Source: Chitinophaga pinensis (lineage in GTDB: Bacteria > Bacteroidota > Bacteroidia > 2-12-FULL-35-15). From it: a stretch of DNA of 64,000 nucleotides. Where the stretch lies: assembly GCA_945885475.1 (NCBI GenBank), contig CAMCYR010000009.1, positions 16,062 to 80,061 of the forward strand, written 5' to 3'. The position numbers and the translations under genes were made by a program. Positions 1 through 64,000 of the stretch are shown here, in pieces (position 1 is the first letter of the stretch; every line of letters starts with the position of its first letter). Under the pieces are notes generated by a model, which worked only from the letters and a program-made list of their open reading frames with translations, searched no databases and was not told where the DNA came from.

Positions 1-356
1 TGGGGCAGGATTTCAGCAATCGCTTAAATTCCAGCATCAGATAATAATTCATACAAAACAATCCCTTCTCACATCAGGAACGACTTCAACTTGTTTCCAC
101 CTATATCTTTTTTTGCATAACACTTCTTTCTTCTATTAGCTTTCCAGAATGCAAACATCATTGTCCACACCTCTCAATCAAAACAATGTTATGCAATGAC
201 TATAGATGGAGTGTGCAGGAAGTTGAACAACGGTATCGTACATATTGAGAATAGCAAAGTATTTGTTTACGAAGCGTTTTGGGCAGCTAAATGCAGCCTA
301 TTTCACGAACGAATACAACGAAAGATTAAAAATTACTTTCAAAAACACCTATTAAC

Positions 357-1595
357 TTACTTGTTTTTCTCCTCTATCCATTTCGACATATACTTTGTGC
401 CTGAGATCGTATGATGCATTAACATCGCGCCTATAAAGTTTTTATGCCGGTGTTCCTGTAGATTTTCCTGAACTGATAAAATATGATCAATTAATTTTTT
501 ACCGAATTTTTCTTTAGAATAAAACTGATTGATAATCGATATTCCATTTTCCTGCGACTTCTTCCAAAGGGAAGCATCTGTATATAATTTCACTGCGGCA
601 TTTGCAATTTCAAGTGAAGTATTCGCAATTATTCCATTCCATTCAAAACTACCATGCATTCCTTCTGCTCCGATATCTGTTGTTACACTTGGTGTTCCGC
701 ATTGCATTGCTTCAACCAACTTGCCTTTTATTCCTGCGCCGAACCTTAATGGGGCCAAACAAATTTTCGCAGCACTTACTACCTGCATTGCGTCAGCTGC
801 TCTTCCTTTAATTAAAAATCCATCCTTGGGATAATTTAACTCATTCACCTTTTGTGAAGTATAGGCTCCGTAAATATGCAATTCTGCATCAGGTAATTGT
901 TTCCGGATCAAAGGCCATATTTCTTCTTTTAAATACTGGACTGCGTTCCAATTCGGCTCATGAATAAAATTACCGATGGTGATGAAGTTGGCTCTCTCTT
1001 CATACGAAGGCCATTTAATAATCGTGCCCTCGTCAATTGGGTCAATCAAAAAAGGGATATAATGAAGTAAAGCATTGTCAATTTTAAAATGATCGTTCAA
1101 CAATTTCATTTCAAAATCAGAAATGATCAGTGAACAATCGCAACGTAAAATACTGGCTATTTCCCGTTTTGCACTATCAGAAAAAAGAGCTTTTTCCGTA
1201 AACGCTCTTTTCTCTTTAAAAGCCTGCTGTCGCGCTTGACGGAGACAATGCAAATCAATCGTATCTAATATTCTTACTGCATCAGGAGCATTTTCGGCAA
1301 CTCTCCAGCCAAATTGCTCTTCGATCATAAAGCGATCAAAAATTACAATTGCAGGATTAAGCGCTGCAATAAAATCATCAAAACTTTTATTGTTTAATTC
1401 GATCTTTACCTTGCTAATTCCAAGCGTTTGAAAATCATAGGCAAATTCACTGTCGCTTGCAGCAGAAGCAAAAGTGATCTTCCAATTTTGCTTCAGAAAC
1501 AAATCGATCAACTGCAAAATCCGACTTCCCGCAGCAGATGACTTAGGTTCCGGCCAAACAGTACCGATAATTAAAACTTGATGAAAATTGATCAC
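357..1595 (-). CDS. Glycosyltransferase family 1 (GT4-like; C-terminal motif 'GAGIKGKLVEAMQCGTPSVTTDIGAEGM')
   Basis: 412-aa ORF; C-terminal GT1 nucleotide-sugar-binding motif readable in translation; start overlaps topB stop (ATGA-type overlap at 1592-1595). Confidence 0.7.
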   Translation of the reverse strand: MINFHQVLIIGTVWPEPKSSAAGSRILQLIDLFLKQNWKITFASAASDSEFAYDFQTLGISKVKIELNNKSFDDFIAALNPAIVIFDRFMIEEQFGWRVAENAPDAVRILDTIDLHCLRQARQQAFKEKRAFTEKALFSDSAKREIASILRCDCSLIISDFEMKLLNDHFKIDNALLHYIPFLIDPIDEGTIIKWPSYEERANFITIGNFIHEPNWNAVQYLKEEIWPLIRKQLPDAELHIYGAYTSQKVNELNYPKDGFLIKGRAADAMQVVSAAKICLAPLRFGAGIKGKLVEAMQCGTPSVTTDIGAEGMHGSFEWNGIIANTSLEIANAAVKLYTDASLWKKSQENGISIINQFYSKEKFGKKLIDHILSVQENLQEHRHKNFIGAMLMHHTISGTKYMSKWIEEKNK

Positions 1596-3835
1596 GAGGC
1601 ACTAAGGGTTTCAAAGGGTAAACGAAAATCACAACCTGCTTTATATTCGCTGCAACCATAAGACGTTTTTCCTTTTATAATATTTCCTTTTTTGCACTTC
1701 GGACAAATGCTCTGCTGCGTTTCAGCAACAGCCGCCTTTTTAGTTTTGGGTGCTTTTATTTGTACTTCTTCGAATTCTACATTAAAAGAATCCGTCAATT
1801 TTAAAATACCATCTTTCTTTACACCTCCAGCTGTACAACCTTTTATCACTGCCGTCCTTTTCTTTTCTAAAAGCAATTTTATTTGTGCATCACTTAATTT
1901 TTTTCCCATCAGTTCAAAAGGGATTTTCATGTCGCAGCCATTTTTATAATTGCTGCAACCGAAAGCGGTTTTGCCTTTCAACATTGTCCCCGAATTACAT
2001 TTCGGACAAACTGCTTTATCATCTTTTTCAACAACAGGTGCATGGCTAGCAATAGTGATACGCTGCGAACTTTCATTACGAACCTGTATAACCAAATCGC
2101 TTACCATCTGTTTCATTTCAGCTAAAAAAGCTTCCGCCTGATATTCTCCTTTTTCTATCTGACGTAATTTAAATTCCCAGTTACCGGTCATTTCAGCCGA
2201 CTTCAACAACTCGTTATTAATCACACGGATCAATTCCATTCCTGTGATCGTAGGAACGAGATTTTTCCGCTCGCGCTTCACATAATTTCTCCGGAACAAT
2301 GTTTCGATTATTGCCGCGCGCGTTGATGGCCGACCAATTCCATTGTCCTTCATCAACTCACGCACTTCTTCATCATCAATCTGCTTACCGGCCGTTTCCA
2401 TTGCACGCAACAATGTTGCTTCAGTATATGCCTTGGGAGCACTTGTTTTTCCTTCTGATAAAAACGCTTCATGAGAACCCGTTTCACCCGTTTCGAAAGC
2501 AGGTAACAATTGAATTTCCTCTTTCTCATCTTCATCAATCACCTCTTTATTATAAACAATCCGCCAGCCGGGATCTAAAATCTGTTTTCCAGTTGCCTTA
2601 AATTCGATTTCTTTTACTGCGCCTAAAACAGTTGTATTTGAAACTTCACAATCCGGATAAAATACAGCCAGAAAACGTTTTGAAATTGTATCGAATACTA
2701 ATGCTTCATTGCCCACTAAGCCTTGGGCTTTCATATCGGTAGGAATGATCGCGTGGTGATCTGTTACTTTTTTATCGTCAAAAACTTTCGTTGATTTCCG
2801 AATCTCACTTTCTAACAACGGTTTTACAAGTGCTTGATAATTGACCATGTTTTTTAAAACACCTGGAATCTTCGCATACATATCATTCGGTAGATACGTT
2901 GTATCTACCCGCGGATAGGTTACCAATTTTTTCTCATATAGATTTTGAATAATCTTCAATGTATCTTCAGCCGAATACCCAAAACGCTTGTTGCACTCAA
3001 CCTGCAGAGACGTAAGATCAAACAAACGCGGCGATGATTCTTTTCCTTTTTTTGTTTCAACGGTTGTAATTGTGAATTGCTCTTCTTTTATAGAAGAAAG
3101 AATGTCTTCGGCTTTTTGTTTTTCGTTCCCCTGAAATCTTTCTACTTGTGCATTAAAAACAACATCACGGTATTTTGTTTTCAATTCAAAAAAAACGGCT
3201 GATTTAAATGCGTTTATTTCCAGCTGCCTGTTAACAATCATTGCAAGCGTGGGAGTTTGCACACGCCCAATGGAAAGTACTTGTTTTCCATTTCCATATT
3301 TTATTGTAAACAAACGTGTGGCGTTCATTCCTAAAAGCCAATCTGCCGCAGCTCGGGAATAACCTGCAAAATAAAGACTTTCGTAATCTTTACCATCTTT
3401 CAGCTTCGTAAATCCTTCACGGATAGCTTCCTCTGTCAAGGATGAAATCCACAAACGTTTTAATGGTTTTTTACAGTTTGCTTTTGAAAAGATCCAACGC
3501 TGAATCAATTCTCCTTCCTGCCCAGCATCACCACAATTTATAACTTCTGATGCGTTTTCAAAAAGGGAAGCAATCGTATTGAATTGCTTTTCGATGCCTT
3601 TATCATTTTTAACTTTTATTCCGAATTTTTGTGGAAGAATAGGCAGCATATTCAAATTCCATTGGCGATAGGCAGAATCATATTCGTGCGGTTCTTTCAA
3701 TTCGCATAAATGCCCGAAACTCCATGTTACCTGATAGCCATTTCCTTCATAATAGCCATCTTTGCGCTGGTTAGCGCCCAAAATCTCAGCTATTTCTCTT
3801 GCTACACTCGGTTTCTCTGCAATACACACCTTCAT
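1592..3835 (-). CDS. topB: DNA topoisomerase III (type IA) with C-terminal C4 zinc-ribbon repeats
   Basis: 747-aa ORF; N-terminal Toprim 'MKVCIAEKPSVAREIAEILG...WSFGHL'; two C-terminal 'CPKC...GCxxYKxGC' zinc ribbons. Confidence 0.9.
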   Translation of the reverse strand: MKVCIAEKPSVAREIAEILGANQRKDGYYEGNGYQVTWSFGHLCELKEPHEYDSAYRQWNLNMLPILPQKFGIKVKNDKGIEKQFNTIASLFENASEVINCGDAGQEGELIQRWIFSKANCKKPLKRLWISSLTEEAIREGFTKLKDGKDYESLYFAGYSRAAADWLLGMNATRLFTIKYGNGKQVLSIGRVQTPTLAMIVNRQLEINAFKSAVFFELKTKYRDVVFNAQVERFQGNEKQKAEDILSSIKEEQFTITTVETKKGKESSPRLFDLTSLQVECNKRFGYSAEDTLKIIQNLYEKKLVTYPRVDTTYLPNDMYAKIPGVLKNMVNYQALVKPLLESEIRKSTKVFDDKKVTDHHAIIPTDMKAQGLVGNEALVFDTISKRFLAVFYPDCEVSNTTVLGAVKEIEFKATGKQILDPGWRIVYNKEVIDEDEKEEIQLLPAFETGETGSHEAFLSEGKTSAPKAYTEATLLRAMETAGKQIDDEEVRELMKDNGIGRPSTRAAIIETLFRRNYVKRERKNLVPTITGMELIRVINNELLKSAEMTGNWEFKLRQIEKGEYQAEAFLAEMKQMVSDLVIQVRNESSQRITIASHAPVVEKDDKAVCPKCNSGTMLKGKTAFGCSNYKNGCDMKIPFELMGKKLSDAQIKLLLEKKRTAVIKGCTAGGVKKDGILKLTDSFNVEFEEVQIKAPKTKKAAVAETQQSICPKCKKGNIIKGKTSYGCSEYKAGCDFRLPFETLSAS

Positions 3836-4029
3836 GATACCTTACCGCTGCATCCAATCCTTTAAAAAAAAGTGGGAACCAGGGATTTTTTTATTTCTTC
3901 AAAAATAGCAACTGAACGAGTTTTATGCTGAAAATGATGTAACGTTTTATCAACAACTCTTTTGGTTTAAGATTTGTTATGCTATTTTTACATCTATAAA
4001 CAACAACTAATTTAACACGTAAAATCATT

Positions 4030-4635
4030 ATGAAAAAGATACTAGTAGCATTTACATTATTATTAGTGGCGACAACAGGTTTTGCCAAAAAAGATAAAAA
4101 AGCCAAATTAGAACCAGGTATGTATGCTGAAATAACTACCAACAAAGGAGTAATACTTTTGGCACTTGAATATGTGAAAACGCCACTTACTGTTGCCAAT
4201 TTTGTTGGTTTAGCGGAAGGGAAAATAAAAAACAATTCAAAAAAAGCAGGCGTTCCCTATTACGACAGTTTAAAATTCCACCGTGTAATCCCGAACTTTA
4301 TGATTCAAGGGGGCGACCCATTAGGAAACGGAACTGGCGGACCGGGTTACAAATTCAAAGACGAGTTCCACCCTGATCTTAAACACACAGGACCAGGTAT
4401 TTTTTCAATGGCAAATGCTGGACCAGGAACAAATGGTTCTCAATTTTTTATTACACACATTGCTACACCTTGGTTAAATGAAAAACATACTGTTTTTGGT
4501 CACGTTATTAACGGCCAGGATGTTGTAAATGCGATTGTTCAAGGGGACTTGATCATTAAAGTAAAAATCATCCGAAAAGGAAAAGCAGCAAAAAAATTCA
4601 AAGCAGAAAAGGTTTTTGCAGAATTAAATAAATAG
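4030..4635 (+). CDS. Peptidyl-prolyl cis-trans isomerase, cyclophilin type, with signal peptide
   Basis: 201 aa; '[14 protein letters not shown]...[18 protein letters not shown]' cyclophilin signature; N-terminal hydrophobic signal. Confidence 0.9.
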
Positions 4636-4778
4636 GTTAGCGTTGGGGATTTTGACTCTGCTTTCATTGGTCCTATATTCTAATGCGATGGTTGGATTAT
4701 AGCAAGCTTCACCCTTTCATAAAAACATCGTAAGTAACATAAAGTTCAGTCCAGCTCATAAATATTTTTTGTAAAAAA

Positions 4779-5051
4779 ATGATAGCAACAATTGAAATAA
4801 GTATGTATTCACTCAGCGATGGTTACGAACAAAAAGTCATCGATTTCATACTCCGAATAAAAAAAAATAAAAGTATTCGCGTTGAAGTAGGCGGCTTAAG
4901 CACCATGCTTTATGGCGAGTTTAACCTATTGATGGACACAGTTAAAAATGAGATGAAAAACGATTTCGAAAATGGTAAAGCTGTATTTCTCATGAAAATT
5001 GCAGGAACTGAATTAACAAAAGAAAAATTACCCGAATCATTAAAATCATAA
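4779..5051 (+). CDS. YkoF/MTH1187-family (DUF77) thiamine-binding-like small protein
   Basis: 90 aa; 'IEISMYSLSDGYEQKVIDFI...VEVGGLSTMLYGEF...' resembles MTH1187/YkoF fold family. Confidence 0.55.
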   Translation: MIATIEISMYSLSDGYEQKVIDFILRIKKNKSIRVEVGGLSTMLYGEFNLLMDTVKNEMKNDFENGKAVFLMKIAGTELTKEKLPESLKS

Positions 5052-5055
5052 TGTC

Positions 5056-5622
5056 ATGAAAAAAATAATTTTAACCATTATCGCAATTGCATGCATTACA
5101 ATGGCATTCAGTCCAAAAGCTAGTGTTGTTGGGACACTTTTTCCGGGAATGGAATGTGAAGATTATAACGGGAAAGCGGTGAATCTGCCTGTCGATACAA
5201 AAGGCAAATACTCATTACTTTGTATTGCGTTCAGCACTGCTGCAGAGCCCGATCTTAAAACATGGATCAATCCTATATACAATAAATTTATCGGCAAAGT
5301 GGATGCTTCAAAAGCGGATGTTTTTGATATTCATGTAGATTATGATGTAAACTTATATTTTATTCCGATGTTCACAGGATTCAATAAACTAGCAAGTAAC
5401 GCTTCAAAGGATAAAATAAAATCAAAAACGGACAAAGAACTTTATCCGTATCTGTTATTTTATGATGGGGGAAAGGCCTACAAAGAAGAGTTGGATTTCA
5501 AAAAACGTGATATTCCCTACTTTTTTGTTTTAGATAAAACTGGAAAAGTTATATATACCACTTCCGGGAAATACGATGATTCTAAGTTAGAAAAGATAGT
5601 TGATATTTTTGAGGAAAACTAA
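5056..5622 (+). CDS. Hypothetical lipoprotein, possibly thioredoxin-like fold without CxxC
   Basis: 188 aa with signal/lipobox-like N-terminus; C-terminal 'PYFFVLDKTGKVIYTTSGKYD' resembles redoxin/TlpA beta-strand pattern but no CxxC. Confidence 0.45.
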   Translation: MKKIILTIIAIACITMAFSPKASVVGTLFPGMECEDYNGKAVNLPVDTKGKYSLLCIAFSTAAEPDLKTWINPIYNKFIGKVDASKADVFDIHVDYDVNLYFIPMFTGFNKLASNASKDKIKSKTDKELYPYLLFYDGGKAYKEELDFKKRDIPYFFVLDKTGKVIYTTSGKYDDSKLEKIVDIFEEN

Positions 5623-5706
5623 ATTTAAGTACTTTCCTTTTTTACAACAGTAGTTTTTTACTAGATTTCATTATCTTTACTTAAGGATTAATAAGATTAA
5701 ATACAG

Positions 5707-8700
5707 ATGAAAAAACTACTCCTTTTTCCGACACTTATACTGTCCCATTTTATGAGTAATGCAATTGAGGTAATCGAAAATCCCTTTGCAAAATCATTCG
5801 AAAAAGCCTATTCAGTCCACCCTGAAATTTCCAGAGGAATGCTTGAAGCGGTTGCATTTTGTAATACACGATTCACGCATATCACACACCGCGCTATTGA
5901 ATCAGAAAGCTGCGCAGGAATTCCAAACGCATATGGTGTAATGGGTCTAACCTTAGACGGCAAAAACTACTTCAACAATAACCTTATTACGGTTTCTGAA
6001 CTTTCGTTGATCAGCACGAATGAAGTGATCAACGTTCCAGAAAAAAACATTCTTGCTTTCGCTGATGCTTATGCAAAAGTGAAAATAATGCTTAATATCA
6101 GCAGCAATAAAGCAGCGGATCAATTAACTATTTTAAACTACTTGAGCGAGTTGCCAAGAGAAACTACCGGGCAAATTTATGCACTGGCGAGTCAAGAATT
6201 CGGATATGTTCAGTTTTTAATGAACGTTGATTATCAGCATCAGTATAATTTTCCTGATCATCAATTAGATCCCGAGAAAATATTCGGAAAGGACAACTAT
6301 GCTATTTTAAGCTCTTCATCAGTTATCGTTACAGATGAAAAAGTATACAATAAAAGTGGACAAACATTTCAGAGATCTGCTCTATCATCAGATTATGCTC
6401 CCGCCATTTGGAATGCAGCAGCTTCCTGTAATTTTAGTTCAAGAAGTAGTACAGCAGTTTCTGCGGTGACAATCCATACCGTTCAAGGTACGTATGCAGG
6501 ATGCATTTCATGGTTTCAGAATTGCGCTGCAAGTGTTTCCGCGCATTATGTTGCACGTTCAAGTGACGGGCAGATCACGCAAATGGTTTTAGAATCCATG
6601 AAAGCATGGCATGTTGGTTCTCATAATCCATACACAATCGGAATTGAGCATGAAGGATACATTAGTTCGGCATCCTGGTATACAAATGCAATGTATAATG
6701 GATCAGCTTCTTTGGTGAGAGATATTTGCATAAGTGGATACGGGATTAATCCCTTGAGATGTTATTATGGCTCTGGCTGTTCCGGTGGAGCATCCACTTG
6801 CGGGATAGGCTCTTGTACAACGATCAAAGGCCATCAAATGTTCAGCGCACAAACACATACGGATCCTGGACCATTTTGGAATTGGGCAAAATATTATTTA
6901 CTGATTAATAACAGTCCTGTAATTTCAACAATCACTACTGCAGCTGGAAACTATTATGACAGTGGCGGATCTACCGGAAACTATTCTAATGACGAGCGTT
7001 TGCTAAGACTTATCCAACCAGCGGGAGCAACATCAATCACTTTAAATTTCACAGCATTCAATACAGAATTAAACTGGGATTATTTATTTATATATGATGG
7101 CGCAACCACCGCTGCGCCACTGATCGGACAATATACGGGAACGTCATCTCCCGGCAGTGTTACTTCAAGCAGCGGCTCTTTACTTTTAGAGTTTCGTTCT
7201 GATTGTGCAACTGTTTCTTCAGGTTGGGCAGCTAACTGGACAAGCACTTCAGGTTTTGCGACAACAGCAGACAGCATTGCTCCTACTACAAGTGTGTCAA
7301 CAAGCGGTGTATGGGAAACTTCAAATTTTGTGGCCAACTTTACTGATGCAGATAATGCAGGTGGAAGCGGCTTAGAAAAAAGTTACTACCAAGTAATTGA
7401 TTTCAACGGAACAGAATGGAGAGCAAATAATAACAATGGTTTTTTTGCCGACAATTTTGATGATGCGATTCATCCTGATTGGACAACAGCAGTTGGAACT
7501 TTTAGCATCAATGCGGGATCACTTTATCAAAGCGATGAAGCAAATGGAAATACAAATATCTATGCTGCTTTGAATCAAAGTTTATCGGATAGGTCTTTGT
7601 TCAATTTCTACGGTAAAATAGATGGAGCAGGTATTTCCAGAAGAGCAGGTTTTCATTTCTTCTCTGATAACGGCAGTCTTACAAACAGAGGGAATTCCTA
7701 TTTTGTTTGGTTCAGAGTGGATGATGGATTTCTACAGATCTATAAAGTAGCCGGTGATGTTTTTGGATCACCGGTTGTTAACGTTCCGTTTATTACAATT
7801 GCCGGACAATGGTACGACTACAAAGTAATTCATGATCATATTACTGGAAAGATCACGATATACAGAGACAATCAATTTGTAACGTCTTGGACCGACCCAT
7901 CTCCGTTAGCTACAATCGGAAATTCAATTTCTTTTCGCACAGGAAATGCAAATTTCGCGATCAACGAATTAAAGATATATCGTTCTAGAAATCCTTCATC
8001 TGCAAATATAACAGCAGGTGCTGCTAGCACGAATGATATCCGTTTTCAAAATCCGAATCCGACAACGTTTTCAGCCAAAGTAAAATCAATTTGTGCAGAT
8101 ACTGCAGGAAATCTTTCTGCAATTTTTTATCAGAATATCAATGTCGATTGGACAGCACCAAGCGCTGTTGATACACTCAACGACGGAACAGGAGCTGACA
8201 TCGCGATCACAACCTCCGCAACAGATCTTTCAGCAAACTGGAGTATTTCCGATGATCCCCATTCTGCAATCGCCCATTACTGGTATGCGGTAGGAACAAG
8301 TCCGGGTGCAACAGATGTTATGAACTGGACCGACAATTGGTATAGCGACAGTGTTACTGTTTCAGGATTAAGTTTAGTGAACTTACAAACATATTATTTC
8401 AGTGTAAAGGCGGAAGACGGAGCGGGATTAATTTCTGAGGTTGTGAGTAGTAACGGACAAATGGTTCAGCTAATAGCTACAGGAACGGAAGATCAGTCAG
8501 CAAATTCCGAAATAACGATTTCCCCGAATCCATTCTCCAATAATTCAATCATTACGTATTCTTTATCCAAGAATTCTAATGTAGAAATTATCCTGAATGA
8601 TGTTTTAGGAAAAGAAATACACTTATTCAATGCAGGTCAAACTGCAGGTAAACATGAGCTCACAATCAATGCTACTGAAATGAAATTATCAAAAGGGATG

Positions 8701-8760
8701 TATTTTATAAAAATCAGAACAGATAATTCGCAAAAAACAATTAAGGTCATCATTAAATAA
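5707..8760 (+). CDS. T9SS-secreted multidomain N-acetylmuramoyl-L-alanine amidase (amidase_2/PGRP-like) with CUB-like, lectin/LamG-like and FN3-like domains and type-A Por C-terminal sorting domain
   Basis: 1017 aa; amidase_2 motifs 'AWHVGSHNPYTIGIEHEG' and 'HTDPGPFWNW' (approx nt 6415-6900); CUB-like 'LNFTAFNTELNWDYLFIYDG...'; C-terminal 'ISPNPFSNNS...GMYFIKIRTD...IKVIIK' Por_Secre_tail (nt ~8515-8757). Confidence 0.8.
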   Translation: MKKLLLFPTLILSHFMSNAIEVIENPFAKSFEKAYSVHPEISRGMLEAVAFCNTRFTHITHRAIESESCAGIPNAYGVMGLTLDGKNYFNNNLITVSELSLISTNEVINVPEKNILAFADAYAKVKIMLNISSNKAADQLTILNYLSELPRETTGQIYALASQEFGYVQFLMNVDYQHQYNFPDHQLDPEKIFGKDNYAILSSSSVIVTDEKVYNKSGQTFQRSALSSDYAPAIWNAAASCNFSSRSSTAVSAVTIHTVQGTYAGCISWFQNCAASVSAHYVARSSDGQITQMVLESMKAWHVGSHNPYTIGIEHEGYISSASWYTNAMYNGSASLVRDICISGYGINPLRCYYGSGCSGGASTCGIGSCTTIKGHQMFSAQTHTDPGPFWNWAKYYLLINNSPVISTITTAAGNYYDSGGSTGNYSNDERLLRLIQPAGATSITLNFTAFNTELNWDYLFIYDGATTAAPLIGQYTGTSSPGSVTSSSGSLLLEFRSDCATVSSGWAANWTSTSGFATTADSIAPTTSVSTSGVWETSNFVANFTDADNAGGSGLEKSYYQVIDFNGTEWRANNNNGFFADNFDDAIHPDWTTAVGTFSINAGSLYQSDEANGNTNIYAALNQSLSDRSLFNFYGKIDGAGISRRAGFHFFSDNGSLTNRGNSYFVWFRVDDGFLQIYKVAGDVFGSPVVNVPFITIAGQWYDYKVIHDHITGKITIYRDNQFVTSWTDPSPLATIGNSISFRTGNANFAINELKIYRSRNPSSANITAGAASTNDIRFQNPNPTTFSAKVKSICADTAGNLSAIFYQNINVDWTAPSAVDTLNDGTGADIAITTSATDLSANWSISDDPHSAIAHYWYAVGTSPGATDVMNWTDNWYSDSVTVSGLSLVNLQTYYFSVKAEDGAGLISEVVSSNGQMVQLIATGTEDQSANSEITISPNPFSNNSIITYSLSKNSNVEIILNDVLGKEIHLFNAGQTAGKHELTINATEMKLSKGMYFIKIRTDNSQKTIKVIIK

Positions 8761-8761
8761 G

Positions 8762-8795
8762 GTGAACAGAATAATTCTATTCACATCATTTTATT
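8762..8795 (+). terminator. Candidate rho-independent terminator after amidase gene
   Basis: Imperfect inverted repeat gtgaacagaat/attctattcac immediately after stop codon followed by T-rich tract. Confidence 0.35.
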
Positions 8796-9379
8796 CAGCA
8801 TATACTTTTGGTAAGCCGGAGAAACTATAGACTTACGTTATGCTTTTATCTCAACTGGTAATCACCACTATTTAAATTTCACTTGAGGAAAAAAAGCATT
8901 CAAAAAAAATCTATTCATTAGGAAGAGGCAGAAAAATACGCGAAGTATAATTGCTCATCTAACGAACAATCTGAAAATTTACAAACTTTTGAGACCAGCA
9001 TCCCAAAATCCAATCAAAAAAGAAGTGCATGAAGAGCATACAATTTAAATAAAAAAGTTTTTGGCTGGTAACATTGCTGAATTACCGTATTGGAATTAAA
9101 GTAGGATTGGACAGAAATAACGGCTAAGTGTTATTTTTTTTATAAAATATATTCATCAAACGTAAATCCCATCAGTAGCTATGTTTATAGGAGTAAAAAA
9201 AATCTTATTAATATTAAAACTTAAAGCTATTGCCTAGTATTCATTACAGATAGGCTAAAGCATTTTATGTTATAATTTCTACAAAATGATATCATTCACA
9301 TAGAAATAAATTCAGGTTACCAAGCAAAAAAGATTACAAAGATTGTTATTTTGCTTAAATTTGATTTAAAATTAAAAAA

Positions 9380-10792
9380 ATGAAGGAATCAAAATACAAG
9401 CATCTTAAAGCAACAGAAACAGATGCTTTTTTGATTGGCGCAGGGATAATGAGTAGCACGCTAGCAACACTTCTTATTGAACTCTTTCCGGAATGGAAAA
9501 TTCAAATCAGTGAACGTAGAAATAGTGCCGCGGAAGAAAGCTCATCAAGTCTTAATAATGCAGGAACAGGACATTCAGGGTATTGTGAATTAAATTACAC
9601 GCCCGAAGATGCACATGGCAACATTGATATATCCAAAGCAATCGCGGTTCATAAAGCGTTTTCTAAATCGATTGAGTTTTGGCAATATTTAATTGAAGCG
9701 GGAAAAATCAATAGTGATATACATACAATCACAAAACACATCAGCTTTGTAAGCGGAGAAAAAAATGTAGATTATTTGTTTAGAAGATGGGAAGCAATGA
9801 CAAAATCTGATGCGTTTGAGGATTTAGAATATTTTTCTAAAAACGAAGATCTTTTAAAAATAATCCCGTTAATGATGGAAGGAAGAGATATCAATTCTCC
9901 ATGTGCAATAACTGTTCACGATGGTTATGATATTGATTATGGTAAAATAACAAAGTATTTAATTCAAAATCTCCACGAACATAATGTCGATATTAACAAA
10001 AATCATGAAGTTATTGATTTATACAAAATAGGCAACAAATGGCAGGTTATCCAAAAAAACTTAGTTACTAATGAAATAAGTAAAATTGAAGCTAAATTTG
10101 TTTTTATTGGTGCAGGCGGCGCCGCTATTACGTTATTAGAGAAATCAGAAATTCCTGAAGCTAGCGGTTATGCCGGTTTTCCTGTTTCTGGTGAGTGGTT
10201 AATATGCGAAAATCAACAGGTTGTCGAAAAACATTTTTCTAAAGTTTATGGCAGGCCAAGTGTGGGATCTCCTCCTATGTCAACGCCACATTTGGACTTA
10301 CGAACAATTAACGGAAAGCACTGCTTACTTTTTGGTCCGTATGCAGGTATGTCAACAAAATTTTTAAAATACGGTAATTGGACAGATTTTTTTAAGTCGA
10401 TTAGAATAAATAATATTGGTGTGTTACTTGATGCAGGTGCTCGTAATTTAGGATTAACAAAATATTTAATAAAAGAACTTTTTAAAACAAAAGCAGGAAG
10501 GTTTAACGTTTTGAAAGAATATTACCCAAATGCAAATCAAAAAGATTGGAAAAGATCTGTAGCTGGTCAAAGAGTGCAAGTTATAAAAAGAGTTAATGGG
10601 AAAGGTGTGATTGAATTTGGTACTGAATTAGTTACGGCCAAAGATGGAAGTTTAGCTTGTTTGCTGGGCGCAAGTCCGGGAGCAGCTACATCAGTAAAAG
10701 TAATGCTTGATGTGATAGAAACTTGTTTTAATATGAATGATGCTACTAAAGAAAAATTATCTAAAATGATTCCAACGTATGGCAAAAAATAA
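9380..10792 (+). CDS. mqo: Malate:quinone oxidoreductase (FAD-dependent)
   Basis: 470 aa; N-terminal 'FLIGAGIMSSTLATLL...SSSLNNAGTGHSGYCELNYT' typical of Mqo. Confidence 0.9.
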   Translation: MKESKYKHLKATETDAFLIGAGIMSSTLATLLIELFPEWKIQISERRNSAAEESSSSLNNAGTGHSGYCELNYTPEDAHGNIDISKAIAVHKAFSKSIEFWQYLIEAGKINSDIHTITKHISFVSGEKNVDYLFRRWEAMTKSDAFEDLEYFSKNEDLLKIIPLMMEGRDINSPCAITVHDGYDIDYGKITKYLIQNLHEHNVDINKNHEVIDLYKIGNKWQVIQKNLVTNEISKIEAKFVFIGAGGAAITLLEKSEIPEASGYAGFPVSGEWLICENQQVVEKHFSKVYGRPSVGSPPMSTPHLDLRTINGKHCLLFGPYAGMSTKFLKYGNWTDFFKSIRINNIGVLLDAGARNLGLTKYLIKELFKTKAGRFNVLKEYYPNANQKDWKRSVAGQRVQVIKRVNGKGVIEFGTELVTAKDGSLACLLGASPGAATSVKVMLDVIETCFNMNDATKEKLSKMIPTYGKK

Positions 10793-11024
10793 TTGTGACT
10801 TATTAATTGACTGTTTAGGATTCGTGCGATAAGTTAATTTTAGTTCTATTTCTTTTTGTTTGAGAAATAATTAATATCGGGCAAAGCTATTTTTATAAAA
10901 ATAGGCCGCTGATGACTCAACAATTACTATTTACAGAGAAAATCATTCCTCAGCATTATAATCATTGAAATTTAGATTCTTTTAGAATTATCAAAAAAGC
11001 CTAATCTCTCTATTTAAAATAGGT

Positions 11025-12626
11025 CTAATTATATTTTATAGCACTATCAAATGTATCTGCGCTGCTTTGCATTAAATCAAATTCCCATCCTTGCGGATAT
11101 GGCGCTTCCAATAATGAACCTTTTAATAAATAAGGATACATTTCGGCATAGGTTTGAATTTGATGTGCATTCACTCGCCTATAAATATGCGATCGGTGCA
11201 AATTATCAGGATGTTTAATGCCGGCAGCCGACATTAATTCTACAGCGGCTTTAACTGTTTCGTGTTGAAAGTTTGCCACTCTTACCTTTTTTAAATTAAC
11301 ATCTAATCCTTTAAATAAATTTGGATTTTGAGTTGCCACACCTGTTGGACAAGTATTTGCATTACATTCCAGTGCCTGAACACAACCCAACGACATCATC
11401 ATAGATCTTGCAGCGCTGCACATATCGGCACCCAAAGAGAAATTCTTAACTAAATCAAATCCTGTATGCACTTTAGCTGAAGCAATTATTTTGATGTGTT
11501 TTTTTAAACCAAAACCATTCAGCGCATCATACACGAATGCTAAAGCTTCCCGCAATGGCATACCTACCGAATTACTAAACTCTAGTGGTGCGGCTCCAGT
11601 GCCGCCTTCTCCACCGTCAACAGTAATAAAATCAGGCATTATGTTTGTTTGTATCATGGCTTTACAAATAGCAATGAATTGACTTTTTTGCCCAATGCAT
11701 AATTTAAATCCTATTGGTTTTCCACCACTTAATTCTCTTAGTCGTTTAATAAAATAAAGAAGTTCTAATGGCGTACCAAATGCTTTGTGATAAGAAGGAG
11801 AAAGAACATCTTTTCCTTTTTCTACTAAACGTATTTTGGCAATTTCCTCAGTCACTTTTGCAGCTGGTAAAATACCGCCATGGCCCGGCTTTGCGCCTTG
11901 CGATAATTTAATTTCAACCATTTTTACATTTGGCAATATAGCGCGCTCTGCAAATGCGTCTCCATTAAATGTTCCATCTTGGTTTCTGCATCCAAAATAA
12001 CCTGTTCCAATTTGCCAAACAACATCGCCCTCTGGCAATAAATGGTAAGGGCTCAAGCCGCCTTCGCCTGTATTATGAAAAAAACCACCAATTTTAGCGC
12101 CACCATTTAATGCCATAATTGCATTTTTACTTAATGAACCAAAACTCATGGCCGAAATATTAAAAATACTGGCGCTATATGGATGCTTACAATCTGGGCC
12201 ACCAACTGTAACCCTTGGGTTATGAACCCCATCTTCCAATGGCAATGGTGCAATCGAATGATTTAGCCATTCGTAACCTGTTTCATAAACATTTAATTGA
12301 GTGCCAAAAGCAGTAGAATCCGCTACTTTTTTTGAACGTTGATAAATAACATTTCTACTTAATCGGTTGTAGGGTGCACCATCGGTATCTGATTCAATAA
12401 AATACTGATAAATTTTGGGACGCATCCATTCTGCCCACCATCTCATACGCCCAACAACAGGAAAATTACTAATTAAGCTATGTTGAGTTTGAACCATATC
12501 TTTTATTCCGAGTAACACAAAAGGAATAATAATAACAAAAGACCATAAAAAGGCAGGATAAAAAGCACTAATAGCGCCAAAGAATAGGATTAATAATATG
12601 CATAGGTAAATAAATTTTCTTCTCAT
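11025..12626 (-). CDS. FMN-binding glutamate synthase family protein (GltS central-domain-like), membrane anchored
   Basis: 533 aa; N-terminal TM helices; 'VDGGEGGTGAAP...' and Cys-rich FMN/Fe-S region characteristic of glutamate synthase domain-2 family. Confidence 0.85.
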   Translation of the reverse strand: MRRKFIYLCILLILFFGAISAFYPAFLWSFVIIIPFVLLGIKDMVQTQHSLISNFPVVGRMRWWAEWMRPKIYQYFIESDTDGAPYNRLSRNVIYQRSKKVADSTAFGTQLNVYETGYEWLNHSIAPLPLEDGVHNPRVTVGGPDCKHPYSASIFNISAMSFGSLSKNAIMALNGGAKIGGFFHNTGEGGLSPYHLLPEGDVVWQIGTGYFGCRNQDGTFNGDAFAERAILPNVKMVEIKLSQGAKPGHGGILPAAKVTEEIAKIRLVEKGKDVLSPSYHKAFGTPLELLYFIKRLRELSGGKPIGFKLCIGQKSQFIAICKAMIQTNIMPDFITVDGGEGGTGAAPLEFSNSVGMPLREALAFVYDALNGFGLKKHIKIIASAKVHTGFDLVKNFSLGADMCSAARSMMMSLGCVQALECNANTCPTGVATQNPNLFKGLDVNLKKVRVANFQHETVKAAVELMSAAGIKHPDNLHRSHIYRRVNAHQIQTYAEMYPYLLKGSLLEAPYPQGWEFDLMQSSADTFDSAIKYN

Positions 12627-12861
12627 GTTCGATGTTATTTTAAAATATAAGTAAATATAAACTTATATTTTTTACTTTAAAAAAAAATCTAAATAAGAAA
12701 GGAAGGTCAACTGATTAATACTCTACCTTTTTTTAATGATAGGAATTTTATAAAGAAAAGGCAACTGAAATTATCTGATCTACGAAATGAAAAATTAGAT
12801 GTCCGTTGAATGAATACTGAAATAAATAACCGGAATCTACCATAGAATTCAAGAAATAAAA

Positions 12862-13659
12862 TTACCTCTTTTTCTTCTTAGGCTTCTCTTTTACAGCTTC
12901 TTCTTCGTATTTCAAGATACCACCCCAATAGCTCATTTGAGTTGTAATCCAAGCTCTACGTTTTTGAATGTATCCACTTGGATTTCCTGCGTTGAACCGA
13001 ATTGGATTGGGCAAAACAGCAGCAATTGTAGCCGCCTCTGATTTACTTAAATAACGTGCATCCTTTTTAAAAAATGTTTTCGATGCCGCCTGCGCACCAT
13101 AGATACCATCGCCCATTTCAATCACATTCAGATACACCTCCATGATTCGTTCTTTACTCCACAATGTTTCAATCAGAAATGTAAAGTATACCTCAAAACC
13201 TTTACGAACGTAGCTTCTACCCTGCCAAAGAAAAACATTTTTTGCTGTCTGCTGACTTATTGTACTTGCCCCACGTGTTTTTTTATGTGTTTCGTTATAA
13301 TCCATTGCTTTTTGAATAGCCTCAAAATCGAAACCATTGTGCTTGATAAAATTCTGATCTTCAGAACAAACAACAGCTAACTGAAGACTGGAAGCAATTT
13401 CATCAAGAGGCACCCACTCTTTTTTCAGTTTCATCTCTTTGCCATCCATTTTTTGTTCTATACAACGTATGAGCATAAGAGGCGTAATAGGCACTGGAAC
13501 CCAACGAAATAAAATAACGGAAAGAATAGTAATAATGAAAAACCACACTGTAGCTTTCCAAGTATAACGCCAAATTTTTTTTAGAAATTCTTTCACCTTA
13601 AAAATCAAAATCGAATTTAGGACAATCGGCTGCACCATTCGGTCTATCATACCCTTCAC
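12862..13659 (-). CDS. mtgA: Monofunctional biosynthetic peptidoglycan transglycosylase
   Basis: 265 aa; GT51 motifs 'STISQQTAKNVFLW...RKGFEVYFTFLIETLWSKERIMEVYLN'; 5' end overlaps PorP/SprF 3' end (true start probably an internal Met). Confidence 0.85.
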   Translation of the reverse strand: MKGMIDRMVQPIVLNSILIFKVKEFLKKIWRYTWKATVWFFIITILSVILFRWVPVPITPLMLIRCIEQKMDGKEMKLKKEWVPLDEIASSLQLAVVCSEDQNFIKHNGFDFEAIQKAMDYNETHKKTRGASTISQQTAKNVFLWQGRSYVRKGFEVYFTFLIETLWSKERIMEVYLNVIEMGDGIYGAQAASKTFFKKDARYLSKSEAATIAAVLPNPIRFNAGNPSGYIQKRRAWITTQMSYWGGILKYEEEAVKEKPKKKKR

Positions 13660-14575
13660 TGCTCATGACAGGCGACATACCCATCATAAATTCGGTAGAG
13701 TTTGCATTAGCAGAGCGGAAACGCGATATCGTATAATCATATGCAAAACCGACAAGTACATTTTTAAAAACACGAATTTGTATCATTCCGGAGATTGCAT
13801 CATGCATTCGGTATGAAAGCCCAAGTCCGATTCGTTGACGAAAGTAGGTCATAAAATTAAATTGCGCAGAAGGAATACCTATAAAATTAGATTGGATATT
13901 TACACCCGGAACAAAAACATAATCATAACCTTCCGATTTAAACTTTTTAGAAGCGCTGAATACTGCAGTAGGAAGCAATCTTCCTGGTGTTCCGATTTTA
14001 TTACTCGCCTGCTTTAATGAGTTTTTATAGATGTTACGTAAAGATAATCCAACAGCTATTTTTTTTGAATATAAATAAATTCCCGGAATAAAATCTGGCA
14101 ACAAAACCTGCGGACTAATTTGAGACAAAGCGGGATCGGTAGCATTAAAAACAGAATTTGTCAAAGCAACACTTTTGATGCCGGCAGCAATCCCGACACT
14201 GAAATAATATTTAGCTGACAATTTTAAATGAATTGCGTAAGAACCATATGCAGCCTGGTTTGTAAAAACACCGAATTTATCCTGCTCGACATAAGCTCCT
14301 ATTCCATGCCAATAATATTTGAATCCCTTTTTACCAAATGCTTTGGTCACACTTGCAAAATTAGTTTCAGGAGCAAATGCAAAACCACGCCACTGCGATC
14401 TTCTACCCACCATTACATATAATCCTTTGCCGCTTCCGGCGACAGCAGGATTTAATCCGTAATCGTTCATCATGAATTGAGTATACTGAACAGCCTGTTG
14501 AGCATATACTGAAACAGAAAACAATAAAAGTATGACGACTATTTTAATTTTTATCATTTTATAATTGATACGCAT
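13598..14575 (-). CDS. PorP/SprF-family type IX secretion system outer-membrane protein
   Basis: 325 aa; signal peptide then 'QQAVQYTQFMMNDYGLNPAVAG' hallmark N-terminus of PorP/SprF family; predicted beta-barrel; start probably at Met7 giving 4-nt overlap with upstream gene. Confidence 0.85.
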   Translation of the reverse strand: MRINYKMIKIKIVVILLLFSVSVYAQQAVQYTQFMMNDYGLNPAVAGSGKGLYVMVGRRSQWRGFAFAPETNFASVTKAFGKKGFKYYWHGIGAYVEQDKFGVFTNQAAYGSYAIHLKLSAKYYFSVGIAAGIKSVALTNSVFNATDPALSQISPQVLLPDFIPGIYLYSKKIAVGLSLRNIYKNSLKQASNKIGTPGRLLPTAVFSASKKFKSEGYDYVFVPGVNIQSNFIGIPSAQFNFMTYFRQRIGLGLSYRMHDAISGMIQIRVFKNVLVGFAYDYTISRFRSANANSTEFMMGMSPVMSSEGYDRPNGAADCPKFDFDF

Positions 14576-15120
14576 CCTTTAATAATTGTTCCTTCATCCG
14601 ACTGATTATGATAAATTACATAATAGTAACTTGCGACAGGCAATGGAACACCAAATAGATCTTTTCCATCCCACAGTTCATATAGTCCTTTTTTTTCGAA
14701 TACTTTTTGCCCTAGACGATTGTAAACAAGAAAGCATGCATCAGAAAAATATTCCGAGTTTTGTATTGTCCAGGAATCATTTATTAAGTCAGCGTTCGGC
14801 GTAAATACAAATTCAGGAGCCATTTCACAAACAATCAACTTTACTTCAATTACAACTGTTGTACTGTCCCCACTTCCATCCCTAATAACAACCGAATATA
14901 CTCCTTCATTAATATCATGAAGGAAGGAAGTGGTGTCTGAAGTACTCCATAAAAAAGTATAAGGTGTATTCGTGGATGTAACTACCACTTCCACATCACC
15001 ATATTCCTTATGATTACATTTAACATCTTTTTTAATGATATTAAATGTAATTTGTGAAAAAGAGACTCCACAAAAAAGAAGTAATAGAAAAGTTGCACTA
15101 ATTTTTTTCATCAGTTGCAC
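14554..15120 (-). CDS. Small T9SS type-B C-terminal-domain protein (gliding-motility-associated CTD) with one Ig-like domain
   Basis: 188 aa; signal peptide; C-terminal 'FTPNADLINDSWTIQN...YNRLGQKVFEKKGLYELWDGKD...YYYVIY' matches type-B CTD; immediately upstream of PorP/SprF as in SprB-SprF pairs. Confidence 0.75.
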   Translation of the reverse strand: MQLMKKISATFLLLLFCGVSFSQITFNIIKKDVKCNHKEYGDVEVVVTSTNTPYTFLWSTSDTTSFLHDINEGVYSVVIRDGSGDSTTVVIEVKLIVCEMAPEFVFTPNADLINDSWTIQNSEYFSDACFLVYNRLGQKVFEKKGLYELWDGKDLFGVPLPVASYYYVIYHNQSDEGTIIKGCVSIIK

Positions 15121-15836
15121 AATTTAGTAACAAGTTCATCTGCCATAATACTTCCCTTCTCAGCAGCCGTTTTCAAAAGTTCACAGGCAGATACTTTTTC
15201 ACCATGCTGATACATTGTAGTAGCTAAACCTATGTAGGCTTCACGGTAAGAAGGATCTAACTCAATAACTTTTTTATAGTCCGCAACCGATCCCGAATAA
15301 TCGCCAGCAATATCTTTCCAGAAAGCACGGCTGTAATAAGCATTTGTATACCTCTCATCAATGGAAATGGATTTATCGAGATCTTGGATTGCGGAGGAAT
15401 AATCATCTAAATGCGCTTTGGCTAATGCCCTGTTAAAATAAGGTTTTGGCTTCAGTGGATTTAATTCGATGGCTTTATTAAAATCCTTGATCGCAGCAAT
15501 GTAATCTTTTAATTGTGCTTTTACTATTCCCCTACCGTTGAGTGCATCCAGGTATTCAGGGTTTAATTTGATCGCTTTATCCAATAATTTGATCGCCAAT
15601 TTATTTTCACCCATTTTATAATTAATAAACCCCTGCAGACAAAAAGCACTATCATAGTATGGGTTTTGGTTTATTGCGTTATCAAGGTCGTGAAGTGCGG
15701 CAGAATAATCTTTCTGCGAATCGTTGATCAATGCACTTTTATAAAACTCATAAGCCGAGTTTTGTGAAAATGAAATAACAGAATTAACCAGAAATAAAAA
15801 CAGAAAAACGCTAACTGCAATAATATGTTTCATCAT
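15111..15836 (-). CDS. Secreted tetratricopeptide-repeat protein
   Basis: 241 aa; signal peptide; ~6 TPR units (repeated 'A...Y..A...L..A..LNP'). Confidence 0.8.
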   Translation of the reverse strand: MMKHIIAVSVFLFLFLVNSVISFSQNSAYEFYKSALINDSQKDYSAALHDLDNAINQNPYYDSAFCLQGFINYKMGENKLAIKLLDKAIKLNPEYLDALNGRGIVKAQLKDYIAAIKDFNKAIELNPLKPKPYFNRALAKAHLDDYSSAIQDLDKSISIDERYTNAYYSRAFWKDIAGDYSGSVADYKKVIELDPSYREAYIGLATTMYQHGEKVSACELLKTAAEKGSIMADELVTKLCN

Positions 15837-16585
15837 AACAAATTTAGAAAAATTGATAACAAGTAACCGAAAATATTTTAATAAAAAAAAATTTAAGATT
15901 AAGTAATTTGGAGCCTTTAACTATTTATTTGAAATAAAAGTACGTAGGCAAAACAAACATGATAAAATTTCAAATTTATTTAATATTCATACTACTTAAA
16001 AATAAATGCACCACACTCGTGGAACAATATCCAAAAGCCAATTTACAAAAAAGCACTTGAAAACGACCAGTCAAAAAAGAAAACCATAAAATACGGGATA
16101 TTCATTTTTAGTGCGCTGAAAGGTCAACGTTGGAATAAACCTCAAACAAACTTATTGACTTAAAAATTGGTTTATTATAGCTGAAGGATCAAAGAATTAC
16201 TATAGATAATTGATTTAGTAATTCTAAGTTCATCTTATACAGTTAAAAAACAGAAGTAAAAAGAAAAAAAATTATAATTTAATTAAAAGAAGAATAGTCT
16301 TCGAACTGCTTACGACTCCCAAGTAAATTCAAATTTCTGAAACTATTTTTTTTAGAAAAAACTGTTAATAAAAGCAAAGAAAATCCCAAAACGAATCCGC
16401 GATTCCCAATTCGGGAATCCGATTGTAACAAAAGCCCACAAGATACTGAATATCAATAGATTAATAGGTGGCGTTTTATTTGGATGTAGAGTCTGAAATA
16501 TAGTAACAAATAAAAAGCACATTCTAAATTTGCCTACTAACCCTATACTGGTTAAAAAAACAAGTATTGGGAAATCGTACAAATT

Positions 16586-19500
16586 ATGATAAAAATTAAA
16601 AAATATACTCTGAGTGTTTTGCTAATTATAATTTTAGCAACTAGTTACTCGCAGAGTTTCAATTTTAAAAATTACAATACAAAGTCTGGTCTGATAGGAA
16701 CAAATGTAAACGGAATCTACCAAGATAGCAAAGGTTATATATGGTTCGCCGTTCAAGGAGGACTAAGCCGCTTCGATGGAAGCCAGTTTCGTAACTTCAC
16801 AAAGGAAAACGGATTAATCGGAAATGATGTTACTAGCATAGTTGGTGATAAAAGAGGGAATATTTGGATTGGAACAACAGAAGGTATTTCAAAATATGAT
16901 GGTGTTTCATTTAAAAATTATTCTACAAAAAATGGCTTAGTAGATAATTTCATCCGGAATGTCTTCATCGACAATAATGATCAACTGTGGGTGGCCACAG
17001 ACAATGGAGGTGTTTCAAAACTAAACAAGGAAACTTTTGAAAACTTTACAATAGCTACAGGCCTTTTGACAAATACTGTTTTTGCTATAACGCAGGATAA
17101 AAAAGGTAATTATTGGTTTGCAACAAATAGTGGGATATGCAAATACAACGGAAATGAAATCATCAACTTCCTCAATCAAAAGAACATTTCAGGAAAAGAA
17201 TTTTTTTCAATACTTATCGATTCAGAAGGGAGCATATTCTTTGCAGGTGAAATAGGAGATGGTTTTATAAAATATTCGAATGGGAAATTTGAAAAAAAAT
17301 CATTCCCTGAATATTTACCTAAAAATAGTCGAATCTTCAGCATGATGGAAGATAAACATGGAAGTATCTGGTTTTCCTCTGATAATGATGGAATTATAAA
17401 ATATGATAAAAAAGATTTTTACACTTACAACGAAAAAAACGGACTTTCTTCCAATCAAGTCTATGCGATAAAAGACGACTACGAAGGCAACATTTGGATT
17501 GGGACAACCAATGGAGGTGCAGATAAGTTAAATAACGAATCGTTTGCCGCTTTCACTGAAAAAGATGGACTATCTGCTAATAAAATAGCTAGCGTTTATA
17601 AAAACAAGGATGCTCTTTTTATTGGAACACAAGGCACAGGACTAAATATTTTTACAAAGGGCTTTTATAATTTCAAACAAGAAATAAAAGAATTAAAAAA
17701 TGAAAAAATATTTTCAATTGCCGAAAATAAGAAAAACGAAATATGGATTGGTACGGAAAAATCCGGGATTTATGTATTGGAAAAGAAAGAAAATAATTAT
17801 TCTATAAAAAAACATATACCAATACTTCTTAATAAATCATTAGGGCTCGTTGATAAAATAATTTTCGATAAAAATGGTAATACTTGGATTTCTACCTATG
17901 GCAATGGTGCATTTTTAATTACTATTTCAGGAGAAATTAAAAACTATTCTACAGAAACAGATTTCCCTTCTAATAATTTATTAACGATACATGAGGATAA
18001 AAAGGGAAATATTTGGTTCGGTTCAATTGATGTTGGAGCTATAAAATATGATGGAAAGAAGTTCATTATCATCAATGAGAAATTGGGCTTATCAAACAAT
18101 GCTGTATGGTCAATCACCGAAGACGAAAATGACAATATATTTTTAGGAACAGGAGAGGGCGGTATTAATTGTGTAAATGGAAAAAACATTACAAAAATTG
18201 ACCGATCTGATGGACTTTGCTCAAACTTTATAGCGACATTGAATTGGGATAGTTTCGAAAAGGTAATTTGGGTTGGAACGAACAATGGAATCAACAAATT
18301 AAAACTTGGTTCAAATTTAAAACCTCTTTCGATACAGTATTATTCTGAAGAAGAAGGATTTAAAGGAACGGAAGTAACATCCTGTTCCCAAGATAAAGAT
18401 GGACTAGTTTGGTTTGCTACGATAAATGGAGTTTACCGCTATGATAGAAAATTTGATCTGCCAAATAAGTCAGCTCCAAAACTTGTTCTGACAGAAATAT
18501 TACTAGACTATAAGAATGTTGATTGGAAGAATTACTGTGACTCTGTTGATATAAGAACTAATATTCCAAAATCGCTTGTACTTGCCTATAATAAAAAACA
18601 CTTAACATTTAATTTCAGAGCCTTAACGACAGACAATGTTAAATACACATTTATTTTACTTGGGCAAGATTCAGAATGGTCACCTCTGAGTTCATTATCT
18701 GAAGCAAATTTCTCAAACATTATCCCGGGAAGATCCTACCAGTTCAAGTTGAGAGCAGTTAATTCAAATGGTATTTGGAGTGATGAAATTGTATCATTTG
18801 AATTTAAAATAAATTCACCTTGGTGGCAAACGTGGTGGTTCATTTCAATAAGCATTCTGCTTGGAATGTCAAGTATATATATTTTCGTAAAACTTCGAAC
18901 AAACAAACTAGCAAAGGAAAAAAAGGTGCTAGAAAAAAATGTTGCTGAAAGAACCTTTGAATTATCGGTAGCATTAAAAGAAATCAATGATAGCATTAAT
19001 TACGCTAAAATAATTCAACACTCCATACTTCCACTATCTGATGAAATCCATTTGGATTTACCTCAATCGTTTGTTTACTATGAACCTAAAAATGTAGTGA
19101 GTGGCGACTTTTACTGGTTTCATAAAAAAAATAAAAAGCTATACTTTGCAGTAGCAGATTGTACGGGACATGGTGTACCAGGAGCATTTATGAGTATGAT
19201 TGGTAGTTCATTATTAAACGAAATATTTAATGAAAATAACAATCCAGATGCCGCTGAGATTCTTAATTTATTGCATTCCAGAGTAAGAAAGGTATTAAAA
19301 CAAGATCGGTACGATGTAAAATCACAAGATGGGATGGATATTTCACTAGTTATTATTGATAATGAGGAAATGAAATTGAATTATGCAGGAGCCAAAAGAC
19401 CTCTTTATTTATTCAGAAAAGAAGATTATGGATATCAATTTATTGAAGCTAAAGCTGATAAGCAATCGATAGGTGGACATCAAAATGAAAATGATTTCAA

Positions 19501-19747
19501 ATTCGCGAACCATTTTTTTTCTCTCCATAAAGGAGATAGTCTATACATGTTCACAGATGGCTATGTTGATCAATTTGGGGGAGGAAATGAAAAAAAATTC
19601 TCTACTAAAAGGTTGAAAGAAACTCTAGAAAGCATGCAGCAATTGGAAATGGATAAACAATCTTCGGAATTATCATCAGTCATCAGTGATTGGAAAGGAA
19701 CCAATGAACAAGTAGATGACATATTAATCATAGGAATTAAAATATAA
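16586..19747 (+). CDS. Sensor protein: two-component-regulator beta-propeller repeats + Y_Y_Y domain + TM helix + PP2C/SpoIIE-type serine phosphatase
   Basis: 1053 aa; >12 'GLxxNxVxxIxxDxxGxxWxGT' propeller repeats; single TM 'WWFISISILLGMSSIYIFV'; C-terminal 'SGDFYWF...FAVADCTGHGVPGAFMSMIG...DGYVDQFGG' PP2C phosphatase motifs. Confidence 0.85.
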   Translation: MIKIKKYTLSVLLIIILATSYSQSFNFKNYNTKSGLIGTNVNGIYQDSKGYIWFAVQGGLSRFDGSQFRNFTKENGLIGNDVTSIVGDKRGNIWIGTTEGISKYDGVSFKNYSTKNGLVDNFIRNVFIDNNDQLWVATDNGGVSKLNKETFENFTIATGLLTNTVFAITQDKKGNYWFATNSGICKYNGNEIINFLNQKNISGKEFFSILIDSEGSIFFAGEIGDGFIKYSNGKFEKKSFPEYLPKNSRIFSMMEDKHGSIWFSSDNDGIIKYDKKDFYTYNEKNGLSSNQVYAIKDDYEGNIWIGTTNGGADKLNNESFAAFTEKDGLSANKIASVYKNKDALFIGTQGTGLNIFTKGFYNFKQEIKELKNEKIFSIAENKKNEIWIGTEKSGIYVLEKKENNYSIKKHIPILLNKSLGLVDKIIFDKNGNTWISTYGNGAFLITISGEIKNYSTETDFPSNNLLTIHEDKKGNIWFGSIDVGAIKYDGKKFIIINEKLGLSNNAVWSITEDENDNIFLGTGEGGINCVNGKNITKIDRSDGLCSNFIATLNWDSFEKVIWVGTNNGINKLKLGSNLKPLSIQYYSEEEGFKGTEVTSCSQDKDGLVWFATINGVYRYDRKFDLPNKSAPKLVLTEILLDYKNVDWKNYCDSVDIRTNIPKSLVLAYNKKHLTFNFRALTTDNVKYTFILLGQDSEWSPLSSLSEANFSNIIPGRSYQFKLRAVNSNGIWSDEIVSFEFKINSPWWQTWWFISISILLGMSSIYIFVKLRTNKLAKEKKVLEKNVAERTFELSVALKEINDSINYAKIIQHSILPLSDEIHLDLPQSFVYYEPKNVVSGDFYWFHKKNKKLYFAVADCTGHGVPGAFMSMIGSSLLNEIFNENNNPDAAEILNLLHSRVRKVLKQDRYDVKSQDGMDISLVIIDNEEMKLNYAGAKRPLYLFRKEDYGYQFIEAKADKQSIGGHQNENDFKFANHFFSLHKGDSLYMFTDGYVDQFGGGNEKKFSTKRLKETLESMQQLEMDKQSSELSSVISDWKGTNEQVDDILIIGIKI

Positions 19748-19801
19748 TTAAACCCATCACTTTACTAAACATTAAATAAAACTTTTTAATTATTTCATAT
19801 T

Positions 19802-22800
19802 ATGAAACTAAAATTACTTACTATTTTTTACGTCTGTTCTTTTTTAGCAGTAAACGCTAAAAATTTTGATGAGAAGGCTACTATATTAAATTTAAATACT
19901 TCTTCTAATGAGGTTATTTATGGACTGAAAATTTCTCCACTAGCCTGCACTATTACTGGTTCCATTTCATCCCAATCGAATGTAACGTGTTTTGGAGGGA
20001 ATAATGGCACTGCTGAAATTAATGCATCCGGAGGAACGGGTGCACTAACCTATGACTGGACACCGGGAAACCCAATAGGAGATGGCACACCAAGTGTATC
20101 AGGATTAACAGCTGGCACATGGACTTGCACGGTTACTGATATAAACAGTTGCAGCTTTTCACAAACCGTTAATATCAACGAACCAACTCCTATAAATCTT
20201 GCTTTTTTTTCACAAACAGATGTTTCCTGTTATGGAGGAAGTAATGGTGAATTATCTATTTATGCTATTGGGGGAACTGGAACACTGTTGTATGACTGGA
20301 CTCCTGGTTCCTTTCCAGGTGATGGAACACCTAATGTTACTGGTTTATATGCTGGTACATGGATTTGTAATATTACAGACGACAATAACTGTACTAAAGC
20401 AGAAGTGTTTATTATTAATGAACCTCCACCAATAGTTATTAATACAACTTTACAAACAAACGTTTCTTGTAATGCCGGAAATAATGGCGCAACTTCCGTT
20501 TCTGTAAGTGGAGGATCAACTGGAGGATATGTTTACAACTGGACGCCTGGAAATCCAAGCGGCGATGGCACAGAAAGCATTACCGATCTAACGGCTAATA
20601 CATGGACATGCACAGTAACAGATGGAATCGGATGCTTGGGGTCACAAACAATTATTATCACCGAACCTTCAATACTTCTTGTTTCTGCTTCATCGCAAAC
20701 AGCTGTTTCTTGCAACTCTGGAAACGATGGATCAGCTACTGTAACAAGTTCGGGAGGAACGGGATCTATTGCTTTCGATTGGAGTCCAGGAAGTCCTTTC
20801 GGTGATGGATCAGCAAATGTTAGCAACTTAAGTGCTGGCACATATACCTGCACCGTTTCTGATGCAAACGCTTGCGCTGCTTCCGAAACATTTACTATAA
20901 ATGAACCATCAGCTATTAGTGCATCCCAATCTATTTCTATTTGTGCCGGACAATCGATTACAGTTGGCAGTAGCACCTATTTATCTTCAGGAATATACAC
21001 GGATATATTAATGGCTTCTAATGGCTGCGATAGTTCAGTTATTACGAATTTAACTATTCTTCCAGTTGTTACGAGTGCTGGTTTTTCATCTAGTATTTCC
21101 GGAATGACTGTCGCTTTTTCTAACACTGGAATTGATGCAACCAATTACTACTGGGACTTTGGAGACGGCTCTTCATCCACAGCAGCTAATCCAACTCACA
21201 CCTATAATTACGGAGGTAATTTCAATGTCTGCCTTATCGCTTCGAATGGTTGCTCTTCCGAAACCGTTTGCCAACTCATTACTATTGTCTGCATTGCTCC
21301 CCTTGCAAGCTTCAGCTCAAACATAAATGGCTTGTCATTAAATTTCATAAGCACTAGTTCAAATGCTGCAAATTTTAATTGGAATTTCGGAGATGGTAAT
21401 TTTTCAACGAATGAAAATCCTAATTATGTTTATTATGCAGCAGGAACCTATACTGTTTGCCTAAACGTGAGCAATGCCTGCGGAACCTATTCTACCTGCG
21501 ATACTGTTACTGTAAATTGTGTATCACCCATCGCAAACTACAGTTCATCCGTAAGCGGTTTAACAGCAACGTTTATTAACACCTCTTCCAATGCAGCAAG
21601 TGTTTCTTGGAACTTTGGAGATAGTAACATATCTAGTTTAAACAACCCTGTACATGTCTATTCAAATCCGGGAACATATACCGTTACATTAATTGTAAGT
21701 AATGGTTGCGGAACAGATTCTATTGCACAGACGGTGATTGTGAACTGCGCATTGCCGGTTGCAAATTTTATATCTTCTCAAACTGGCTTAACAGCAGAAT
21801 TTGTGTCTACATCTACTAATGCTTCAACATTTCAATGGGATTTTGGTGATGGCGCAACCAGTATTTCTCCCTTTCCTCCGCCTCACCTCTACCCGTCAAC
21901 AGCGGCATATACGGCCTGCTTAATTGCTAGCAATGGTTGTGGAGCAGATACGCTTTGTAATGCGCTAAATATATGTACACCGCCTGTTGCATCCTTCAAC
22001 TCTAACTATACAGCACTTACGGGTATTTTTACAAATACAACGCCTTCGTCTTCTGGAAATTCATATTTATGGACATTTGGTGATGGGACTGCAACAAATT
22101 TTGTCAACCCAACACATCAATTTGGTCTATCAGGCAACAACACTATTTGTTTGACCGCAACAAACAGCTGTGGTACAAACACATTTTGTTTGACAGATAC
22201 ACTATTCTGTGCTCCATTTATGGATCAGGGAATATGTATGGTAACGGTAGATACCGCCAACAATCACAACATTGTATATTGGGACAAAACAGGATTGACG
22301 GGCGTTGATAGTTTCAGAATTTACAGAGAAGTGGCAACGAGTGTATGGTCGCATATTGCCTCAGTTGCTTTCGCAGATTTAAGTGAATATCACGACAACG
22401 TAGCAGATGCTGCTGTAAGTCAATGGGCATATAAAATTGCTATTTTAGATACATGTGGAAATGAATTACCACGGAGTTTATATCATTATACAATACATCT
22501 TCAAGTGTTAGGTGGTGGTAATTTACAATGGAGTCTTTATTCCATAGAGGCCACAGCAAATCCAGTTAATTTTTATCAGGTGTATCGGGACGACTTCGGT
22601 ACGGGTAATTTTTTACCGATTAGTTTAACCATACCTGGTACATTTACTTCCTATACCGATATTAATTTTGCATCGTTTCCACTTGCAGATTATATGGTGC
22701 AGGTTGATTGGAATATTTCTTGTACGCCCACGCGCATAGCAATCAATACCTCACACTCCAATATTCGTCACCAATCTATCTCTGTCATAGGAATTTCTGA

Positions 22801-23044
22801 GAATGATCGCGCTTCAGCAGTTACTATTTTTCCTAATCCGGCTAACGACAATGTGATGATTGAAGTTGAAAACCTTATTGGTCAAGAGCTAAAAATAATG
22901 AATGCATTGGGAGAACTTATTTTTAATACGAAGATAAAAGATAAGAAAACGGCAGTTGATATTTCTTCTTTTTCTAATGGAATTTATTCAATTCAAATTG
23001 AAACAGAAAATGGAAGAATTGTAAAAAAATTGGTGAAAAACTAA
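19802..23044 (+). CDS. T9SS cargo protein: 4 SprB repeats + Cys module + ~6 PKD domains + type-A CTD
   Basis: 1080 aa; SprB repeats 'CxGGxNGxA...GGTGxxxYDWTPGxPxGDGT...LxAGTxTCTVTDxNxC'; PKD 'WDFGDG...NPTHTY...'; C-terminal 'IFPNPANDNVMIEVENL...GIYSIQIETENG' Por_Secre_tail. Confidence 0.85.
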   Translation: MKLKLLTIFYVCSFLAVNAKNFDEKATILNLNTSSNEVIYGLKISPLACTITGSISSQSNVTCFGGNNGTAEINASGGTGALTYDWTPGNPIGDGTPSVSGLTAGTWTCTVTDINSCSFSQTVNINEPTPINLAFFSQTDVSCYGGSNGELSIYAIGGTGTLLYDWTPGSFPGDGTPNVTGLYAGTWICNITDDNNCTKAEVFIINEPPPIVINTTLQTNVSCNAGNNGATSVSVSGGSTGGYVYNWTPGNPSGDGTESITDLTANTWTCTVTDGIGCLGSQTIIITEPSILLVSASSQTAVSCNSGNDGSATVTSSGGTGSIAFDWSPGSPFGDGSANVSNLSAGTYTCTVSDANACAASETFTINEPSAISASQSISICAGQSITVGSSTYLSSGIYTDILMASNGCDSSVITNLTILPVVTSAGFSSSISGMTVAFSNTGIDATNYYWDFGDGSSSTAANPTHTYNYGGNFNVCLIASNGCSSETVCQLITIVCIAPLASFSSNINGLSLNFISTSSNAANFNWNFGDGNFSTNENPNYVYYAAGTYTVCLNVSNACGTYSTCDTVTVNCVSPIANYSSSVSGLTATFINTSSNAASVSWNFGDSNISSLNNPVHVYSNPGTYTVTLIVSNGCGTDSIAQTVIVNCALPVANFISSQTGLTAEFVSTSTNASTFQWDFGDGATSISPFPPPHLYPSTAAYTACLIASNGCGADTLCNALNICTPPVASFNSNYTALTGIFTNTTPSSSGNSYLWTFGDGTATNFVNPTHQFGLSGNNTICLTATNSCGTNTFCLTDTLFCAPFMDQGICMVTVDTANNHNIVYWDKTGLTGVDSFRIYREVATSVWSHIASVAFADLSEYHDNVADAAVSQWAYKIAILDTCGNELPRSLYHYTIHLQVLGGGNLQWSLYSIEATANPVNFYQVYRDDFGTGNFLPISLTIPGTFTSYTDINFASFPLADYMVQVDWNISCTPTRIAINTSHSNIRHQSISVIGISENDRASAVTIFPNPANDNVMIEVENLIGQELKIMNALGELIFNTKIKDKKTAVDISSFSNGIYSIQIETENGRIVKKLVKN

Positions 23045-23073
23045 AAAGCTTATAAATTAAAAACGACAACTAT

Positions 23074-26000
23074 TTGAACAAAATGCAACTGAAACTGAAA
23101 TTATTTTTTGCTTTACTTACTGTTGTGACTTTTTCTGCAACTGCACAAAATTTTGCTTGGGCAAAAGCGATGGTTGGAACTGGGACAACGGATGAAGGTT
23201 CACAATCGGTTGCCATTGACGCTGCAGGCAATGTATACACTACAGGACAATTCTTCGGAACAGTTGATTTTGATCCGGGCGCAAGTACCTTTAATTTGAC
23301 TTCTACTGGTTTGGAAGATATTTTCATCTCGAAGCTGGATGCTTCCGGGAATTTTTTATGGGCTAAAAAAATTGGGGGAACTGGTACTGATGTTGGCTGG
23401 AAAATTGCTCTTGATGCAAGCTCAAATGTAGTTGTATCTGGTTATTTCAGATACACAGCTGATTTTGACCCGGGTTCGGCTGTTTATACTTTATCACAAG
23501 TTGGAACAGCTGCTTATGCTGATATTTTTGTGCTTAAACTTGATACAAATGGGAATTTTGTTTGGGTAAAACAATTTGGGGCATCATCCGTTGATGATGA
23601 TGCATATGGTTTATATATCGACAATTTAAGTAATATATATATAACAGGTTACTTCTGGGGAACAATAGATTTTGACCCAGGAGCGGGAATAGCCAATTTA
23701 ACACCTACTGGAAATGCTGATATCTATATTTTAAAATTGGATGCTTCGGGAAGTTTTGTGTGGGCAAAAAAAATGGGCGGAACCCTATTAGATGAAGGAA
23801 AAGGCATTTATGTGGATGGTTTAGGCAATGTATTCACCGTTGGTGTTTTTAGAGGAACAGTAGATTTTGATCCGGGTTCAGGTACTGCAAATCTAATATC
23901 GGCAGGCAGTGATGATATTTTTATTTCGAAGCTCGACGCTTCAGGAAATTTTAACTGGGCAAAATCAATCGGTTCTACCGGAATTGATTTCGCGTCTTCT
24001 ATTTCTGTGGATGCTTCGGGAAATATATTTATATCCGGTTATTTTAACGGTACAGTAGATTTTGATCCCGGCTCAGGAATTTCAAATTTGACATCCGCAG
24101 GTATTGAAGATATTTTTGTTTGTAAACTTGATGCCACCGGAAATTATAGTTGGGCAAAACGAATTGGAAGTACTTCAACTGATAAAGCAGTCGCTTCAAT
24201 TGTTGACGCATCCGGAAACATTCAAATAACTGGTTCTTATTCAGGAACCGTAGATTTCGATCCTGGCGCAACAACAACAAATCTCAGCTCTGCAGGTCTA
24301 ACAGATATTTTCGTATGCACGCTTGATGCTTCCGGTAATTTCCTTAGAGCAAAAACAATAGGTGGTACAGGAAATGACGCTGGAAATTCAATTGCAGTGT
24401 CTAGTTCAGGAAGTAGTTATATTTCTGGAGATTACAGCGGAACAGTAGATTTTGATCCAAGTGCAAGTACCTTTAACTTAAGTTCAGGTGGTGGTAAGGA
24501 TATTTTTGTAATGAAATTTTTAGCACCCTGTAACATTACAAACTCGAGTTCCCAAACGAATCTAACTTGTAATGGAATATGTACTGGATCAGCTACAATG
24601 ATTCCTAGTGGCGGAACATCTCCTTACACCTACTCATGGGCACCTTCAGGAGGTTCAGCAGCAACGGCAAATTCATTATGTGCAGGAAGTTATACCTGTA
24701 CCGTTACCGACAATGTCGGCTGTACGTCAACCAGAACGTATATCCTTACACAGCCGACTGCAATAAGTGTTGGTGCGTCTTTGCAATCAAACGTAATTTG
24801 TAATGGGGGAAACAATGGTGCAGCGAGTGTAAATGCAAGCGGAGGAACGGGAACATTAACTTATAATTGGACACCTGGAAATCCAACAGGCGATGGAACA
24901 GCCAGTGTTTCTGGTTTAACTGCCGGAACGTGGACGTGCACAGTAACGGATGCTAATGGCTGCAGTGGCTCTCGCACATTTACAATCACGCAACCACCAG
25001 CAATTGCTGTAAGCATTGCTTCACAAACAAATACAACATGTAATGGTGGTACGAATGGGGCTGCCAGTGTTACAGCTTCTGGGGGTGTAGGAATTTTGGC
25101 ATACGACTGGATGCCAGGAAACCCAACGGGAGATGGCACCAATAGCATTTCAGGGATATTCGCCAATACGTGGACTTGCTATGTAAGCGATGAAAATGGT
25201 TGTACTGCTTCACAAGCAATCACAATTACTCAGCCACCTGCAATTAGCGTTCTTACTTCATCTATCTCTCCCCCATCTTGCAATGGTGGAAATAATGGAT
25301 CCGCTTCCGTATCTGCATCTGGAGGAACAGGAAGTTTATCATACAACTGGACACCAGGAAACCCAACGGGTGATGGAACAACCATTGTTTCGGGTCTAAC
25401 TGCAGGATCTTGGACCTGCACTGCAACAGACGGAAGTGGGTGTACAGGAGCAAGAACAATAAATCTAACACAACCAACTGCAATTTCAGTTGCTGCTGTT
25501 TCCCAGACAAATGTTTCTTGTAACGGAGGTAGCAATGGATCAGCAAGTGCTTCGGCTTCGGGAGGTACAGGTACTTTATCTTTCAACTGGACGCCCTATG
25601 GAGGAACAGCTTCAACGGCAACCGCATTAACTGCCGGGACCTATACGTGTACCGTTACCGATGCAAATCTGTGTTCAGCATCCAGAACATTTATAATCAC
25701 GCAACCTACCGCGATCGTTGTGAATGCCGTTTCACAAACAAACGTTTCCTGCAATGCCGGAAATAATGGCGCTGCAACGATATCCGCTTCTGGAGGAACA
25801 GGTGCATATACATACAATTGGACGCCATTCGGAGGAACGGGAATAACGGCTTCAGGTTTAATTGCAGGAACATATACCTGCACCGTTACCGATGCAAATG
25901 CATGTTCGGCGAGTAGAATATTTACGATCACGCAACCAACAGCGATTGTTGTAAATGCAGTTTCTCAAACAAACGTTTCCTGCAATGCAGGAAATAATGG

Positions 26001-29000
26001 CGCTGCAACGATAGCTGCCTCAGGCGGAACAGGGGCATTCACCTATAATTGGACGCCAGGAAATCCTACAGGCGATGGAACTGTTGGTGTTTCTGGACTA
26101 ACTGCAGGATCGTGGACCTGCACGGTTACGGATGCAAATGCATGTTCTGCTTCACGCATTATTACAATCACTCAACCTACTCCTATTTCTGTTGGAATTT
26201 CTTCCCAAACAAATGTTTCTTGTAACGGAGGAAGTAATGGCGCTGCTTCCATATTCGCTTCAGGTGGTACTGGCGCACTCACTTATAACTGGACTCCAGG
26301 AAATCCAACGGGAGATGGCACAGCAAGTGTTTCGGGATTAACTGTAGGATCGTGGACCTGCACTGTAACGGATGCAAATGGATGTAATTCCACACAAATA
26401 TTCACGATTACTCAACCAACAGTAATTAATATTTCTGCAACAGCACAAAGCAATGTATCTTGTAACGGCGGAAACAATGGAACGATTACAGTAAACGCAA
26501 CTGGCGGAACAGGTGCTTTCACTTATAACTGGACGCCATCCGGAGGAACGGGAATTACAGCTACTGGTTTAATTGCAGGAACATATACCTGCACCGTTAC
26601 CGATGCAAATCTTTGTACAGCCTCAAGATCATTTACGATCACGCAGCCAACAGCTATTGTTGTAAATGCAGTTTCACAAACAAACGTTTCCTGCAATGCA
26701 GGGAATAATGGCGCTGCAACGATATCTGCTTCTGGCGGAACAGGTGCATTCACCTATAATTGGACGCCAGGAAATCCTTCAGGCGATGGAACAGTCAGTG
26801 TTTCGGGATTAACTGCCGGTTCATGGACCTGCACGGTTACCGATGCAAATGCATGTTCTGCTTCACGCATTATTACAATCACAGAGCCTACTGCTATTTC
26901 AGTAGTAGCTGTTTCCCAAACAAATGTTTCTTGTAACGGAGGAAGTAACGGTGCTGCAGCTGTTTCTGCTTCAGGCGGAACAGGTGCATATACTTACAAT
27001 TGGACGCCAGGAAATCCTACAGGAGACGGAACAGCAAGTGTTACTGGACTAAGTGCTGGATCGTGGACCTGCACGGTTACCGATGCAAATGGTTGTGCAG
27101 CATCCAGAACATTCACAATCACGCAACCATCAGTTATTGTTGTGAATGCCGTTTCACAAACAAACGTTTCCTGTAATGCAGGAAGCAATGGCGCTGCAAC
27201 GATATCTGCTTCAGGTGGAACAGGGGCATTCACATACAATTGGACGCCATTCGGAGGAACGGGAATTACGGCTTCAGGTTTAATTGCAGGAACGTATACT
27301 TGTACCGTTACCGATGCAAATGCATGTTCGGCGAGTAGAACATTTACGATCACACAACCAACTGCTATTGTTGTGAATACAGTTTCACAAACAAACGTTT
27401 CCTGCAATGCAGGAAGTAATGGCGCTGCAACGATATCTGCCTCGGGCGGAACAGGGGCATTCACCTATAATTGGACGCCAGGAAATCCTACAGGCGATGG
27501 AACTGTTAGTGTTTCGGGACTTACTGCAGGTTCATGGACTTGCACGGTGACAGATGCAAATGGATGTTCTGCTTCACGCATTATTTCAATCACAGAACCT
27601 ACTCCTATTGCTGTTGTTGCTTTTTCCCAAACAAATGTTTCTTGTAATGCAGGAAATAATGGCGCTGCAACGATATCAGCTTCTGGAGGAACAGGCGCAC
27701 TCACTTATAATTGGACTCCAGGAAATCCAACGGGAGATGGAACAGCAAGTGTTACTGGATTAACTGCCGGCTCATGGACCTGCACGGTTACTGATGCAAA
27801 TGCATGTTCTGCTTCACGCATTATTACAATCACAGAACCTACTGCTATCTCCGTTGCTGCTGTTTCCCAAACAAATGTTTCGTGTAACGGAGGAAGCAAT
27901 GGATCAGCTACTGCATCTGCTGCAGGAGGAACGGGTACTTTATCTTTCAACTGGACGCCATACGGGGGATCTGCTTCATCGGCAACCGGATTAACTGCAG
28001 GAACTTACACCTGCACCGTTACCGATGCAAATGCTTGTTTGGCAAGTAGAACATTTACGATCACAGAACCAACTGCAATTTCAGTTCTGTCTGCTTCCCA
28101 AACAAATGTTTCCTGCAATTCCGGGAACAATGCAGCGGCAACGATAGCTGCTTCAGGCGGAACAGGTGCTTACACATACAACTGGACGCCATTCGGAGGA
28201 ACGGGAATTTCAGCTTCAGGTTTAATTGCAGGAACATACACCTGCACTGTTACTGATGTAAATCTTTGTTCATCATCACTTACATTTTCTATAACAGAGC
28301 CAGCAGCAATTTCGGTAACGATAGTTTCTCAAACAAACGTTTCCTGCAATGCAGGAAATAATGGCGCTGCAACGATATCTGCTGTTGGAGGAACAGGTGC
28401 ATTTACTTACAATTGGACACCAGGAAATCCTACCGGAGATGGAACAGCAAGTGTTTCTGAACTAAGCGCAGGGGCTTTTACCTGCACTGTTACAGATGAA
28501 AATGGGTGTTCGGCATTCCGAATTATAACTATCACAGAACCTACTCCTATTTCTGTTGGAGTTTCTTCTCAAACAAATGTTTCTTGTAACGGAGGAAGTA
28601 ATGGTTCAGCTTCGGTATTCGCTTCAGGTGGTACTGGTAGTATTTCCTTCAACTGGCTTCCCTTTGGAGGCAATTCAGCATTCACAACGGGATTATCCGC
28701 AGGAACTTATTCTTGTAATATTTCGGATGCAAATGGCTGTTCAGCAATTCAACTGTTTACTATTTTAGAACCAACAGTAATTATAGTTGCTCCCGTTTCC
28801 CAAACCAATATCTCTTGTAATGGAGGCAATAACGGAGCTGCAGCGGTTTCTGCTTCGGGAGGAACAGGTGTTTTATTATTTAATTGGGCTCCTTCTGGCG
28901 GTTCTGCCCCAGCAATAACAGGGCTTACGGCCGACACGTATACCTGTACCGTTTCTGATGAGAATGGATGCAGCGCAACACAAACTTTTATCATTACTGA

Positions 29001-30405
29001 ACCTTCGCAAATAATAGTTTCTTCTTCTTCACAAAACAATGTATCGTGTAATGGAGGAAGCAATGGTGATGCGAGTGCAAGTGCAACAGGTGGCACAGGA
29101 TTGCTCAGCTACAGCTGGACTCCCTTTGGAGGTTCAACATCATCCGCAACAGGATTAAGTGCTGGAATTTATACTGTTACAGCCACGGATGAAAATGGTT
29201 GTAGCTCTTCACTCCAATTCGACATTTCAGAACCTACCACAATTGTTGTGAACACTGTTTCGCAAACAAATAATTTGTGTAATGGTGGAAATAATGGTAA
29301 TGCTGCTATTTCGGTTATTGGAGGAATTGCAGGATACACTTACGATTGGACGCCCGGAAATCCGACAGGTGATGCAAGCAATTCTATCAGTAATTTAACA
29401 GCAGGAATCTGGAATTGCTCTGTAACAGATGCGAATGGATGTGTTACCAACCATACCGTTTCAATTACAGAACCTGCAGCGATAATTATAAATCAATCTA
29501 ACATTATTTGTGCGGGTGCTTCTATTACTGTAGGAGTAAATACATATTCCAGCTCAGGAGTTTACACCGATGTATTAATTGCAGCGAATGGTTGCGATAG
29601 TACTGTAATTACTAATTTAACAGTGAATCCCGCACTATCAGCATCACAAACCATTGTTCGTTGCGCAGGTGAATCAATCACAGTTGGAGTAAATACGTAT
29701 TCAACGTCAGGAGTTTATACCGATGTATTAAATGCAGTGAATGGTTGCGATAGTACTGTAACAACGAATTTAACTGTGAATTCTCCTATTTCAGGATCTC
29801 AAACAATTATTCGCTGTGCAGGTGAATCCATTACGGTTGGATTAAATACCTATTCCATCTCAGGAGTTTACACCGATGTATTAACTGCAGCGAATGGGTG
29901 CGATAGTACCGTAACAACTAATTTAACGGTGAAACCTTCCATAAACATTGCTACTTCTCTTTCAGGAACAACAATCACTGCAATAGCAAATCCAGCGACT
30001 TATCAATGGATAGATTGCAATAATAGTAATGTGATAATTGCTGGTGCAACTAATCAATCTTTTGTTTCAACAATGAATGGTAGCTATGCGGTTATTGTTA
30101 CACAAAATGGATGCAGTGATACGAGTGCATGCGTGAACATTACAAATACAGGAATAAATGGATCAATTCAGAACAGTGAATTATTAATTTATCCAAATCC
30201 AACGAACGAAAAAGTAATTATCGAACTTGGAAATTTGATCGGACAACATTTAAAAATAATGAATGCTATTGGTCAGATTGTTTATGCTGCTGAAATAAAA
30301 AATACAAAAATAGAAATCGATCTTTCTGATTTTGCGAACGGAATATATACAATTCAGGTGCAAACAGCAAAGGGTATCGTTCTGAAAAAATTGGTAAAGA
30401 ATTAA
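23074..30405 (+). CDS. Giant T9SS cargo protein: ~9 SBBP beta-propeller repeats + ~21 SprB repeats + 3 Cys modules + type-A CTD
   Basis: 2443 aa; N-terminal repeats 'GxDxxxxIAxDxxGNxYxTGxFxGTxDFDPG...DIFIxKLDASGNFxWAK'; SprB repeat array; C-terminal 'LIYPNPTNEKVIIELGNL...GIYTIQVQTAKG' CTD. Confidence 0.85.
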   Translation: MNKMQLKLKLFFALLTVVTFSATAQNFAWAKAMVGTGTTDEGSQSVAIDAAGNVYTTGQFFGTVDFDPGASTFNLTSTGLEDIFISKLDASGNFLWAKKIGGTGTDVGWKIALDASSNVVVSGYFRYTADFDPGSAVYTLSQVGTAAYADIFVLKLDTNGNFVWVKQFGASSVDDDAYGLYIDNLSNIYITGYFWGTIDFDPGAGIANLTPTGNADIYILKLDASGSFVWAKKMGGTLLDEGKGIYVDGLGNVFTVGVFRGTVDFDPGSGTANLISAGSDDIFISKLDASGNFNWAKSIGSTGIDFASSISVDASGNIFISGYFNGTVDFDPGSGISNLTSAGIEDIFVCKLDATGNYSWAKRIGSTSTDKAVASIVDASGNIQITGSYSGTVDFDPGATTTNLSSAGLTDIFVCTLDASGNFLRAKTIGGTGNDAGNSIAVSSSGSSYISGDYSGTVDFDPSASTFNLSSGGGKDIFVMKFLAPCNITNSSSQTNLTCNGICTGSATMIPSGGTSPYTYSWAPSGGSAATANSLCAGSYTCTVTDNVGCTSTRTYILTQPTAISVGASLQSNVICNGGNNGAASVNASGGTGTLTYNWTPGNPTGDGTASVSGLTAGTWTCTVTDANGCSGSRTFTITQPPAIAVSIASQTNTTCNGGTNGAASVTASGGVGILAYDWMPGNPTGDGTNSISGIFANTWTCYVSDENGCTASQAITITQPPAISVLTSSISPPSCNGGNNGSASVSASGGTGSLSYNWTPGNPTGDGTTIVSGLTAGSWTCTATDGSGCTGARTINLTQPTAISVAAVSQTNVSCNGGSNGSASASASGGTGTLSFNWTPYGGTASTATALTAGTYTCTVTDANLCSASRTFIITQPTAIVVNAVSQTNVSCNAGNNGAATISASGGTGAYTYNWTPFGGTGITASGLIAGTYTCTVTDANACSASRIFTITQPTAIVVNAVSQTNVSCNAGNNGAATIAASGGTGAFTYNWTPGNPTGDGTVGVSGLTAGSWTCTVTDANACSASRIITITQPTPISVGISSQTNVSCNGGSNGAASIFASGGTGALTYNWTPGNPTGDGTASVSGLTVGSWTCTVTDANGCNSTQIFTITQPTVINISATAQSNVSCNGGNNGTITVNATGGTGAFTYNWTPSGGTGITATGLIAGTYTCTVTDANLCTASRSFTITQPTAIVVNAVSQTNVSCNAGNNGAATISASGGTGAFTYNWTPGNPSGDGTVSVSGLTAGSWTCTVTDANACSASRIITITEPTAISVVAVSQTNVSCNGGSNGAAAVSASGGTGAYTYNWTPGNPTGDGTASVTGLSAGSWTCTVTDANGCAASRTFTITQPSVIVVNAVSQTNVSCNAGSNGAATISASGGTGAFTYNWTPFGGTGITASGLIAGTYTCTVTDANACSASRTFTITQPTAIVVNTVSQTNVSCNAGSNGAATISASGGTGAFTYNWTPGNPTGDGTVSVSGLTAGSWTCTVTDANGCSASRIISITEPTPIAVVAFSQTNVSCNAGNNGAATISASGGTGALTYNWTPGNPTGDGTASVTGLTAGSWTCTVTDANACSASRIITITEPTAISVAAVSQTNVSCNGGSNGSATASAAGGTGTLSFNWTPYGGSASSATGLTAGTYTCTVTDANACLASRTFTITEPTAISVLSASQTNVSCNSGNNAAATIAASGGTGAYTYNWTPFGGTGISASGLIAGTYTCTVTDVNLCSSSLTFSITEPAAISVTIVSQTNVSCNAGNNGAATISAVGGTGAFTYNWTPGNPTGDGTASVSELSAGAFTCTVTDENGCSAFRIITITEPTPISVGVSSQTNVSCNGGSNGSASVFASGGTGSISFNWLPFGGNSAFTTGLSAGTYSCNISDANGCSAIQLFTILEPTVIIVAPVSQTNISCNGGNNGAAAVSASGGTGVLLFNWAPSGGSAPAITGLTADTYTCTVSDENGCSATQTFIITEPSQIIVSSSSQNNVSCNGGSNGDASASATGGTGLLSYSWTPFGGSTSSATGLSAGIYTVTATDENGCSSSLQFDISEPTTIVVNTVSQTNNLCNGGNNGNAAISVIGGIAGYTYDWTPGNPTGDASNSISNLTAGIWNCSVTDANGCVTNHTVSITEPAAIIINQSNIICAGASITVGVNTYSSSGVYTDVLIAANGCDSTVITNLTVNPALSASQTIVRCAGESITVGVNTYSTSGVYTDVLNAVNGCDSTVTTNLTVNSPISGSQTIIRCAGESITVGLNTYSISGVYTDVLTAANGCDSTVTTNLTVKPSINIATSLSGTTITAIANPATYQWIDCNNSNVIIAGATNQSFVSTMNGSYAVIVTQNGCSDTSACVNITNTGINGSIQNSELLIYPNPTNEKVIIELGNLIGQHLKIMNAIGQIVYAAEIKNTKIEIDLSDFANGIYTIQVQTAKGIVLKKLVKN
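24527..29490 (+). repeat. In-frame tandem array of ~21 x ~240-bp SprB-repeat coding units, many near-identical at the nucleotide level, with higher-order ~1.4-kb periodicity
   Basis: Direct reading: e.g. units beginning ~25696 and ~27120 align with roughly 90 % or more identity by eye (not computed) across >450 nt; recurring 4-unit pattern (TPYGG / TPFGG / GNPTGDGTV / GNPTGDGTAS variants). Confidence 0.85.
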
Positions 30406-30463
30406 TTTATAATTATAGAAACTAATTGATTACTAATTAAAGTTGTAAAAAGAAAATAGTTAA

Positions 30464-32926
30464 TTGATCGAAAAAAAAATGAAAAAGATAATTGTCGAAA
30501 AAAAATCAACTCTAGGAATATTCGTGTTACTCCTATTTATTTTACTAAACAATTTGGTTATAAATGCAGCAACTACGTTTCAGAAAACATTTGGCGGCAC
30601 ATCTGATGAATACGGCTATGCGACCGAACAATTAAGTGATGGAGGATATATCATGTGTGGAAGAACAATCAGTTTCGGAGTTGGTGGATTCGACAATTAT
30701 TTAATTCGATTAAATGCCAATGGAGATACCTTATGGACAAAAACATATGGCAATACAGGTTACGATGAAGCACAATCTATCAAACAAACGAGTGACGGCG
30801 GGTTTATTATGGTTGGGCAAACGGCAACTGTAGATTATGCTGGCGATGTGTACCTCGTAAAAACGGATGCGAATGGTGTACTGGTTTGGTCGACTGCATT
30901 TGGAACGGCAACTAAATTTGATTTCGGTTATTCTGTTCGACAAACGTCTGACGGTGGATATATTATTGCTGGACTAACCAATAGCACAGGTGCTGGACTT
31001 AGGGATGTTCTACTAATAAAAACAAATTCGACAGGTGTTTTACAATGGTCAAAAACCTATGGCGGCGCGGCTGACGACGAAGCCAGGTCTGTTGAAGAAA
31101 CAGCAGATGGAGGATTTATAGTATCCGGATTTACGCAAAGCTATGGTTCTGGCTACCAAATGTATCTTATCAAAACAAATTCAACTGGAAATGTTACATG
31201 GTCGAAAACCTTTGGTGGTGGCGGCTTGGAACTAGGCTATTCAGTAAAACAAACTTCTGATGGCGGGTATGTTCTATTAGGATATTCCGACTCGTATGGC
31301 TCAGGACTTTTAGATGTTCTGCTTGTAAAACTCACATCAACAGGAAGTATATCCTGGAGCAAAACCTACGGAGGCACTGCCGACGATTATGGACTGTGTA
31401 TATATATTACTATCGATGGTGGATATATTATTTCTGGTAGAACATCAAGTTATGGTGCCGGTGGAGGTGATTATTATTTAATAAAAACAGATGTGAATGG
31501 CGTTCACCAATGGTCGAAAGCATATGGTGGAACAGCTGTTGATCAAGCTGGAAATGTTCGACAAACGGCGGATGGAGGCTATATACTAACAGGCTACACA
31601 ATGAGTTTTGGTGCAGGGATAAGAGAGGCTTATCTTGTAAAAACAGATGCTACTGGTGCATCAGGATGTAATGAATTTACGGCTACGACTCAAACAACTT
31701 CAGCCACTGTAGCAAACAGTACAGGTGCCACAGAAGGTCTTGGTCTAAGTGCAGTAAGCCCAGTTACGGCAACAAGAAGAGTAAAGCCTGTTGTCACTAC
31801 TTCATGTTCTTCAAGTGCTTGTACTTTAACAATTGCCTCCTTTGCACAAACAAATGTTACTTGCAATGGAAGTACGAATGGAACTTCTTCCATTTCAAGT
31901 ACAGGTGGCGTTGGTACCTTAACTTACAACTGGACACCTGGAAATCCAATAGGAGATGGGACAGCAAGTGTTACAAATTTAAGCGCTGGAACTTATAGTT
32001 GCACAGTTACGGATGCAAATGGTTGCACGGCATTGCAAACAGTTACAATTACTCAACCGAATGTACTTGTTTCAACTATAACTTCACAAACAAACGTGAG
32101 TTGTTTTGCAGGAACAAATGGAGCTGCAAGTATTTTAGTAAGTGGTGGAACAACTGCATATAGTTACAACTGGACGCCCGGAAATCCAACTGGAGACGGA
32201 ACAACAAGTGTTACAAATTTAAGCGCTGGAAGTTATAGTTGCACCATCACAGATGCAAACGGATGCGCGGCATCGCAATCAGTTACAATCACGCAAGCTG
32301 CTGCCATAAATAACGCACAAAATATTTCTATTTGTGCCGGACAAACTCTTGTTATTGGAACAAATAGCTATTCAAGTTCAGGAATTTATACGGATGTGTT
32401 AGCTGCAATAAATGGATGCGACAGCACTGTAACAACTACTCTCACTGTAAATCCTTTAATAGATTTAACAACTACTACATCTGGAAATTCAATCACTGCA
32501 AATACAAGTCCAGCGAACTATCAATGGATTGATTGTAATAATGGAAACAGTTTACTTGTTGGAGCAACATCGCAAGTATATACTTCAGCAGCGAATGGAA
32601 ATTATGCTGTAATTATTAGTCAAAATGGATGCAGTGATACGAGTGCTTGTGTAACTATTACAACTACCGGTATTGTATTAAAACCAAACAATGAATACTT
32701 ACAGATTTTTCCTAATCCAACAACGTCAACAATAACGTTAAAAGGACTTTCAGCTGATAGTGATATACATATCATGAATGCATTGGGACAAACACTATTT
32801 TCTAAAACGATCAATCAAAAGGATGTAGAAAAAATCATTGATCTTTCTGATTTTAAAAACGGGATGTATTATATACAAATAGAGAATAAAGAGACGACCG
32901 TATCAAGAAAAGTAATAAAGGAATAA
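30464..32926 (+). CDS. T9SS cargo protein: ~8 beta-propeller-type ~50-aa repeats + S/T linker + 2 SprB repeats + two Cys modules + type-A CTD
   Basis: 820 aa; repeats 'YGGxxxDxAxSVxQTSDGGYIxxGxTxSxGxGxxDxLLIKTNSTGxxxWSKTYGG'; C-terminal 'QIFPNPTTSTITLKGL...GMYYIQIENKET' CTD. Confidence 0.85.
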   Translation: MIEKKMKKIIVEKKSTLGIFVLLLFILLNNLVINAATTFQKTFGGTSDEYGYATEQLSDGGYIMCGRTISFGVGGFDNYLIRLNANGDTLWTKTYGNTGYDEAQSIKQTSDGGFIMVGQTATVDYAGDVYLVKTDANGVLVWSTAFGTATKFDFGYSVRQTSDGGYIIAGLTNSTGAGLRDVLLIKTNSTGVLQWSKTYGGAADDEARSVEETADGGFIVSGFTQSYGSGYQMYLIKTNSTGNVTWSKTFGGGGLELGYSVKQTSDGGYVLLGYSDSYGSGLLDVLLVKLTSTGSISWSKTYGGTADDYGLCIYITIDGGYIISGRTSSYGAGGGDYYLIKTDVNGVHQWSKAYGGTAVDQAGNVRQTADGGYILTGYTMSFGAGIREAYLVKTDATGASGCNEFTATTQTTSATVANSTGATEGLGLSAVSPVTATRRVKPVVTTSCSSSACTLTIASFAQTNVTCNGSTNGTSSISSTGGVGTLTYNWTPGNPIGDGTASVTNLSAGTYSCTVTDANGCTALQTVTITQPNVLVSTITSQTNVSCFAGTNGAASILVSGGTTAYSYNWTPGNPTGDGTTSVTNLSAGSYSCTITDANGCAASQSVTITQAAAINNAQNISICAGQTLVIGTNSYSSSGIYTDVLAAINGCDSTVTTTLTVNPLIDLTTTTSGNSITANTSPANYQWIDCNNGNSLLVGATSQVYTSAANGNYAVIISQNGCSDTSACVTITTTGIVLKPNNEYLQIFPNPTTSTITLKGLSADSDIHIMNALGQTLFSKTINQKDVEKIIDLSDFKNGMYYIQIENKETTVSRKVIKE

Positions 32927-32944
32927 ATTTGCTTAACACTAATT

Positions 32945-32994
32945 CTATGATAAACATAGCTTTCAATTATAGTTGAACCTTATGTTTATCATAG
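32945..32994. terminator. Long-loop hairpin (perfect 14-bp stem ctatgataaacata / tatgtttatcatag, 22-nt loop) between convergent genes
   Basis: Inverted repeat read directly at 32945-32958 and 32981-32994 between cargo gene (+) and purL (-) 3' ends. Confidence 0.45.
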
Positions 32995-33003
32995 ATTAAA
33001 GAA

Positions 33004-35232
33004 TTATTTTAACAATTCACCCAATGCGCTGTCGAAGATCTTTTTAGCAGCGGCAACAGTACCAAATGATTCGTCATCAACAATCATTTCGTTTCCTTTC
33101 ACATCACCAAGATATTCGAATTCAGCTCGGGAAGCCATCATCAGGTCGATAAATTTATCTTCATCCGATTTTTTAACCGAAACAATAACGCGGCTCTGAG
33201 CTTCCCCAAATAAAAATGCATCTTTACGGATTTCGGAATCAAAACTAATATCGAAGCCCAAACCATTTGTCATAGCACTTTCTAGTAAGGTAATAAATAA
33301 TCCACCATCGGCACAATCGTGAGCAGATTGAACAACACGTTCTTTAATGATTGTCTTTACAGCCTTTTGAACTTCGTATTCTTCATCTAAATTAAAGAAC
33401 GGAGCAGGGGTATTTTTTACATTGTGAAAAGAATATAAATATTCAGAAGAATTAATACAATTTTTAGAACTACCGATTAGGTAAATAGAATCACCCTCAT
33501 TTTTAAAATTCAAGGTCATACGGTTCGCCTTGTCTTTCATCACTCCCAACATTCCGATTGTAGGTGTAGGAAAAACAGGACCTTCATAAGAAGATTGATT
33601 GTAAAAACTTACATTTCCGCCGGTAACAGGGGTTTCAAACTTAATACACGCGCTTCCCATTCCTTTAATAACATTCACAAATTGCCAATATACTTCAGGA
33701 TTATAAGGATTTCCAAAATTAAGACAGTTGGTAATTGCTGAAGGCTCAGCACCACTGCAAACGATATTACGTGCCGCTTCGGAAACAGCAATTGCACATC
33801 CAACTTCAGGATCGGCATTCACATAGCGTGCATTACAATCTACTTTCAGAGCAATCGCCTTTTTTGTACCTTTAATATTCACGATTGCAGCGTCAGAAGG
33901 CGCATTTGTACTCATGTTTGCCGTACCAACCATTGAATCGTATTGATTATAGACCCATTGTTTGGATGCGATATTCGGATGGGAGATCAAAAAATCTGCG
34001 ACAGCTTTCAGATCTTTCGGAACCTCAACTGAATCGATATTAAACTTTTGAGCTTCTTTAAAATAAGCTGGCTCTTTGTAATCTCTGTGATATACCGGTG
34101 CACCGCCACCTAAAACAAGATCAAAAGCAGGAACATCAGCAACCAATTCATCACCAACATAAAACTTAATACGTTTTGTGTCTGTAACTTGTCCGATCAA
34201 CGCACAATTTAAATCCCATTTAGCAAATACTTTTTCAACATCTTTCTCTCTTCCTTTTTTCACAACGATCAACATGCGCTCCTGAGATTCGGAAAGAAGA
34301 ATTTCGAATGGTTGCATATTCGCCTGACGAGTAGGCACTCTGTCCAACCAAATATCCATTCCATGTTCGCCCTTTGCAGACATTTCAGAGGTTGAGCAAG
34401 TGATACCTGCCGCACCCATATCCTGCATACCAATAACAGCACCCGTTTTTATTACTTCTAATGTTGCTTCCAAAAGTAATTTTTCTTGAAAAGGATCCCC
34501 AACCTGAACAGCTGGCAGATCTTTTGCTGAATCTTCAGTAATATCCGCAGAGGCGAATGTTGCTCCGTGAATACCATCTTTTCCGGTTGCTGATCCAACA
34601 ATAAAGACAGGATTACCAACACCGTAAGAAGTCGCAGAAACCGTTTCACCGGCTTTTACGATACCTGCACTCATCGCATTCACCAGTGGATTCACATTGT
34701 AGCAGTCATCAAAAAACACTTCACCGCCAACACAAGGAATACCAAAAGCATTACCATAATCTCCAATTCCTTTTACAACTCCCTTTACAAGCCATTTTGT
34801 TTTTTCCAATTTAATATCACCAAATCGCAGTGAATTCAGCTGTGCAATCGGGCGAGCACCCATTGTAAAAATATCACGATTGATCCCTCCTACGCCTGTT
34901 GCTGCTCCTTGGTATGGTTCCAAAGCACTCGGATGATTGTGAGATTCAATTTTGAAAGCGCAACCTAAACCATCACCTATATCAACCAATCCCGCATTTT
35001 CTTCACCCGCTTCAGCAAGAATATAAGGTCCTTTTTTAGGAAGTTTTTTCAACCAAACAATTGAATTCTTATAAGAACAGTGCTCACTCCACATGACTGA
35101 AAAGATGCTTAGTTCGGTAAAATTTGGCACACGCCCAAGTATCGCTATGATCTTTTCATATTCATCTTGTAATAAGCCTAATTTCTTCGCTGTTTCAACG
35201 GTCGTTAATTGATCTTGTGCAGTTGTTGACAT
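33004..35232 (-). CDS. purL: Phosphoribosylformylglycinamidine synthase subunit PurL
   Basis: 742 aa; '[14 protein letters not shown]...' and AIR-synthase-related domains typical of PurL. Confidence 0.95.
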
Positions 35233-35496
35233 ATATTTTATTAATTATTATTTTATATTAAGCTATTCCGTTTAAGAATCGGGCCGCAAACATCCTTTTT
35301 GAAGAGTTCAAATTTACGCAAAAACCACTCTATTGCACAGAATAATTTATTTGGAGTTTTCAACAGTTTTTGAATTACTATATTTGGACAAAATATAACT
35401 AGCAAAAGCATATTCCGTTTATTTTTCTGATTTTTACGAATTACGCGTTTTTATCAGCAAAATAGCTTTCTCAGCTCGTTCAACAGCAAAAAAAAC

Positions 35497-36828
35497 TTGG
35501 AAATAGTACTAACGATAACATACTCAGCACTTTTCATCTTTTTAATCCATAAGATGGACTTCTTCAACGTGGATGGAATCTCTAAACGCGGACTTACAAT
35601 TCTATTTATCTTGAAACTGCTTTTCGGATTTACGCTTTGGGCGATCTATACATTTTATTACACAGAAAGAGTCACAGCGGATATTTACAAATATTTTGAT
35701 GACAGCAAAGTCATTTTTGACAGCTTAAAAACAAATCCGTCTGACTATTTTAAAATGTTATTCGGGATAAAAAATAACACGCTTGCCTTTGATCAATATT
35801 ACTCGCAGATGAATTTTTGGGCCCAAAAATCGGGTGCTAGTATTTACAATGACAGCCATACGATTATCCGCTTCAATGCCTTTATAAGAATATTCTCTTT
35901 CGGATATTACAATGTTCATACGGTAGTTATTTGTTTTCTTTCATTGATAGGCCTGACAGCTATTTATAAAACATTTGTTACCGAATTGCAGGATAAAAAA
36001 AAGGAATTACTTTTTGCTGTATTTCTTCTACCTTCGGTGCTATTTTGGGGCTCCGGGGTATTAAAAGAAGGTTTAATCTTATTTACACTGGGATTATTCA
36101 TCTACTATTCCAACAAATTGTTCAAGTTCAGAGCCCTTATTTTTTTTATGGGAGCAGCTTTATTGCTTGCAGTATCTAAGTTTTATGTATGGATTGCTGT
36201 ATTACCAAGTATTGCTTTATTAATATGGTCAAATTTAAATCGCTCAAAAAAAATATTTCTAAACTATTTTTTGATTCTTTTATTTATCGGAACGATCGGG
36301 ATGAACATCGATTCTTTTACAGCCATTCAAAATCCGTTAGTAACTCTTTCACAAAAACAGTTAGAGTTTATTCAATTAGCAAACGGTCAACTTAGCGACT
36401 CCAACAACAATCCGATTCCTCCGGCAAAAAGTGTGATTCTAATCAACAAACTGGATCCGACCTTTTATTCTGTAGTAAAGAACAGCCCGCAAGCGCTCAT
36501 CAACGCAACGCTGCGTCCGTATTTGTGGGAAGTCAAAACACCAATGATGTTACTTGCAGCAATAGAATCTATGCTACTTCTTATTCTACTCGTAGTGATT
36601 CTCTTTTTCATTCAGCCATTAAAAAACATTAAATGGAAATATGTTTTATTTTGTCTTTCATTTGTATGCCTTCAATTTTTAATCATAGGTGAAACGACTC
36701 CGATTTTGGGAGCAATAGCACGTTACAGAATGATCGCACTGCCTTTTTTGATCATTGCATGCATTTTCATTTACGACAAAGAAAAATTATTAAAGACAAT
36801 GCCTTTTTTTAAAAAAATACTGGATTAA
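35497..36828 (+). CDS. Hypothetical polytopic integral membrane protein
   Basis: 443 aa, ~10 hydrophobic segments; ORF track start is a TTG, true start may be downstream Met (~35554). Confidence 0.5.
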   Translation: MEIVLTITYSALFIFLIHKMDFFNVDGISKRGLTILFILKLLFGFTLWAIYTFYYTERVTADIYKYFDDSKVIFDSLKTNPSDYFKMLFGIKNNTLAFDQYYSQMNFWAQKSGASIYNDSHTIIRFNAFIRIFSFGYYNVHTVVICFLSLIGLTAIYKTFVTELQDKKKELLFAVFLLPSVLFWGSGVLKEGLILFTLGLFIYYSNKLFKFRALIFFMGAALLLAVSKFYVWIAVLPSIALLIWSNLNRSKKIFLNYFLILLFIGTIGMNIDSFTAIQNPLVTLSQKQLEFIQLANGQLSDSNNNPIPPAKSVILINKLDPTFYSVVKNSPQALINATLRPYLWEVKTPMMLLAAIESMLLLILLVVILFFIQPLKNIKWKYVLFCLSFVCLQFLIIGETTPILGAIARYRMIALPFLIIACIFIYDKEKLLKTMPFFKKILD

Positions 36829-36843
36829 TAAATTAGTTTAAAT

Positions 36844-38793
36844 TTGTTCAATAACATTAAAAATACAAGTATGAGTTTCAAGAGTTTATTCCGAAAAAAA
36901 TCGGTACATGATATATTAAAGCAAGTTGCAAAAGATGAGGAAGAAGGCGGACACTCATTAGGCAAACACTTAGGCGTAAGGGATCTGGCAGCATTTGGTA
37001 TTGCCGCAATCATTGGTGCAGGTATTTTCAGCACGATCGGAAAAGCAAGTTCAGACGGTGGTCCTGCAGTTATTTTTCTATTTTTATTTACAGCAATTGC
37101 TTGTGGATTTGCAGCGTTTGCCTATGCCGAGTTTGCATCCATGGTTCCAGTTTCGGGCAGTGCATACACGTACTCTTATGTTGCATTCGGTGAATTAATT
37201 GCATGGATTATTGGCTGGGCATTAATTATGGAATATGGGATAGGAAATATTACAGTTGCAATATCGTGGAGTGATTATTTTACAGGCTTATTAAATAGTG
37301 GTGGAATACACCTTCCTCAATGGGTTCAAATGGATTACCTGACCGCTTCAAAAGGTTACGATGACGCAATTGCACTCATGCAAAGTGGAAAAACATTTGA
37401 AAATCTGGCAAGTGCGACACAAGCTGCGCATATTGCATGGACAACAGCACCGACTATTGGACCACTTCATCTTATAGCTGATTTGCCTGCATTAATGATC
37501 ATTATTTTTATTACTTGGCTAGTATATCGTGGAATGAAGGAGTCAAAAAATGCAAGTAATTTAATGGTTGTAATCAAACTTTGTATCATTTTATTAGTCA
37601 TTGCTGTTGGTGTATTTTATGTTGATACAAAAAATTGGGATCCATTTGCTCCAAATGGATTAGGCGGAATACTTAAAGGTGTGTCGGCCGTATTTTTTGC
37701 ATACATAGGTTTTGATGCCATCTCTACCACTGCTGAGGAATGTAAAAACCCTCAACGGGACTTACCAAGGGGTATGATGTGGGCAATAATTATTTGTACG
37801 GTTCTTTACGTTATTATTGCACTTGTGCTTACTGGTATGGTTAATTATTCCGAACTAAATGTAGGAGATCCACTTGCATTTGTTTTCGAAAAATTAAATT
37901 TAAAATGGATGTCCGGAATTATTGCGGTTAGTGCAGTAGTAGCAATGGCAAGTGTTTTATTGGTTTTCCAGATGGGGCAACCACGCATATGGATGAGCAT
38001 GAGTCGTGATGGTTTGCTACCTAAAAAATTCTCGAAAATTCATCCCAAATACAAAACGCCTTCCTTTGCAACAATCGTTGTGGGCTTCGTTGTAGCTGTT
38101 CCTGCATTATTTATGAATTTGACAATGGTAACAGATTTATGTAGCATCGGAACATTGTTCGCTTTTGTTTTGGTGTGTGCAGGGGTATTGGTTTTGCAAA
38201 ATAAAAAAGATATTCCGAGAGGAAAATTCAAAACACCCTATATCAATGCTAAATTTATTATGCCGGTTTTGGTTATTGTTGCGGTGGTACTTTCATTCAC
38301 ATATAATAAAGATGCAACTGTTGCATTTTTGACAAATGAAAAACAAATGAATGATGCAACTACTATTGTAACATCATTAAATGAAAGTCAAATAGATGAT
38401 ATGAAAACGTATTTAATTTCGTCTGACAGTGCAAAATTCGCAGCTAATAACAATGATATTGAAACATATATGAGCGGATTAGATGAGAATGCTTATTCGG
38501 ATTTAGTTCAAAATCTTCCGATTGCTGAAGACATGAAATTTGAATCCGGATTCAGTTTATTTAAACACAAGATCCCCATGTGGATCTTTATTTTAATTTC
38601 AATAGGATTGGTTGTATGGGCATATGTTGAAAATCTTTCACTCATCCCACTGCTAGGACTAACAAGCTGTCTTTACATGATGGCAGAACTAGGATTATCC
38701 AATTGGATTGGATTCGGAATATGGCTGCTTGTCGGTCTTTTAATTTACTTTGGTTACAGTAAAAAACATAGTAAACTAAATGTACATGTATAA
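36844..38793 (+). CDS. APC-superfamily amino acid permease (CAT-like, with extra C-terminal loop and TM helices)
   Basis: 649 aa; 'GAGIFSTIGKASSDGGPAVIFLFLFTAIACGFAAFAYAEFASMVPVSGSAYTYSY' APC signature; 14-TM CAT-like topology. Confidence 0.85.
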   Translation: MFNNIKNTSMSFKSLFRKKSVHDILKQVAKDEEEGGHSLGKHLGVRDLAAFGIAAIIGAGIFSTIGKASSDGGPAVIFLFLFTAIACGFAAFAYAEFASMVPVSGSAYTYSYVAFGELIAWIIGWALIMEYGIGNITVAISWSDYFTGLLNSGGIHLPQWVQMDYLTASKGYDDAIALMQSGKTFENLASATQAAHIAWTTAPTIGPLHLIADLPALMIIIFITWLVYRGMKESKNASNLMVVIKLCIILLVIAVGVFYVDTKNWDPFAPNGLGGILKGVSAVFFAYIGFDAISTTAEECKNPQRDLPRGMMWAIIICTVLYVIIALVLTGMVNYSELNVGDPLAFVFEKLNLKWMSGIIAVSAVVAMASVLLVFQMGQPRIWMSMSRDGLLPKKFSKIHPKYKTPSFATIVVGFVVAVPALFMNLTMVTDLCSIGTLFAFVLVCAGVLVLQNKKDIPRGKFKTPYINAKFIMPVLVIVAVVLSFTYNKDATVAFLTNEKQMNDATTIVTSLNESQIDDMKTYLISSDSAKFAANNNDIETYMSGLDENAYSDLVQNLPIAEDMKFESGFSLFKHKIPMWIFILISIGLVVWAYVENLSLIPLLGLTSCLYMMAELGLSNWIGFGIWLLVGLLIYFGYSKKHSKLNVHV

Positions 38794-38904
38794 TTAATAA
38801 TGAATATCGATCAAAAAAGCAGTGGCAATTGTCACTGCTTTTTTGTTGGACAAAACATTAATGTAAATCGTATATTTGTAAGAACACAAATGAATACTGA
38901 AATC

Positions 38905-39663
38905 ATGAATAAAATAGCATTTATTACCGGTGCAACCTCAGGAATCGGGAAAGCATCGGCTGAATTATTCGCTAAAAACGGATACAATTTAATTATTACA
39001 GGACGAAGAAAAGATCGACTTGAGGAACTTTCCAATCACCTCACTTCTACTTATAAAATTGAAGTCCTTCCATTAAACTTTGATGTCCGAATTTCAAAAG
39101 CCGTTGAGACAGCAATCAATTCCATTCCCGAAAACTGGAAAAAAATCAATGTTTTACTAAACAATGCAGGACTTGCTGCCGGCTTAGGCACTATTCAGGA
39201 AGGCAGCACGGATGACTGGGAACGAATGATCGATACAAATATTAAAGGATTATTATATATAACCAGAAACATTGCACCACTTATGATACATAATGGATAT
39301 GGCCACATTGTGAACATTGGTTCCATTGCCGGAAAAGAAGTGTATGCAAACGGGAATGTATACTGCGCGACAAAACATGCCGTTGATGCTTTGAACAAAG
39401 GAATGCGAATTGATCTGCTTCCTCATAATATTAAAGTAACCGCAATAAATCCAGGAATGGTGGAAACAGAATTTTCCATCGTCCGTTTTAACGGTGATGA
39501 AGAACGAGCAAAAAATGTATACAAAGGATTAGAACCTTTGCTACCGGAAGATATTGCTGAAACTGTTTTCTGGGTGGCCTCCAGACCGGCACATGTAAAT
39601 ATTAATGACATCGTAATAATGCCAACCGTTCAGGCAAACGCAACAACAACAATTCGTAAATAA
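38905..39663 (+). CDS. Short-chain dehydrogenase/reductase (YdfG-like NADP-dependent)
   Basis: 'MNKIAFITGATSGIGKA' Rossmann motif, 'YCATKHA' catalytic YxxxK; ORF track starts at 38800 but Met at 38890 or 38905 more plausible. Confidence 0.85.
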   Translation: MNKIAFITGATSGIGKASAELFAKNGYNLIITGRRKDRLEELSNHLTSTYKIEVLPLNFDVRISKAVETAINSIPENWKKINVLLNNAGLAAGLGTIQEGSTDDWERMIDTNIKGLLYITRNIAPLMIHNGYGHIVNIGSIAGKEVYANGNVYCATKHAVDALNKGMRIDLLPHNIKVTAINPGMVETEFSIVRFNGDEERAKNVYKGLEPLLPEDIAETVFWVASRPAHVNINDIVIMPTVQANATTTIRK

Positions 39664-41439
39664 ATGCAAGTATCACGCTACAAATATCAATTCATAAAAC
39701 GTACTTCTCTTCTCGAAAAAAGTATATTTTTTATATTGATTTTTTTTATTGCATCCTGTTCCTCGAAACAATCGGTAGATCTGATCTTACATAACGGAAT
39801 GATTTACACGGTCGATTCTTCTTTTTCTAATGCAGAATGTTTTGCTGTTAAAGATGGGAAATTTGTTGCCATCGGATCAAATGAAGAGATTTTTTCTAAA
39901 TACAAGTCGGATAAGATCCTGGATGCAAAAGGCAAAGCCGTTTATCCCGGGTTCATCGATTCGCACTGTCACTTTTATGGCTATGGGGAAGGTTTACAAA
40001 CGTTAAATCTGGTAGGAACTAAATCGTTTGACGAAGTAATTGAAAAAGTAATTGAATACGCTAAAATAAACAAATCAGAATGGATCATTGGACGTGGCTG
40101 GGATCAAAACGATTGGGATATTAAAGAATACCCAACACGCTATGAACTTGAAAAACTTTTCCCGAATACCCCCGTTTTCCTGGAACGTATTGACGGACAT
40201 GCCGCAGTCGCGAATGGTGCCGCACTAAAAAAAGCAAAGATCGGACTTGATACAAAAGTTTCAGGAGGGATCATTGAAATCGATTTAATCACAAAAGATG
40301 AAGGTGAAAAATATGATTGGCTGAAATTCGAAAACGGAGGTGAAAAAAAACCCATTCATTATCCATTATCCATAACAAGCGGTATATTAGTTGACAATGC
40401 CGTTGACTTAGTAAAAAAAGAGATTCCAAAACCATCAAAAGAGTCCATTAAAAATGCCTTGCTTGCCGCTCAAAAAAATTGTTTTGCAGTAGGACTGACA
40501 ACTGTTGATGATGCCGGCTTAGAGAAGAAAATAATCGACAACATTGATGAACTCCAAAAGAGTGGTGAGTTAAAAATGCGCATTTATGCAATGTTGACCG
40601 ATAATAAAGAGAATGCTGATTTTTATTTAAAAACAGGCCCCTATAAAACAGATAAATTAAATGTCCGTTCATTTAAATTCTATGCCGATGGCGCCTTAGG
40701 ATCGCGGGGCGCCTGCCTGCTTCACCCCTATTCTGACAAACCGGAGCAACAAGGATTTTTGTTAAGCAAAGCTGAACACTACGACAGTGCAGCGGCAATG
40801 ATCTACGGCAAAGGATTTCAAATGAATACACATTGCATTGGGGATTCGGCTTCGAGATTAATATCCAAGATCTATTTGAAAAATCTTGTTTCGAAGAGTA
40901 CTGTAAGTCCGGCACCAATCCTTTCCAGATGGCGGATAGAACATGCCCAAGTGATCAATAAAGATGATTTAAGTTTCTACTCAGCTATCATTCCATCTGT
41001 GCAACCAACACACGCTACCTCCGATATGTATTGGGCAAAAGACAGATTAGGAGACGATCGTGTGAAAGAGGCTTATGCTTATAATGAGTTATTAAAAGCA
41101 GCAGGAATGATTGCCCTTGGCACCGATTTCCCTGTGGAGAATATTAATCCGATGTATACTTTTTACGCAGCAGTAGCAAGAAAAGACCTTAAAGGATTTC
41201 CTCAAAATGGCTTTCAAATGGAGAACGCCCTATCGCGAGAAAATACTTTACGTGGAATGACGATCTGGGGTGCTTTTGCTAATTTTGAAGAAAAAGAAAA
41301 AGGAAGTATTGAAATTGGAAAGTTTGCAGATTTTGTAATTCTGGAAAACGATATCATGAAATGTGAAATAGATAAAACGCCTGAAACAAAAGTACTTTTC
41401 ACATTTTTAAATGGGGAACAAGTTTACGAGAAAAAATAA
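39664..41439 (+). CDS. Amidohydrolase-family (amidohydrolase_3/YtcJ-like) lipoprotein
   Basis: 591 aa; lipobox 'IASCSS'; 'VYPGFIDSHCHFYGYG' metal-binding HxH; C-terminal 'GTDFPVE' motif. Confidence 0.85.
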   Translation: MQVSRYKYQFIKRTSLLEKSIFFILIFFIASCSSKQSVDLILHNGMIYTVDSSFSNAECFAVKDGKFVAIGSNEEIFSKYKSDKILDAKGKAVYPGFIDSHCHFYGYGEGLQTLNLVGTKSFDEVIEKVIEYAKINKSEWIIGRGWDQNDWDIKEYPTRYELEKLFPNTPVFLERIDGHAAVANGAALKKAKIGLDTKVSGGIIEIDLITKDEGEKYDWLKFENGGEKKPIHYPLSITSGILVDNAVDLVKKEIPKPSKESIKNALLAAQKNCFAVGLTTVDDAGLEKKIIDNIDELQKSGELKMRIYAMLTDNKENADFYLKTGPYKTDKLNVRSFKFYADGALGSRGACLLHPYSDKPEQQGFLLSKAEHYDSAAAMIYGKGFQMNTHCIGDSASRLISKIYLKNLVSKSTVSPAPILSRWRIEHAQVINKDDLSFYSAIIPSVQPTHATSDMYWAKDRLGDDRVKEAYAYNELLKAAGMIALGTDFPVENINPMYTFYAAVARKDLKGFPQNGFQMENALSRENTLRGMTIWGAFANFEEKEKGSIEIGKFADFVILENDIMKCEIDKTPETKVLFTFLNGEQVYEKK

Positions 41440-41498
41440 TGTGTTTGCGATTACAAAAATATAAAATGAGCGCATTGAGTCAGATAAAAATCAGTGAC

Positions 41499-42239
41499 AT
41501 GAAGAGGTCAAAATACCGTTTCAGGGAATTTCTATTACTGTTAATGCTTCTCCCGATAATTTCTTTTTCACAGGAAGTAATGCCCTATCGAAAAGGGAAA
41601 GTAAAGCATCACCTGAGTGCTGGTCTTATAAAATCATTTTATCAGAATCATCCCGAACATACGAAAGGAACGAAAGCAAAATTAGGTTTTGCAGCATCCT
41701 ATCAATCAGAAATTCTTATGGGAAGAAATGCGCATCTATTGATTGGATTAGAATACCAAAGCACCGGATTCATGTTTAAGGGATATTATAAAAAAAACAA
41801 CTATACTTATCTTTTCGACCAAACATACGCTTATCTTCATGAGATAAGCATTCAGGAAGTACAGCTGCCCTTATCGATTAAGATCCCATTCAATTCAGAA
41901 AAAGAACATTTTTATTCTCCTTATTTTATAGGAGGTATTGGAGCCAGATACATATTCAGCTCTTACAGCATTATTTCTAACGACTCTACAGGTATAACCG
42001 TATTTGATGCAAAAGACAATATCGATTTTGAAAATCAATTATTATTGAAAGGATTAAATTCTTATTTCCATGTAGGATTAGGCTTACAATATAATGTCAG
42101 AAATTCAGCAAGAGCAGTTTATTTTGAGATCAAATATAAATATGGAATCTCCAGATTGCATTATGACGGAAATGACAAATCAAATGATCTGAATATCAGA
42201 GATGGGCATTTGAATTTTTCACTTGGATTCAGGCTCTGA
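41499..42239 (+). CDS. Outer-membrane beta-barrel protein (hypothetical porin-like)
   Basis: Signal peptide '[26 protein letters not shown]'; alternating aromatic beta-strand pattern, C-terminal 'FSLGFRL'; ORF track start 41439 overlaps upstream stop. Confidence 0.55.
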   Translation: MKRSKYRFREFLLLLMLLPIISFSQEVMPYRKGKVKHHLSAGLIKSFYQNHPEHTKGTKAKLGFAASYQSEILMGRNAHLLIGLEYQSTGFMFKGYYKKNNYTYLFDQTYAYLHEISIQEVQLPLSIKIPFNSEKEHFYSPYFIGGIGARYIFSSYSIISNDSTGITVFDAKDNIDFENQLLLKGLNSYFHVGLGLQYNVRNSARAVYFEIKYKYGISRLHYDGNDKSNDLNIRDGHLNFSLGFRL

Positions 42240-42250
42240 CGAACTCTTAT

Positions 42251-42721
42251 TTACTTTTTCTTCGCTGCGGGCTTATATGCCGATTCATAGGTGTTGATCC
42301 ATTCTTTCACACTAACCTTAGTCATTAATTCACCAAACAATTTGAATGGAATCTGTTCCGGCTTTTTAAAACGGATACAACTTTTACCCATATCCAACTT
42401 CGCATCGGTGTGCTTTGGATATTCTGTTGTAAACCATTTCAACAATTTTGGATCAGCATAAATGCCCATGTGGTAAAATGCAATAAAATTCTTTTGATTG
42501 GCAAGACCGGCAAAAGGCAATGGTAACTTCGGATCACAATGATAGCCATCACCATAAACAGAATGAGGAACAACATAACCGATCATTCCGTAATTTATAC
42601 ATTCGATGAAACCTTTCGGGAGATTTTTCAGAATCTCTTTTCGTAACTTTTTCAGCGGTTCAATCCTGTCTTCAGGTAATTCAGATAGATACTCCTCTGG
42701 GCTTGTAGCTTTGGATTGCAT
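42251..42721 (-). CDS. DUF1801 (YdhG-like) domain protein
   Basis: 156 aa; 'EYLSELPEDRIEPLKKLRKEI...GMIGYVVPHSVY' characteristic of DUF1801. Confidence 0.65.
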   Translation of the reverse strand: MQSKATSPEEYLSELPEDRIEPLKKLRKEILKNLPKGFIECINYGMIGYVVPHSVYGDGYHCDPKLPLPFAGLANQKNFIAFYHMGIYADPKLLKWFTTEYPKHTDAKLDMGKSCIRFKKPEQIPFKLFGELMTKVSVKEWINTYESAYKPAAKKK

Positions 42722-42837
42722 AATTAAAATAGTTCAGGTAAAAAGAAAACAAGTACGGAAAAAATTTATTCAATTACAACAAGAAATTAAAAAATACGAT
42801 ATTAAAAAAAGTGCTTTTCTGACTTACCGGTTTTTAA

Positions 42838-42866
42838 AGAAAAAACCCATTGCATTTCTGCAATGG
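42838..42866 (-). terminator. Rho-independent terminator (minus strand): stem cccattgca/tgcaatggg, loop tttc, followed on minus strand by T-run
   Basis: Perfect 9-bp inverted repeat at 42845-42866 with 'ttttttcttt' downstream on the minus strand; a second hairpin attgcc/ggcaat at 42917-42931 has T-runs on both sides. Confidence 0.5.
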
Positions 42867-43187
42867 GAGTTTACTTAATTAGACAAATTTCTCTAAACTA
42901 AATCTAATTATTAAAAATTGCCTTGGGCAATGGCTTTTTGTAAAGGATCAGTTGTTGATTTGTCAACAGCAAGAACTCCTTCAACAAATATATTTACTTG
43001 AACTAAGTACAATACAAAAGTACACTTTTCCTGATACAAAACAAATATTTGTCGCTATATTAATATTGTTTAACGATAAATTAATAGCATACATCGACAC
43101 ACAAAAATATAACATGCTGATAATCAGAACACAAGAATTAAAAATCTGTTTCAAAACAAACTAAAGTAATATTAAACAAGAATGGGT

Positions 43188-44189
43188 TTATTTAATGGCT
43201 TCCGACAAAGTTCCAAAAGCGGCGGAGGTTTCCTTTTTCAATCTATTAATAATTTCTGAGCAAGGCAGTATATCATTTATCAACTCAACACTTTGTCCAG
43301 CACACCATAAGGTTTGATAATTCCCGGGCTTAACGGATTGCTCTAGCTTTTTCATCCCACTGAGTTGCACCCACATCTTGAAATACTTTTTTGTTGTGGA
43401 ATTATTCGACAACATTCGCTCCATCCAATTTTGTTTGTATCCTATTTTCTTTGCAAACGGCGTATTAATTATTGTGCAGGGAGTCCCAGAAATCTTTTCA
43501 GTAAGAACAATGTCAGTCATATCGGAATTAACTATTGCATTTTTATATTCATTACTTACCCCGGCTTCGGTACTTGCAATAAAACGCGTTCCAATTGAAA
43601 CCCCTGCAGCACCTAACGACAACATAGATAAAATACCCGCACCATCCGCAATTCCACCGGCAGCAATAACAGGTATGTTAGGAAAGGTTTGAAGCAATGC
43701 AGGAACCAAAATTTGTAATGGATTCGGTCCGGCATGACCACCAGCACCTTGACCAACAGCAATAAATCCATCACAGCCCGACTCAGCACATTTTTTTGCA
43801 TGCTCCAGATTGGTCACATCACAAAAAACTTTTGCACCGTAAGCATGGGCTTGTTCAATAACTTGCTGAGGATTTCCCAAAGACGTAATATAAAAGGGTA
43901 CTTTTTTGGCTACACAGATCTTTAAATGCTTGTCATACAGAGGATTTGTTTTTTGGACGATCAAATTAACACCATAGGTTCCGTTTACCGAAACCCTTGA
44001 TTTTTCATTATTCAACTCATCCAATATCAACTCTAACTCATTCCCATTCCGATAATTTAAGGATGGAAAAGCTGCCGCTATTCCACTTTTCATACCTTCA
44101 ACGAGCATCTCTTTATTACTCACTAAAAACATTGGTGCCATGATTAGGGGAAAATCAATCGATAAAATTTGTGTGAGTTTAGTTTTCAT
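43188..44189 (-). CDS. Nitronate monooxygenase / NAD(P)H-dependent flavin oxidoreductase (NMO, FabK-like TIM barrel)
   Basis: 333 aa; 'FPLIMAPMFLVSNKEMLVEGMKSGIAAAFPSLN' and 'IPVIAAGGIADGAGILSMLSLGAAGVSIGTRF' FMN-binding motifs. Confidence 0.85.
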   Translation of the reverse strand: MKTKLTQILSIDFPLIMAPMFLVSNKEMLVEGMKSGIAAAFPSLNYRNGNELELILDELNNEKSRVSVNGTYGVNLIVQKTNPLYDKHLKICVAKKVPFYITSLGNPQQVIEQAHAYGAKVFCDVTNLEHAKKCAESGCDGFIAVGQGAGGHAGPNPLQILVPALLQTFPNIPVIAAGGIADGAGILSMLSLGAAGVSIGTRFIASTEAGVSNEYKNAIVNSDMTDIVLTEKISGTPCTIINTPFAKKIGYKQNWMERMLSNNSTTKKYFKMWVQLSGMKKLEQSVKPGNYQTLWCAGQSVELINDILPCSEIINRLKKETSAAFGTLSEAIK

Positions 44190-44293
44190 TTGCTTTCACT
44201 TTTATTGTTGATTATCACTAAATTATTTTATTTTTGGTAATGTAAAAGTAAGCAATTCAGAAGAAACTCATTAAACAGAAAAAAAAACATTCC

Positions 44294-46063
44294 ATGGCTA
44301 TAACTCGGGTATTCGATATTCTTCCTCAACTCCAAGAAAAATATAACAAGCCAAACGCATTAGGAGCAAAGGAAAATGGTAAATGGAGAACTTATTCTAC
44401 TCAAGAGTTTATTGAGTATGTAAATAACTTAAGTTATGGTTTACATAATTTAGGATTAGAGAGAGAAGATAAAATTGCCATTATAGCAAACAATCGTCCC
44501 GAATGGAACTTTGTTGATTTTGCAACTCAACAATCTGGAGCAGTTAGTGTTCCAATTTATCCAACTGTGAGCGAACACGATTTAACTTTCATTTTAAACG
44601 ATGCAAAAATTAAATATGTTTTTGTTTCTAGTTCTGAATTGTATTCAAAAGTAAAAGCTGCTTCTGCTAGCGTGCCGTCTATAAAAGGTATTTATACTTT
44701 TAATAACGTAGATGGAGCAAAAAATTGGATGGACCTAGTAAATGATGGAAAACAAAATCCGAAAGCGAAAGAAATTGAAGTAATTAAAAATAGCATTACT
44801 CCAAATGATTTGTTTTCCATTTTATATACATCAGGAACAACTGGAAATCCAAAGGGTGTTATGCTTTCTCATAATAACTTAATAAGTAACTCAATTGCGA
44901 GCCAAGTTTTAGCCCCGTTTGAATCAAACTGGATAGCACTTAGCTTCTTGCCTTTGAATCACGTTTACGAACGGATGCTTTCGACACTCTATTTTTATTT
45001 AGGTATATCAGTATATTATGCTGAAAATATGGAAACGATTGGTGATAATTTAAAAGAAATACAACCTCAGGTATTTGGGACTGTTCCGCGTTTATTAGAA
45101 AAAGTATACGATAAAATTGTAGCAAAGGGAGAAGATCTAACTGGAATTAAAAAGAAATTATTTTTCTGGGCACTTGATTTAGGATTGCGTTATGAATTAA
45201 ACGCTGTAAATGGCTGGTGGTATGAATTCCAACTAAAAATAGCCAATAAAATTATTTTCAATAAATGGAGAGAAGCATTGGGAGGAAAAGTTGTTGCAGT
45301 TGCTTCAGGTGGAGCAGCATTACAACCTCGATTAGCAAGAGTTTTTTGTGCGGCACGAATAATTGTGCTGGAAGGATACGGATTAACTGAAACTTCACCA
45401 GTTGTTGCGGTAAATAATTTTCTACCAAACGGAATTAAATTTGGAACCGTTGGAACGATTCTAGATAAAGTTACTGTATCGTTTGCTCCAGATGGAGAAA
45501 TTTTAGTAAAAGGTCCAAATGTTATGTTGGGTTATTATAATCGTCCTGATGCTACAGCAGAAGCGATTGATGCAGATGGTTGGTTTCATACAGGTGACAT
45601 CGGAATTTTGGAAGAAGGAAGATTTTTAAAAATTACTGATCGTAAAAAAGAAATTTTTAAAACATCTGGAGGAAAATACATTGCGCCAGTAATGATTGAA
45701 AACAAATTAAAAGAATCACCATTCATTGAACAAGTAATGGTGATTGGAGAAAATCAAAAATATGCATCTGCTTTTATTGTTCCAGCTTTTGCATTTTTAA
45801 AAGAATATTGCAAACGCAAAGACATAGAATATACTACCAACGAAGAAATGATTAATAACCCCGTTATTAAAGCGCGCATTCTTCAAGAAGTTGAAAAAGC
45901 TAATAAAACCTTAGCACAATACGAAACAATAAAGCGACCTGAATTACTTTCACGCGAATGGAGCATCGAGAAAAATGAAATGACTCCTAAGCTTTCATTA
46001 AAAAGAAAAATAATAATGGAAGCAAATAAAGATTTGTTAAATAAAATATTCGGTACCGAATAA
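44294..46063 (+). CDS. fadD: Long-chain fatty acid--CoA ligase (AMP-binding)
   Basis: 589 aa; AMP-binding motif 'YTSGTTGNPKGVMLSHNN' and 'GYGLTETS'. Confidence 0.9.
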   Translation: MAITRVFDILPQLQEKYNKPNALGAKENGKWRTYSTQEFIEYVNNLSYGLHNLGLEREDKIAIIANNRPEWNFVDFATQQSGAVSVPIYPTVSEHDLTFILNDAKIKYVFVSSSELYSKVKAASASVPSIKGIYTFNNVDGAKNWMDLVNDGKQNPKAKEIEVIKNSITPNDLFSILYTSGTTGNPKGVMLSHNNLISNSIASQVLAPFESNWIALSFLPLNHVYERMLSTLYFYLGISVYYAENMETIGDNLKEIQPQVFGTVPRLLEKVYDKIVAKGEDLTGIKKKLFFWALDLGLRYELNAVNGWWYEFQLKIANKIIFNKWREALGGKVVAVASGGAALQPRLARVFCAARIIVLEGYGLTETSPVVAVNNFLPNGIKFGTVGTILDKVTVSFAPDGEILVKGPNVMLGYYNRPDATAEAIDADGWFHTGDIGILEEGRFLKITDRKKEIFKTSGGKYIAPVMIENKLKESPFIEQVMVIGENQKYASAFIVPAFAFLKEYCKRKDIEYTTNEEMINNPVIKARILQEVEKANKTLAQYETIKRPELLSREWSIEKNEMTPKLSLKRKIIMEANKDLLNKIFGTE

Positions 46064-46067
46064 TATT

Positions 46068-48026
46068 ATGTCAACAAAAAAGAGCAACAACGCAAAGCAC
46101 AAGGCCCACGAGCCGAAAATTAAACCGGAGTACAAGCCGTTCGCTTTTGACAGAAAGTTAGTTTTTACACTTTCATTTGTGATTGCACTCTTTGCATTCC
46201 TTTTATATTCAAATACACTCGAGCACCAGTTTGTTTTGGACGACTATTCCGTTATTAAAGAAAACCAACTCACAAAAGGGGGAACCTCTTCGTTGAAAGA
46301 AATATTCACATCGAGCTACAGAGAAGGTTATGGAAATAACGAAAAAAATTTATATCGTCCTTTAACAAAAGTAATGTTTGCTATTGAATGGCAATTATCA
46401 CCGAATAATCCTCACTTCCATCACCTAATCAACGTATTGATGTACGCGTTTGTTTGCGTTTTGTTGTTTTTTGTGCTAATCCGTTACACAAAAATCAATA
46501 TTTATCTTTTATTTATTACCGCCTTGTTATTTGCTGCTCATCCTATTCATACAGAAGTAGTCGCAAATATTAAAAGTCGTGACGAGCTTTCCAGCATGCT
46601 ATTCTTATTGCTTTCGTTAGTGTGTATTTCAAAATACGTAAGCTCTAATAAAATAGGAATGCTGATCGGGACGTTACTTTGCTTCTTTTTAGCTTTACTT
46701 TCAAAAGAATCAGCAATTGTATATGTGGCAATAGCTCCTTTATTTATTTACTTTTTTACTGAAACACCACTTAAAAAAAACTTAAAAATAACAGGCTTAT
46801 TAGCTGCAGCTGCCATACTGTATATGATACTTCACGTAAAGATCATTGGCAGTATCGGGATTAAAAACATTCCGGTGATCGATAATTCTTTATTATACAC
46901 AAGTGATCTGATACAACAAAAAGCAACTGCAATAATGATCTTAGGGAAATATTTTTTATTGATGCTTATTCCATATCCCTTATGTTCCGACTATTCCTTC
47001 AACACAATTCCAATTGTTACGTCATTGGCTAATAGTGGGTTTTTATTCGCTTTGATTTTGCATGTCTTCCTGCTTTATTATGCAATAAAAAAAATAAAAG
47101 AAAAACATATAGTATCCTTTTGCATTCTCTTTTATCTAGCAGCAATGGCCTTGGCATCAAATATTTTTATGCTAATCGGGACACATCTGGCCGAACGTCT
47201 TCTTTTCTTCCCCTCTATCGCCTTTTGTATGGCGTCTGTCTTTTTATTGTCAAAATTATTCAAGATAAATAGTACAGAGACTGCATTAAAAACAGGATCC
47301 ATCTTCAACATAAATAAATCACTATTGATTGTAACCGGACTGATCCTGATTTTATATTCTGCTAAAACCTATTCGAGAAATAAAGACTGGAAATCGGATA
47401 CGACTTTATTCGGACGTGATCTAAAAACCGTTCCAAACAGCGCGCACATGCTTTTTTACTATGCCAACAACCTTGCAAATAAAGATTCGCTGAACGCAGT
47501 TAAAGATCCGAAAGAAAGAGAACTTCGACTTATCAATGCTCAAAAAAGCATCAAAAAAGCATTGGATCTGTATGAGTTATTTCCGGATGCACACAATGTT
47601 GCCGGGCGGATTTATTACGAACAAAAAAATTACGAAGCATCATTCAAAAGTTACAACAGAGCATTGGAAATGAATCCCGGAAAAGGAATGTATCACAACA
47701 ATGCAGGAACTTGTTTGTTTTCTATCGGTAACTATGCTGAAGCAGCAAAAGCGTTTCAGAAGGCTATAGATATTGATAAATATGATGTAGATGCGCGCTG
47801 TAACCTCGGAAGTGCTTATGGAGCGATGGGTGAAGCTTATAAAGCTCAAAAAGATTTAGCAAATGCAAACAAAATGTTTATGCTTGCAATTGAAAGTTTT
47901 AAAAAAGTAACACAGATTGATCCGAATTATAAATCGGCATACCAGTTTATTGGCGTGACATATATGAATATGGGAGATTCTGCAAACGGACAACAATTCA
48001 TAAATAAAGCGAACAGTATCAAATAA
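46068..48026 (+). CDS. TMTC-like polytopic membrane protein with C-terminal TPR repeats (putative GT-C-fold O-mannosyltransferase-like)
   Basis: 652 aa; N-terminal 'YSNTLEHQFVLDDYSVIKEN' motif typical of bacterial TMTC/DUF1736-like proteins, ~10 TM segments, then ~5 TPR units. Confidence 0.6.
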   Translation: MSTKKSNNAKHKAHEPKIKPEYKPFAFDRKLVFTLSFVIALFAFLLYSNTLEHQFVLDDYSVIKENQLTKGGTSSLKEIFTSSYREGYGNNEKNLYRPLTKVMFAIEWQLSPNNPHFHHLINVLMYAFVCVLLFFVLIRYTKINIYLLFITALLFAAHPIHTEVVANIKSRDELSSMLFLLLSLVCISKYVSSNKIGMLIGTLLCFFLALLSKESAIVYVAIAPLFIYFFTETPLKKNLKITGLLAAAAILYMILHVKIIGSIGIKNIPVIDNSLLYTSDLIQQKATAIMILGKYFLLMLIPYPLCSDYSFNTIPIVTSLANSGFLFALILHVFLLYYAIKKIKEKHIVSFCILFYLAAMALASNIFMLIGTHLAERLLFFPSIAFCMASVFLLSKLFKINSTETALKTGSIFNINKSLLIVTGLILILYSAKTYSRNKDWKSDTTLFGRDLKTVPNSAHMLFYYANNLANKDSLNAVKDPKERELRLINAQKSIKKALDLYELFPDAHNVAGRIYYEQKNYEASFKSYNRALEMNPGKGMYHNNAGTCLFSIGNYAEAAKAFQKAIDIDKYDVDARCNLGSAYGAMGEAYKAQKDLANANKMFMLAIESFKKVTQIDPNYKSAYQFIGVTYMNMGDSANGQQFINKANSIK

Positions 48027-48049
48027 TCGCCATTTTGCTACTATCAAAT

Positions 48050-48076
48050 AAAGGCTCAATGATCAATTGAGCCTTT
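48050..48076. terminator. Bidirectional rho-independent terminator (perfect 11-bp stem aaaggctcaat/attgagccttt, loop gatca) between convergent genes
   Basis: Read directly; followed by 'attatttacg' T-rich tract; sits between 46068..48026(+) and 48082..48720(-). Confidence 0.65.
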
Positions 48077-48081
48077 ATTAT

Positions 48082-48720
48082 TTACGAATCAGCTAGTATT
48101 TTTTCGATTGTGGCTGTCAGGTTAATTTGATCTACATAGCCCTTCGCGATCAGAAAAAACTCCCCATTTTTAACAAGAATTACTGCTGGAAATCCGGTGA
48201 TTCCCCATTCCTGTATCATTTTAAAAAGAGTGGTCGTCTCCAACCGATAATCATCACTTGTCAATCTCTTTAAATACTCCTCCGGATCGATCGAATAAGG
48301 TCGAATTAAGTCAAGATAAACCTGTTCATCACCAAGATCTTTACCATCAATATAGTGAGCCTTTTGAACAGATGAAGCAAAAACAATTGCATCTTTTTGA
48401 TTGAAAGACTTAAATACCTCAACTGCAATGCTTGGTTTGAGCGAAGACTGATATAAACTTTTGTTTCTCAATTGGGATAAGTATGGCTCTCCGAATTTGA
48501 CTCCTGTCAGTTCTTCTAAACGAGGTAATGCCTTTAAGATATAATCAGCAAAATCTCCGATCAAGCCCTCCCTTTCTCCAATCACCATTCCACCACTAAT
48601 AATTTCAAAATCAATTTTATCCTTGTATTCACCTTCAATCTTTCTGATAACGGGAGAAAAACCATAACACCAGCCGCACAATGGGTCGTATATGTATATT
48701 ATTTTGGGAGTGGTACTCAT
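48082..48720 (-). CDS. DsbA-family thioredoxin-like protein (FrnE/DsbA oxidoreductase type)
   Basis: 212 aa; 'YIYDPLCGWCYGFSPV' CxxC in thioredoxin fold. Confidence 0.8.
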   Translation of the reverse strand: MSTTPKIIYIYDPLCGWCYGFSPVIRKIEGEYKDKIDFEIISGGMVIGEREGLIGDFADYILKALPRLEELTGVKFGEPYLSQLRNKSLYQSSLKPSIAVEVFKSFNQKDAIVFASSVQKAHYIDGKDLGDEQVYLDLIRPYSIDPEEYLKRLTSDDYRLETTTLFKMIQEWGITGFPAVILVKNGEFFLIAKGYVDQINLTATIEKILADS

Positions 48721-49334
48721 TTTCTTTCTTTTATAAATTTAGGAATACTCAAATTTTTCTTAACTGCAACAATCCGGATCATCATTATTAGCAACGCTGA
48801 AGAAAGAAAGTTTACATTTCGCTCACAGCCCAAATAATCAAGAAACAAATATAAAATTGCACCGGCCAGACAGGCGGTCGCATAGATTTCTTTTTTAAAA
48901 ATAATAGGTATTTCGTTCGTCAGCAAATCGCGGATCACTCCGCCCATTACAGCAGAAAACATACCCATAATCGCTGAAATGATGGGATTTAAGCCCAGGT
49001 TGATCGCTTTTTCTGTCCCGACAATAGTAAACAAAGCTATACCTAAAGTATCAAACAAAAAAAAGGTTCTTCTAAGTTTAATAAGTGTTTTGAAGAAAAT
49101 ACTTGCCAAAATAACACCAGCAATAATGGCATAAACAAAGTTGATATCGCTAACCCAAACCAATGGATGACTTCCCAAAAGAATATCCCTTAAACTACCA
49201 CCACCAATGGCAGTAATAAATCCAATAAAACTAGCACCAAACCAATCAGGCTGAGCTTTATCATTGGCTGCCAAAGCTCCTGAAATGGCAAAAAAGCCTG
49301 TACCTATGATCTCAGAAATATATTGAATCTCCAT
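48717..49334 (-). CDS. Trimeric intracellular cation channel (TRIC/UPF0126) family membrane protein
   Basis: 'GTGFFAISGALAAN...ITAIGGGSLRDILLG' twice-repeated glycine-rich UPF0126 motif; start placed at Met40 of ORF 48717..49451. Confidence 0.8.
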   Translation of the reverse strand: MEIQYISEIIGTGFFAISGALAANDKAQPDWFGASFIGFITAIGGGSLRDILLGSHPLVWVSDINFVYAIIAGVILASIFFKTLIKLRRTFFLFDTLGIALFTIVGTEKAINLGLNPIISAIMGMFSAVMGGVIRDLLTNEIPIIFKKEIYATACLAGAILYLFLDYLGCERNVNFLSSALLIMMIRIVAVKKNLSIPKFIKERK

Positions 49335-49397
49335 CTTTATAAATAAAGTACAAATGTAGGCAAGAAAAGGACAAAGAGGAGGATCATTAAAATTATT

Positions 49398-49417
49398 TAT
49401 ATTATGCTTGCATAATA
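49398..49417. promoter_or_regulatory. 20-bp perfect palindrome ATATTATGC-tt-GCATAATAT ~30 bp upstream of marR start; candidate MarR operator
   Basis: Read directly from sequence; positioned in divergent promoter region between TRIC gene and marR-fad operon. Confidence 0.4.
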
Positions 49418-49444
49418 TAAAACTATCAATATATTTGTAAAACA

Positions 49445-49897
49445 ATGTCAAAAAAGCACACAGAAACCGTTGATTCGAAATTAAAAACTGCTTGGCAGAT
49501 CATTAGCCGCATGTACAATGCGGAAGCGGCACAACATAGCGCAAGTATAGCAATAGGTCACTTCTTGCTAAACATTGATAGTAATGAAGGTGCTTACGCT
49601 TCCGAAATCGCACCTAGACTAGGCATGGAAAGTACATCTCTTTCAAGAATCACGAAAGCACTGGAAGATGAAAAGTTAATCATCCGAAAAGCAGACAAAG
49701 ATGACAAACGAAAAGTAAAGATCCTTTTAACACAAAAAGGAAAAGAAAATAAAGAGCTTGCTAAAAAAATTGTACGTAATTTTAATACGGAGATAGAAAA
49801 AAAGATCGGCAAAAATAAAATAGATGAATTTTTCAAAACCGTAGACGATATTATTTTAATAGCAGAAGAAAAAAATAAACTTTTGAAACTTGGTTAA
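49445..49897 (+). CDS. MarR-family transcriptional regulator
   Basis: 150 aa; winged-helix region 'ASEIAPRLGMESTSLSRITKALEDEKLIIRKADKDDKRKVKILLTQKG'. Confidence 0.85.
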   Translation: MSKKHTETVDSKLKTAWQIISRMYNAEAAQHSASIAIGHFLLNIDSNEGAYASEIAPRLGMESTSLSRITKALEDEKLIIRKADKDDKRKVKILLTQKGKENKELAKKIVRNFNTEIEKKIGKNKIDEFFKTVDDIILIAEEKNKLLKLG

Positions 49898-49908
49898 CTC
49901 TTAATACT

Positions 49909-52284
49909 ATGAACAGATCTATAAAAAAAGTAGCCATTCTTGGTTCGGGTGTAATGGGAAGTCGGATTGCTTGCCATTTCGCAAATATTGGTGTGGAAGT
50001 GATTCTACTGGATATTGTGCCGAAGGATGCAGCTGCCGATAAAAAATCACGGAATAAAATTGTGGATGATGCTTTAGTATTTGCTTTAAAGTCTAACCCC
50101 TCTCCTATCTATCGCAAAGCATTTGCGAAACGTATAACAACAGGTAATTTTGATGACAATATGAAAGATATTGCAACCTGCGACTGGATCATTGAGGTGG
50201 TGATCGAACGTTTAGATATCAAAAAACAAGTCTTTGAAAATGTAGAAAAATACCGTAAACCGGGAACATTGATTACATCCAATACCTCAGGTATTCCCAT
50301 TAACCATATGAATGAAGGAAGAAGTGAAGATTTTCAAAAACATTTCTGCGGCTCACACTTTTTTAACCCTCCCCGATATTTGCGCTTATTAGAAATCATA
50401 CCAACTCCAAAAACATCACCCGAGGTAGTTGACTTTTTAATGAACTATGGTGAATTATATTTAGGAAAAACAACTGTATTGTGTAAAGACACGCCCGCAT
50501 TTATCGCTAACAGGATTGGTGTTTACGGAATCATGAGTTTATTTCACACTGTTGAAAAAATGGGATTAACTATTGACGAGGTCGATAAACTAACCGGTCC
50601 CGTATTGGGTCGGCCAAAATCAGCGACATTTAGAACTTGTGATGTTGTTGGATTAGACACATTGATGCATGTAGCAAATGGTGTTTCTGCAAGCTGTCCG
50701 GATGACGAAGCAATTGAGGCCTTCCAGATTCCCTCTTATGTTTCAAAAATGGTGGAGAATAAATGGCTTGGAAGTAAAACTGAACAAGGATTTTTCAAAA
50801 AAGTAAAAGGCGCAAATGGAAAATCAGAGATTCATTCATTAGACCTGAAAACACTCGAATATAAACTATCAGCAAAAGCGAAATTTGCGACACTGGAAGC
50901 GACAAAAAAAATAGACAACTTGCGTGATCGAATGAAAGTACTACTGGCAGGAACAGATAAAGCCGGTGAATTTTATCGCACTTCTTTTTATGGACTTTTT
51001 GCTTATGTGAGCAATCGTATACCTGAAATAACAGATGAGCTTTATAAAATTGATGCGGCAATGAATGCCGGTTTCGCATGGGAACTCGGACCGTTTGAAG
51101 CATGGGATTCACTAGGTGTTGCGGAAGCCGTAAAAGCAATGGAAACCGCAGGAAATAAACCTGCACAGTGGATATATGATATGCTTTCTTCAGGAGCATC
51201 TACTTTCTATAAAGCTGAAAATGGCAGCAAAAAATACTATGACATTCCTTCTAAATCGTATAAAGTTATTCCGGGTACAGAAGCGTTTATCATTTTAGAT
51301 ACTATCCGCGCAAACAAAACGGTTTGGAAAAATAAGGGTGCAACACTTACGGATATCGGCGATGGAATTGTGAATCTCGAGTGGAATACAAAAATGAATT
51401 CCATCGGAGCAGAAGTAATCGAGGGTATCAACAAATCAATTGAGATTGCTGAAAAAGATTTCCGAGGTTTGGTTATTTCTAACGAAGGTGCTAATTTTTC
51501 TGCAGGTGCAAATGTAGGAATGATCTTTATGATGGCTGTTGAACAAGAGTATGATGAATTGAATTTTGCAATTAAAACATTTCAAAACAGCATGATGCGT
51601 GTTCGCTATTCTTCCATTCCGGTTGTTGTAGCTCCACACAACATGGCTTTGGGCGGTGCTTGTGAAATGAGTATGCACTCCGACAGAGTTGTTGCTCATT
51701 CGGAAACATACATGGGACTGGTAGAATTCGGAGTAGGCTTAATTCCGGGTGGTGGCGGAACAAAAGAATTCGCAGTCCGCTTATCAGATGAATTGCAAGA
51801 AGGTGATATCGAATTAAATAATTTCCGTGATCGCTTTTTAACTATCGGACAAGCAAAAGTTGGAACATCAGCTTACGAGGCATTTGATCTAGGATATTTA
51901 AGAAAAGGAAAAGATGTAGTCGTGATTTCCCGCAACAGAGTCTTATCTGAAGCAAAATTAAATTGTATAGAAATCGCTGAAGCAGGATATACCAAACCTG
52001 CTGCTCGCAAAGATATACGTGTACTTGGAAAACAAGCATTGGGATTAGCTTATTTAGGTGCAAATTCAATGATGTCTGGACATTATATAAGCGAGCACGA
52101 TGTAAAAATTTCACAGAAATTAGCTTACGTATTATGTGGTGGTGATTTATCAAGTCCAACTTTAGTAAGCGAACAATACTTATTGGATTTAGAACGTGAA
52201 GCATTTTTATCTCTTTGTGGAGAAAGAAAAACCTTAGAACGTTTACAAAGTATAATTACAGGTGGTAAAATCTTACGTAATTAG
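49909..52284 (+). CDS. fadB: Bifunctional 3-hydroxyacyl-CoA dehydrogenase / enoyl-CoA hydratase (FadB-like, dehydrogenase domain N-terminal)
   Basis: 791 aa; 'KKVAILGSGVMGSRIA' NAD-binding; C-terminal crotonase-fold region. Confidence 0.9.
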   Translation: MNRSIKKVAILGSGVMGSRIACHFANIGVEVILLDIVPKDAAADKKSRNKIVDDALVFALKSNPSPIYRKAFAKRITTGNFDDNMKDIATCDWIIEVVIERLDIKKQVFENVEKYRKPGTLITSNTSGIPINHMNEGRSEDFQKHFCGSHFFNPPRYLRLLEIIPTPKTSPEVVDFLMNYGELYLGKTTVLCKDTPAFIANRIGVYGIMSLFHTVEKMGLTIDEVDKLTGPVLGRPKSATFRTCDVVGLDTLMHVANGVSASCPDDEAIEAFQIPSYVSKMVENKWLGSKTEQGFFKKVKGANGKSEIHSLDLKTLEYKLSAKAKFATLEATKKIDNLRDRMKVLLAGTDKAGEFYRTSFYGLFAYVSNRIPEITDELYKIDAAMNAGFAWELGPFEAWDSLGVAEAVKAMETAGNKPAQWIYDMLSSGASTFYKAENGSKKYYDIPSKSYKVIPGTEAFIILDTIRANKTVWKNKGATLTDIGDGIVNLEWNTKMNSIGAEVIEGINKSIEIAEKDFRGLVISNEGANFSAGANVGMIFMMAVEQEYDELNFAIKTFQNSMMRVRYSSIPVVVAPHNMALGGACEMSMHSDRVVAHSETYMGLVEFGVGLIPGGGGTKEFAVRLSDELQEGDIELNNFRDRFLTIGQAKVGTSAYEAFDLGYLRKGKDVVVISRNRVLSEAKLNCIEIAEAGYTKPAARKDIRVLGKQALGLAYLGANSMMSGHYISEHDVKISQKLAYVLCGGDLSSPTLVSEQYLLDLEREAFLSLCGERKTLERLQSIITGGKILRN

Positions 52285-52759
52285 ATTTGAGACTGGAGAT
52301 ATGAGATTTTAGATAGGTAGAACAAAATAATAAACATTAAAGTAATTATGCATAATTTAAAAGAGTTAAAAATTTGGCACATGGTGATGGACTTGTCTGT
52401 TGAAGTTTATAAAGCAACTTCTAAATTTCCCAAAGAAGAGATTTATGGTCTGACTTCACAAATAAAAAGATCTGCCATTTCAATACCATCAAATATTTCA
52501 GAAGGTGCTGGTCGAAATTCCAATAAAGAGTTCATTCATTTCCTTGGAATTGCGAATGGTTCATCTTATGAGTTGCAAACACAATTAATCATTTCAAATA
52601 AACTAAATCTAATTTCAGATGAAACACTAGCGTCTCTCTTGAAACCGATTGAGGAAATACCAAAAATGCCATATACATTTCAAAACACTTTACAAAAGCA
52701 ATATTTAGAAAAGGCCTGAGAACAAATCTAATATCTCAGGTCTAACATCTCAAATCTAA
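52281..52759. mobile_element. 479-bp cassette carrying a four-helix-bundle gene, bounded by perfect 12-bp inverted repeats TTAGATTTGAGA (52281-52292) / TCTCAAATCTAA (52748-52759), inserted between fadB and fadA
   Basis: Inverted repeats read directly; left repeat overlaps fadB stop codon; additional 'caaatctaata' direct repeats at the right end. Confidence 0.35.
52348..52719 (+). CDS. Four-helix-bundle protein (TIGR02436; formerly '23S rRNA intervening-sequence protein')
   Basis: 123 aa; 'KIWHMVMDLSVEVYKATSKFPKEEIYGLTSQIKRSAISIPSNISEGAGR...FLGIANGSSYELQTQLIIS' family signature. Confidence 0.85.
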   Translation: MHNLKELKIWHMVMDLSVEVYKATSKFPKEEIYGLTSQIKRSAISIPSNISEGAGRNSNKEFIHFLGIANGSSYELQTQLIISNKLNLISDETLASLLKPIEEIPKMPYTFQNTLQKQYLEKA

Positions 52760-52765
52760 TAAAAT

Positions 52766-53941
52766 ATGAACGCATATATTGTAGCTGGTTTTCGAACCGC
52801 AGTTGGAAAAGCAACAAGAGGTGGATTTAGATTCACACGTCCTGATGATCTCGCAGCAGATGTAATAAAACATTTGATGGCAAGTGTTCCAAACATTGCA
52901 CACGATCAGGTGGACGATTTGATTGTTGGAAACGCAATGCCTGAAGCAGAACAAGGTTTAAACATGGCAAGATTTATTTCTCTAATGGCATTCAATACAG
53001 ACAAAGTTTCCGGAATGACAGTGAACCGTTATTGCGCATCCGGTTTAGAAACTATTGCTATTGCTGCGGCAAAAATAAATGCTGGTATGGCCGATTGTAT
53101 CGTTGCCGGGGGAGCCGAAAGTATGAGTTTAATTCCAATGGGTGGATGGCGAATCGTGCCGCATGCAGGAGTTGCACTTGCACATCCCGATCATTATTGG
53201 GGAATGGGCTTAACTGCAGAAGCCGTTGCGAATGAATATAAAATCAGCCGTGAGGATCAAGATGCCTTTGCACTTAACTCTCACCTGAAAGCAATGAAAG
53301 CAATCAAAGAAGGGAAATTTAAAGATGAGATCGTTCCAATAAAAATTTCTGAAACCTATGTTGATGAAAATGAAAAGAAAAAAATACGCGACTTTATTGT
53401 TGATACAGATGAAGGTCCGCGTGCAGACACAACGCTTGAAGCACTCGGAAAACTAAAACCGGTGTTTGATGCAAATGGAAGTGTAACAGCTGGTAATTCT
53501 TCACAAACAAGTGATGGAGCAGCATTTGTAATGATTGTCAGCGAGAAATTTTTAAAAGAAAATAATTTAAAACCAATTGCACGCATGGTTAGTTTTGCTG
53601 CAGCCGGAGTTCCTCCTCGCATCATGGGAATAGGTCCGGTTGCCGCTATTCCAAAAGCATTGAAATTAGCTGGAATGAATTTAGGCCAAATTGATTTAAT
53701 TGAATTGAATGAAGCCTTTGCTTCCCAATCATTAGCAGTTTGCAGAGAATTAAACATCAACCAGGATATTGTAAATGTAAATGGGGGAGCGATTTCACTC
53801 GGACATCCACTAGGTTGTTCCGGAGCGAAATTGTCGGTTCAATTATTCAGTGAATTAAAAAGAAGAAAACAAAAATATGGAATAGTTAGTATGTGTGTAG
53901 GAACCGGACAAGGTGCTGCAGGCATATTCGAAATGCTCTAA
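52766..53941 (+). CDS. fadA: Acetyl-CoA C-acyltransferase (3-ketoacyl-CoA thiolase)
   Basis: 391 aa; 'NRYCASGLE' active-site Cys region, C-terminal 'GCSGAKL...MCVGTGQGAA'. Confidence 0.9.
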   Translation: MNAYIVAGFRTAVGKATRGGFRFTRPDDLAADVIKHLMASVPNIAHDQVDDLIVGNAMPEAEQGLNMARFISLMAFNTDKVSGMTVNRYCASGLETIAIAAAKINAGMADCIVAGGAESMSLIPMGGWRIVPHAGVALAHPDHYWGMGLTAEAVANEYKISREDQDAFALNSHLKAMKAIKEGKFKDEIVPIKISETYVDENEKKKIRDFIVDTDEGPRADTTLEALGKLKPVFDANGSVTAGNSSQTSDGAAFVMIVSEKFLKENNLKPIARMVSFAAAGVPPRIMGIGPVAAIPKALKLAGMNLGQIDLIELNEAFASQSLAVCRELNINQDIVNVNGGAISLGHPLGCSGAKLSVQLFSELKRRKQKYGIVSMCVGTGQGAAGIFEML

Positions 53942-53968
53942 AAAATAAAAAACTTTATACAAAACACT

Positions 53969-55744
53969 ATGACAACATTAAAAGGAGGAGAATTCCTAAT
54001 CAAAGAAACAGAAGCAAAAGATGTTTTTATTCCTGAAGAATGGAATGAAGAACAATTAATGATTGCAGAAACCTGTCATGATTTTTTAGCTCAAAATGTT
54101 TGGGATAAATTAGATCGTATTGATGCACAAGAAGAAGGACTAATGGTTGACTTGCTAAACAAAGCAGGAGAATTAGGATTGTTGGGGATTTCTGTTCCGG
54201 AAGAATTTGGTGGATTCGGTAAAGATTTCACGACTTCTATGCTCGCAACTGAAATATTAGGTGCAGGTCATTCATTTGCCGTTGCTATCTCTGCCCATAC
54301 CGGAATCGGAACATTGCCGATTTTATATTATGGAACAGCTGAACAAAAAGCAAAATATATTCCCAAATTATCAAGTGGTGAATGGAAAGCCGCTTATTGC
54401 TTAACAGAACCAAGTTCAGGTTCTGATGCAAACTCTGGCAAAACAAATGCAAAATTAACAGAAGACGGGAAACATTACATTCTGAACGGTCAAAAAATGT
54501 GGATTACCAATGGCGGATTTGCAGACGTGTATACGGTATTTGCTAAAATTGATTCTGATGAAAACCTTTCAGCATTCATCGTAGAAAAATCATTTGGTGG
54601 AATTTCTTTAAACCCTGAGGAACATAAAATGGGAATCAAGGGAAGTTCTACTCGTCAGGTATTTTTCAATGACTGTAAAGTTCCTGTAGAAAATTTATTA
54701 TCAGACAGACAAAATGGATTTAAAATCGCTGTAAATATTTTAAATCTTGGTCGTATCAAATTGGCGGGAGCTGCAATTGGAGGAAGTAAAGAAACGACAA
54801 CCCTCTCAATAAAATATGCGAACGATCGTCAACAGTTCGGAAGATCAATTTCAAAATACGGTGCTATCCGTTACAAACTAGCTGAGCAGGCAATCAGAAT
54901 CTACGCGAGTGAATCGGCAATTTACAGAGCGAGTCAAAACGTTGAAGATGCTACCAAATCTTTAATTGCCGCTGGTATGGATGAAGCAAAAGCTAAATTA
55001 AAAGGTGTTGAACAATTTGCTGTTGAAGCTGCAATTGTAAAAGTACATGGCTCGGAAGTGTTGGATTACGTTGTTGATGAAGGTGTACAAATATACGGAG
55101 GAATGGGATACAGCGCGGAAGCGCCAATGGATAGAGCTTACCGTGATGCAAGGATCAACCGTATTTTTGAAGGAACAAATGAGATCAACCGAATGCTGAC
55201 AGTTGACATGATGTTAAAACGTGCAATGAAAGGCGAATTGGATTTAATGGGTCCTGCTCAGGCAGTTGCGGCTGAACTAATGGCCATTCCAGATTTTTCA
55301 GAAACAGAAACAACAACATTTTCTAACGAAAAGAAATACGTTGCCGGATTTAAAAAATCAGTCTTAATGGTTGCCGGTGCGGCAGTTCAAAAACTGATGA
55401 TGCAATTAGGAAAAGAACAAGAGATCTTAATGAACCTGGCAGACATGATCATAGAAACATATGTATCTGAATCATTGCAATTAAGAGTTGAAAAGCTTGT
55501 CGCTTTAAAAGGTGAAGCAGCGTGCAAAGAACAAATAGACATAATGCGCGTCTATATCAACGATGCTGCAGACAGAATACACAAATCAGGAAAAGAAGCG
55601 ATTAATAGCTTTGCCTCAGGTGATGAACAAAGAGCAATGTTAATGGGAATGAAACGGTTTACAAAAACGGAACCATTAAATACAACAGAAGCCAGAAGAA
55701 ACATTTCTGCAAAGTTGATTGCTGAAAATAAATATTGTTTTTAG
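53969..55744 (+). CDS. Acyl-CoA dehydrogenase (long, FadE-like)
   Basis: 591 aa; 'AYCLTEPSSGSDA', 'QIYGGMGYS' ACAD motifs. Confidence 0.9.
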   Translation: MTTLKGGEFLIKETEAKDVFIPEEWNEEQLMIAETCHDFLAQNVWDKLDRIDAQEEGLMVDLLNKAGELGLLGISVPEEFGGFGKDFTTSMLATEILGAGHSFAVAISAHTGIGTLPILYYGTAEQKAKYIPKLSSGEWKAAYCLTEPSSGSDANSGKTNAKLTEDGKHYILNGQKMWITNGGFADVYTVFAKIDSDENLSAFIVEKSFGGISLNPEEHKMGIKGSSTRQVFFNDCKVPVENLLSDRQNGFKIAVNILNLGRIKLAGAAIGGSKETTTLSIKYANDRQQFGRSISKYGAIRYKLAEQAIRIYASESAIYRASQNVEDATKSLIAAGMDEAKAKLKGVEQFAVEAAIVKVHGSEVLDYVVDEGVQIYGGMGYSAEAPMDRAYRDARINRIFEGTNEINRMLTVDMMLKRAMKGELDLMGPAQAVAAELMAIPDFSETETTTFSNEKKYVAGFKKSVLMVAGAAVQKLMMQLGKEQEILMNLADMIIETYVSESLQLRVEKLVALKGEAACKEQIDIMRVYINDAADRIHKSGKEAINSFASGDEQRAMLMGMKRFTKTEPLNTTEARRNISAKLIAENKYCF

Positions 55745-55859
55745 CTTTACTCAAGGGAAGCATAACAAAATCAAACCTATGGGAGACCATAGGTTTTTTT
55801 ATTCTTTCCTATTATCGGAAATAAAAATAAATCATAAAAAAAAGATTAATTTTGCAGAT

Positions 55860-56348
55860 ATGGAACTCCATACTGCATATTACTCTTCTCCTATCGGAAT
55901 TCTTGAAATAAAAGGAAATGAAGATGGCTTAGTCAGCTTATTGTTTAAAGAGGAAATAGTTGAACCAACCGCCAAAATTCATGAATCAATCAAAGAAGTT
56001 GCTTATCAACTGGATGAGTATTTCACAGGAATCAGGAAAGAGTTTGGTATAAAAATAAATCCGGAAGGAACAGTATTTCAAAAACGCGTTTGGCAAACAC
56101 TGCAAACTGTTCCATTTGGAAAATCAAACTCCTACTTAGACATTTCAAAAATGCTGGGAGACGAAAATACAACACGTGCTGTCGGTAACGCAAATGGCAA
56201 CAATCCAATAGCAATCATCATCCCTTGTCATCGCATTATTGGCAGCAATGGTAACCTTACAGGATATGCAGGAGGTATGTGGAGAAAACGCTGGTTAATT
56301 AAGCATGAAAACAGTGTGAATTTCGGTAAACAAACAGAACTCTTTTAA
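55860..56348 (+). CDS. ogt: Methylated-DNA--protein-cysteine methyltransferase
   Basis: 'IIPCHRIIGSNGNLTGYAGG' PCHR active site; start set to Met 'MELHTAYYSSP' (ORF track begins earlier at 55719, overlapping ACAD). Confidence 0.85.
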   Translation: MELHTAYYSSPIGILEIKGNEDGLVSLLFKEEIVEPTAKIHESIKEVAYQLDEYFTGIRKEFGIKINPEGTVFQKRVWQTLQTVPFGKSNSYLDISKMLGDENTTRAVGNANGNNPIAIIIPCHRIIGSNGNLTGYAGGMWRKRWLIKHENSVNFGKQTELF

Positions 56349-56402
56349 ATTTCACAATCCGATTATTTATCGCTTAATTTGTATAACTAAAAAATAGCGG
56401 GT

Positions 56403-56954
56403 TTGGGCAAGAAAGAATTTTTTTCTGAATTTTTAAAGCAAGGCAAGAACATTGGGGCAATTGCGCCCAGCTCTAAGTTTTTAGTAAAAAAGATGGTCGA
56501 CCCCATCAACTTTGAGAATATAAAGTGTATTGTTGAATTTGGGCCCGGCACCGGAATGATCACCCATGAACTTCTAAGAAGAATGCCATCAGATTCTATA
56601 CTATTGGTATTTGAGATCAACACAGAATTTTGCGAAACGCTAAATCAAATTAAAGATGCCAGAATAAAGATCATCTGCGACTCAGCCGAAAAACTGGAGT
56701 ATTATTTATCACAATATAATATTACAGAGGCGGACTACATTGTTTCGTCTTTGCCTTTTGCGATGATTCCAAACCAGATTGTGGATTCTATTCTTTCAAT
56801 TGCGTTAAAAGTATTGAGCAAAAAAGGTGCGTTCATTCAATATCAATATTCATTGAACGCATATAAAAGATTGAAGAGTATCTTTAAAAATGTAGATCTT
56901 AATTTCACTCCGATGAACATTCCCCCAGCTTTCATCTTCACTTGTACAAACTAA
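56403..56954 (+). CDS. Class I SAM-dependent methyltransferase (PmtA-like)
   Basis: 183 aa; 'GAIAPSSKFL' and 'VEFGPGTGMIT' motif I; ORF begins with TTG. Confidence 0.6.
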   Translation: MGKKEFFSEFLKQGKNIGAIAPSSKFLVKKMVDPINFENIKCIVEFGPGTGMITHELLRRMPSDSILLVFEINTEFCETLNQIKDARIKIICDSAEKLEYYLSQYNITEADYIVSSLPFAMIPNQIVDSILSIALKVLSKKGAFIQYQYSLNAYKRLKSIFKNVDLNFTPMNIPPAFIFTCTN

Positions 56955-57427
56955 GGAGCATTTATTGTTTCTAATTGCTCAAAGGATTCAATAAGCAATT
57001 GTTTTTTCTTCTTTCCAATTGTATAATGAATAACTGCACCCTGCGAAAATTCAGCAACAGGCACTACCAAATTCATTGGTGTTCCCGGTCTGCCGCTACC
57101 TCTATTTTTCATTGAAGCAAATGTAAGCTGATAAACACCCTTCTCTTTGATAGCTGATGCCTTTACAGGTTGATAATTTGGAGAAACGAAATCCGCATTA
57201 TCGACTTTCACAGTATTAAACGGAACCAACTTCTGGGTATAGACATTAATAATTGAATCAATAGACAATTTGCACTTCTTTGTTTTTTTTATCTCTACCA
57301 AATAGTTTGAAGTAGAAGTCGGAGATGCTCCTGAATTAATAGTTTGCTTGGTCGCCTTCAGCACCGTTAAATCTTGAGCGAATGAAAAAGAAGATAGCAG
57401 AAGAAATAAAATGATTAAATGTTTCAT
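56951..57427 (-). CDS. Secreted hypothetical protein
   Basis: Signal peptide 'MKHLIILFLLLSSFSFAQ'; no recognisable domain. Confidence 0.45.
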   Translation of the reverse strand: MKHLIILFLLLSSFSFAQDLTVLKATKQTINSGASPTSTSNYLVEIKKTKKCKLSIDSIINVYTQKLVPFNTVKVDNADFVSPNYQPVKASAIKEKGVYQLTFASMKNRGSGRPGTPMNLVVPVAEFSQGAVIHYTIGKKKKQLLIESFEQLETINAP

Positions 57428-57552
57428 TTGCATTCGTATTAAGATGTTAAACAAAGTTCAGTTAAAGTTATTAGCACTAAATTCAAAAATCATGCCTTCA
57501 TCTTATTAAACGCCTCCATGAACCAGATTAGCTTTTTCAAAAAGGCTATTTT

Positions 57553-58575
57553 TTAAGATTCAATATTTTTAAGAACCCGCTCAACTTCGGTAAGCATATC
57601 ATCTGTAAAATCGAGGTGAGTTACAAGCCGGATAGCCTGTTTCCCAAATCCGACCGCTTTAATATTCTGATCTGCTAATTTTTGAATAAACACAGCCGGA
57701 TTTATTTTAGCTATCAAATTAAAAATAATAATATTCGTTTCTACCGGCAAAATATTTTCAACATAGCCTAATGAATTCATTATCGCAGCGATCTTTGTCG
57801 CACGCTGATGATCTTCCTTCAAGCGATCAACATTATGATCAAGTGCATAAATACCTGCAGCGGCAAGATATCCAGCCTGACGCATTCCACCACCAAATAC
57901 TTTCCTTATTCTTCTAGCTTTACGTATAAATTCTTTTTCTCCGACCAAAAGTGAACCAACAGGAGCGCCCAAACCTTTCGACAAACAAACTGAAATAGAA
58001 TCAAAACAATTACCTACTTCAGTTGTGGTATAACCGGTTTCAACAATTGCGTTAAAAATTCTGGCTCCATCCAGATGATAGTTAAGGTTATTTTTTTTAC
58101 TGACAGCAGACAACTCTTGCATTTGTTGGATCGAATAATAACTACCGCCTGCTCTATTTGCTGTATTTTCAATACAAAGTAAACTCGTTTTTGTCAGCCA
58201 ATCGTAGGTCGGATTAATACTTTCCTGAACCTGATGTGCAGTAATCCTTCCGCGATCACCCTGCAGTAGTTTTGCCTGTACACCTGAATTAAAGGAAATG
58301 CCGCCGCCTTCATAATTATAAATATGGGCTGTAACATCGCATAAAACCTCATCTCCAGGCTGGGTATGCACTTTAATTGCAATCTGATTGGTCATTGTTC
58401 CTGAAGGACAAAATAGTGCCGCTTCTTTTCCAAACAATGCCGCAGTCTTTTCTTCCAATGCAATTACGGTTGGTTCTTCACCAAAAACATCATCGCCAAC
58501 CTGAGCGCTGAACATGACATCCAACATTTCTTTGGATGGTTTTGTGACGGTATCACTTCTTAGATCTATTATCAT
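57553..58575 (-). CDS. ltaE: Low-specificity L-threonine aldolase (PLP-dependent)
   Basis: '[14 protein letters not shown]...' N-terminus and '[12 protein letters not shown]' PLP-lysine region; start set at internal Met of ORF 57553..58629. Confidence 0.85.
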
Positions 58576-58612
58576 GCTATTTTTTATTATCCCCATAAGC
58601 GAAGTTGAGGTG

Positions 58613-59254
58613 TTATTTTTTTCTCGCAATCATTAGTCCATCACGAATTGGTAGAAGCATATGCTCGACACGATAATCAGTATGGATTTTCTTATTGTAT
58701 TCGTGTATTATTCGTGTATTAGCGTCCATCTTATCTTCGTCGTCCAATATTTTACCGCTCCAAAGAACATTATCTGCAATAATAAATCCCCCGCTGCGCA
58801 CCTTATCAAACACTAAATCATAATATGCTGCATAATTTTTTTTATCCGCATCAATAAATACAAGATCAAATAATTCGTTGATCGTAGGAATTACCTCAAT
58901 GGCATCTCCCAGATAATAATTTATCTTTTCGGTTAAACCTGCTTCAGCAATAAAAGCACGAACCATTTTTTCCAATTCAACATTAATATCAATCGTATGC
59001 AATTTTCCACCCTCCTGAAGTCCCTGCGCAAGACAGATTCCAGAATAACCAGTATAGGTTCCTATTTCTAATATTTGTTTCGGCTGGATCATTTTACTGA
59101 ACATACTCAGTACATTTCCTTGCATATGTCCGGAAAGCATTCGGGGAACCAACACTTTTGAATGCGTTTCCCTATTCAATCTATGTAGCACATCCGACTC
59201 CGGTTGTGAATGCGAAAGTGCATAATTTTCAATTTTTTCGTCTATAAATTCCAT
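58613..59254 (-). CDS. Class I SAM-dependent O-methyltransferase (family 3, caffeoyl-CoA OMT/YrrM-like)
   Basis: '[16 protein letters not shown]', '[10 protein letters not shown]' motifs; start placed at Met18 of ORF. Confidence 0.85.
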
Positions 59255-59502
59255 TAATGTAAAATTTGCATTACGAATGTACACATTTATATTCTGCATA
59301 AACAAATTTCAAAAAAACACCCGAAACATATTAAAAATAAACTATTCAACAGCATGAAAGACAAAAAAAGATGCCTTTTTCAACCTTGCATTGTTTATAA
59401 GTTTGAATTAACGAAGGTCACAACGCCTTATATTATGGAGAAATTAGTGCTATTAATGGGGAAATTGTATCTGCTCCGTTGTATTAACAATAAATTAAAA
59501 TT

Positions 59503-62316
59503 ATGAAAAAATTAGCTCTTATTTTTTCGCTTTTTCTTGTGTGCTCATCCGCCTTTGCTCAAAAAAGTAATCATCCGGATTTAAAAAAACTAAGTAAAGA
59601 CGAATTACAACTATCTGAAAATGCAGAATACTTTTACAATGAGCAAAACTATCTGAGAGCTTTACCCTTATTCATTGACCTAATGACGGCTCATCCTGAA
59701 GATTTATATTTTAAATTAAGATCAGGCCTCTGTTATCTAAAGAAAAGTGATGAAAAAAATAAATCAATTTTATTATTTAAAGAGGTTCAACAATCAGATC
59801 CACTAAACCCGGAAATAAATTTTTATTTAGGACGAGCTTACCATTTAAATTACGAATTTGAATCAGCGATCAACACACTAAATAAATATCTGGAACAAAA
59901 ACCTGCACCTTCAGTTAACCAGCAATTATTAGCCAAACGCTACATAGAAAATAGTAAAAATGCGAAAGTTTTCGTGGGACTAAATGTAAGATGTGACATT
60001 ACAAATATTGATGATGGAATAAATACAGAACACCAAGAATATGTACCAGTAATCTCTTCCGATGAATCTGTTTTAATTTTCACTTACATGGGTCCCCAAA
60101 GTACAGGTGGACTGATGGATGCTGAATTCAAGCCAGATCCCAATGGTAATTATTATGAGGATGTATTCATTGCACATCGAGTTGGCGAACACTGGCTTAC
60201 TCCAGAGAATATCGGAGCCAATATCAACACAAAAAATCATGATGCAAGTATCGCATTATCTTCTGACGGTCAAAAGTTATTTATTTTTCATAGTACCGTA
60301 AAAGATGGCGGTGACATTTATATGAGTACATTAAAAGGGAATGTATGGGGAGTAGCGGTTGCATTAGGACCGAACATAAATACAAAATACTGGGAAGGAA
60401 GTTGTTCCATATCTGCCGATGAACAGACATTGTATTTTGCAAGTGAGCGTCCAGGTGGATCAGGCGGTAAAGATATTTACATAAGTAAAAAAATGCCTGA
60501 CGGCAGCTGGGGGAAAGCAGAGAATCTTGGACCGGATATCAATACATCAGAGAATGAAGACTCCCCATTTATTCATCCTGACGGAATTACACTTTTTTTT
60601 AGTTCAGAAGGACATAATAGTATTGGCGGATATGATATCATGTATTCTACAAATAAGGATGGCAAATGGGGAACCATTACAAATATCGGACATCCTATCA
60701 ACACAACTGAAGACGAACGGTTTTACGTATTAACTGCTGACGGAGAACACGGTTATTATTCATCGGACATGAAAGGCGGAAAAGGGCAACAAGATATTTA
60801 CGCTGTTACTCCTGGATTTTTCGGAGAAAAACCAATTCTTGCTCTGTTAGTAGGAACCGTTTTTGCAAACGATCAAGCGGTTGACGCCACCATAAATGTA
60901 ACGGATGCTGAAACGGGCAAAAAACAAGGAACATATCACTCAAACTCATCAAGTGGTAAATATTTGATTGCTCTAACCCCGGGGACCAATTACAAAGTAG
61001 CCATCGAAGTAGAAGGTTATGAGGCACAGATCCAATATATAAATGTGAAAAGTCTGGAGACATTTGTTCAGATAGAAAAAGATTTTAAATTCTTTTCCGA
61101 TGATTATAAAAAAGAAAACGGGATTACAGCTGTAAAAGATTCAACTAATCTTATTCAGCTGCAAATTAATGATCAGATCGGAAAATACAATGAAGAACGC
61201 AAAGCGGAAGTTTATGAAGCGCGCGTTTACCGAGATATAATCAGAAAATACGGAGAGACGAAGAAAGAATGTGTTTCGTATCTTTTAGAATTAGGAACAT
61301 ATGAAAAAGCCAGCGATTTTAATCCTGAAAAAGTAATAACTTTAGGTGACATTCAGGAACGTAAAGATTCCTTAGGAACAACATTCTATTTTGCAGGATA
61401 CGCTACATTATTAGATGCTGAAATTTTCAAATATAAAGTAATCGATAAAGATACATCCTTAAAAAATGTAATTGTTACCGTAAATGATTGCAATAAAAGA
61501 AAACTAGTGCAGCAATATTATGACTATGAATATACCAGAAAAGATTATACTGCACCTACTAAAACGAAAGTAATAAAAGAACAAAAAGGACTTATTGCAT
61601 TAAATACAGGAAAAGTAGAAACAAACATTGTAAAAGACGAAGGCAAAACCGAAATATCGGGCCTTAGTTATAAATTAGAAGTCGGTTCTGTAGATAATCC
61701 TAATGATTTTAAATTTAAATCATTAAGTAAATACGGGAAGATCGAAAGCAAACAATACCCCGATGGAAAAACCCGCTATACAATGGGACCATTCAAAACC
61801 TTGGCTGAAGCGGAAGCCTTCAAGAAAATGATTATCGAAAAAGACCCTGCAGCTGCTGAATCGTTTGTTACGGTATTCTTTTTCGGTGTTCGTAAAACAT
61901 TGGAAGAATATAACAATCCTTGCAACCCAAATGCCCCAACAGATTTTTCTGCTTTTATTGGAAAAGACCTGAACGACAAAACTATTTATAACAATTTAAT
62001 TACAATGGCAGGGAATAATTGTGCGGAAGGTTTATTATTTAAAGTTCAGATCGGTGCGTATCGCAAGCCACAAAACTTTAAATACAAAAACTTAAATAAA
62101 CTGGAACCACCTTCAGCATTAGTAAGTCCTTATCCGGATGGAATTACACGTTTTACAATGCGAGAATTCAATACAATTAAAGATGCCGAAGCATTCCGAC
62201 AAGAGTGTATTCGTTTAGGAACAGCAGATGCCTGGATAACTGCTTTCTACAATGGAAACAGAATGTTGTTGCAAGAGTTGATCGCAAACAATTTCTTTAA
62301 TAGAAAGATTAATTAA
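59503..62316 (+). CDS. Secreted TPR + PD40 (TolB-like beta-propeller) protein with Ig-like/CarboxypepD_reg-like domain and two C-terminal SPOR-like peptidoglycan-binding repeats
   Basis: 937 aa; signal peptide; TPR N-terminus; PD40 repeats 'DASIALSSDGQKLFIF...GGDIYMS', 'EGSCSISADEQTLYFASERPGGSGGKDIYIS', 'EDSPFIHPDGITLFFSS'; C-terminal 'YKLEVGSV...TRYTMGPFKTLAEAEAF' and 'FKVQIGAYRKP...TRFTMREFNTIKDAEAF' SPOR-like. Confidence 0.7.
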   Translation: MKKLALIFSLFLVCSSAFAQKSNHPDLKKLSKDELQLSENAEYFYNEQNYLRALPLFIDLMTAHPEDLYFKLRSGLCYLKKSDEKNKSILLFKEVQQSDPLNPEINFYLGRAYHLNYEFESAINTLNKYLEQKPAPSVNQQLLAKRYIENSKNAKVFVGLNVRCDITNIDDGINTEHQEYVPVISSDESVLIFTYMGPQSTGGLMDAEFKPDPNGNYYEDVFIAHRVGEHWLTPENIGANINTKNHDASIALSSDGQKLFIFHSTVKDGGDIYMSTLKGNVWGVAVALGPNINTKYWEGSCSISADEQTLYFASERPGGSGGKDIYISKKMPDGSWGKAENLGPDINTSENEDSPFIHPDGITLFFSSEGHNSIGGYDIMYSTNKDGKWGTITNIGHPINTTEDERFYVLTADGEHGYYSSDMKGGKGQQDIYAVTPGFFGEKPILALLVGTVFANDQAVDATINVTDAETGKKQGTYHSNSSSGKYLIALTPGTNYKVAIEVEGYEAQIQYINVKSLETFVQIEKDFKFFSDDYKKENGITAVKDSTNLIQLQINDQIGKYNEERKAEVYEARVYRDIIRKYGETKKECVSYLLELGTYEKASDFNPEKVITLGDIQERKDSLGTTFYFAGYATLLDAEIFKYKVIDKDTSLKNVIVTVNDCNKRKLVQQYYDYEYTRKDYTAPTKTKVIKEQKGLIALNTGKVETNIVKDEGKTEISGLSYKLEVGSVDNPNDFKFKSLSKYGKIESKQYPDGKTRYTMGPFKTLAEAEAFKKMIIEKDPAAAESFVTVFFFGVRKTLEEYNNPCNPNAPTDFSAFIGKDLNDKTIYNNLITMAGNNCAEGLLFKVQIGAYRKPQNFKYKNLNKLEPPSALVSPYPDGITRFTMREFNTIKDAEAFRQECIRLGTADAWITAFYNGNRMLLQELIANNFFNRKIN

Positions 62317-62575
62317 AAATCAAAAAGGCCCGAATGATTCGGACCTTTATTAGTTGATTCGATAAGATGTTCAGATCGGAATCCCAAGTATGGGTGATGT
62401 CGATACAAACACTTACCAAACCGTTAGTGGCATTCAGCACAGATGGAGTTAATCCTGAAACATTCAATAAAAAATCATTATTTAAACCATCGTCAGAGGT
62501 GGCTCCACCTGTACCTGAAAAAGTTTGAGAAAAACTATTTAAAGAAGTAAGGAAAAAACAGAGATAGTAAGGCAT
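62309..62575 (-). pseudogene. Possible remnant of a proprotein-convertase P-domain protein (fragment only)
   Basis: 88-aa ORF; 'SGTGGATSDDGLNNDFLLNVSGLTPSVLNATNGLVSVCIDITHTWDSDLNILS' resembles P-domain core 'V.V.I.HT..GDL.I.L' but truncated; no signal peptide, overlaps neighbouring gene and terminator. Confidence 0.2.
62327..62352 (+). terminator. Weak candidate terminator hairpin (gcccgaa-tga-ttcgg(a)c) followed by T-rich tract
   Basis: Read directly after stop of 59503..62316 gene. Confidence 0.3.
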
Positions 62576-62652
62576 TATTCATTTCACAATACAGATTTCA
62601 ACTAAAAAAAATCTACATTAAAACGATAACTTAACAAACCTCTAAAATATAA

Positions 62653-62838
62653 TTAACAAATGATTTCCTGAACCCGCCCAACCTGCCTTGAATCCAGCGT
62701 TACCTTTATACCTCTGGAATGAAACGGTGCGCTGGTAAGAATCCATTGCACCTTACCACGTGTCCGTTTTCCGGTACGCTGATCTTTTTTCAAAACAATA
62801 TCCACCACCTGTCCTAAGGCGATATTCGCGCGAAACAT
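62653..62838 (-). CDS. YwbE-family small protein (TIGR03833/DUF2196-like)
   Basis: 'FRANIALGQVVDIVLKKDQRTGKRTRGKVQWILTSAPFHSRGIKVTLDSRQVGRVQEII'; start uncertain (Met at 62838, 62868 or 62904). Confidence 0.6.
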   Translation of the reverse strand: MFRANIALGQVVDIVLKKDQRTGKRTRGKVQWILTSAPFHSRGIKVTLDSRQVGRVQEIIC

Positions 62839-62921
62839 ATTGGGTGTATGCGGGGTATTTAAATTCATTGACATTAGCACAAAATTAATTATATTTGGAT
62901 GCACGTTGCAATTTTTATTTT

Positions 62922-64000
62922 ATGAAAAAAATAGTTTTATTGATAATTACATTCTTTCTTTTAGCCGATGCATTCTCGCAGGGAACTATGAAGGTTCGCA
63001 AGTGGCGCAAAACGGAAAAAGATTCACTTTTGAAAGCGCAAATGCTGTTTCAGGAAGAAAACTATCTTTTGGCATTACCTATTTTCGATAAACTGACACA
63101 AAATCACCCGAAAGAATTATACTTAAAATATGTCACAGGAATATCCGGATTATACCGCAGCGATATGCACGAAAAAGCACTTGAATTTTTAATGGAAGTA
63201 TATTCAAAAAATAAAAAGGCCGCTGATATTCCTTATGACCTTGCGAGAGCCTATCATTTCAATTATAAATTTGATGAAGCTTTGGTGATGCTTAGCGCGT
63301 ATTTAGCAGGTAAAAAACTTACTGAAAAGCAAAGAAAAGATGCCGAACAATTGAGTGAATATTGCAACAATGCAAAAATATTAGTTGCGTCCCCTGTTGA
63401 TGTAAAAATAGAAAATATTGGAGATATCATTAATACTGTTGCTTCAGAATATGTTCCAGTAATTTCTTCCGATGAAAGTGTAATGATTTTTACCTACACA
63501 GGCGATCAAAGTTTTGGTGGACTGCAAGACGGCTTCAACCAACCTGATAGTTTTGGAATTTATTATGAGGACGTTTTTATAAGTCATAAGGAAAATGGAA
63601 AATGGCTTACTCCTTCTACAATTGGGACAAATATCAATACAAATACACATGACGCGGCAATAGCCATTTCAAATAACGGACAAAAATTATTTGTATTCAA
63701 AGATGATCGTTATGATGGCGGTGACATCTACATCAGCACGCTCGATAGTTCAAATTGGTCAACAGCTGAAAGAATAAAGGGAGATGTCAATACGGCTGCA
63801 TGGGAAGGAAGCGCTTCTCTTTCTGCAGATGAAAAAACACTCTATTTTTCTAGTGAGCGTCCAGGTGGCTATGGAGGACGTGATCTTTATCAGGCAAGTA
63901 TGCTAGCGGACGGAACTTGGGGTTATGTTAAAAATCTTGGACTAACAGTAAACACTCCTCGTGATGACGATGCACCATTTATTCATCCAGATGGAAAAAC
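62922..64000 (+). CDS. Paralog of the TPR + PD40 protein at 59503 (5' partial; runs off window end)
   Basis: Open frame from ATG 62922 to window end not in ORF track (no stop); translation 'MKKIVLLIITFFLLADAFSQ...EYVPVISSDESVMIFTYTGDQS...GDIYIS...EGSASLSADEKTLYFSSERPGGYGGRDLY...DAPFIHPDGK' parallels 59503 protein motif-for-motif. Confidence 0.75.
   Translation, partial: MKKIVLLIITFFLLADAFSQGTMKVRKWRKTEKDSLLKAQMLFQEENYLLALPIFDKLTQNHPKELYLKYVTGISGLYRSDMHEKALEFLMEVYSKNKKAADIPYDLARAYHFNYKFDEALVMLSAYLAGKKLTEKQRKDAEQLSEYCNNAKILVASPVDVKIENIGDIINTVASEYVPVISSDESVMIFTYTGDQSFGGLQDGFNQPDSFGIYYEDVFISHKENGKWLTPSTIGTNINTNTHDAAIAISNNGQKLFVFKDDRYDGGDIYISTLDSSNWSTAERIKGDVNTAAWEGSASLSADEKTLYFSSERPGGYGGRDLYQASMLADGTWGYVKNLGLTVNTPRDDDAPFIHPDGK

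Follow-up and report, generated by a model that had tools for sequence, protein, structure and literature searches.

A distinct 51-residue mini-domain with a predicted all-β fold in T9SS-exported proteins of Bacteroidota

Near its C-terminal end the 2443-aa protein encoded at positions 23074-30405 of the window (the whole stretch of DNA that was analysed, 64,000 nucleotides) carries three tandem copies of a sequence bracketed by two cysteines, CAGxSITVGxNTYSxSGVYTDVLxAxNGCDSTVxTNLTV (translation of 29506-29940). The original prediction described this element, here called module A, as an undescribed unit of ~45 aa that is triplicated in this protein and occurs once in each of two neighbouring proteins of 1080 and 820 aa. 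The locus raises the question whether module A is a domain of its own or a remnant of one of the Ig-like repeats found in the same proteins, and what it might do there.

Module A is a distinct and very abundant 51-residue mini-domain, predicted to be all-β, of, as far as sampled, T9SS-exported Bacteroidota proteins. The predicted copy number was borne out. A search of the six-frame translation of the whole window with the family HMM found five copies, three in tandem in the 2443-aa protein and one in each of the other two, with scores of 65-71 bits (i-E 3e-19 to 4e-21). There were no further copies in the window, all other matches scoring at most 14.4 bits. This difference in score places the repeat far beyond chance. 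Together with the size of the homologous family described below, the HMM scores rule out chance or low complexity as the source of module A. Pairwise identity among the five copies is 61-82%.

The cores in the 2443-aa protein (aa 2144-2187, 2195-2238 and 2246-2289, together nt 29503-29940, forward strand) have a 51-aa period. The complete units, all on the forward strand, extend over 29482..29634 (unit 1, aa 2137-2187 with the core at 2144-2187, 70.1 bits), 29635..29787 (unit 2, aa 2188-2238, 67.1 bits) and 29788..29940 (unit 3, aa 2239-2289, 71.0 bits). The single unit of the 1080-aa protein lies at 20915..21067 (aa 372-422, 65.0 bits; core aa 379-422, nt 20936-21067), that of the 820-aa protein at 32306..32458 (aa 615-665, 67.9 bits; core aa 622-665, nt 32327-32458), both likewise on the forward strand.

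The length of ~45 aa given by the original prediction had to be corrected to 51 aa, because the 7-8 residues before the first cysteine, which look like a linker, form the first strand of the predicted structure. AlphaFold2 modelled module A as a compact β domain with five strands per unit (pLDDT 91-97; 95-97 for unit 1, which has the five strands, and 88-97 for unit 3). In unit 2 the strands comprise model residues 48-57, 62-64, 67-69, 73-80 and 86-96. Strand 1 terminates with the first cysteine, and the second directly precedes strand 5. In the models the two are placed so that they could form one intradomain disulfide.

Conservation was assessed over 5,396 copies. The first cysteine is present in 100%, and the other conserved columns are G18 (91%), Y20 (85%), G29 (91%), C30 (96%), D31 (99%) and S32 (98%), followed by I, V, T, L or A at position 33 in 96%. 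A set of 2,853 units aligned in the 51-aa register showed the same conservation. Across the copy sets the first cysteine is kept at 100% and the second at 96-99%, and 93% of the full copies contain exactly two cysteines. Description of the element as a recurrent Cys-bracketed module was correct, the cysteine pair being kept at 96-100%. Positions 4-18, which comprise strands 2 and 3 with their loops, are variable.

A Foldseek search of the PDB with the model of the three tandem units gave only four matches below 1e-3, all of them chains of GhpA, the grappling-hook protein of Aureispira (PDB 9flp, 9fls, 9flw and 9fly; 3e-7 to 4e-6). These are the closest structures to module A. The TM-scores were 0.28-0.33 with an rmsd of 10-13 Å, values that come from multi-domain alignments and are as low as expected for flexible chains, so that the fold assignment of the single unit is not rigorous.

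All three proteins of the window have the architecture of T9SS cargo. In the 2443-aa protein an array of 21 SprB-type Ig-like units of ~75-80 aa each sits upstream of module A (24550..29493, forward strand, aa 493-2140; PF13573, 21 stretches, 546.6 bits against a gathering score of 28 bits). In the 820-aa protein two SprB units are followed by module A, and in the 1080-aa protein module A stands between four SprB units and five PKD domains. The original prediction placed module A between the SprB repeats and the CTD. The upstream position of the SprB repeats was confirmed, but in the 1080-aa protein the five PKD domains and an unassigned stretch of ~200 aa intervene before the CTD. A type A CTD (Por_Secre_tail) scored above cutoff in each protein, with 52-64 bits for PF18962 (cutoff 27 bits) and 44-54 bits for TIGR04183 (cutoff 23 bits). 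These CTDs are encoded, on the forward strand, at 30187..30402 in the 2443-aa protein (aa 2372-2443; 64.4 and 44.2 bits for the two models), at 32705..32923 in the 820-aa protein (aa 748-820; 52.4 and 48 bits) and at 22826..23041 in the 1080-aa protein (aa 1009-1080; 61.6 and 54.3 bits). By Foldseek, the predicted CTD of the 2443-aa protein superposes on the CTDs of NucA and RemA with a TMt of 0.80-0.84.

The abundance of module A was estimated by searching 1.84 billion proteins with a 97-copy profile. At E-values of 1e-3, 1e-10 and 1e-30 or below, the search returned 31,447, 20,313 and 8,937 cluster representatives, respectively, the clusters being defined at 50% identity. The top proteins are 774-6310 aa long and contain 15-86 copies each. 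One module A-rich protein, P0125 (3189 aa), has 57 copies and is encoded in an 8.1-Mb genome. Among the cluster representatives, the 150 proteins with the best scores consist of module A over 20-83% of their length, and 64% of their 4,895 inter-copy spacings equal 51 aa. The question whether the module co-occurs with T9SS CTDs, raised with the original prediction, can be answered from the same set: 108 of these best 150 proteins carry one at the C-terminus, either CHU_C (type B, 58 proteins) or Por_Secre_tail (type A, 50 proteins). All 76 of the best genome loci examined came from Bacteroidota, a sample selected with ten consensus-like copies and biased to close relatives. Flavobacteriales, Chitinophagales, Saprospiraceae and Bacteroidales (including Paludibacteraceae) were represented.

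The module was rightly called undescribed. No Pfam-A or NCBIfam model matched the copies of the window even at E ≤ 10, and searches of Pfam (2025), NCBIfam r20 and the PDB sequences with single sequences and with profiles gave no real match to module A. An NCBIfam match to 'listeriolysin S TOMM' (21.9 bits against a cutoff of 33, 0 stretches) was a compositional artefact of cysteine, serine and threonine. The matches of repeat-rich giants to PilM, DUF6319, KOW2_Spt5 and other Pfam models had 0 significant stretches and represent the summed noise of many repeats; in Pfam and NCBIfam, proteins with 15-40 copies gave only such spurious summed-score matches. The five giants with a name in their NCBI source records are called 'hypothetical protein' (4/5) or 'PKD domain-containing protein' (1/5), and a full-text literature search for the string 'NGCDS' found nothing relevant. 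Pfam and NCBIfam both miss a domain with representatives in over 31,000 clusters, and a defined 51-residue unit would improve the annotation of T9SS cargo in the Bacteroidota orders sampled. One BFVD model containing module A derives from an 'uncultured marine phage'. Phage origin of the module was rejected, since of 50,697 records of phages only 1, from an uncultured phage of 635 kb, encodes module A-like repeats.

Module A is followed in two of the proteins by a second shared module, module B. Its coordinates, 29941..30153 in the 2443-aa protein (forward strand, aa 2290-2360, HMM 97.1 bits) and 32459..32671 in the 820-aa protein (forward strand, aa 666-736, 95.4 bits), are close to those originally proposed. 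The copy of the 2443-aa protein has three conserved cysteines and was modelled with seven strands (pLDDT 88-97). With a dedicated alignment, AlphaFold2 predicted a seven-strand Ig-like sandwich for residues 9-71 (mean pLDDT 91.8), which resembles solved Ig domains. Foldseek matched this model to tandem Ig proteins and to GhpA (7.5e-5 to 1e-3), and the module B profile matched phage Ig-like proteins among the PDB sequences at 3e-7.

The original prediction recognised neither module as a named family. This holds for module A, but module B appears to be a diverged member of the Ig_7 (PF19081)/PKD-like group. It aligned with an Ig_7-type alignment at 96.4% (hhalign, E 1.4e-9), and among 43 members of the module B family 17 matched Ig_7 (best E 2.5e-4) and 10 matched PKD_3 (best E 9.7e-4). 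The window copies gave no Pfam match at E ≤ 10. These results indicate that module B is homologous to Ig_7, mostly with scores under the curated cutoff. P0280, the only scored case above E 1e-3, had 18.3 bits against the Ig_7 cutoff of 27.3; in another protein (P0326) the best Ig_7 stretch fell on module B, and the whole protein reached 29.2 bits from two stretches. The invariant cysteines are those of W-I-D-C, N-G-C and S-x-C, and three cysteines were present in 92 of 100 copies. The first-strand cysteine of Ig_7 ('x-C-x-G'), the partner of the 'G-C' in its last hairpin, is absent from the module B alignment, which has three cysteines of its own. Among homologues sought with module B plus CTD as the query, module B ends 81-93 aa before the C-terminus in 25 of 29 copies. 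Judged by sequence and model, module B is an Ig domain of a diverged Ig_7-like kind directly before type A CTDs, where it would probably hold the cargo apart from the cleaved or anchored CTD as the final folded spacer. Knowing that a standard Ig domain, module B, precedes the CTD makes it easier to delimit the boundaries of type A CTDs.

For module A the explanation that we consider rather likely is that of a disulfide-stapled, probably glycosylated spacer bead, a shortened derivative of Ig_7 used in T9SS proteins. Such a bead would be rigid and stackable. One to three copies, as in the window, would act as a spacer between the functional or repeat regions and module B with the CTD, whereas in giant surface proteins long stalks or fibres would be assembled from tens of copies (up to 86).

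The putative glycosylation is suggested by the residues that follow the second cysteine. The motif C-D-S-[IVTL] of module A fits the Bacteroidota O-glycosylation sequon D-(S/T)-(A/I/L/V/M/T), which is established, T9SS cargo being the largest O-glycoprotein class in T. forsythia (PMC8550257). Four of the five copies in the window have D-S-T; in the copy of the 1080-aa protein the residues are D-S-S, a sequence that only the extended T. forsythia motif accommodates. From this match we infer that each bead probably carries one O-glycan, which would be added to the serine in the periplasm before export by the T9SS. Periodic O-glycosylation could be tested at a concrete site, the near-invariant C-D-S-[IVT].

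There is a serious, if lesser, chance that C-D-S is purely a structural turn or a metal site and that module A is not glycosylated. The sequon position is occupied by serine in 98% and by threonine in 1% of the copies, although the sequon accepts both, and the aspartate is as conserved as the cysteines, above what is usual for glycosylation sites. Conservation of Asp-Ser at this level points to a structural function, as a turn or cap that follows the disulfide, instead of or besides glycosylation. Several observations weigh on the other side. The residues found at position 33 in 96% of the copies belong to the allowed sequon set, although the start of a β-strand would favour such residues anyway. 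Outside module A, sequons are depleted in the 2443-aa protein, which has three, all in its module A copies, against 10.8±3.2 expected from shuffles. In T. forsythia no class is more heavily O-glycosylated than T9SS cargo, and glycan densities are seen on every Ig-like domain of GhpA (bioRxiv 10.1101/2024.01.29.577165).

A bolder extension of the preferred reading, which we regard as somewhat doubtful, is that module A represents a large uncatalogued family of miniaturised Ig-derived beads in which the invariant C-D-S-[IVT] links the intradomain disulfide with an O-glycan that is obligatory on each 51-residue unit. With as many as 86 units, the arrays would make up 'bottle-brush' fibres on the cell surfaces of Bacteroidota, stapled by disulfides and glycosylated at regular intervals. 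If this were true, the fibres would be a folded, T9SS-exported bacterial analogue of mucin-type stalks.

The spacer role is suggested by the architecture of the proteins. It seems unlikely that module A is primarily adhesive or ligand-binding (lectin-like or protein-binding), with avidity raised by the number of copies. Module A is found in adhesin-like T9SS surface proteins beside SprB, PKD and β-propeller regions, its variable positions 4-18 resemble binding loops, and GhpA, its nearest structural analogue, is part of a prey-capturing appendage. Conservation in module A falls on glycines, on buried aliphatic and aromatic residues, on the cysteine pair and on Asp-Ser. Such a pattern is structural, and the module A columns show no evident conserved surface patch. 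Repetition in tandem by tens of near-identical copies is a typical feature of stalks. In GhpA itself the rigid stem is made of the repeats, a succession of glycosylated Ig-like domains bonded by disulfides, and the N-terminal part (residues 26-1402) was predicted apart and fitted as a loop-like structure into a subtomogram average (bioRxiv 10.1101/2024.01.29.577165). Module A offers a compact and predictable building block for work on the construction of long surface fibres.

Concerning its origin, module A most likely arose, judging from sequence comparison, by shortening of the Ig_7/PKD-like Ig domain of Bacteroidota, within the same superfamily. It aligned with an Ig_7-type alignment at 89.9% (hhalign, E 1.7e-6), its C-terminal residues 15-42 matching the last hairpin over 28 columns of an ad hoc alignment of five sequences. 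The alignment with SprB units reached 57.8% over 24 columns. In such a derivative the middle strands would be missing, and what remains would be the first strand ('I-C-x-G-x-S') together with the last hairpin ('G-x-Y-...-G-C-...-L-x-V-x-P'). It is quite improbable that module A is merely a SprB or PKD repeat that has degenerated or been truncated, a sub-threshold member of an existing Pfam family: the SprB-unit phmmer and module A HMM searches cross-match weakly at the shared 'sG-x-Y-...-nGC' motif, and marginal matches were found in 5 of 97 family copies to PKD_4 (best E 0.004) and in 1 of 97 to PKD, but the likeness is confined to the last 24-28 residues of a 51-aa unit compared with 75-85 aa, none of the five window copies matched a SprB, PKD or Ig_7 model at E ≤ 10, the near-invariant C-D-S is absent from SprB units, module A occurs in homogeneous arrays of its own, with as many as 86 copies and a period sharply at 51 aa, and proteins made mostly of module A have no genuine Pfam domain match.

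Module A can be compared with four known systems. The Bacteroidota T9SS-cargo Ig-like domains, which include Ig_7 (PF19081, 'Ig-like domain CHU_C associated') and the PKD-like families PF16820, PF19408 and PF18911, have a first-strand cysteine in 'CxGxS'; their last hairpin contains 'G-C', after which comes 'x-V-x-V-x-P'. Module A differs from them in its length (51 aa against ~84 aa for Ig_7), in lacking the central 'Y-x-W' strands and in having the invariant C-D-S, and it escapes the Ig_7 and PKD HMMs. SprB units occur in the same proteins directly upstream of module A, and their 'G-x-(Y/W)-x-C-x-V-x-D-x-N-G-C' resembles 'G-x-Y-x-D-x-L-x-x-x-N-G-C' of module A. Unlike module A, they are 75-80 aa long and have three cysteines and a 'GGxGxxxYxW' core; the SprB HMM (PF13573) did not match isolated module A or module B at E ≤ 10. 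Rib domains and short Ig-like stalk repeats of Gram-positive adhesins (PDB 6s5y, a second-tier Foldseek match with E 3e-3) are also tandem small β domains, but their sequence is unrelated, they lack the cysteine pair, and they belong to another phylum and another secretion route.

GhpA is separated from module A by sequence, the module A profile giving no match to the 5898-aa GhpA sequence at E ≤ 10. Its disulfides are described as joining neighbouring domains, whereas the cysteine pair of module A is placed within the unit. GhpA is a heptamer; nothing suggests a heptamer for the module A proteins. In its overall plan, a giant T9SS substrate with tens of small successive Ig-like repeats, each bearing disulfides and O-glycans, GhpA is like the giant proteins built from module A.

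Translation of 29506-29940 yielded three tandem copies of the pattern CAGxSITVGxNTYSxSGVYTDVLxAxNGCDSTVxTNLTV, here called module A, within a 2443-aa ORF on the + strand (23074-30405) that is flanked by ORFs of 1080 aa (19802-23044) and 820 aa (30464-32926). In a combined regular-expression and HMM survey module A was located at aa 2144-2187, 2195-2238 and 2246-2289 of the giant 2443-aa protein, at aa 379-422 of the 1080-aa protein and at aa 622-665 of the 820-aa protein. Any two copies are 61-82% identical in protein sequence, and the DNA of the three tandem copies is 75-82% identical. When the six frames of the window were searched with the family HMM, the five copies scored 65-71 bits and everything else 14.4 bits or less, thus the repeat observation is correct, far beyond chance. 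The second shared module, module B, was found at nt 29941-30153 and 32459-32671 (95-97 bits) and nowhere else in the six frames. The repeats of the original prediction were thereby borne out in the three proteins.

All three carrier proteins terminate in a type A T9SS sorting domain (CTD), with PF18962 and TIGR04183 scoring above the cutoffs. In the giant protein SBBP-type β-propeller repeats are followed by 21 SprB units, the three module A copies, module B and the CTD. The 820-aa protein consists of a repeat-rich N-terminal region, two SprB units, module A, module B and the CTD, and the 1080-aa protein of four SprB units, module A, five PKD domains, a stretch of about 200 aa and the CTD. This stretch (22214-22825, aa ~805-1008, from the last PKD domain to the CTD) had no Pfam or NCBIfam match and may be another unmodelled domain. 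Residues 1-490 of the giant protein (23074-24550) form a β-propeller-like repeat array (SBBP, PF06739), and the N-terminal region also has a below-cutoff match to the LipL53-like model NF047494. The N-terminal part of the 820-aa protein (30464-31800) is likewise β-propeller-like, with a below-cutoff match to the delta-60 repeat TIGR02608. These N-terminal regions may be the functional heads of the two proteins.

The neighbouring genes are housekeeping genes, except for a regulator and a fourth T9SS cargo. The former is a 1053-aa Reg_prop/Y_Y_Y/SpoIIE (PP2C phosphatase) protein (16586-19747, + strand) that includes a transmembrane-like segment; it is encoded immediately upstream of the three cargo genes on the same strand and may serve the cluster as a sensor or regulator. 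The latter (5707-8760, + strand) is a type A cargo combining an N-acetylmuramoyl-L-alanine amidase (Amidase_2), a CUB domain, which is an unusual bacterial partner, and a Por_Secre_tail CTD. A related locus (CANIFU010000005.1, 23221-29352; Bacteroidota MAG RH-14apr17-211) is collinear with 26880-32296 of the window at 92.5% DNA identity; this contig is from a close relative of the window's organism and not from that organism itself.

The three module A copies and module B were modelled with AlphaFold2, using a 123-sequence alignment. The module A part (pLDDT 91-97) has five predicted strands per 51-aa period. Strand 1 comprises seven or eight 'linker-like' residues and the x-I-x-x-C motif, ending at the first Cys; strands 2 ('ITV') and 3 ('NTY') are short, strand 4 is 'GVYTDVLI', and the second Cys immediately precedes the long strand 5 ('DSTVTTNLTVN'). 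Since the presumed linker is predicted to belong to strand 1, the unit is 51 aa without a linker, and the original length of about 45 aa has to be corrected. The model, in which one Cys closes strand 1 and the other stands at the start of strand 5, is compatible with a single intradomain disulfide.

Among 5396 copies the best conserved columns were C (100%), G4 (83%), G18 (91%), Y20 (85%), G29 (91%), C30 (96%), D31 (99%), S32 (98%), position 33 (I/V/T/L/A, 96%), L38 (89%) and V40 (78%), and a set registered on 51 aa gave concordant column statistics. Variability is found at positions 4-18 and in the inter-core stretch. Such conservation is typical of a structural scaffold.

An initial homologue search, for which the three module A copies served as query, returned 333 matches, mostly fragments with two to five tandem copies. 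In a large-scale HMMER survey, a profile of 97 diverse copies detected 31,447 proteins (E ≤ 1e-3; 20,313 at E ≤ 1e-10, 8937 at E ≤ 1e-30) among 1.84 billion cluster representatives. The best 150 of these, with lengths of 774-6310 aa, contain 15-86 copies each, which take up 20-83% of the sequence; successive copies lie exactly 51 aa apart in 64% of 4895 cases, and 93% of the full copies have exactly two Cys. Association with T9SS CTDs was confirmed: the C-terminal 110 residues matched CHU_C (type B) in 58 and Por_Secre_tail (type A) in 50 of these proteins. As judged by eye, about 20 others stop within the repeat (truncated contigs) and about 20 have tails resembling Bacteroidales-type CTDs. 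A scan in which each GTDB species was represented by one genome confirmed 422 module A stretches. All of the best 76 loci, a sample biased by the consensus-like search patterns, belong to Bacteroidota, spanning Flavobacteriales, Crocinitomicaceae, Vicingaceae, Saprospiraceae, Chitinophagales and Bacteroidales.

The repeat is encoded by only one of 50,697 phage records. GenBank LR745206.1 (580413-580835), a 634,780-bp 'uncultured phage', has module A-like repeats at five places. The best structural match to the three copies in BFVD is A0A8D9FS04 (E 1.3e-11, 27% identity), which comes from an uncultured marine phage, has 1423 aa and is named 'putative signaling protein'. Either mis-binned contigs or huge Bacteroidota phages could account for such occurrences.

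Even at E ≤ 10, searches of Pfam-A (2025 copy) and NCBIfam r20 with isolated module A sequences gave no meaningful match, so module A has no curated family model in these two catalogues and was rightly called undescribed. PKD_4 matched 5 of the 97 individual copies marginally (best E 0.004). Pfam matches on proteins made mostly of module A were spurious, being summed scores with zero significant stretches. Among the named giants, four Paludibacteraceae records are annotated 'hypothetical protein' (one has 5020 aa and 83 copies) and one record 'PKD domain-containing protein'. Neither a single sequence nor the 97-copy profile matched any PDB chain sequence.

For module B the claim of novelty failed. 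It is about 71 aa long, with three conserved Cys (W-I-D-C, N-G-C, S-x-C), and occurs once per protein. Of 29 copies, 25 end 81-93 aa short of the C-terminus and so directly before the type A CTD, and PF18962 was present in nearly all of 93 proteins found with module B plus CTD. In 50 of the 73 cases with enough upstream sequence, no more than 20 aa separate the end of module A from module B; this sample is biased because many proteins were drawn from module A searches. The window's own copies had no Pfam match; in the family 17 of 43 members match Ig_7 and 10 of 43 PKD_3 (best E 2.5e-4 and 9.7e-4), and in one homologous protein (P0326) the best Ig_7 stretch falls on module B. Alignment to an ad hoc Ig_7-type set of five domains, three of which are matched by the Pfam Ig_7 model on their parent proteins, gave an hhalign probability of 96.4% (E 1.4e-9). 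The profile also matched Ig-like phage proteins in the PDB (9c2d_S, 3.3e-7; 9ncf_S, 5e-6; Hoc, 1.5e-3), and AlphaFold2 predicted a seven-strand sandwich followed by the CTD (mean pLDDT 91.8), the latter superposing on the NucA and RemA CTDs (TMt 0.80-0.84). Module B is therefore no new domain but a divergent subfamily within a known Ig-like family.

The target sequon of the general O-glycosylation system of Bacteroidota is D-(S/T)-(A/I/L/V/M/T); T. forsythia also accepts C/S/G/F in the third position, and T9SS cargo is the largest glycoprotein class in that species (PMC8550257). The near-invariant D-S-[I/V/T/L] of module A matches this sequon. The giant protein has only three D(S/T)(A/I/L/V/M/T) sequons, compared with 10.8 ± 3.2 expected from shuffles, and all three (aa 2175, 2226 and 2277) are inside module A copies. 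For the C-D-S site of module A, the chance of O-glycosylation seems about even. Asp-Ser is conserved to an extreme degree, with Ser preferred over Thr by 98:1, which speaks for a structural role of the dipeptide, besides or in place of glycosylation. In the 1080-aa protein the sequon occurs at the start of the last strand in four of the five PKD domains (DTV, DSI, DTL and DTL at aa 567, 639, 716 and 799). A position favoured for glycosylation in these Ig-like domains is thereby suggested.

A primarily ligand-binding module A is less likely, since its conservation is purely structural and in view of the array sizes. In the reading with the best support, module A would be a rigid, disulfide-stapled bead, O-glycosylated with even chance, which would fold in the periplasm and leave already folded via the T9SS. 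One to three beads, as in the window proteins, would act as spacers, and tens of beads would make up the shafts of giant fibres on the surface. Among the Ig/PKD-like domains of Bacteroidota T9SS cargo, module A is a new and very abundant variant; it merits a curated family but would not surprise specialists.

Known domains resemble module A in part. With hhalign, the last hairpin of the five Ig_7-type domains was aligned to module A residues 15-42 (89.9%, E 1.7e-6) and that of the window's SprB units to residues 17-40 (57.8%). These Ig_7-type domains start with C-x-G-D-S-x-T-L, a beginning mirrored by I-C-x-G-(D/E)-S at the N-terminus of module A. From these hairpin alignments and the motif likeness, module A is inferred to be a shortened Ig_7/PKD-like domain whose central strands were lost. 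A Foldseek search of the PDB with the module A model gave only four matches below 1e-3, all chains of GhpA, the Aureispira grappling-hook protein (E 3e-7 to 4e-6, TM 0.28-0.33); generic tandem Ig and Rib domains followed (E ≥ 2e-3). The GhpA sequence is not matched by the module A profile, hence the resemblance is structural and architectural and does not extend to family membership. GhpA is a 5898-aa T9SS substrate with a stem built from 52 Ig-like repeats in succession; the stem contains disulfides, and each repeat shows glycan densities (bioRxiv 10.1101/2024.01.29.577165).

Follow-up and report, generated by a model that had tools for sequence, protein, structure and literature searches.

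Inverted heptad arrays flank a four-helix-bundle gene in a fadB–fadA spacer and recur around related genes in housekeeping operons

The window analysed here, a 64-kb stretch of Chitinophaga pinensis DNA (64,000 nucleotides), carries a β-oxidation operon in which the spacer between fadB and fadA holds a small gene for a four-helix-bundle (4HB) protein. The gene lies between two inverted arrays of 7-nt repeats, and the features of the locus, in window coordinates, are as follows:

49445..49897, plus strand: MarR-family regulator gene, directly upstream of fadB, with the gene order kept in relatives
49909..52284, plus strand: fadB-type bifunctional 3-hydroxyacyl-CoA dehydrogenase/enoyl-CoA hydratase, the upstream host gene
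52280..52292, plus strand: left copy of the outer 13-bp perfect inverted repeat, ATTAGATTTGAGA, which includes the earlier 12-mer
52281..52315, plus strand: left arm, TTAGATT TGAGACT GGAGATA TGAGATT TTAGATA, its first heptad holding the fadB TAG
52316..52347, plus strand: inner left spacer from arm to ATG, A-rich and unconserved, orthologous loci differing by indels and having low identity
52348..52719, plus strand: four-helix-bundle protein gene, 123 aa (PF05635/TIGR02436; S23p/23S rRNA intervening sequence (IVS) protein family; Avd-like fold)
52725..52759, minus strand: right arm, in minus-strand reading TTAGATT TGAGATG TTAGACC TGAGATA TTAGATT, ending 6 nt before the fadA ATG
52748..52760, plus strand: right copy of the outer 13-bp perfect inverted repeat, TCTCAAATCTAAT
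52766..53941, plus strand: fadA-type thiolase, the downstream host gene
53969..55744, plus strand: acyl-CoA dehydrogenase (ACAD), last gene of the fadB-fadA-ACAD transcription unit
55773..55796, plus strand: intrinsic-terminator-like hairpin and T-run after ACAD

The first-pass annotation had described perfect 12-bp terminal inverted repeats around this gene and likened the whole to a miniature mobile element. The inverted 12-mer is real: TTAGATTTGAGA occupies 52281-52292, where it contains the fadB stop codon TAG (52282-52284), and its exact reverse complement lies at 52748-52759. The repeat is indeed perfect; its length is 13 bp instead of 12 bp, and the gap between the right copy and the fadA ATG at 52766 measures 6 nt, not the 7 bp given earlier. 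The 12-mer is merely the outer end of two 35-bp arms in inverted orientation, each composed of five in-phase tandem heptads with the consensus T[T/G]AGA[T/C]N. What had been taken for terminal inverted repeats are tandem heptad arrays with phased AGA/TCT and no unique ends, and the description as a miniature mobile element bounded by such repeats does not hold. Together, the arms take up the space between fadB and fadA, reaching from the stop codon almost to the next start codon, and the window contains no other arrays of this kind.

A count of the bare 12-mer is not significant alone, with 2 matches in the window and at least 2 in 18 of 100 shuffles (≤1 mismatch). The inverted alignment of flank to flank, however, scored z = 9.4, a value reached by none of 200 shuffles, and the arm–arm RNA duplex has a predicted energy of -35.7 kcal/mol against -11.7 ± 3.2 for shuffled sequences (z = -7.5; 33 pairs), which together rule out chance for the arms. 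The stem is present in both the minimum free energy (MFE) and the centroid folds of the whole cassette, with a loop of 409 nt that encloses the gene. It is imperfect, with mismatches about every 7 nt, and in length and stability it would suit RNase III as a substrate.

The enclosed TIGR02436-type gene reported at first pass was confirmed; it is intact and is the sole open reading frame (ORF) between the arms. Profile HMM searches assigned its product to PF05635 (E = 2.6e-39, 134.1 bits, cut-off 33.8), TIGR02436 (128.8 bits, cut-off 24) and NF008911 (141.9 bits, cut-off 137), and a solved homologue is 2GSC (E = 9e-20). An AF2 model (pLDDT 86.8) has four long helices, with Foldseek TM values of 0.75-0.86 to 2GSC, 0.74-0.84 to 2RLD and 0.72-0.83 to Avd, the accessory variability determinant of diversity-generating retroelements (DGRs; 4DWL chains and 8UB7_E). 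The family motif has been published as GxxRxxxSxxxNxxE (PMC3936711); the window protein has RxxxSxxxNxxE (R41, S45, N49 and E52) and lacks the leading G. Among 20 relatives, N49 and E52 are invariant, and conservation of R41 and S45 is 90% or higher. Since 2GSC and 2RLD have five chains apiece and Avd has been described as a pentamer (10.1101/2023.10.23.563531), the window protein is, by analogy, probably a homopentameric ring.

The cassette gene is sense-oriented and shares its strand with fadB and fadA. In a terminator scan, 55773..55796 was the sole plus-strand match within the fadB-to-ACAD stretch or downstream of it; the remaining matches were on the minus strand. Scans of the cassette found no terminator-like or promoter signal; the sigma-70 promoter scan was at shuffle level (23 versus 20.8) and is uninformative for Bacteroidota promoters. 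An Rfam search of 51800-53200 at E ≤ 1 gave zero matches. Co-transcription of the cassette with the fad operon is the best reading of this arrangement. Within the left arm, TAGATTTG fits the Bacteroidetes -7 box, TAnnTTTG. The idea that it serves as a promoter was dropped because other heptad types lack this match.

Comparison with orthologous loci revealed that both gene and arms are under strong purifying selection. The dN/dS of the gene is 0.045 and its dS equals that of fadA and fadB, which argues for vertical co-divergence as opposed to a recent arrival. At a dS of ~1.1, the arms are 96% conserved relative to the L091 locus (33/35 positions identical on the left and 34/35 on the right); the dS values of L014 and L100 against the window are saturated and fit either orthology or separate acquisition of those two cassettes. 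Across five orthologous loci, the AGA columns of the left arm and the TCT columns of the right arm are invariant, while the remaining stem positions change without compensation. The conserved feature of the arms is the phased AGA (left) and TCT (right), not position-by-position complementarity, and the cassette is old and constrained in the window lineage.

Two tests across relatives addressed the pairing itself. In a mirror-order test of 46 elements, 5.44 identical positions were observed against 5.37 under the null (Fisher p = 0.93). The arms match because both are arrays of one unit, without covariation, so that pairing may be a by-product of two same-motif arrays, with DNA or single-stranded RNA as the possible functional form. 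Over 79 non-redundant stems, G.U mismatches numbered 64 and A.C mismatches 86 (p = 0.086). There is no G.U excess, and with it no signature of selection on a sense-strand RNA.

Related genomes show that the cassette is discrete and no part of the ancestral fadB-fadA junction, as had been proposed, since empty sites occur among them. Most of the 76 genomes in which both fadB and fadA were seen have a short gene-free spacer (4-120 bp), and 22 have a 4HB gene or a remnant of one in this position. Among the closest relatives, L012 and L013 have gene-free spacers, L011 retains a remnant with an internal deletion, and L014, L091 and L100 have full cassettes. In L015, fadB and fadA are separated by a gene-less hairpin whose heptad type is that of the cassette next door; the fadA|ACAD spacer, a second cassette site in relatives, is 27 bp long and empty in the window. 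We also found a population at ~97% nucleotide identity that is polymorphic for a cassette. Here the entire spacer has been swapped, from stop codon to start codon, with no insertion into the spacer, and divergence in the flank of this cassette (L172) is not clearly raised, the downstream flank being just 72 nt. The history that the first-pass annotation had set against mobility, an ancient insertion shared by relatives with diverged flanks, is half borne out.

The association of gene and arms is a trait of the family. Inverted flanks reached z > 3 in 93 of 122 flank pairs, corresponding to 79 of 108 elements after removal of redundancy, and are built of NNAG[A/T]NN heptads in which A3 is present in 88% and G4 in 93%. 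The number of heptads per arm ranges from 3 to 7 with a mode of 5, found in 41/108 left arms overall and, within the clade of the window gene, in 15/24 left and 16/24 right arms. In 1.1 Mb of sequence, 133 of 202 period-7 arrays fell within 200 bp of a 4HB match, a zone that makes up 8.2% of the bases. The 4HB genes are almost always sense-oriented, agreeing in direction with the preceding ORF in 76 of 79 cases and with the following one in 72 of 77. Their intercistronic sites are fadB|fadA, fadA|ACAD, sdhA|sdhB and mraY|murD, together with accB|accC in Xanthomonadales (Xanthomonas, Dyella), where the heptads read GGGAATN. The gene-plus-inverted-heptad design recurs in housekeeping-operon spacers of both Bacteroidota and Xanthomonadales. 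Heptad type follows protein clade, the same clade and type being found across four different operon spacers, and the phased AG persists between clades whose proteins are as little as 40% identical, as well as between phyla. In about a quarter of relatives the right arm is undetectable and the gene still intact, indicating that the stem is dispensable to the gene. A scan of viral contigs with the protein found no relatives and thus no evidence for a phage vector.

The nearest known counterparts are the S23p-ORF intervening sequences in the 23S rRNA of Leptospira, Coxiella burnetii and Brucella (Ralph & McClelland 1993; Warrier et al. 2016, PMC4990558). In Coxiella, the element comprises an S23p ORF, a 28-bp terminal stem cut by RNase III and tandem GACAGAT heptads (PMC4990558). 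The rRNA elements and the window cassette share the protein family (PF05635), an ORF placed in the loop of a terminal-repeat stem (28 bp in Coxiella, ~33 pairs here), sense orientation with a strongly conserved host transcript, NAGAT-type tandem heptads by the ORF (three GACAGAT copies in Coxiella, five of T[T/G]AGA[T/C]N here) and a total size of ~430-480 nt. They differ in host, which is helix 25 or 45 of 23S rRNA in one case and the fadB|fadA spacer in the other, and in the state of the ORF, which is decaying and apparently untranslated in Coxiella, in contrast to the constrained window gene. Moreover, excision by RNase III is established for the rRNA elements and would be a prediction for the window cassette, and mirror-image heptad arrays on both sides are not described as such for rRNA.

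Other systems resemble the cassette in part. Avd has the same four-helix-bundle fold, and all five protomers of its pentamer contact an imperfect RNA stem-loop (10.1101/2023.10.23.563531), a precedent for the binding model proposed below. It is nevertheless a distant homologue, at 9-10% identity, and the window locus has no adjacent reverse transcriptase, template or variable repeat, its neighbours being the MarR gene, fadB, fadA and ACAD. With no DGR neighbours and an equivalog HMM (NF033474) score of 20.6 bits against a cut-off of 80, membership of the window gene in a DGR was ruled out. XCC0516 of Xanthomonas campestris (2GSC) and BT_0352 of Bacteroides thetaiotaomicron (2RLD), pentamers solved by structural genomics and labelled 'S23 ribosomal protein family', are direct homologues. 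The window protein is 38-39% identical to 2GSC, whose relatives lie in the accB|accC spacer within inverted heptad arrays; neither protein has been assigned a function or a cis element, and the heptads there are G-rich, fitting host composition. The STRR repeats of cyanobacteria and the TAACTGA repeats of Beggiatoaceae, Cyanobacteria and some Bacteroidetes likewise form short intergenic 7-nt arrays in overlapping phyla, often just upstream of start codons (MacGregor 2015, PMC4679880). These, however, are mostly direct and one-sided, with a different unit, and no link to PF05635 or to an inverted partner has been reported for them.

Several explanations of the locus compete. A MITE-like cassette or miniature DNA transposon, its 12-bp ends recognised by a transposase acting in trans, would account for the patchy presence among relatives, the spread of one clade over four operon spacers, the polymorphism within a population and the gene-less hairpins, which look like non-autonomous derivatives, the L015 hairpin with the heptad type of its neighbour being a case in point. 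Against this, neither the cassette nor 20-kb neighbourhoods contain a transposase, the only ORF being the PF05635 gene; the flanks (...CGTA|A and T|AAAAT) have no direct repeat and hence no visible target-site duplication; and the window has no second copy of the flank, with the exact protein found at one site alone in 17 contigs. As neither a transposase nor a target duplication nor a recent copy was found in the sequence covered, the cassette is probably not a terminal-inverted-repeat transposon of this kind. Ends of 3-7 degenerate heptads, a dS no different from that of neighbouring genes, the replacement of a complete spacer in the polymorphic case, the lack of relatives in viral contigs and a near-constant sense orientation that no DNA transposon requires all make transposition unlikely. 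Less probable again is a DNA-level operator, in which the 4HB pentamer or some other factor would bind the arrays as double-stranded DNA and modulate transcription through the spacer, for example as a roadblock or a local fad regulator. Conservation is sequence-specific and not pair-specific, transition mismatches are symmetric and Avd reportedly binds DNA as well as RNA (Alayyoubi 2013), all of which fit such an operator. The same cassette type, however, is shared by operons of unrelated function (fad, sdh, mraY-murD, accBC and rRNA), which excludes a pathway regulator, and the fad operon already has its own MarR gene. The strict polarity of the arms, with the AG-rich arm always 5' of the gene, combined with the sense orientation relative to the host transcript, points to RNA.

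Among explanations at the RNA level, a pure processing or stability hairpin has some credence, if well short of an even chance. Here RNase III would cut the double-stranded RNA, or the duplex would shield mRNA ends, with the heptads a by-product of slippage and the protein indifferent to the arms. The stable duplex, its recovery in both folds, the sense orientation and the rRNA precedent for RNase III are as expected, and Coxiella strains vary in heptad copy number, as slippage predicts. This explanation leaves unaccounted the retention of the phased AG over such protein divergence and between phyla, the invariance of the AGA/TCT columns next to stem positions that change uncompensated, and the co-variation of heptad type with protein clade; G.U pairs are also not in excess. 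By comparison, a transcription attenuator or terminator built from the two repeats, or a mere chance repeat, is barely credible. The repeats do flank an intergenic region and their bare count is unremarkable, but the loop measures 409 nt, no U-run follows the right arm (52759), where the terminator scan is empty, and the highly non-random arms recur in ~80 independent relatives. The attenuator-hairpin alternative named at first pass accordingly went unsupported, the only terminator lying after ACAD.

The reading that we favour, with a probability of roughly 55%, is an IVS-type cassette co-transcribed with the operon, whose imperfect stem is probably gripped by its own pentamer, cut by RNase III, or both. 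In the polycistronic RNA, the arms would zip into a duplex of ~33 bp, interrupted by a mismatch roughly every 7 nt, that acts as a cis-acting site. The encoded pentamer probably grips this duplex with about one heptad per protomer, in parallel with Avd, in which five protomers hold an imperfect stem via flipped-out bases; the variation in heptad number from 3 to 7 counts against a strict five per pentamer. RNase III may cut the duplex, as it does in rRNA intervening sequences, which would remove the cassette from the operon transcript. Over the long term, cassettes are gained, swapped, reduced to gene-less hairpins and lost, and they probably spread by recombination through the conserved flanking genes sooner than by transposition.

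A more specific version, which we offer tentatively as a minority possibility, is that PF05635 proteins are sequence-specific ring-shaped RNA binders that read one heptad per protomer and form, with their arrays, a self-contained module that colonises rRNA and the intercistronic spacers of essential, highly conserved operons. Ring-shaped RNA-binding regulators are known to read spaced triplets, 11 x G/UAG for TRAP and UAG every 7 nt for HutP. The cassette resembles both in its periodic (U/G)AG sites, whose number is on the order of the subunit number, and HutP in the 7-nt spacing; the folds are unrelated, TRAP and HutP sites have no complementary partner array, and binding by the cassette protein is hypothesised. 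Were this true, zipping of the arms into a duplex open to RNase III would be under the control of the protein, and a host operon that lost the gene but kept the arms would suffer in its expression, a kind of cis-addiction. It would also explain the purifying selection on the ORF and its constant sense orientation, the gene-less hairpins with the heptad type of a nearby cassette, and the origin of both the rRNA intervening sequences and the DGR protein Avd.

Few unexplained small genes are as common in Bacteroidota, Cyanobacteria and Proteobacteria as those of PF05635/TIGR02436, and the 23S rRNA intervening sequences in which they also occur have gone unexplained since the early 1990s. In the literature searched, coverage of which was incomplete so that an earlier account is possible, neither the inverted heptad arms around PF05635 genes nor the intercistronic niche of these genes was found to be described. 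Our analysis shows that a conserved cis element accompanies the PF05635 gene, in the form of inverted arrays with about five NAGAT-type heptads; that the gene is usually lodged between co-transcribed housekeeping genes (fad, sdh, mraY-murD, accBC); and that the rRNA element is one instance of a general gene-plus-arms design. PF05635 genes appear to be general intercistronic lodgers, and caution is therefore needed when a functional link is inferred from their presence inside cas or other operons. These observations also suggest a possible origin for Avd, the RNA-binding subunit of diversity-generating retroelements.

The cassette between fadB and fadA is best classed as an intervening sequence (IVS)-type element that resides in mRNA operons and has a defined cis element. 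As the first-pass annotation had reported, two inverted 12-mers are present at 52281–52292 and 52748–52759, the left copy including the TAG stop codon of fadB (52282–52284). The perfect inverted match extends to 13 bp (52280–52292 and 52748–52760) rather than 12, and the right copy does lie just before fadA, ending 6 nt instead of 7 before the ATG at 52766. These repeats are the outer tips of longer arms, each containing five in-phase heptads:

52281–52315, + strand: left arm, heptads TTAGATT TGAGACT GGAGATA TGAGATT TTAGATA
52725–52759, − strand: right arm, heptads (minus strand) TTAGATT TGAGATG TTAGACC TGAGATA TTAGATT

Tandem Repeats Finder detected both arms, scoring them as period 14, and no further arrays of this heptad motif were found in the 64-kb window. 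The window contains other tandem repeats at 25654–28604 (~240-bp unit, also scored as 471 bp; ~12 copies, 70% identity) and 29533–29933 (153-bp unit, 2.6 copies), which presumably belong to a gene for a repetitive-domain surface protein. Flank-to-flank inverted alignment of the cassette gave z = 9.4, with none of 200 shuffles scoring as well. The computed arm–arm RNA duplex has 33 pairs and an energy of −35.7 kcal/mol (shuffles, −11.7 ± 3.2), with mismatches spaced about every seventh nucleotide, and folding the entire 521-nt region recovers the long-range stem in the minimum-energy structure as well as in the centroid. An Rfam search of the cassette region returned no matches. Heptads 1–2 of the left arm also contain TAGATTTG (52282–52289), which fits the Bacteroidetes −7 promoter box, TAnnTTTG; no suitably spaced −33 TTTG is found, and the match is absent from other heptad types, so that it is probably a coincidence.

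The repeats do enclose a lone TIGR02436-type gene, an ORF at 52348–52719 encoding a 123-aa four-helix-bundle (4HB) protein that clearly belongs to both PF05635 and TIGR02436. The protein matches XCC0516, a pentamer (PDB 2GSC), at E = 9e-20 and contains the family motif RxxxSxxxNxxE (PMC3936711). Its AlphaFold model (pLDDT 86.8) superposes on 2GSC, BT_0352 (2RLD) and the accessory protein Avd of diversity-generating retroelements (DGRs; 4DWL, 8UB7), with TM scores of 0.72–0.86 except for one 8UB7 chain. The gene lies in sense with its host genes, fadB-type on the 5′ side and fadA-type on the 3′ side, with a MarR gene upstream and an acyl-CoA dehydrogenase gene (ACAD) downstream. The only terminator-like site on the + strand of the stretch from fadB to ACAD and beyond is at 55773–55796, 3′ of the dehydrogenase.

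Comparison of this junction among relatives supported the view that the insertion is a cassette and is not ancestral at fadB–fadA. A FadA scan of species-representative genomes yielded 80 Bacteroidota loci, 76 of which had both genes visible. The fadB–fadA spacer was usually gene-free and 4–120 bp long, and the cassette was patchy: a 4HB gene or fragment lay inside this spacer at 22 of the 76 loci, and another 11 loci carried a 4HB gene 3′ of fadA, in the fadA|ACAD spacer. All spacer states were represented among the nearest relatives, whose FadA proteins are 89–93% identical. At fadB|fadA, locus L014 contains a full cassette and L011 a remnant with an internal deletion and both arms retained. 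The closest ‘empty’ spacers, in L012 (3962–3993) and L013 (3822–3862), contain five tandem ATACTT[G/A] heptads on one side only, without a left partner; the unit is complementary to the AAGTAT type and not of the window type, which suggests that a different, earlier cassette once occupied these spacers. L015, L016 and L017 contain short heptad hairpins without a gene; in L015, the gene-less hairpin in fadB|fadA (3045–3130) and a 4HB cassette in fadA|ACAD (4317–4700) share TTAGATG/TTGGATG heptads, a pattern that would fit gene-less hairpins depending on a resident protein whose specificity matches their heptads. The fadB stop codon is TAA or TGA in relatives without the cassette and the TAG of the first heptad in several carriers.

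Within this lineage, the cassette has a long history at its site. Relative to its homologue in L091 (91% protein identity), the 4HB gene has a dS of 1.12, similar to those of fadA (1.01) and fadB (1.03), and a dN/dS of 0.045; the cassette and its neighbours have thus diverged together, and the protein it encodes is constrained. The arms are identical to those of L091 at 33/35 and 34/35 positions, and across five orthologous loci the left AGA and right TCT columns are invariant and the inner spacer is unconserved. Homologues with 81–83% identity again lie in fadB|fadA, and the exact window protein was found on 17 metagenome contigs, at the same site in all. In a neighbour-joining tree, heptad type and protein clade go together: the clade that includes the window protein (≥63% identity, GAGAT-type heptads) is found at fadB|fadA, fadA|ACAD, sdhA|sdhB and mraY|murD, and two further large groups are of the AGTAT type, mostly in fadB|fadA, and the CAAGAA type, mostly in fadA|ACAD. 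A within-population polymorphism was captured by L171 and L173, which share ~97% nucleotide identity and the same fadB|fadA protein with L172 and differ from it in the fadA|ACAD spacer. There, L172 (3408–3850) has a 4HB cassette of 443 bp whose arms are of the AAGTAT type, and L171 (4605–4728) and L173 (2812–2902) have an unrelated 124-bp sequence; the exchanged segment begins exactly at the stop codon and ends exactly at the start codon.

These data do not support the first-pass proposal of a miniature mobile element of transposon type. No transposase or target duplication was found, nor any recent copies in the window or among the 17 contigs, and the vertical history in this lineage, the degenerate repeat arrays that form the ends and the one recent polymorphism, a whole-spacer swap, also argue against it. 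Cassettes may instead spread by homologous recombination in the highly conserved genes on either side, which would account for the host operons chosen as well as for the clades' ties to particular positions.

The inverted heptad frame was then examined in 126 4HB genes, drawn from the FadA-scan loci and 80 metagenome loci found with the 4HB protein. Inverted flanks with z > 3 were present at 93 of the 122 with usable flanks (79/108 after redundancy removal, with a median aligned stem of 31 bp). Tandem heptads make up the arms in almost all cases, with varying units (T[TG]AGAT, TTAGTAT or TGAGTAT, CAAGAAN, TAGAATA, TGTACAN) and an AG-phased logo of T (68%) [T/G/A] A (88%) G (93%) [A/T] [A/T] N, in which phasing on AG somewhat inflates positions 3–4. 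Five is the modal number of units per arm (41/108 left arms; range 3–7 or more); within the window's clade, 15 of 24 left arms and 16 of 24 right arms have five. Of the 202 period-7 arrays in 1.1 Mb of retrieved sequence, 133 fell within 200 bp of a 4HB match, a zone comprising 8.2% of bases; many of the remainder lie in the same fad spacers and lack a gene. In one fadB|fadA sub-clade (L119, L125, L133, L139, L063, L053, L123, L167 and L168), the right arm is undetectable while the left arm and an intact 4HB gene are kept, indicating that the gene is able to persist without the stem; the distance from 4HB stop to fadA start is 5–14 nt where fadA is visible (L119, L123, L133, L167, L168).

An intercistronic position is general. 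In the metagenome loci, the 4HB gene points the same way as the upstream ORF in 76/79 cases and as the downstream ORF in 72/77, and the host spacers belong to conserved operons (fadB|fadA, fadA|ACAD, sdhA|sdhB, mraY|murD). A published table places a Flavobacterium columnare 4HB gene between gmk and nadD, and 18 PF05635 genes lie inside cas operons (PMC3936711). Such genes have been reported as ‘CRISPR-associated’ from their position between cas genes (PMC3936711, PMC10910872); given the general intercistronic habit, this association may be incidental. A search using the crystallised XCC0516 sequence as query identified sense genes between accB and accC in Xanthomonas and Dyella (L177 and L179, 2425–2872; L181, 2484–2930), framed by inverted arrays of four heptads (GGGAATN/GAGAATC). 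The gene-plus-frame design thus occurs in at least two phyla. In L181 the called start codon falls in the left arm, so that this annotation is probably too long. The Coxiella burnetii 23S rRNA IVS resembles the cassette in having a sense S23p ORF, a terminal inverted-repeat stem (28 bp, cut by RNase III) and tandem heptads (GACAGAT) whose copy number differs among strains (PMC4990558). Three ingredients are already known separately: ribosomal IVSs that carry S23p ORFs, the TIGR02436 family, and heptamer repeats in intergenic regions (PMC4990558, PMC4679880). In the literature, which was incompletely covered, we found no paper connecting the three and no description of the inverted heptad frame or intercistronic niche of PF05635 genes.

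Two tests for selection on an RNA stem were negative: transition mismatches in the stems showed no G·U bias (64 G·U versus 86 A·C), and paired heptads were no more similar than permuted ones. Arm complementarity can thus be attributed to the repetition of a single motif in both arms. Judging from the sequences, selection appears to retain the phased AGA motif, a pattern that suggests a protein recognises it. The obvious candidate would be the putative ring of the encoded 4HB protein, which fits the tracking of heptad type with clade, the mode of five units and the pentameric state of solved homologues. Each of the five Avd protomers in the DGR ribonucleoprotein touches the same imperfect RNA stem-loop, and flipped-out RNA bases occupy crevices between protomers (10.1101/2023.10.23.563531). 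The strict sense orientation and fixed polarity, in which the AG-rich arm precedes the gene, make RNA a more probable working form of the arms than DNA. By analogy with the rRNA precedent, and given a duplex of ~33 bp, it is suggested that RNase III may cut the cassette stem. Compound layouts occur in sdhA|sdhB (L110, 2856–3000; L111, 2848–3000; L099, 2797–3000), where a left arm, a ~75-nt loop and a right arm precede the 4HB gene and a second right arm follows it; the left arm of L099 has 14 heptads, plus an additional mini-hairpin. In these loci either right arm could serve as the partner of the left arm, with the gene lying outside or inside the loop accordingly, which would allow alternative structures.
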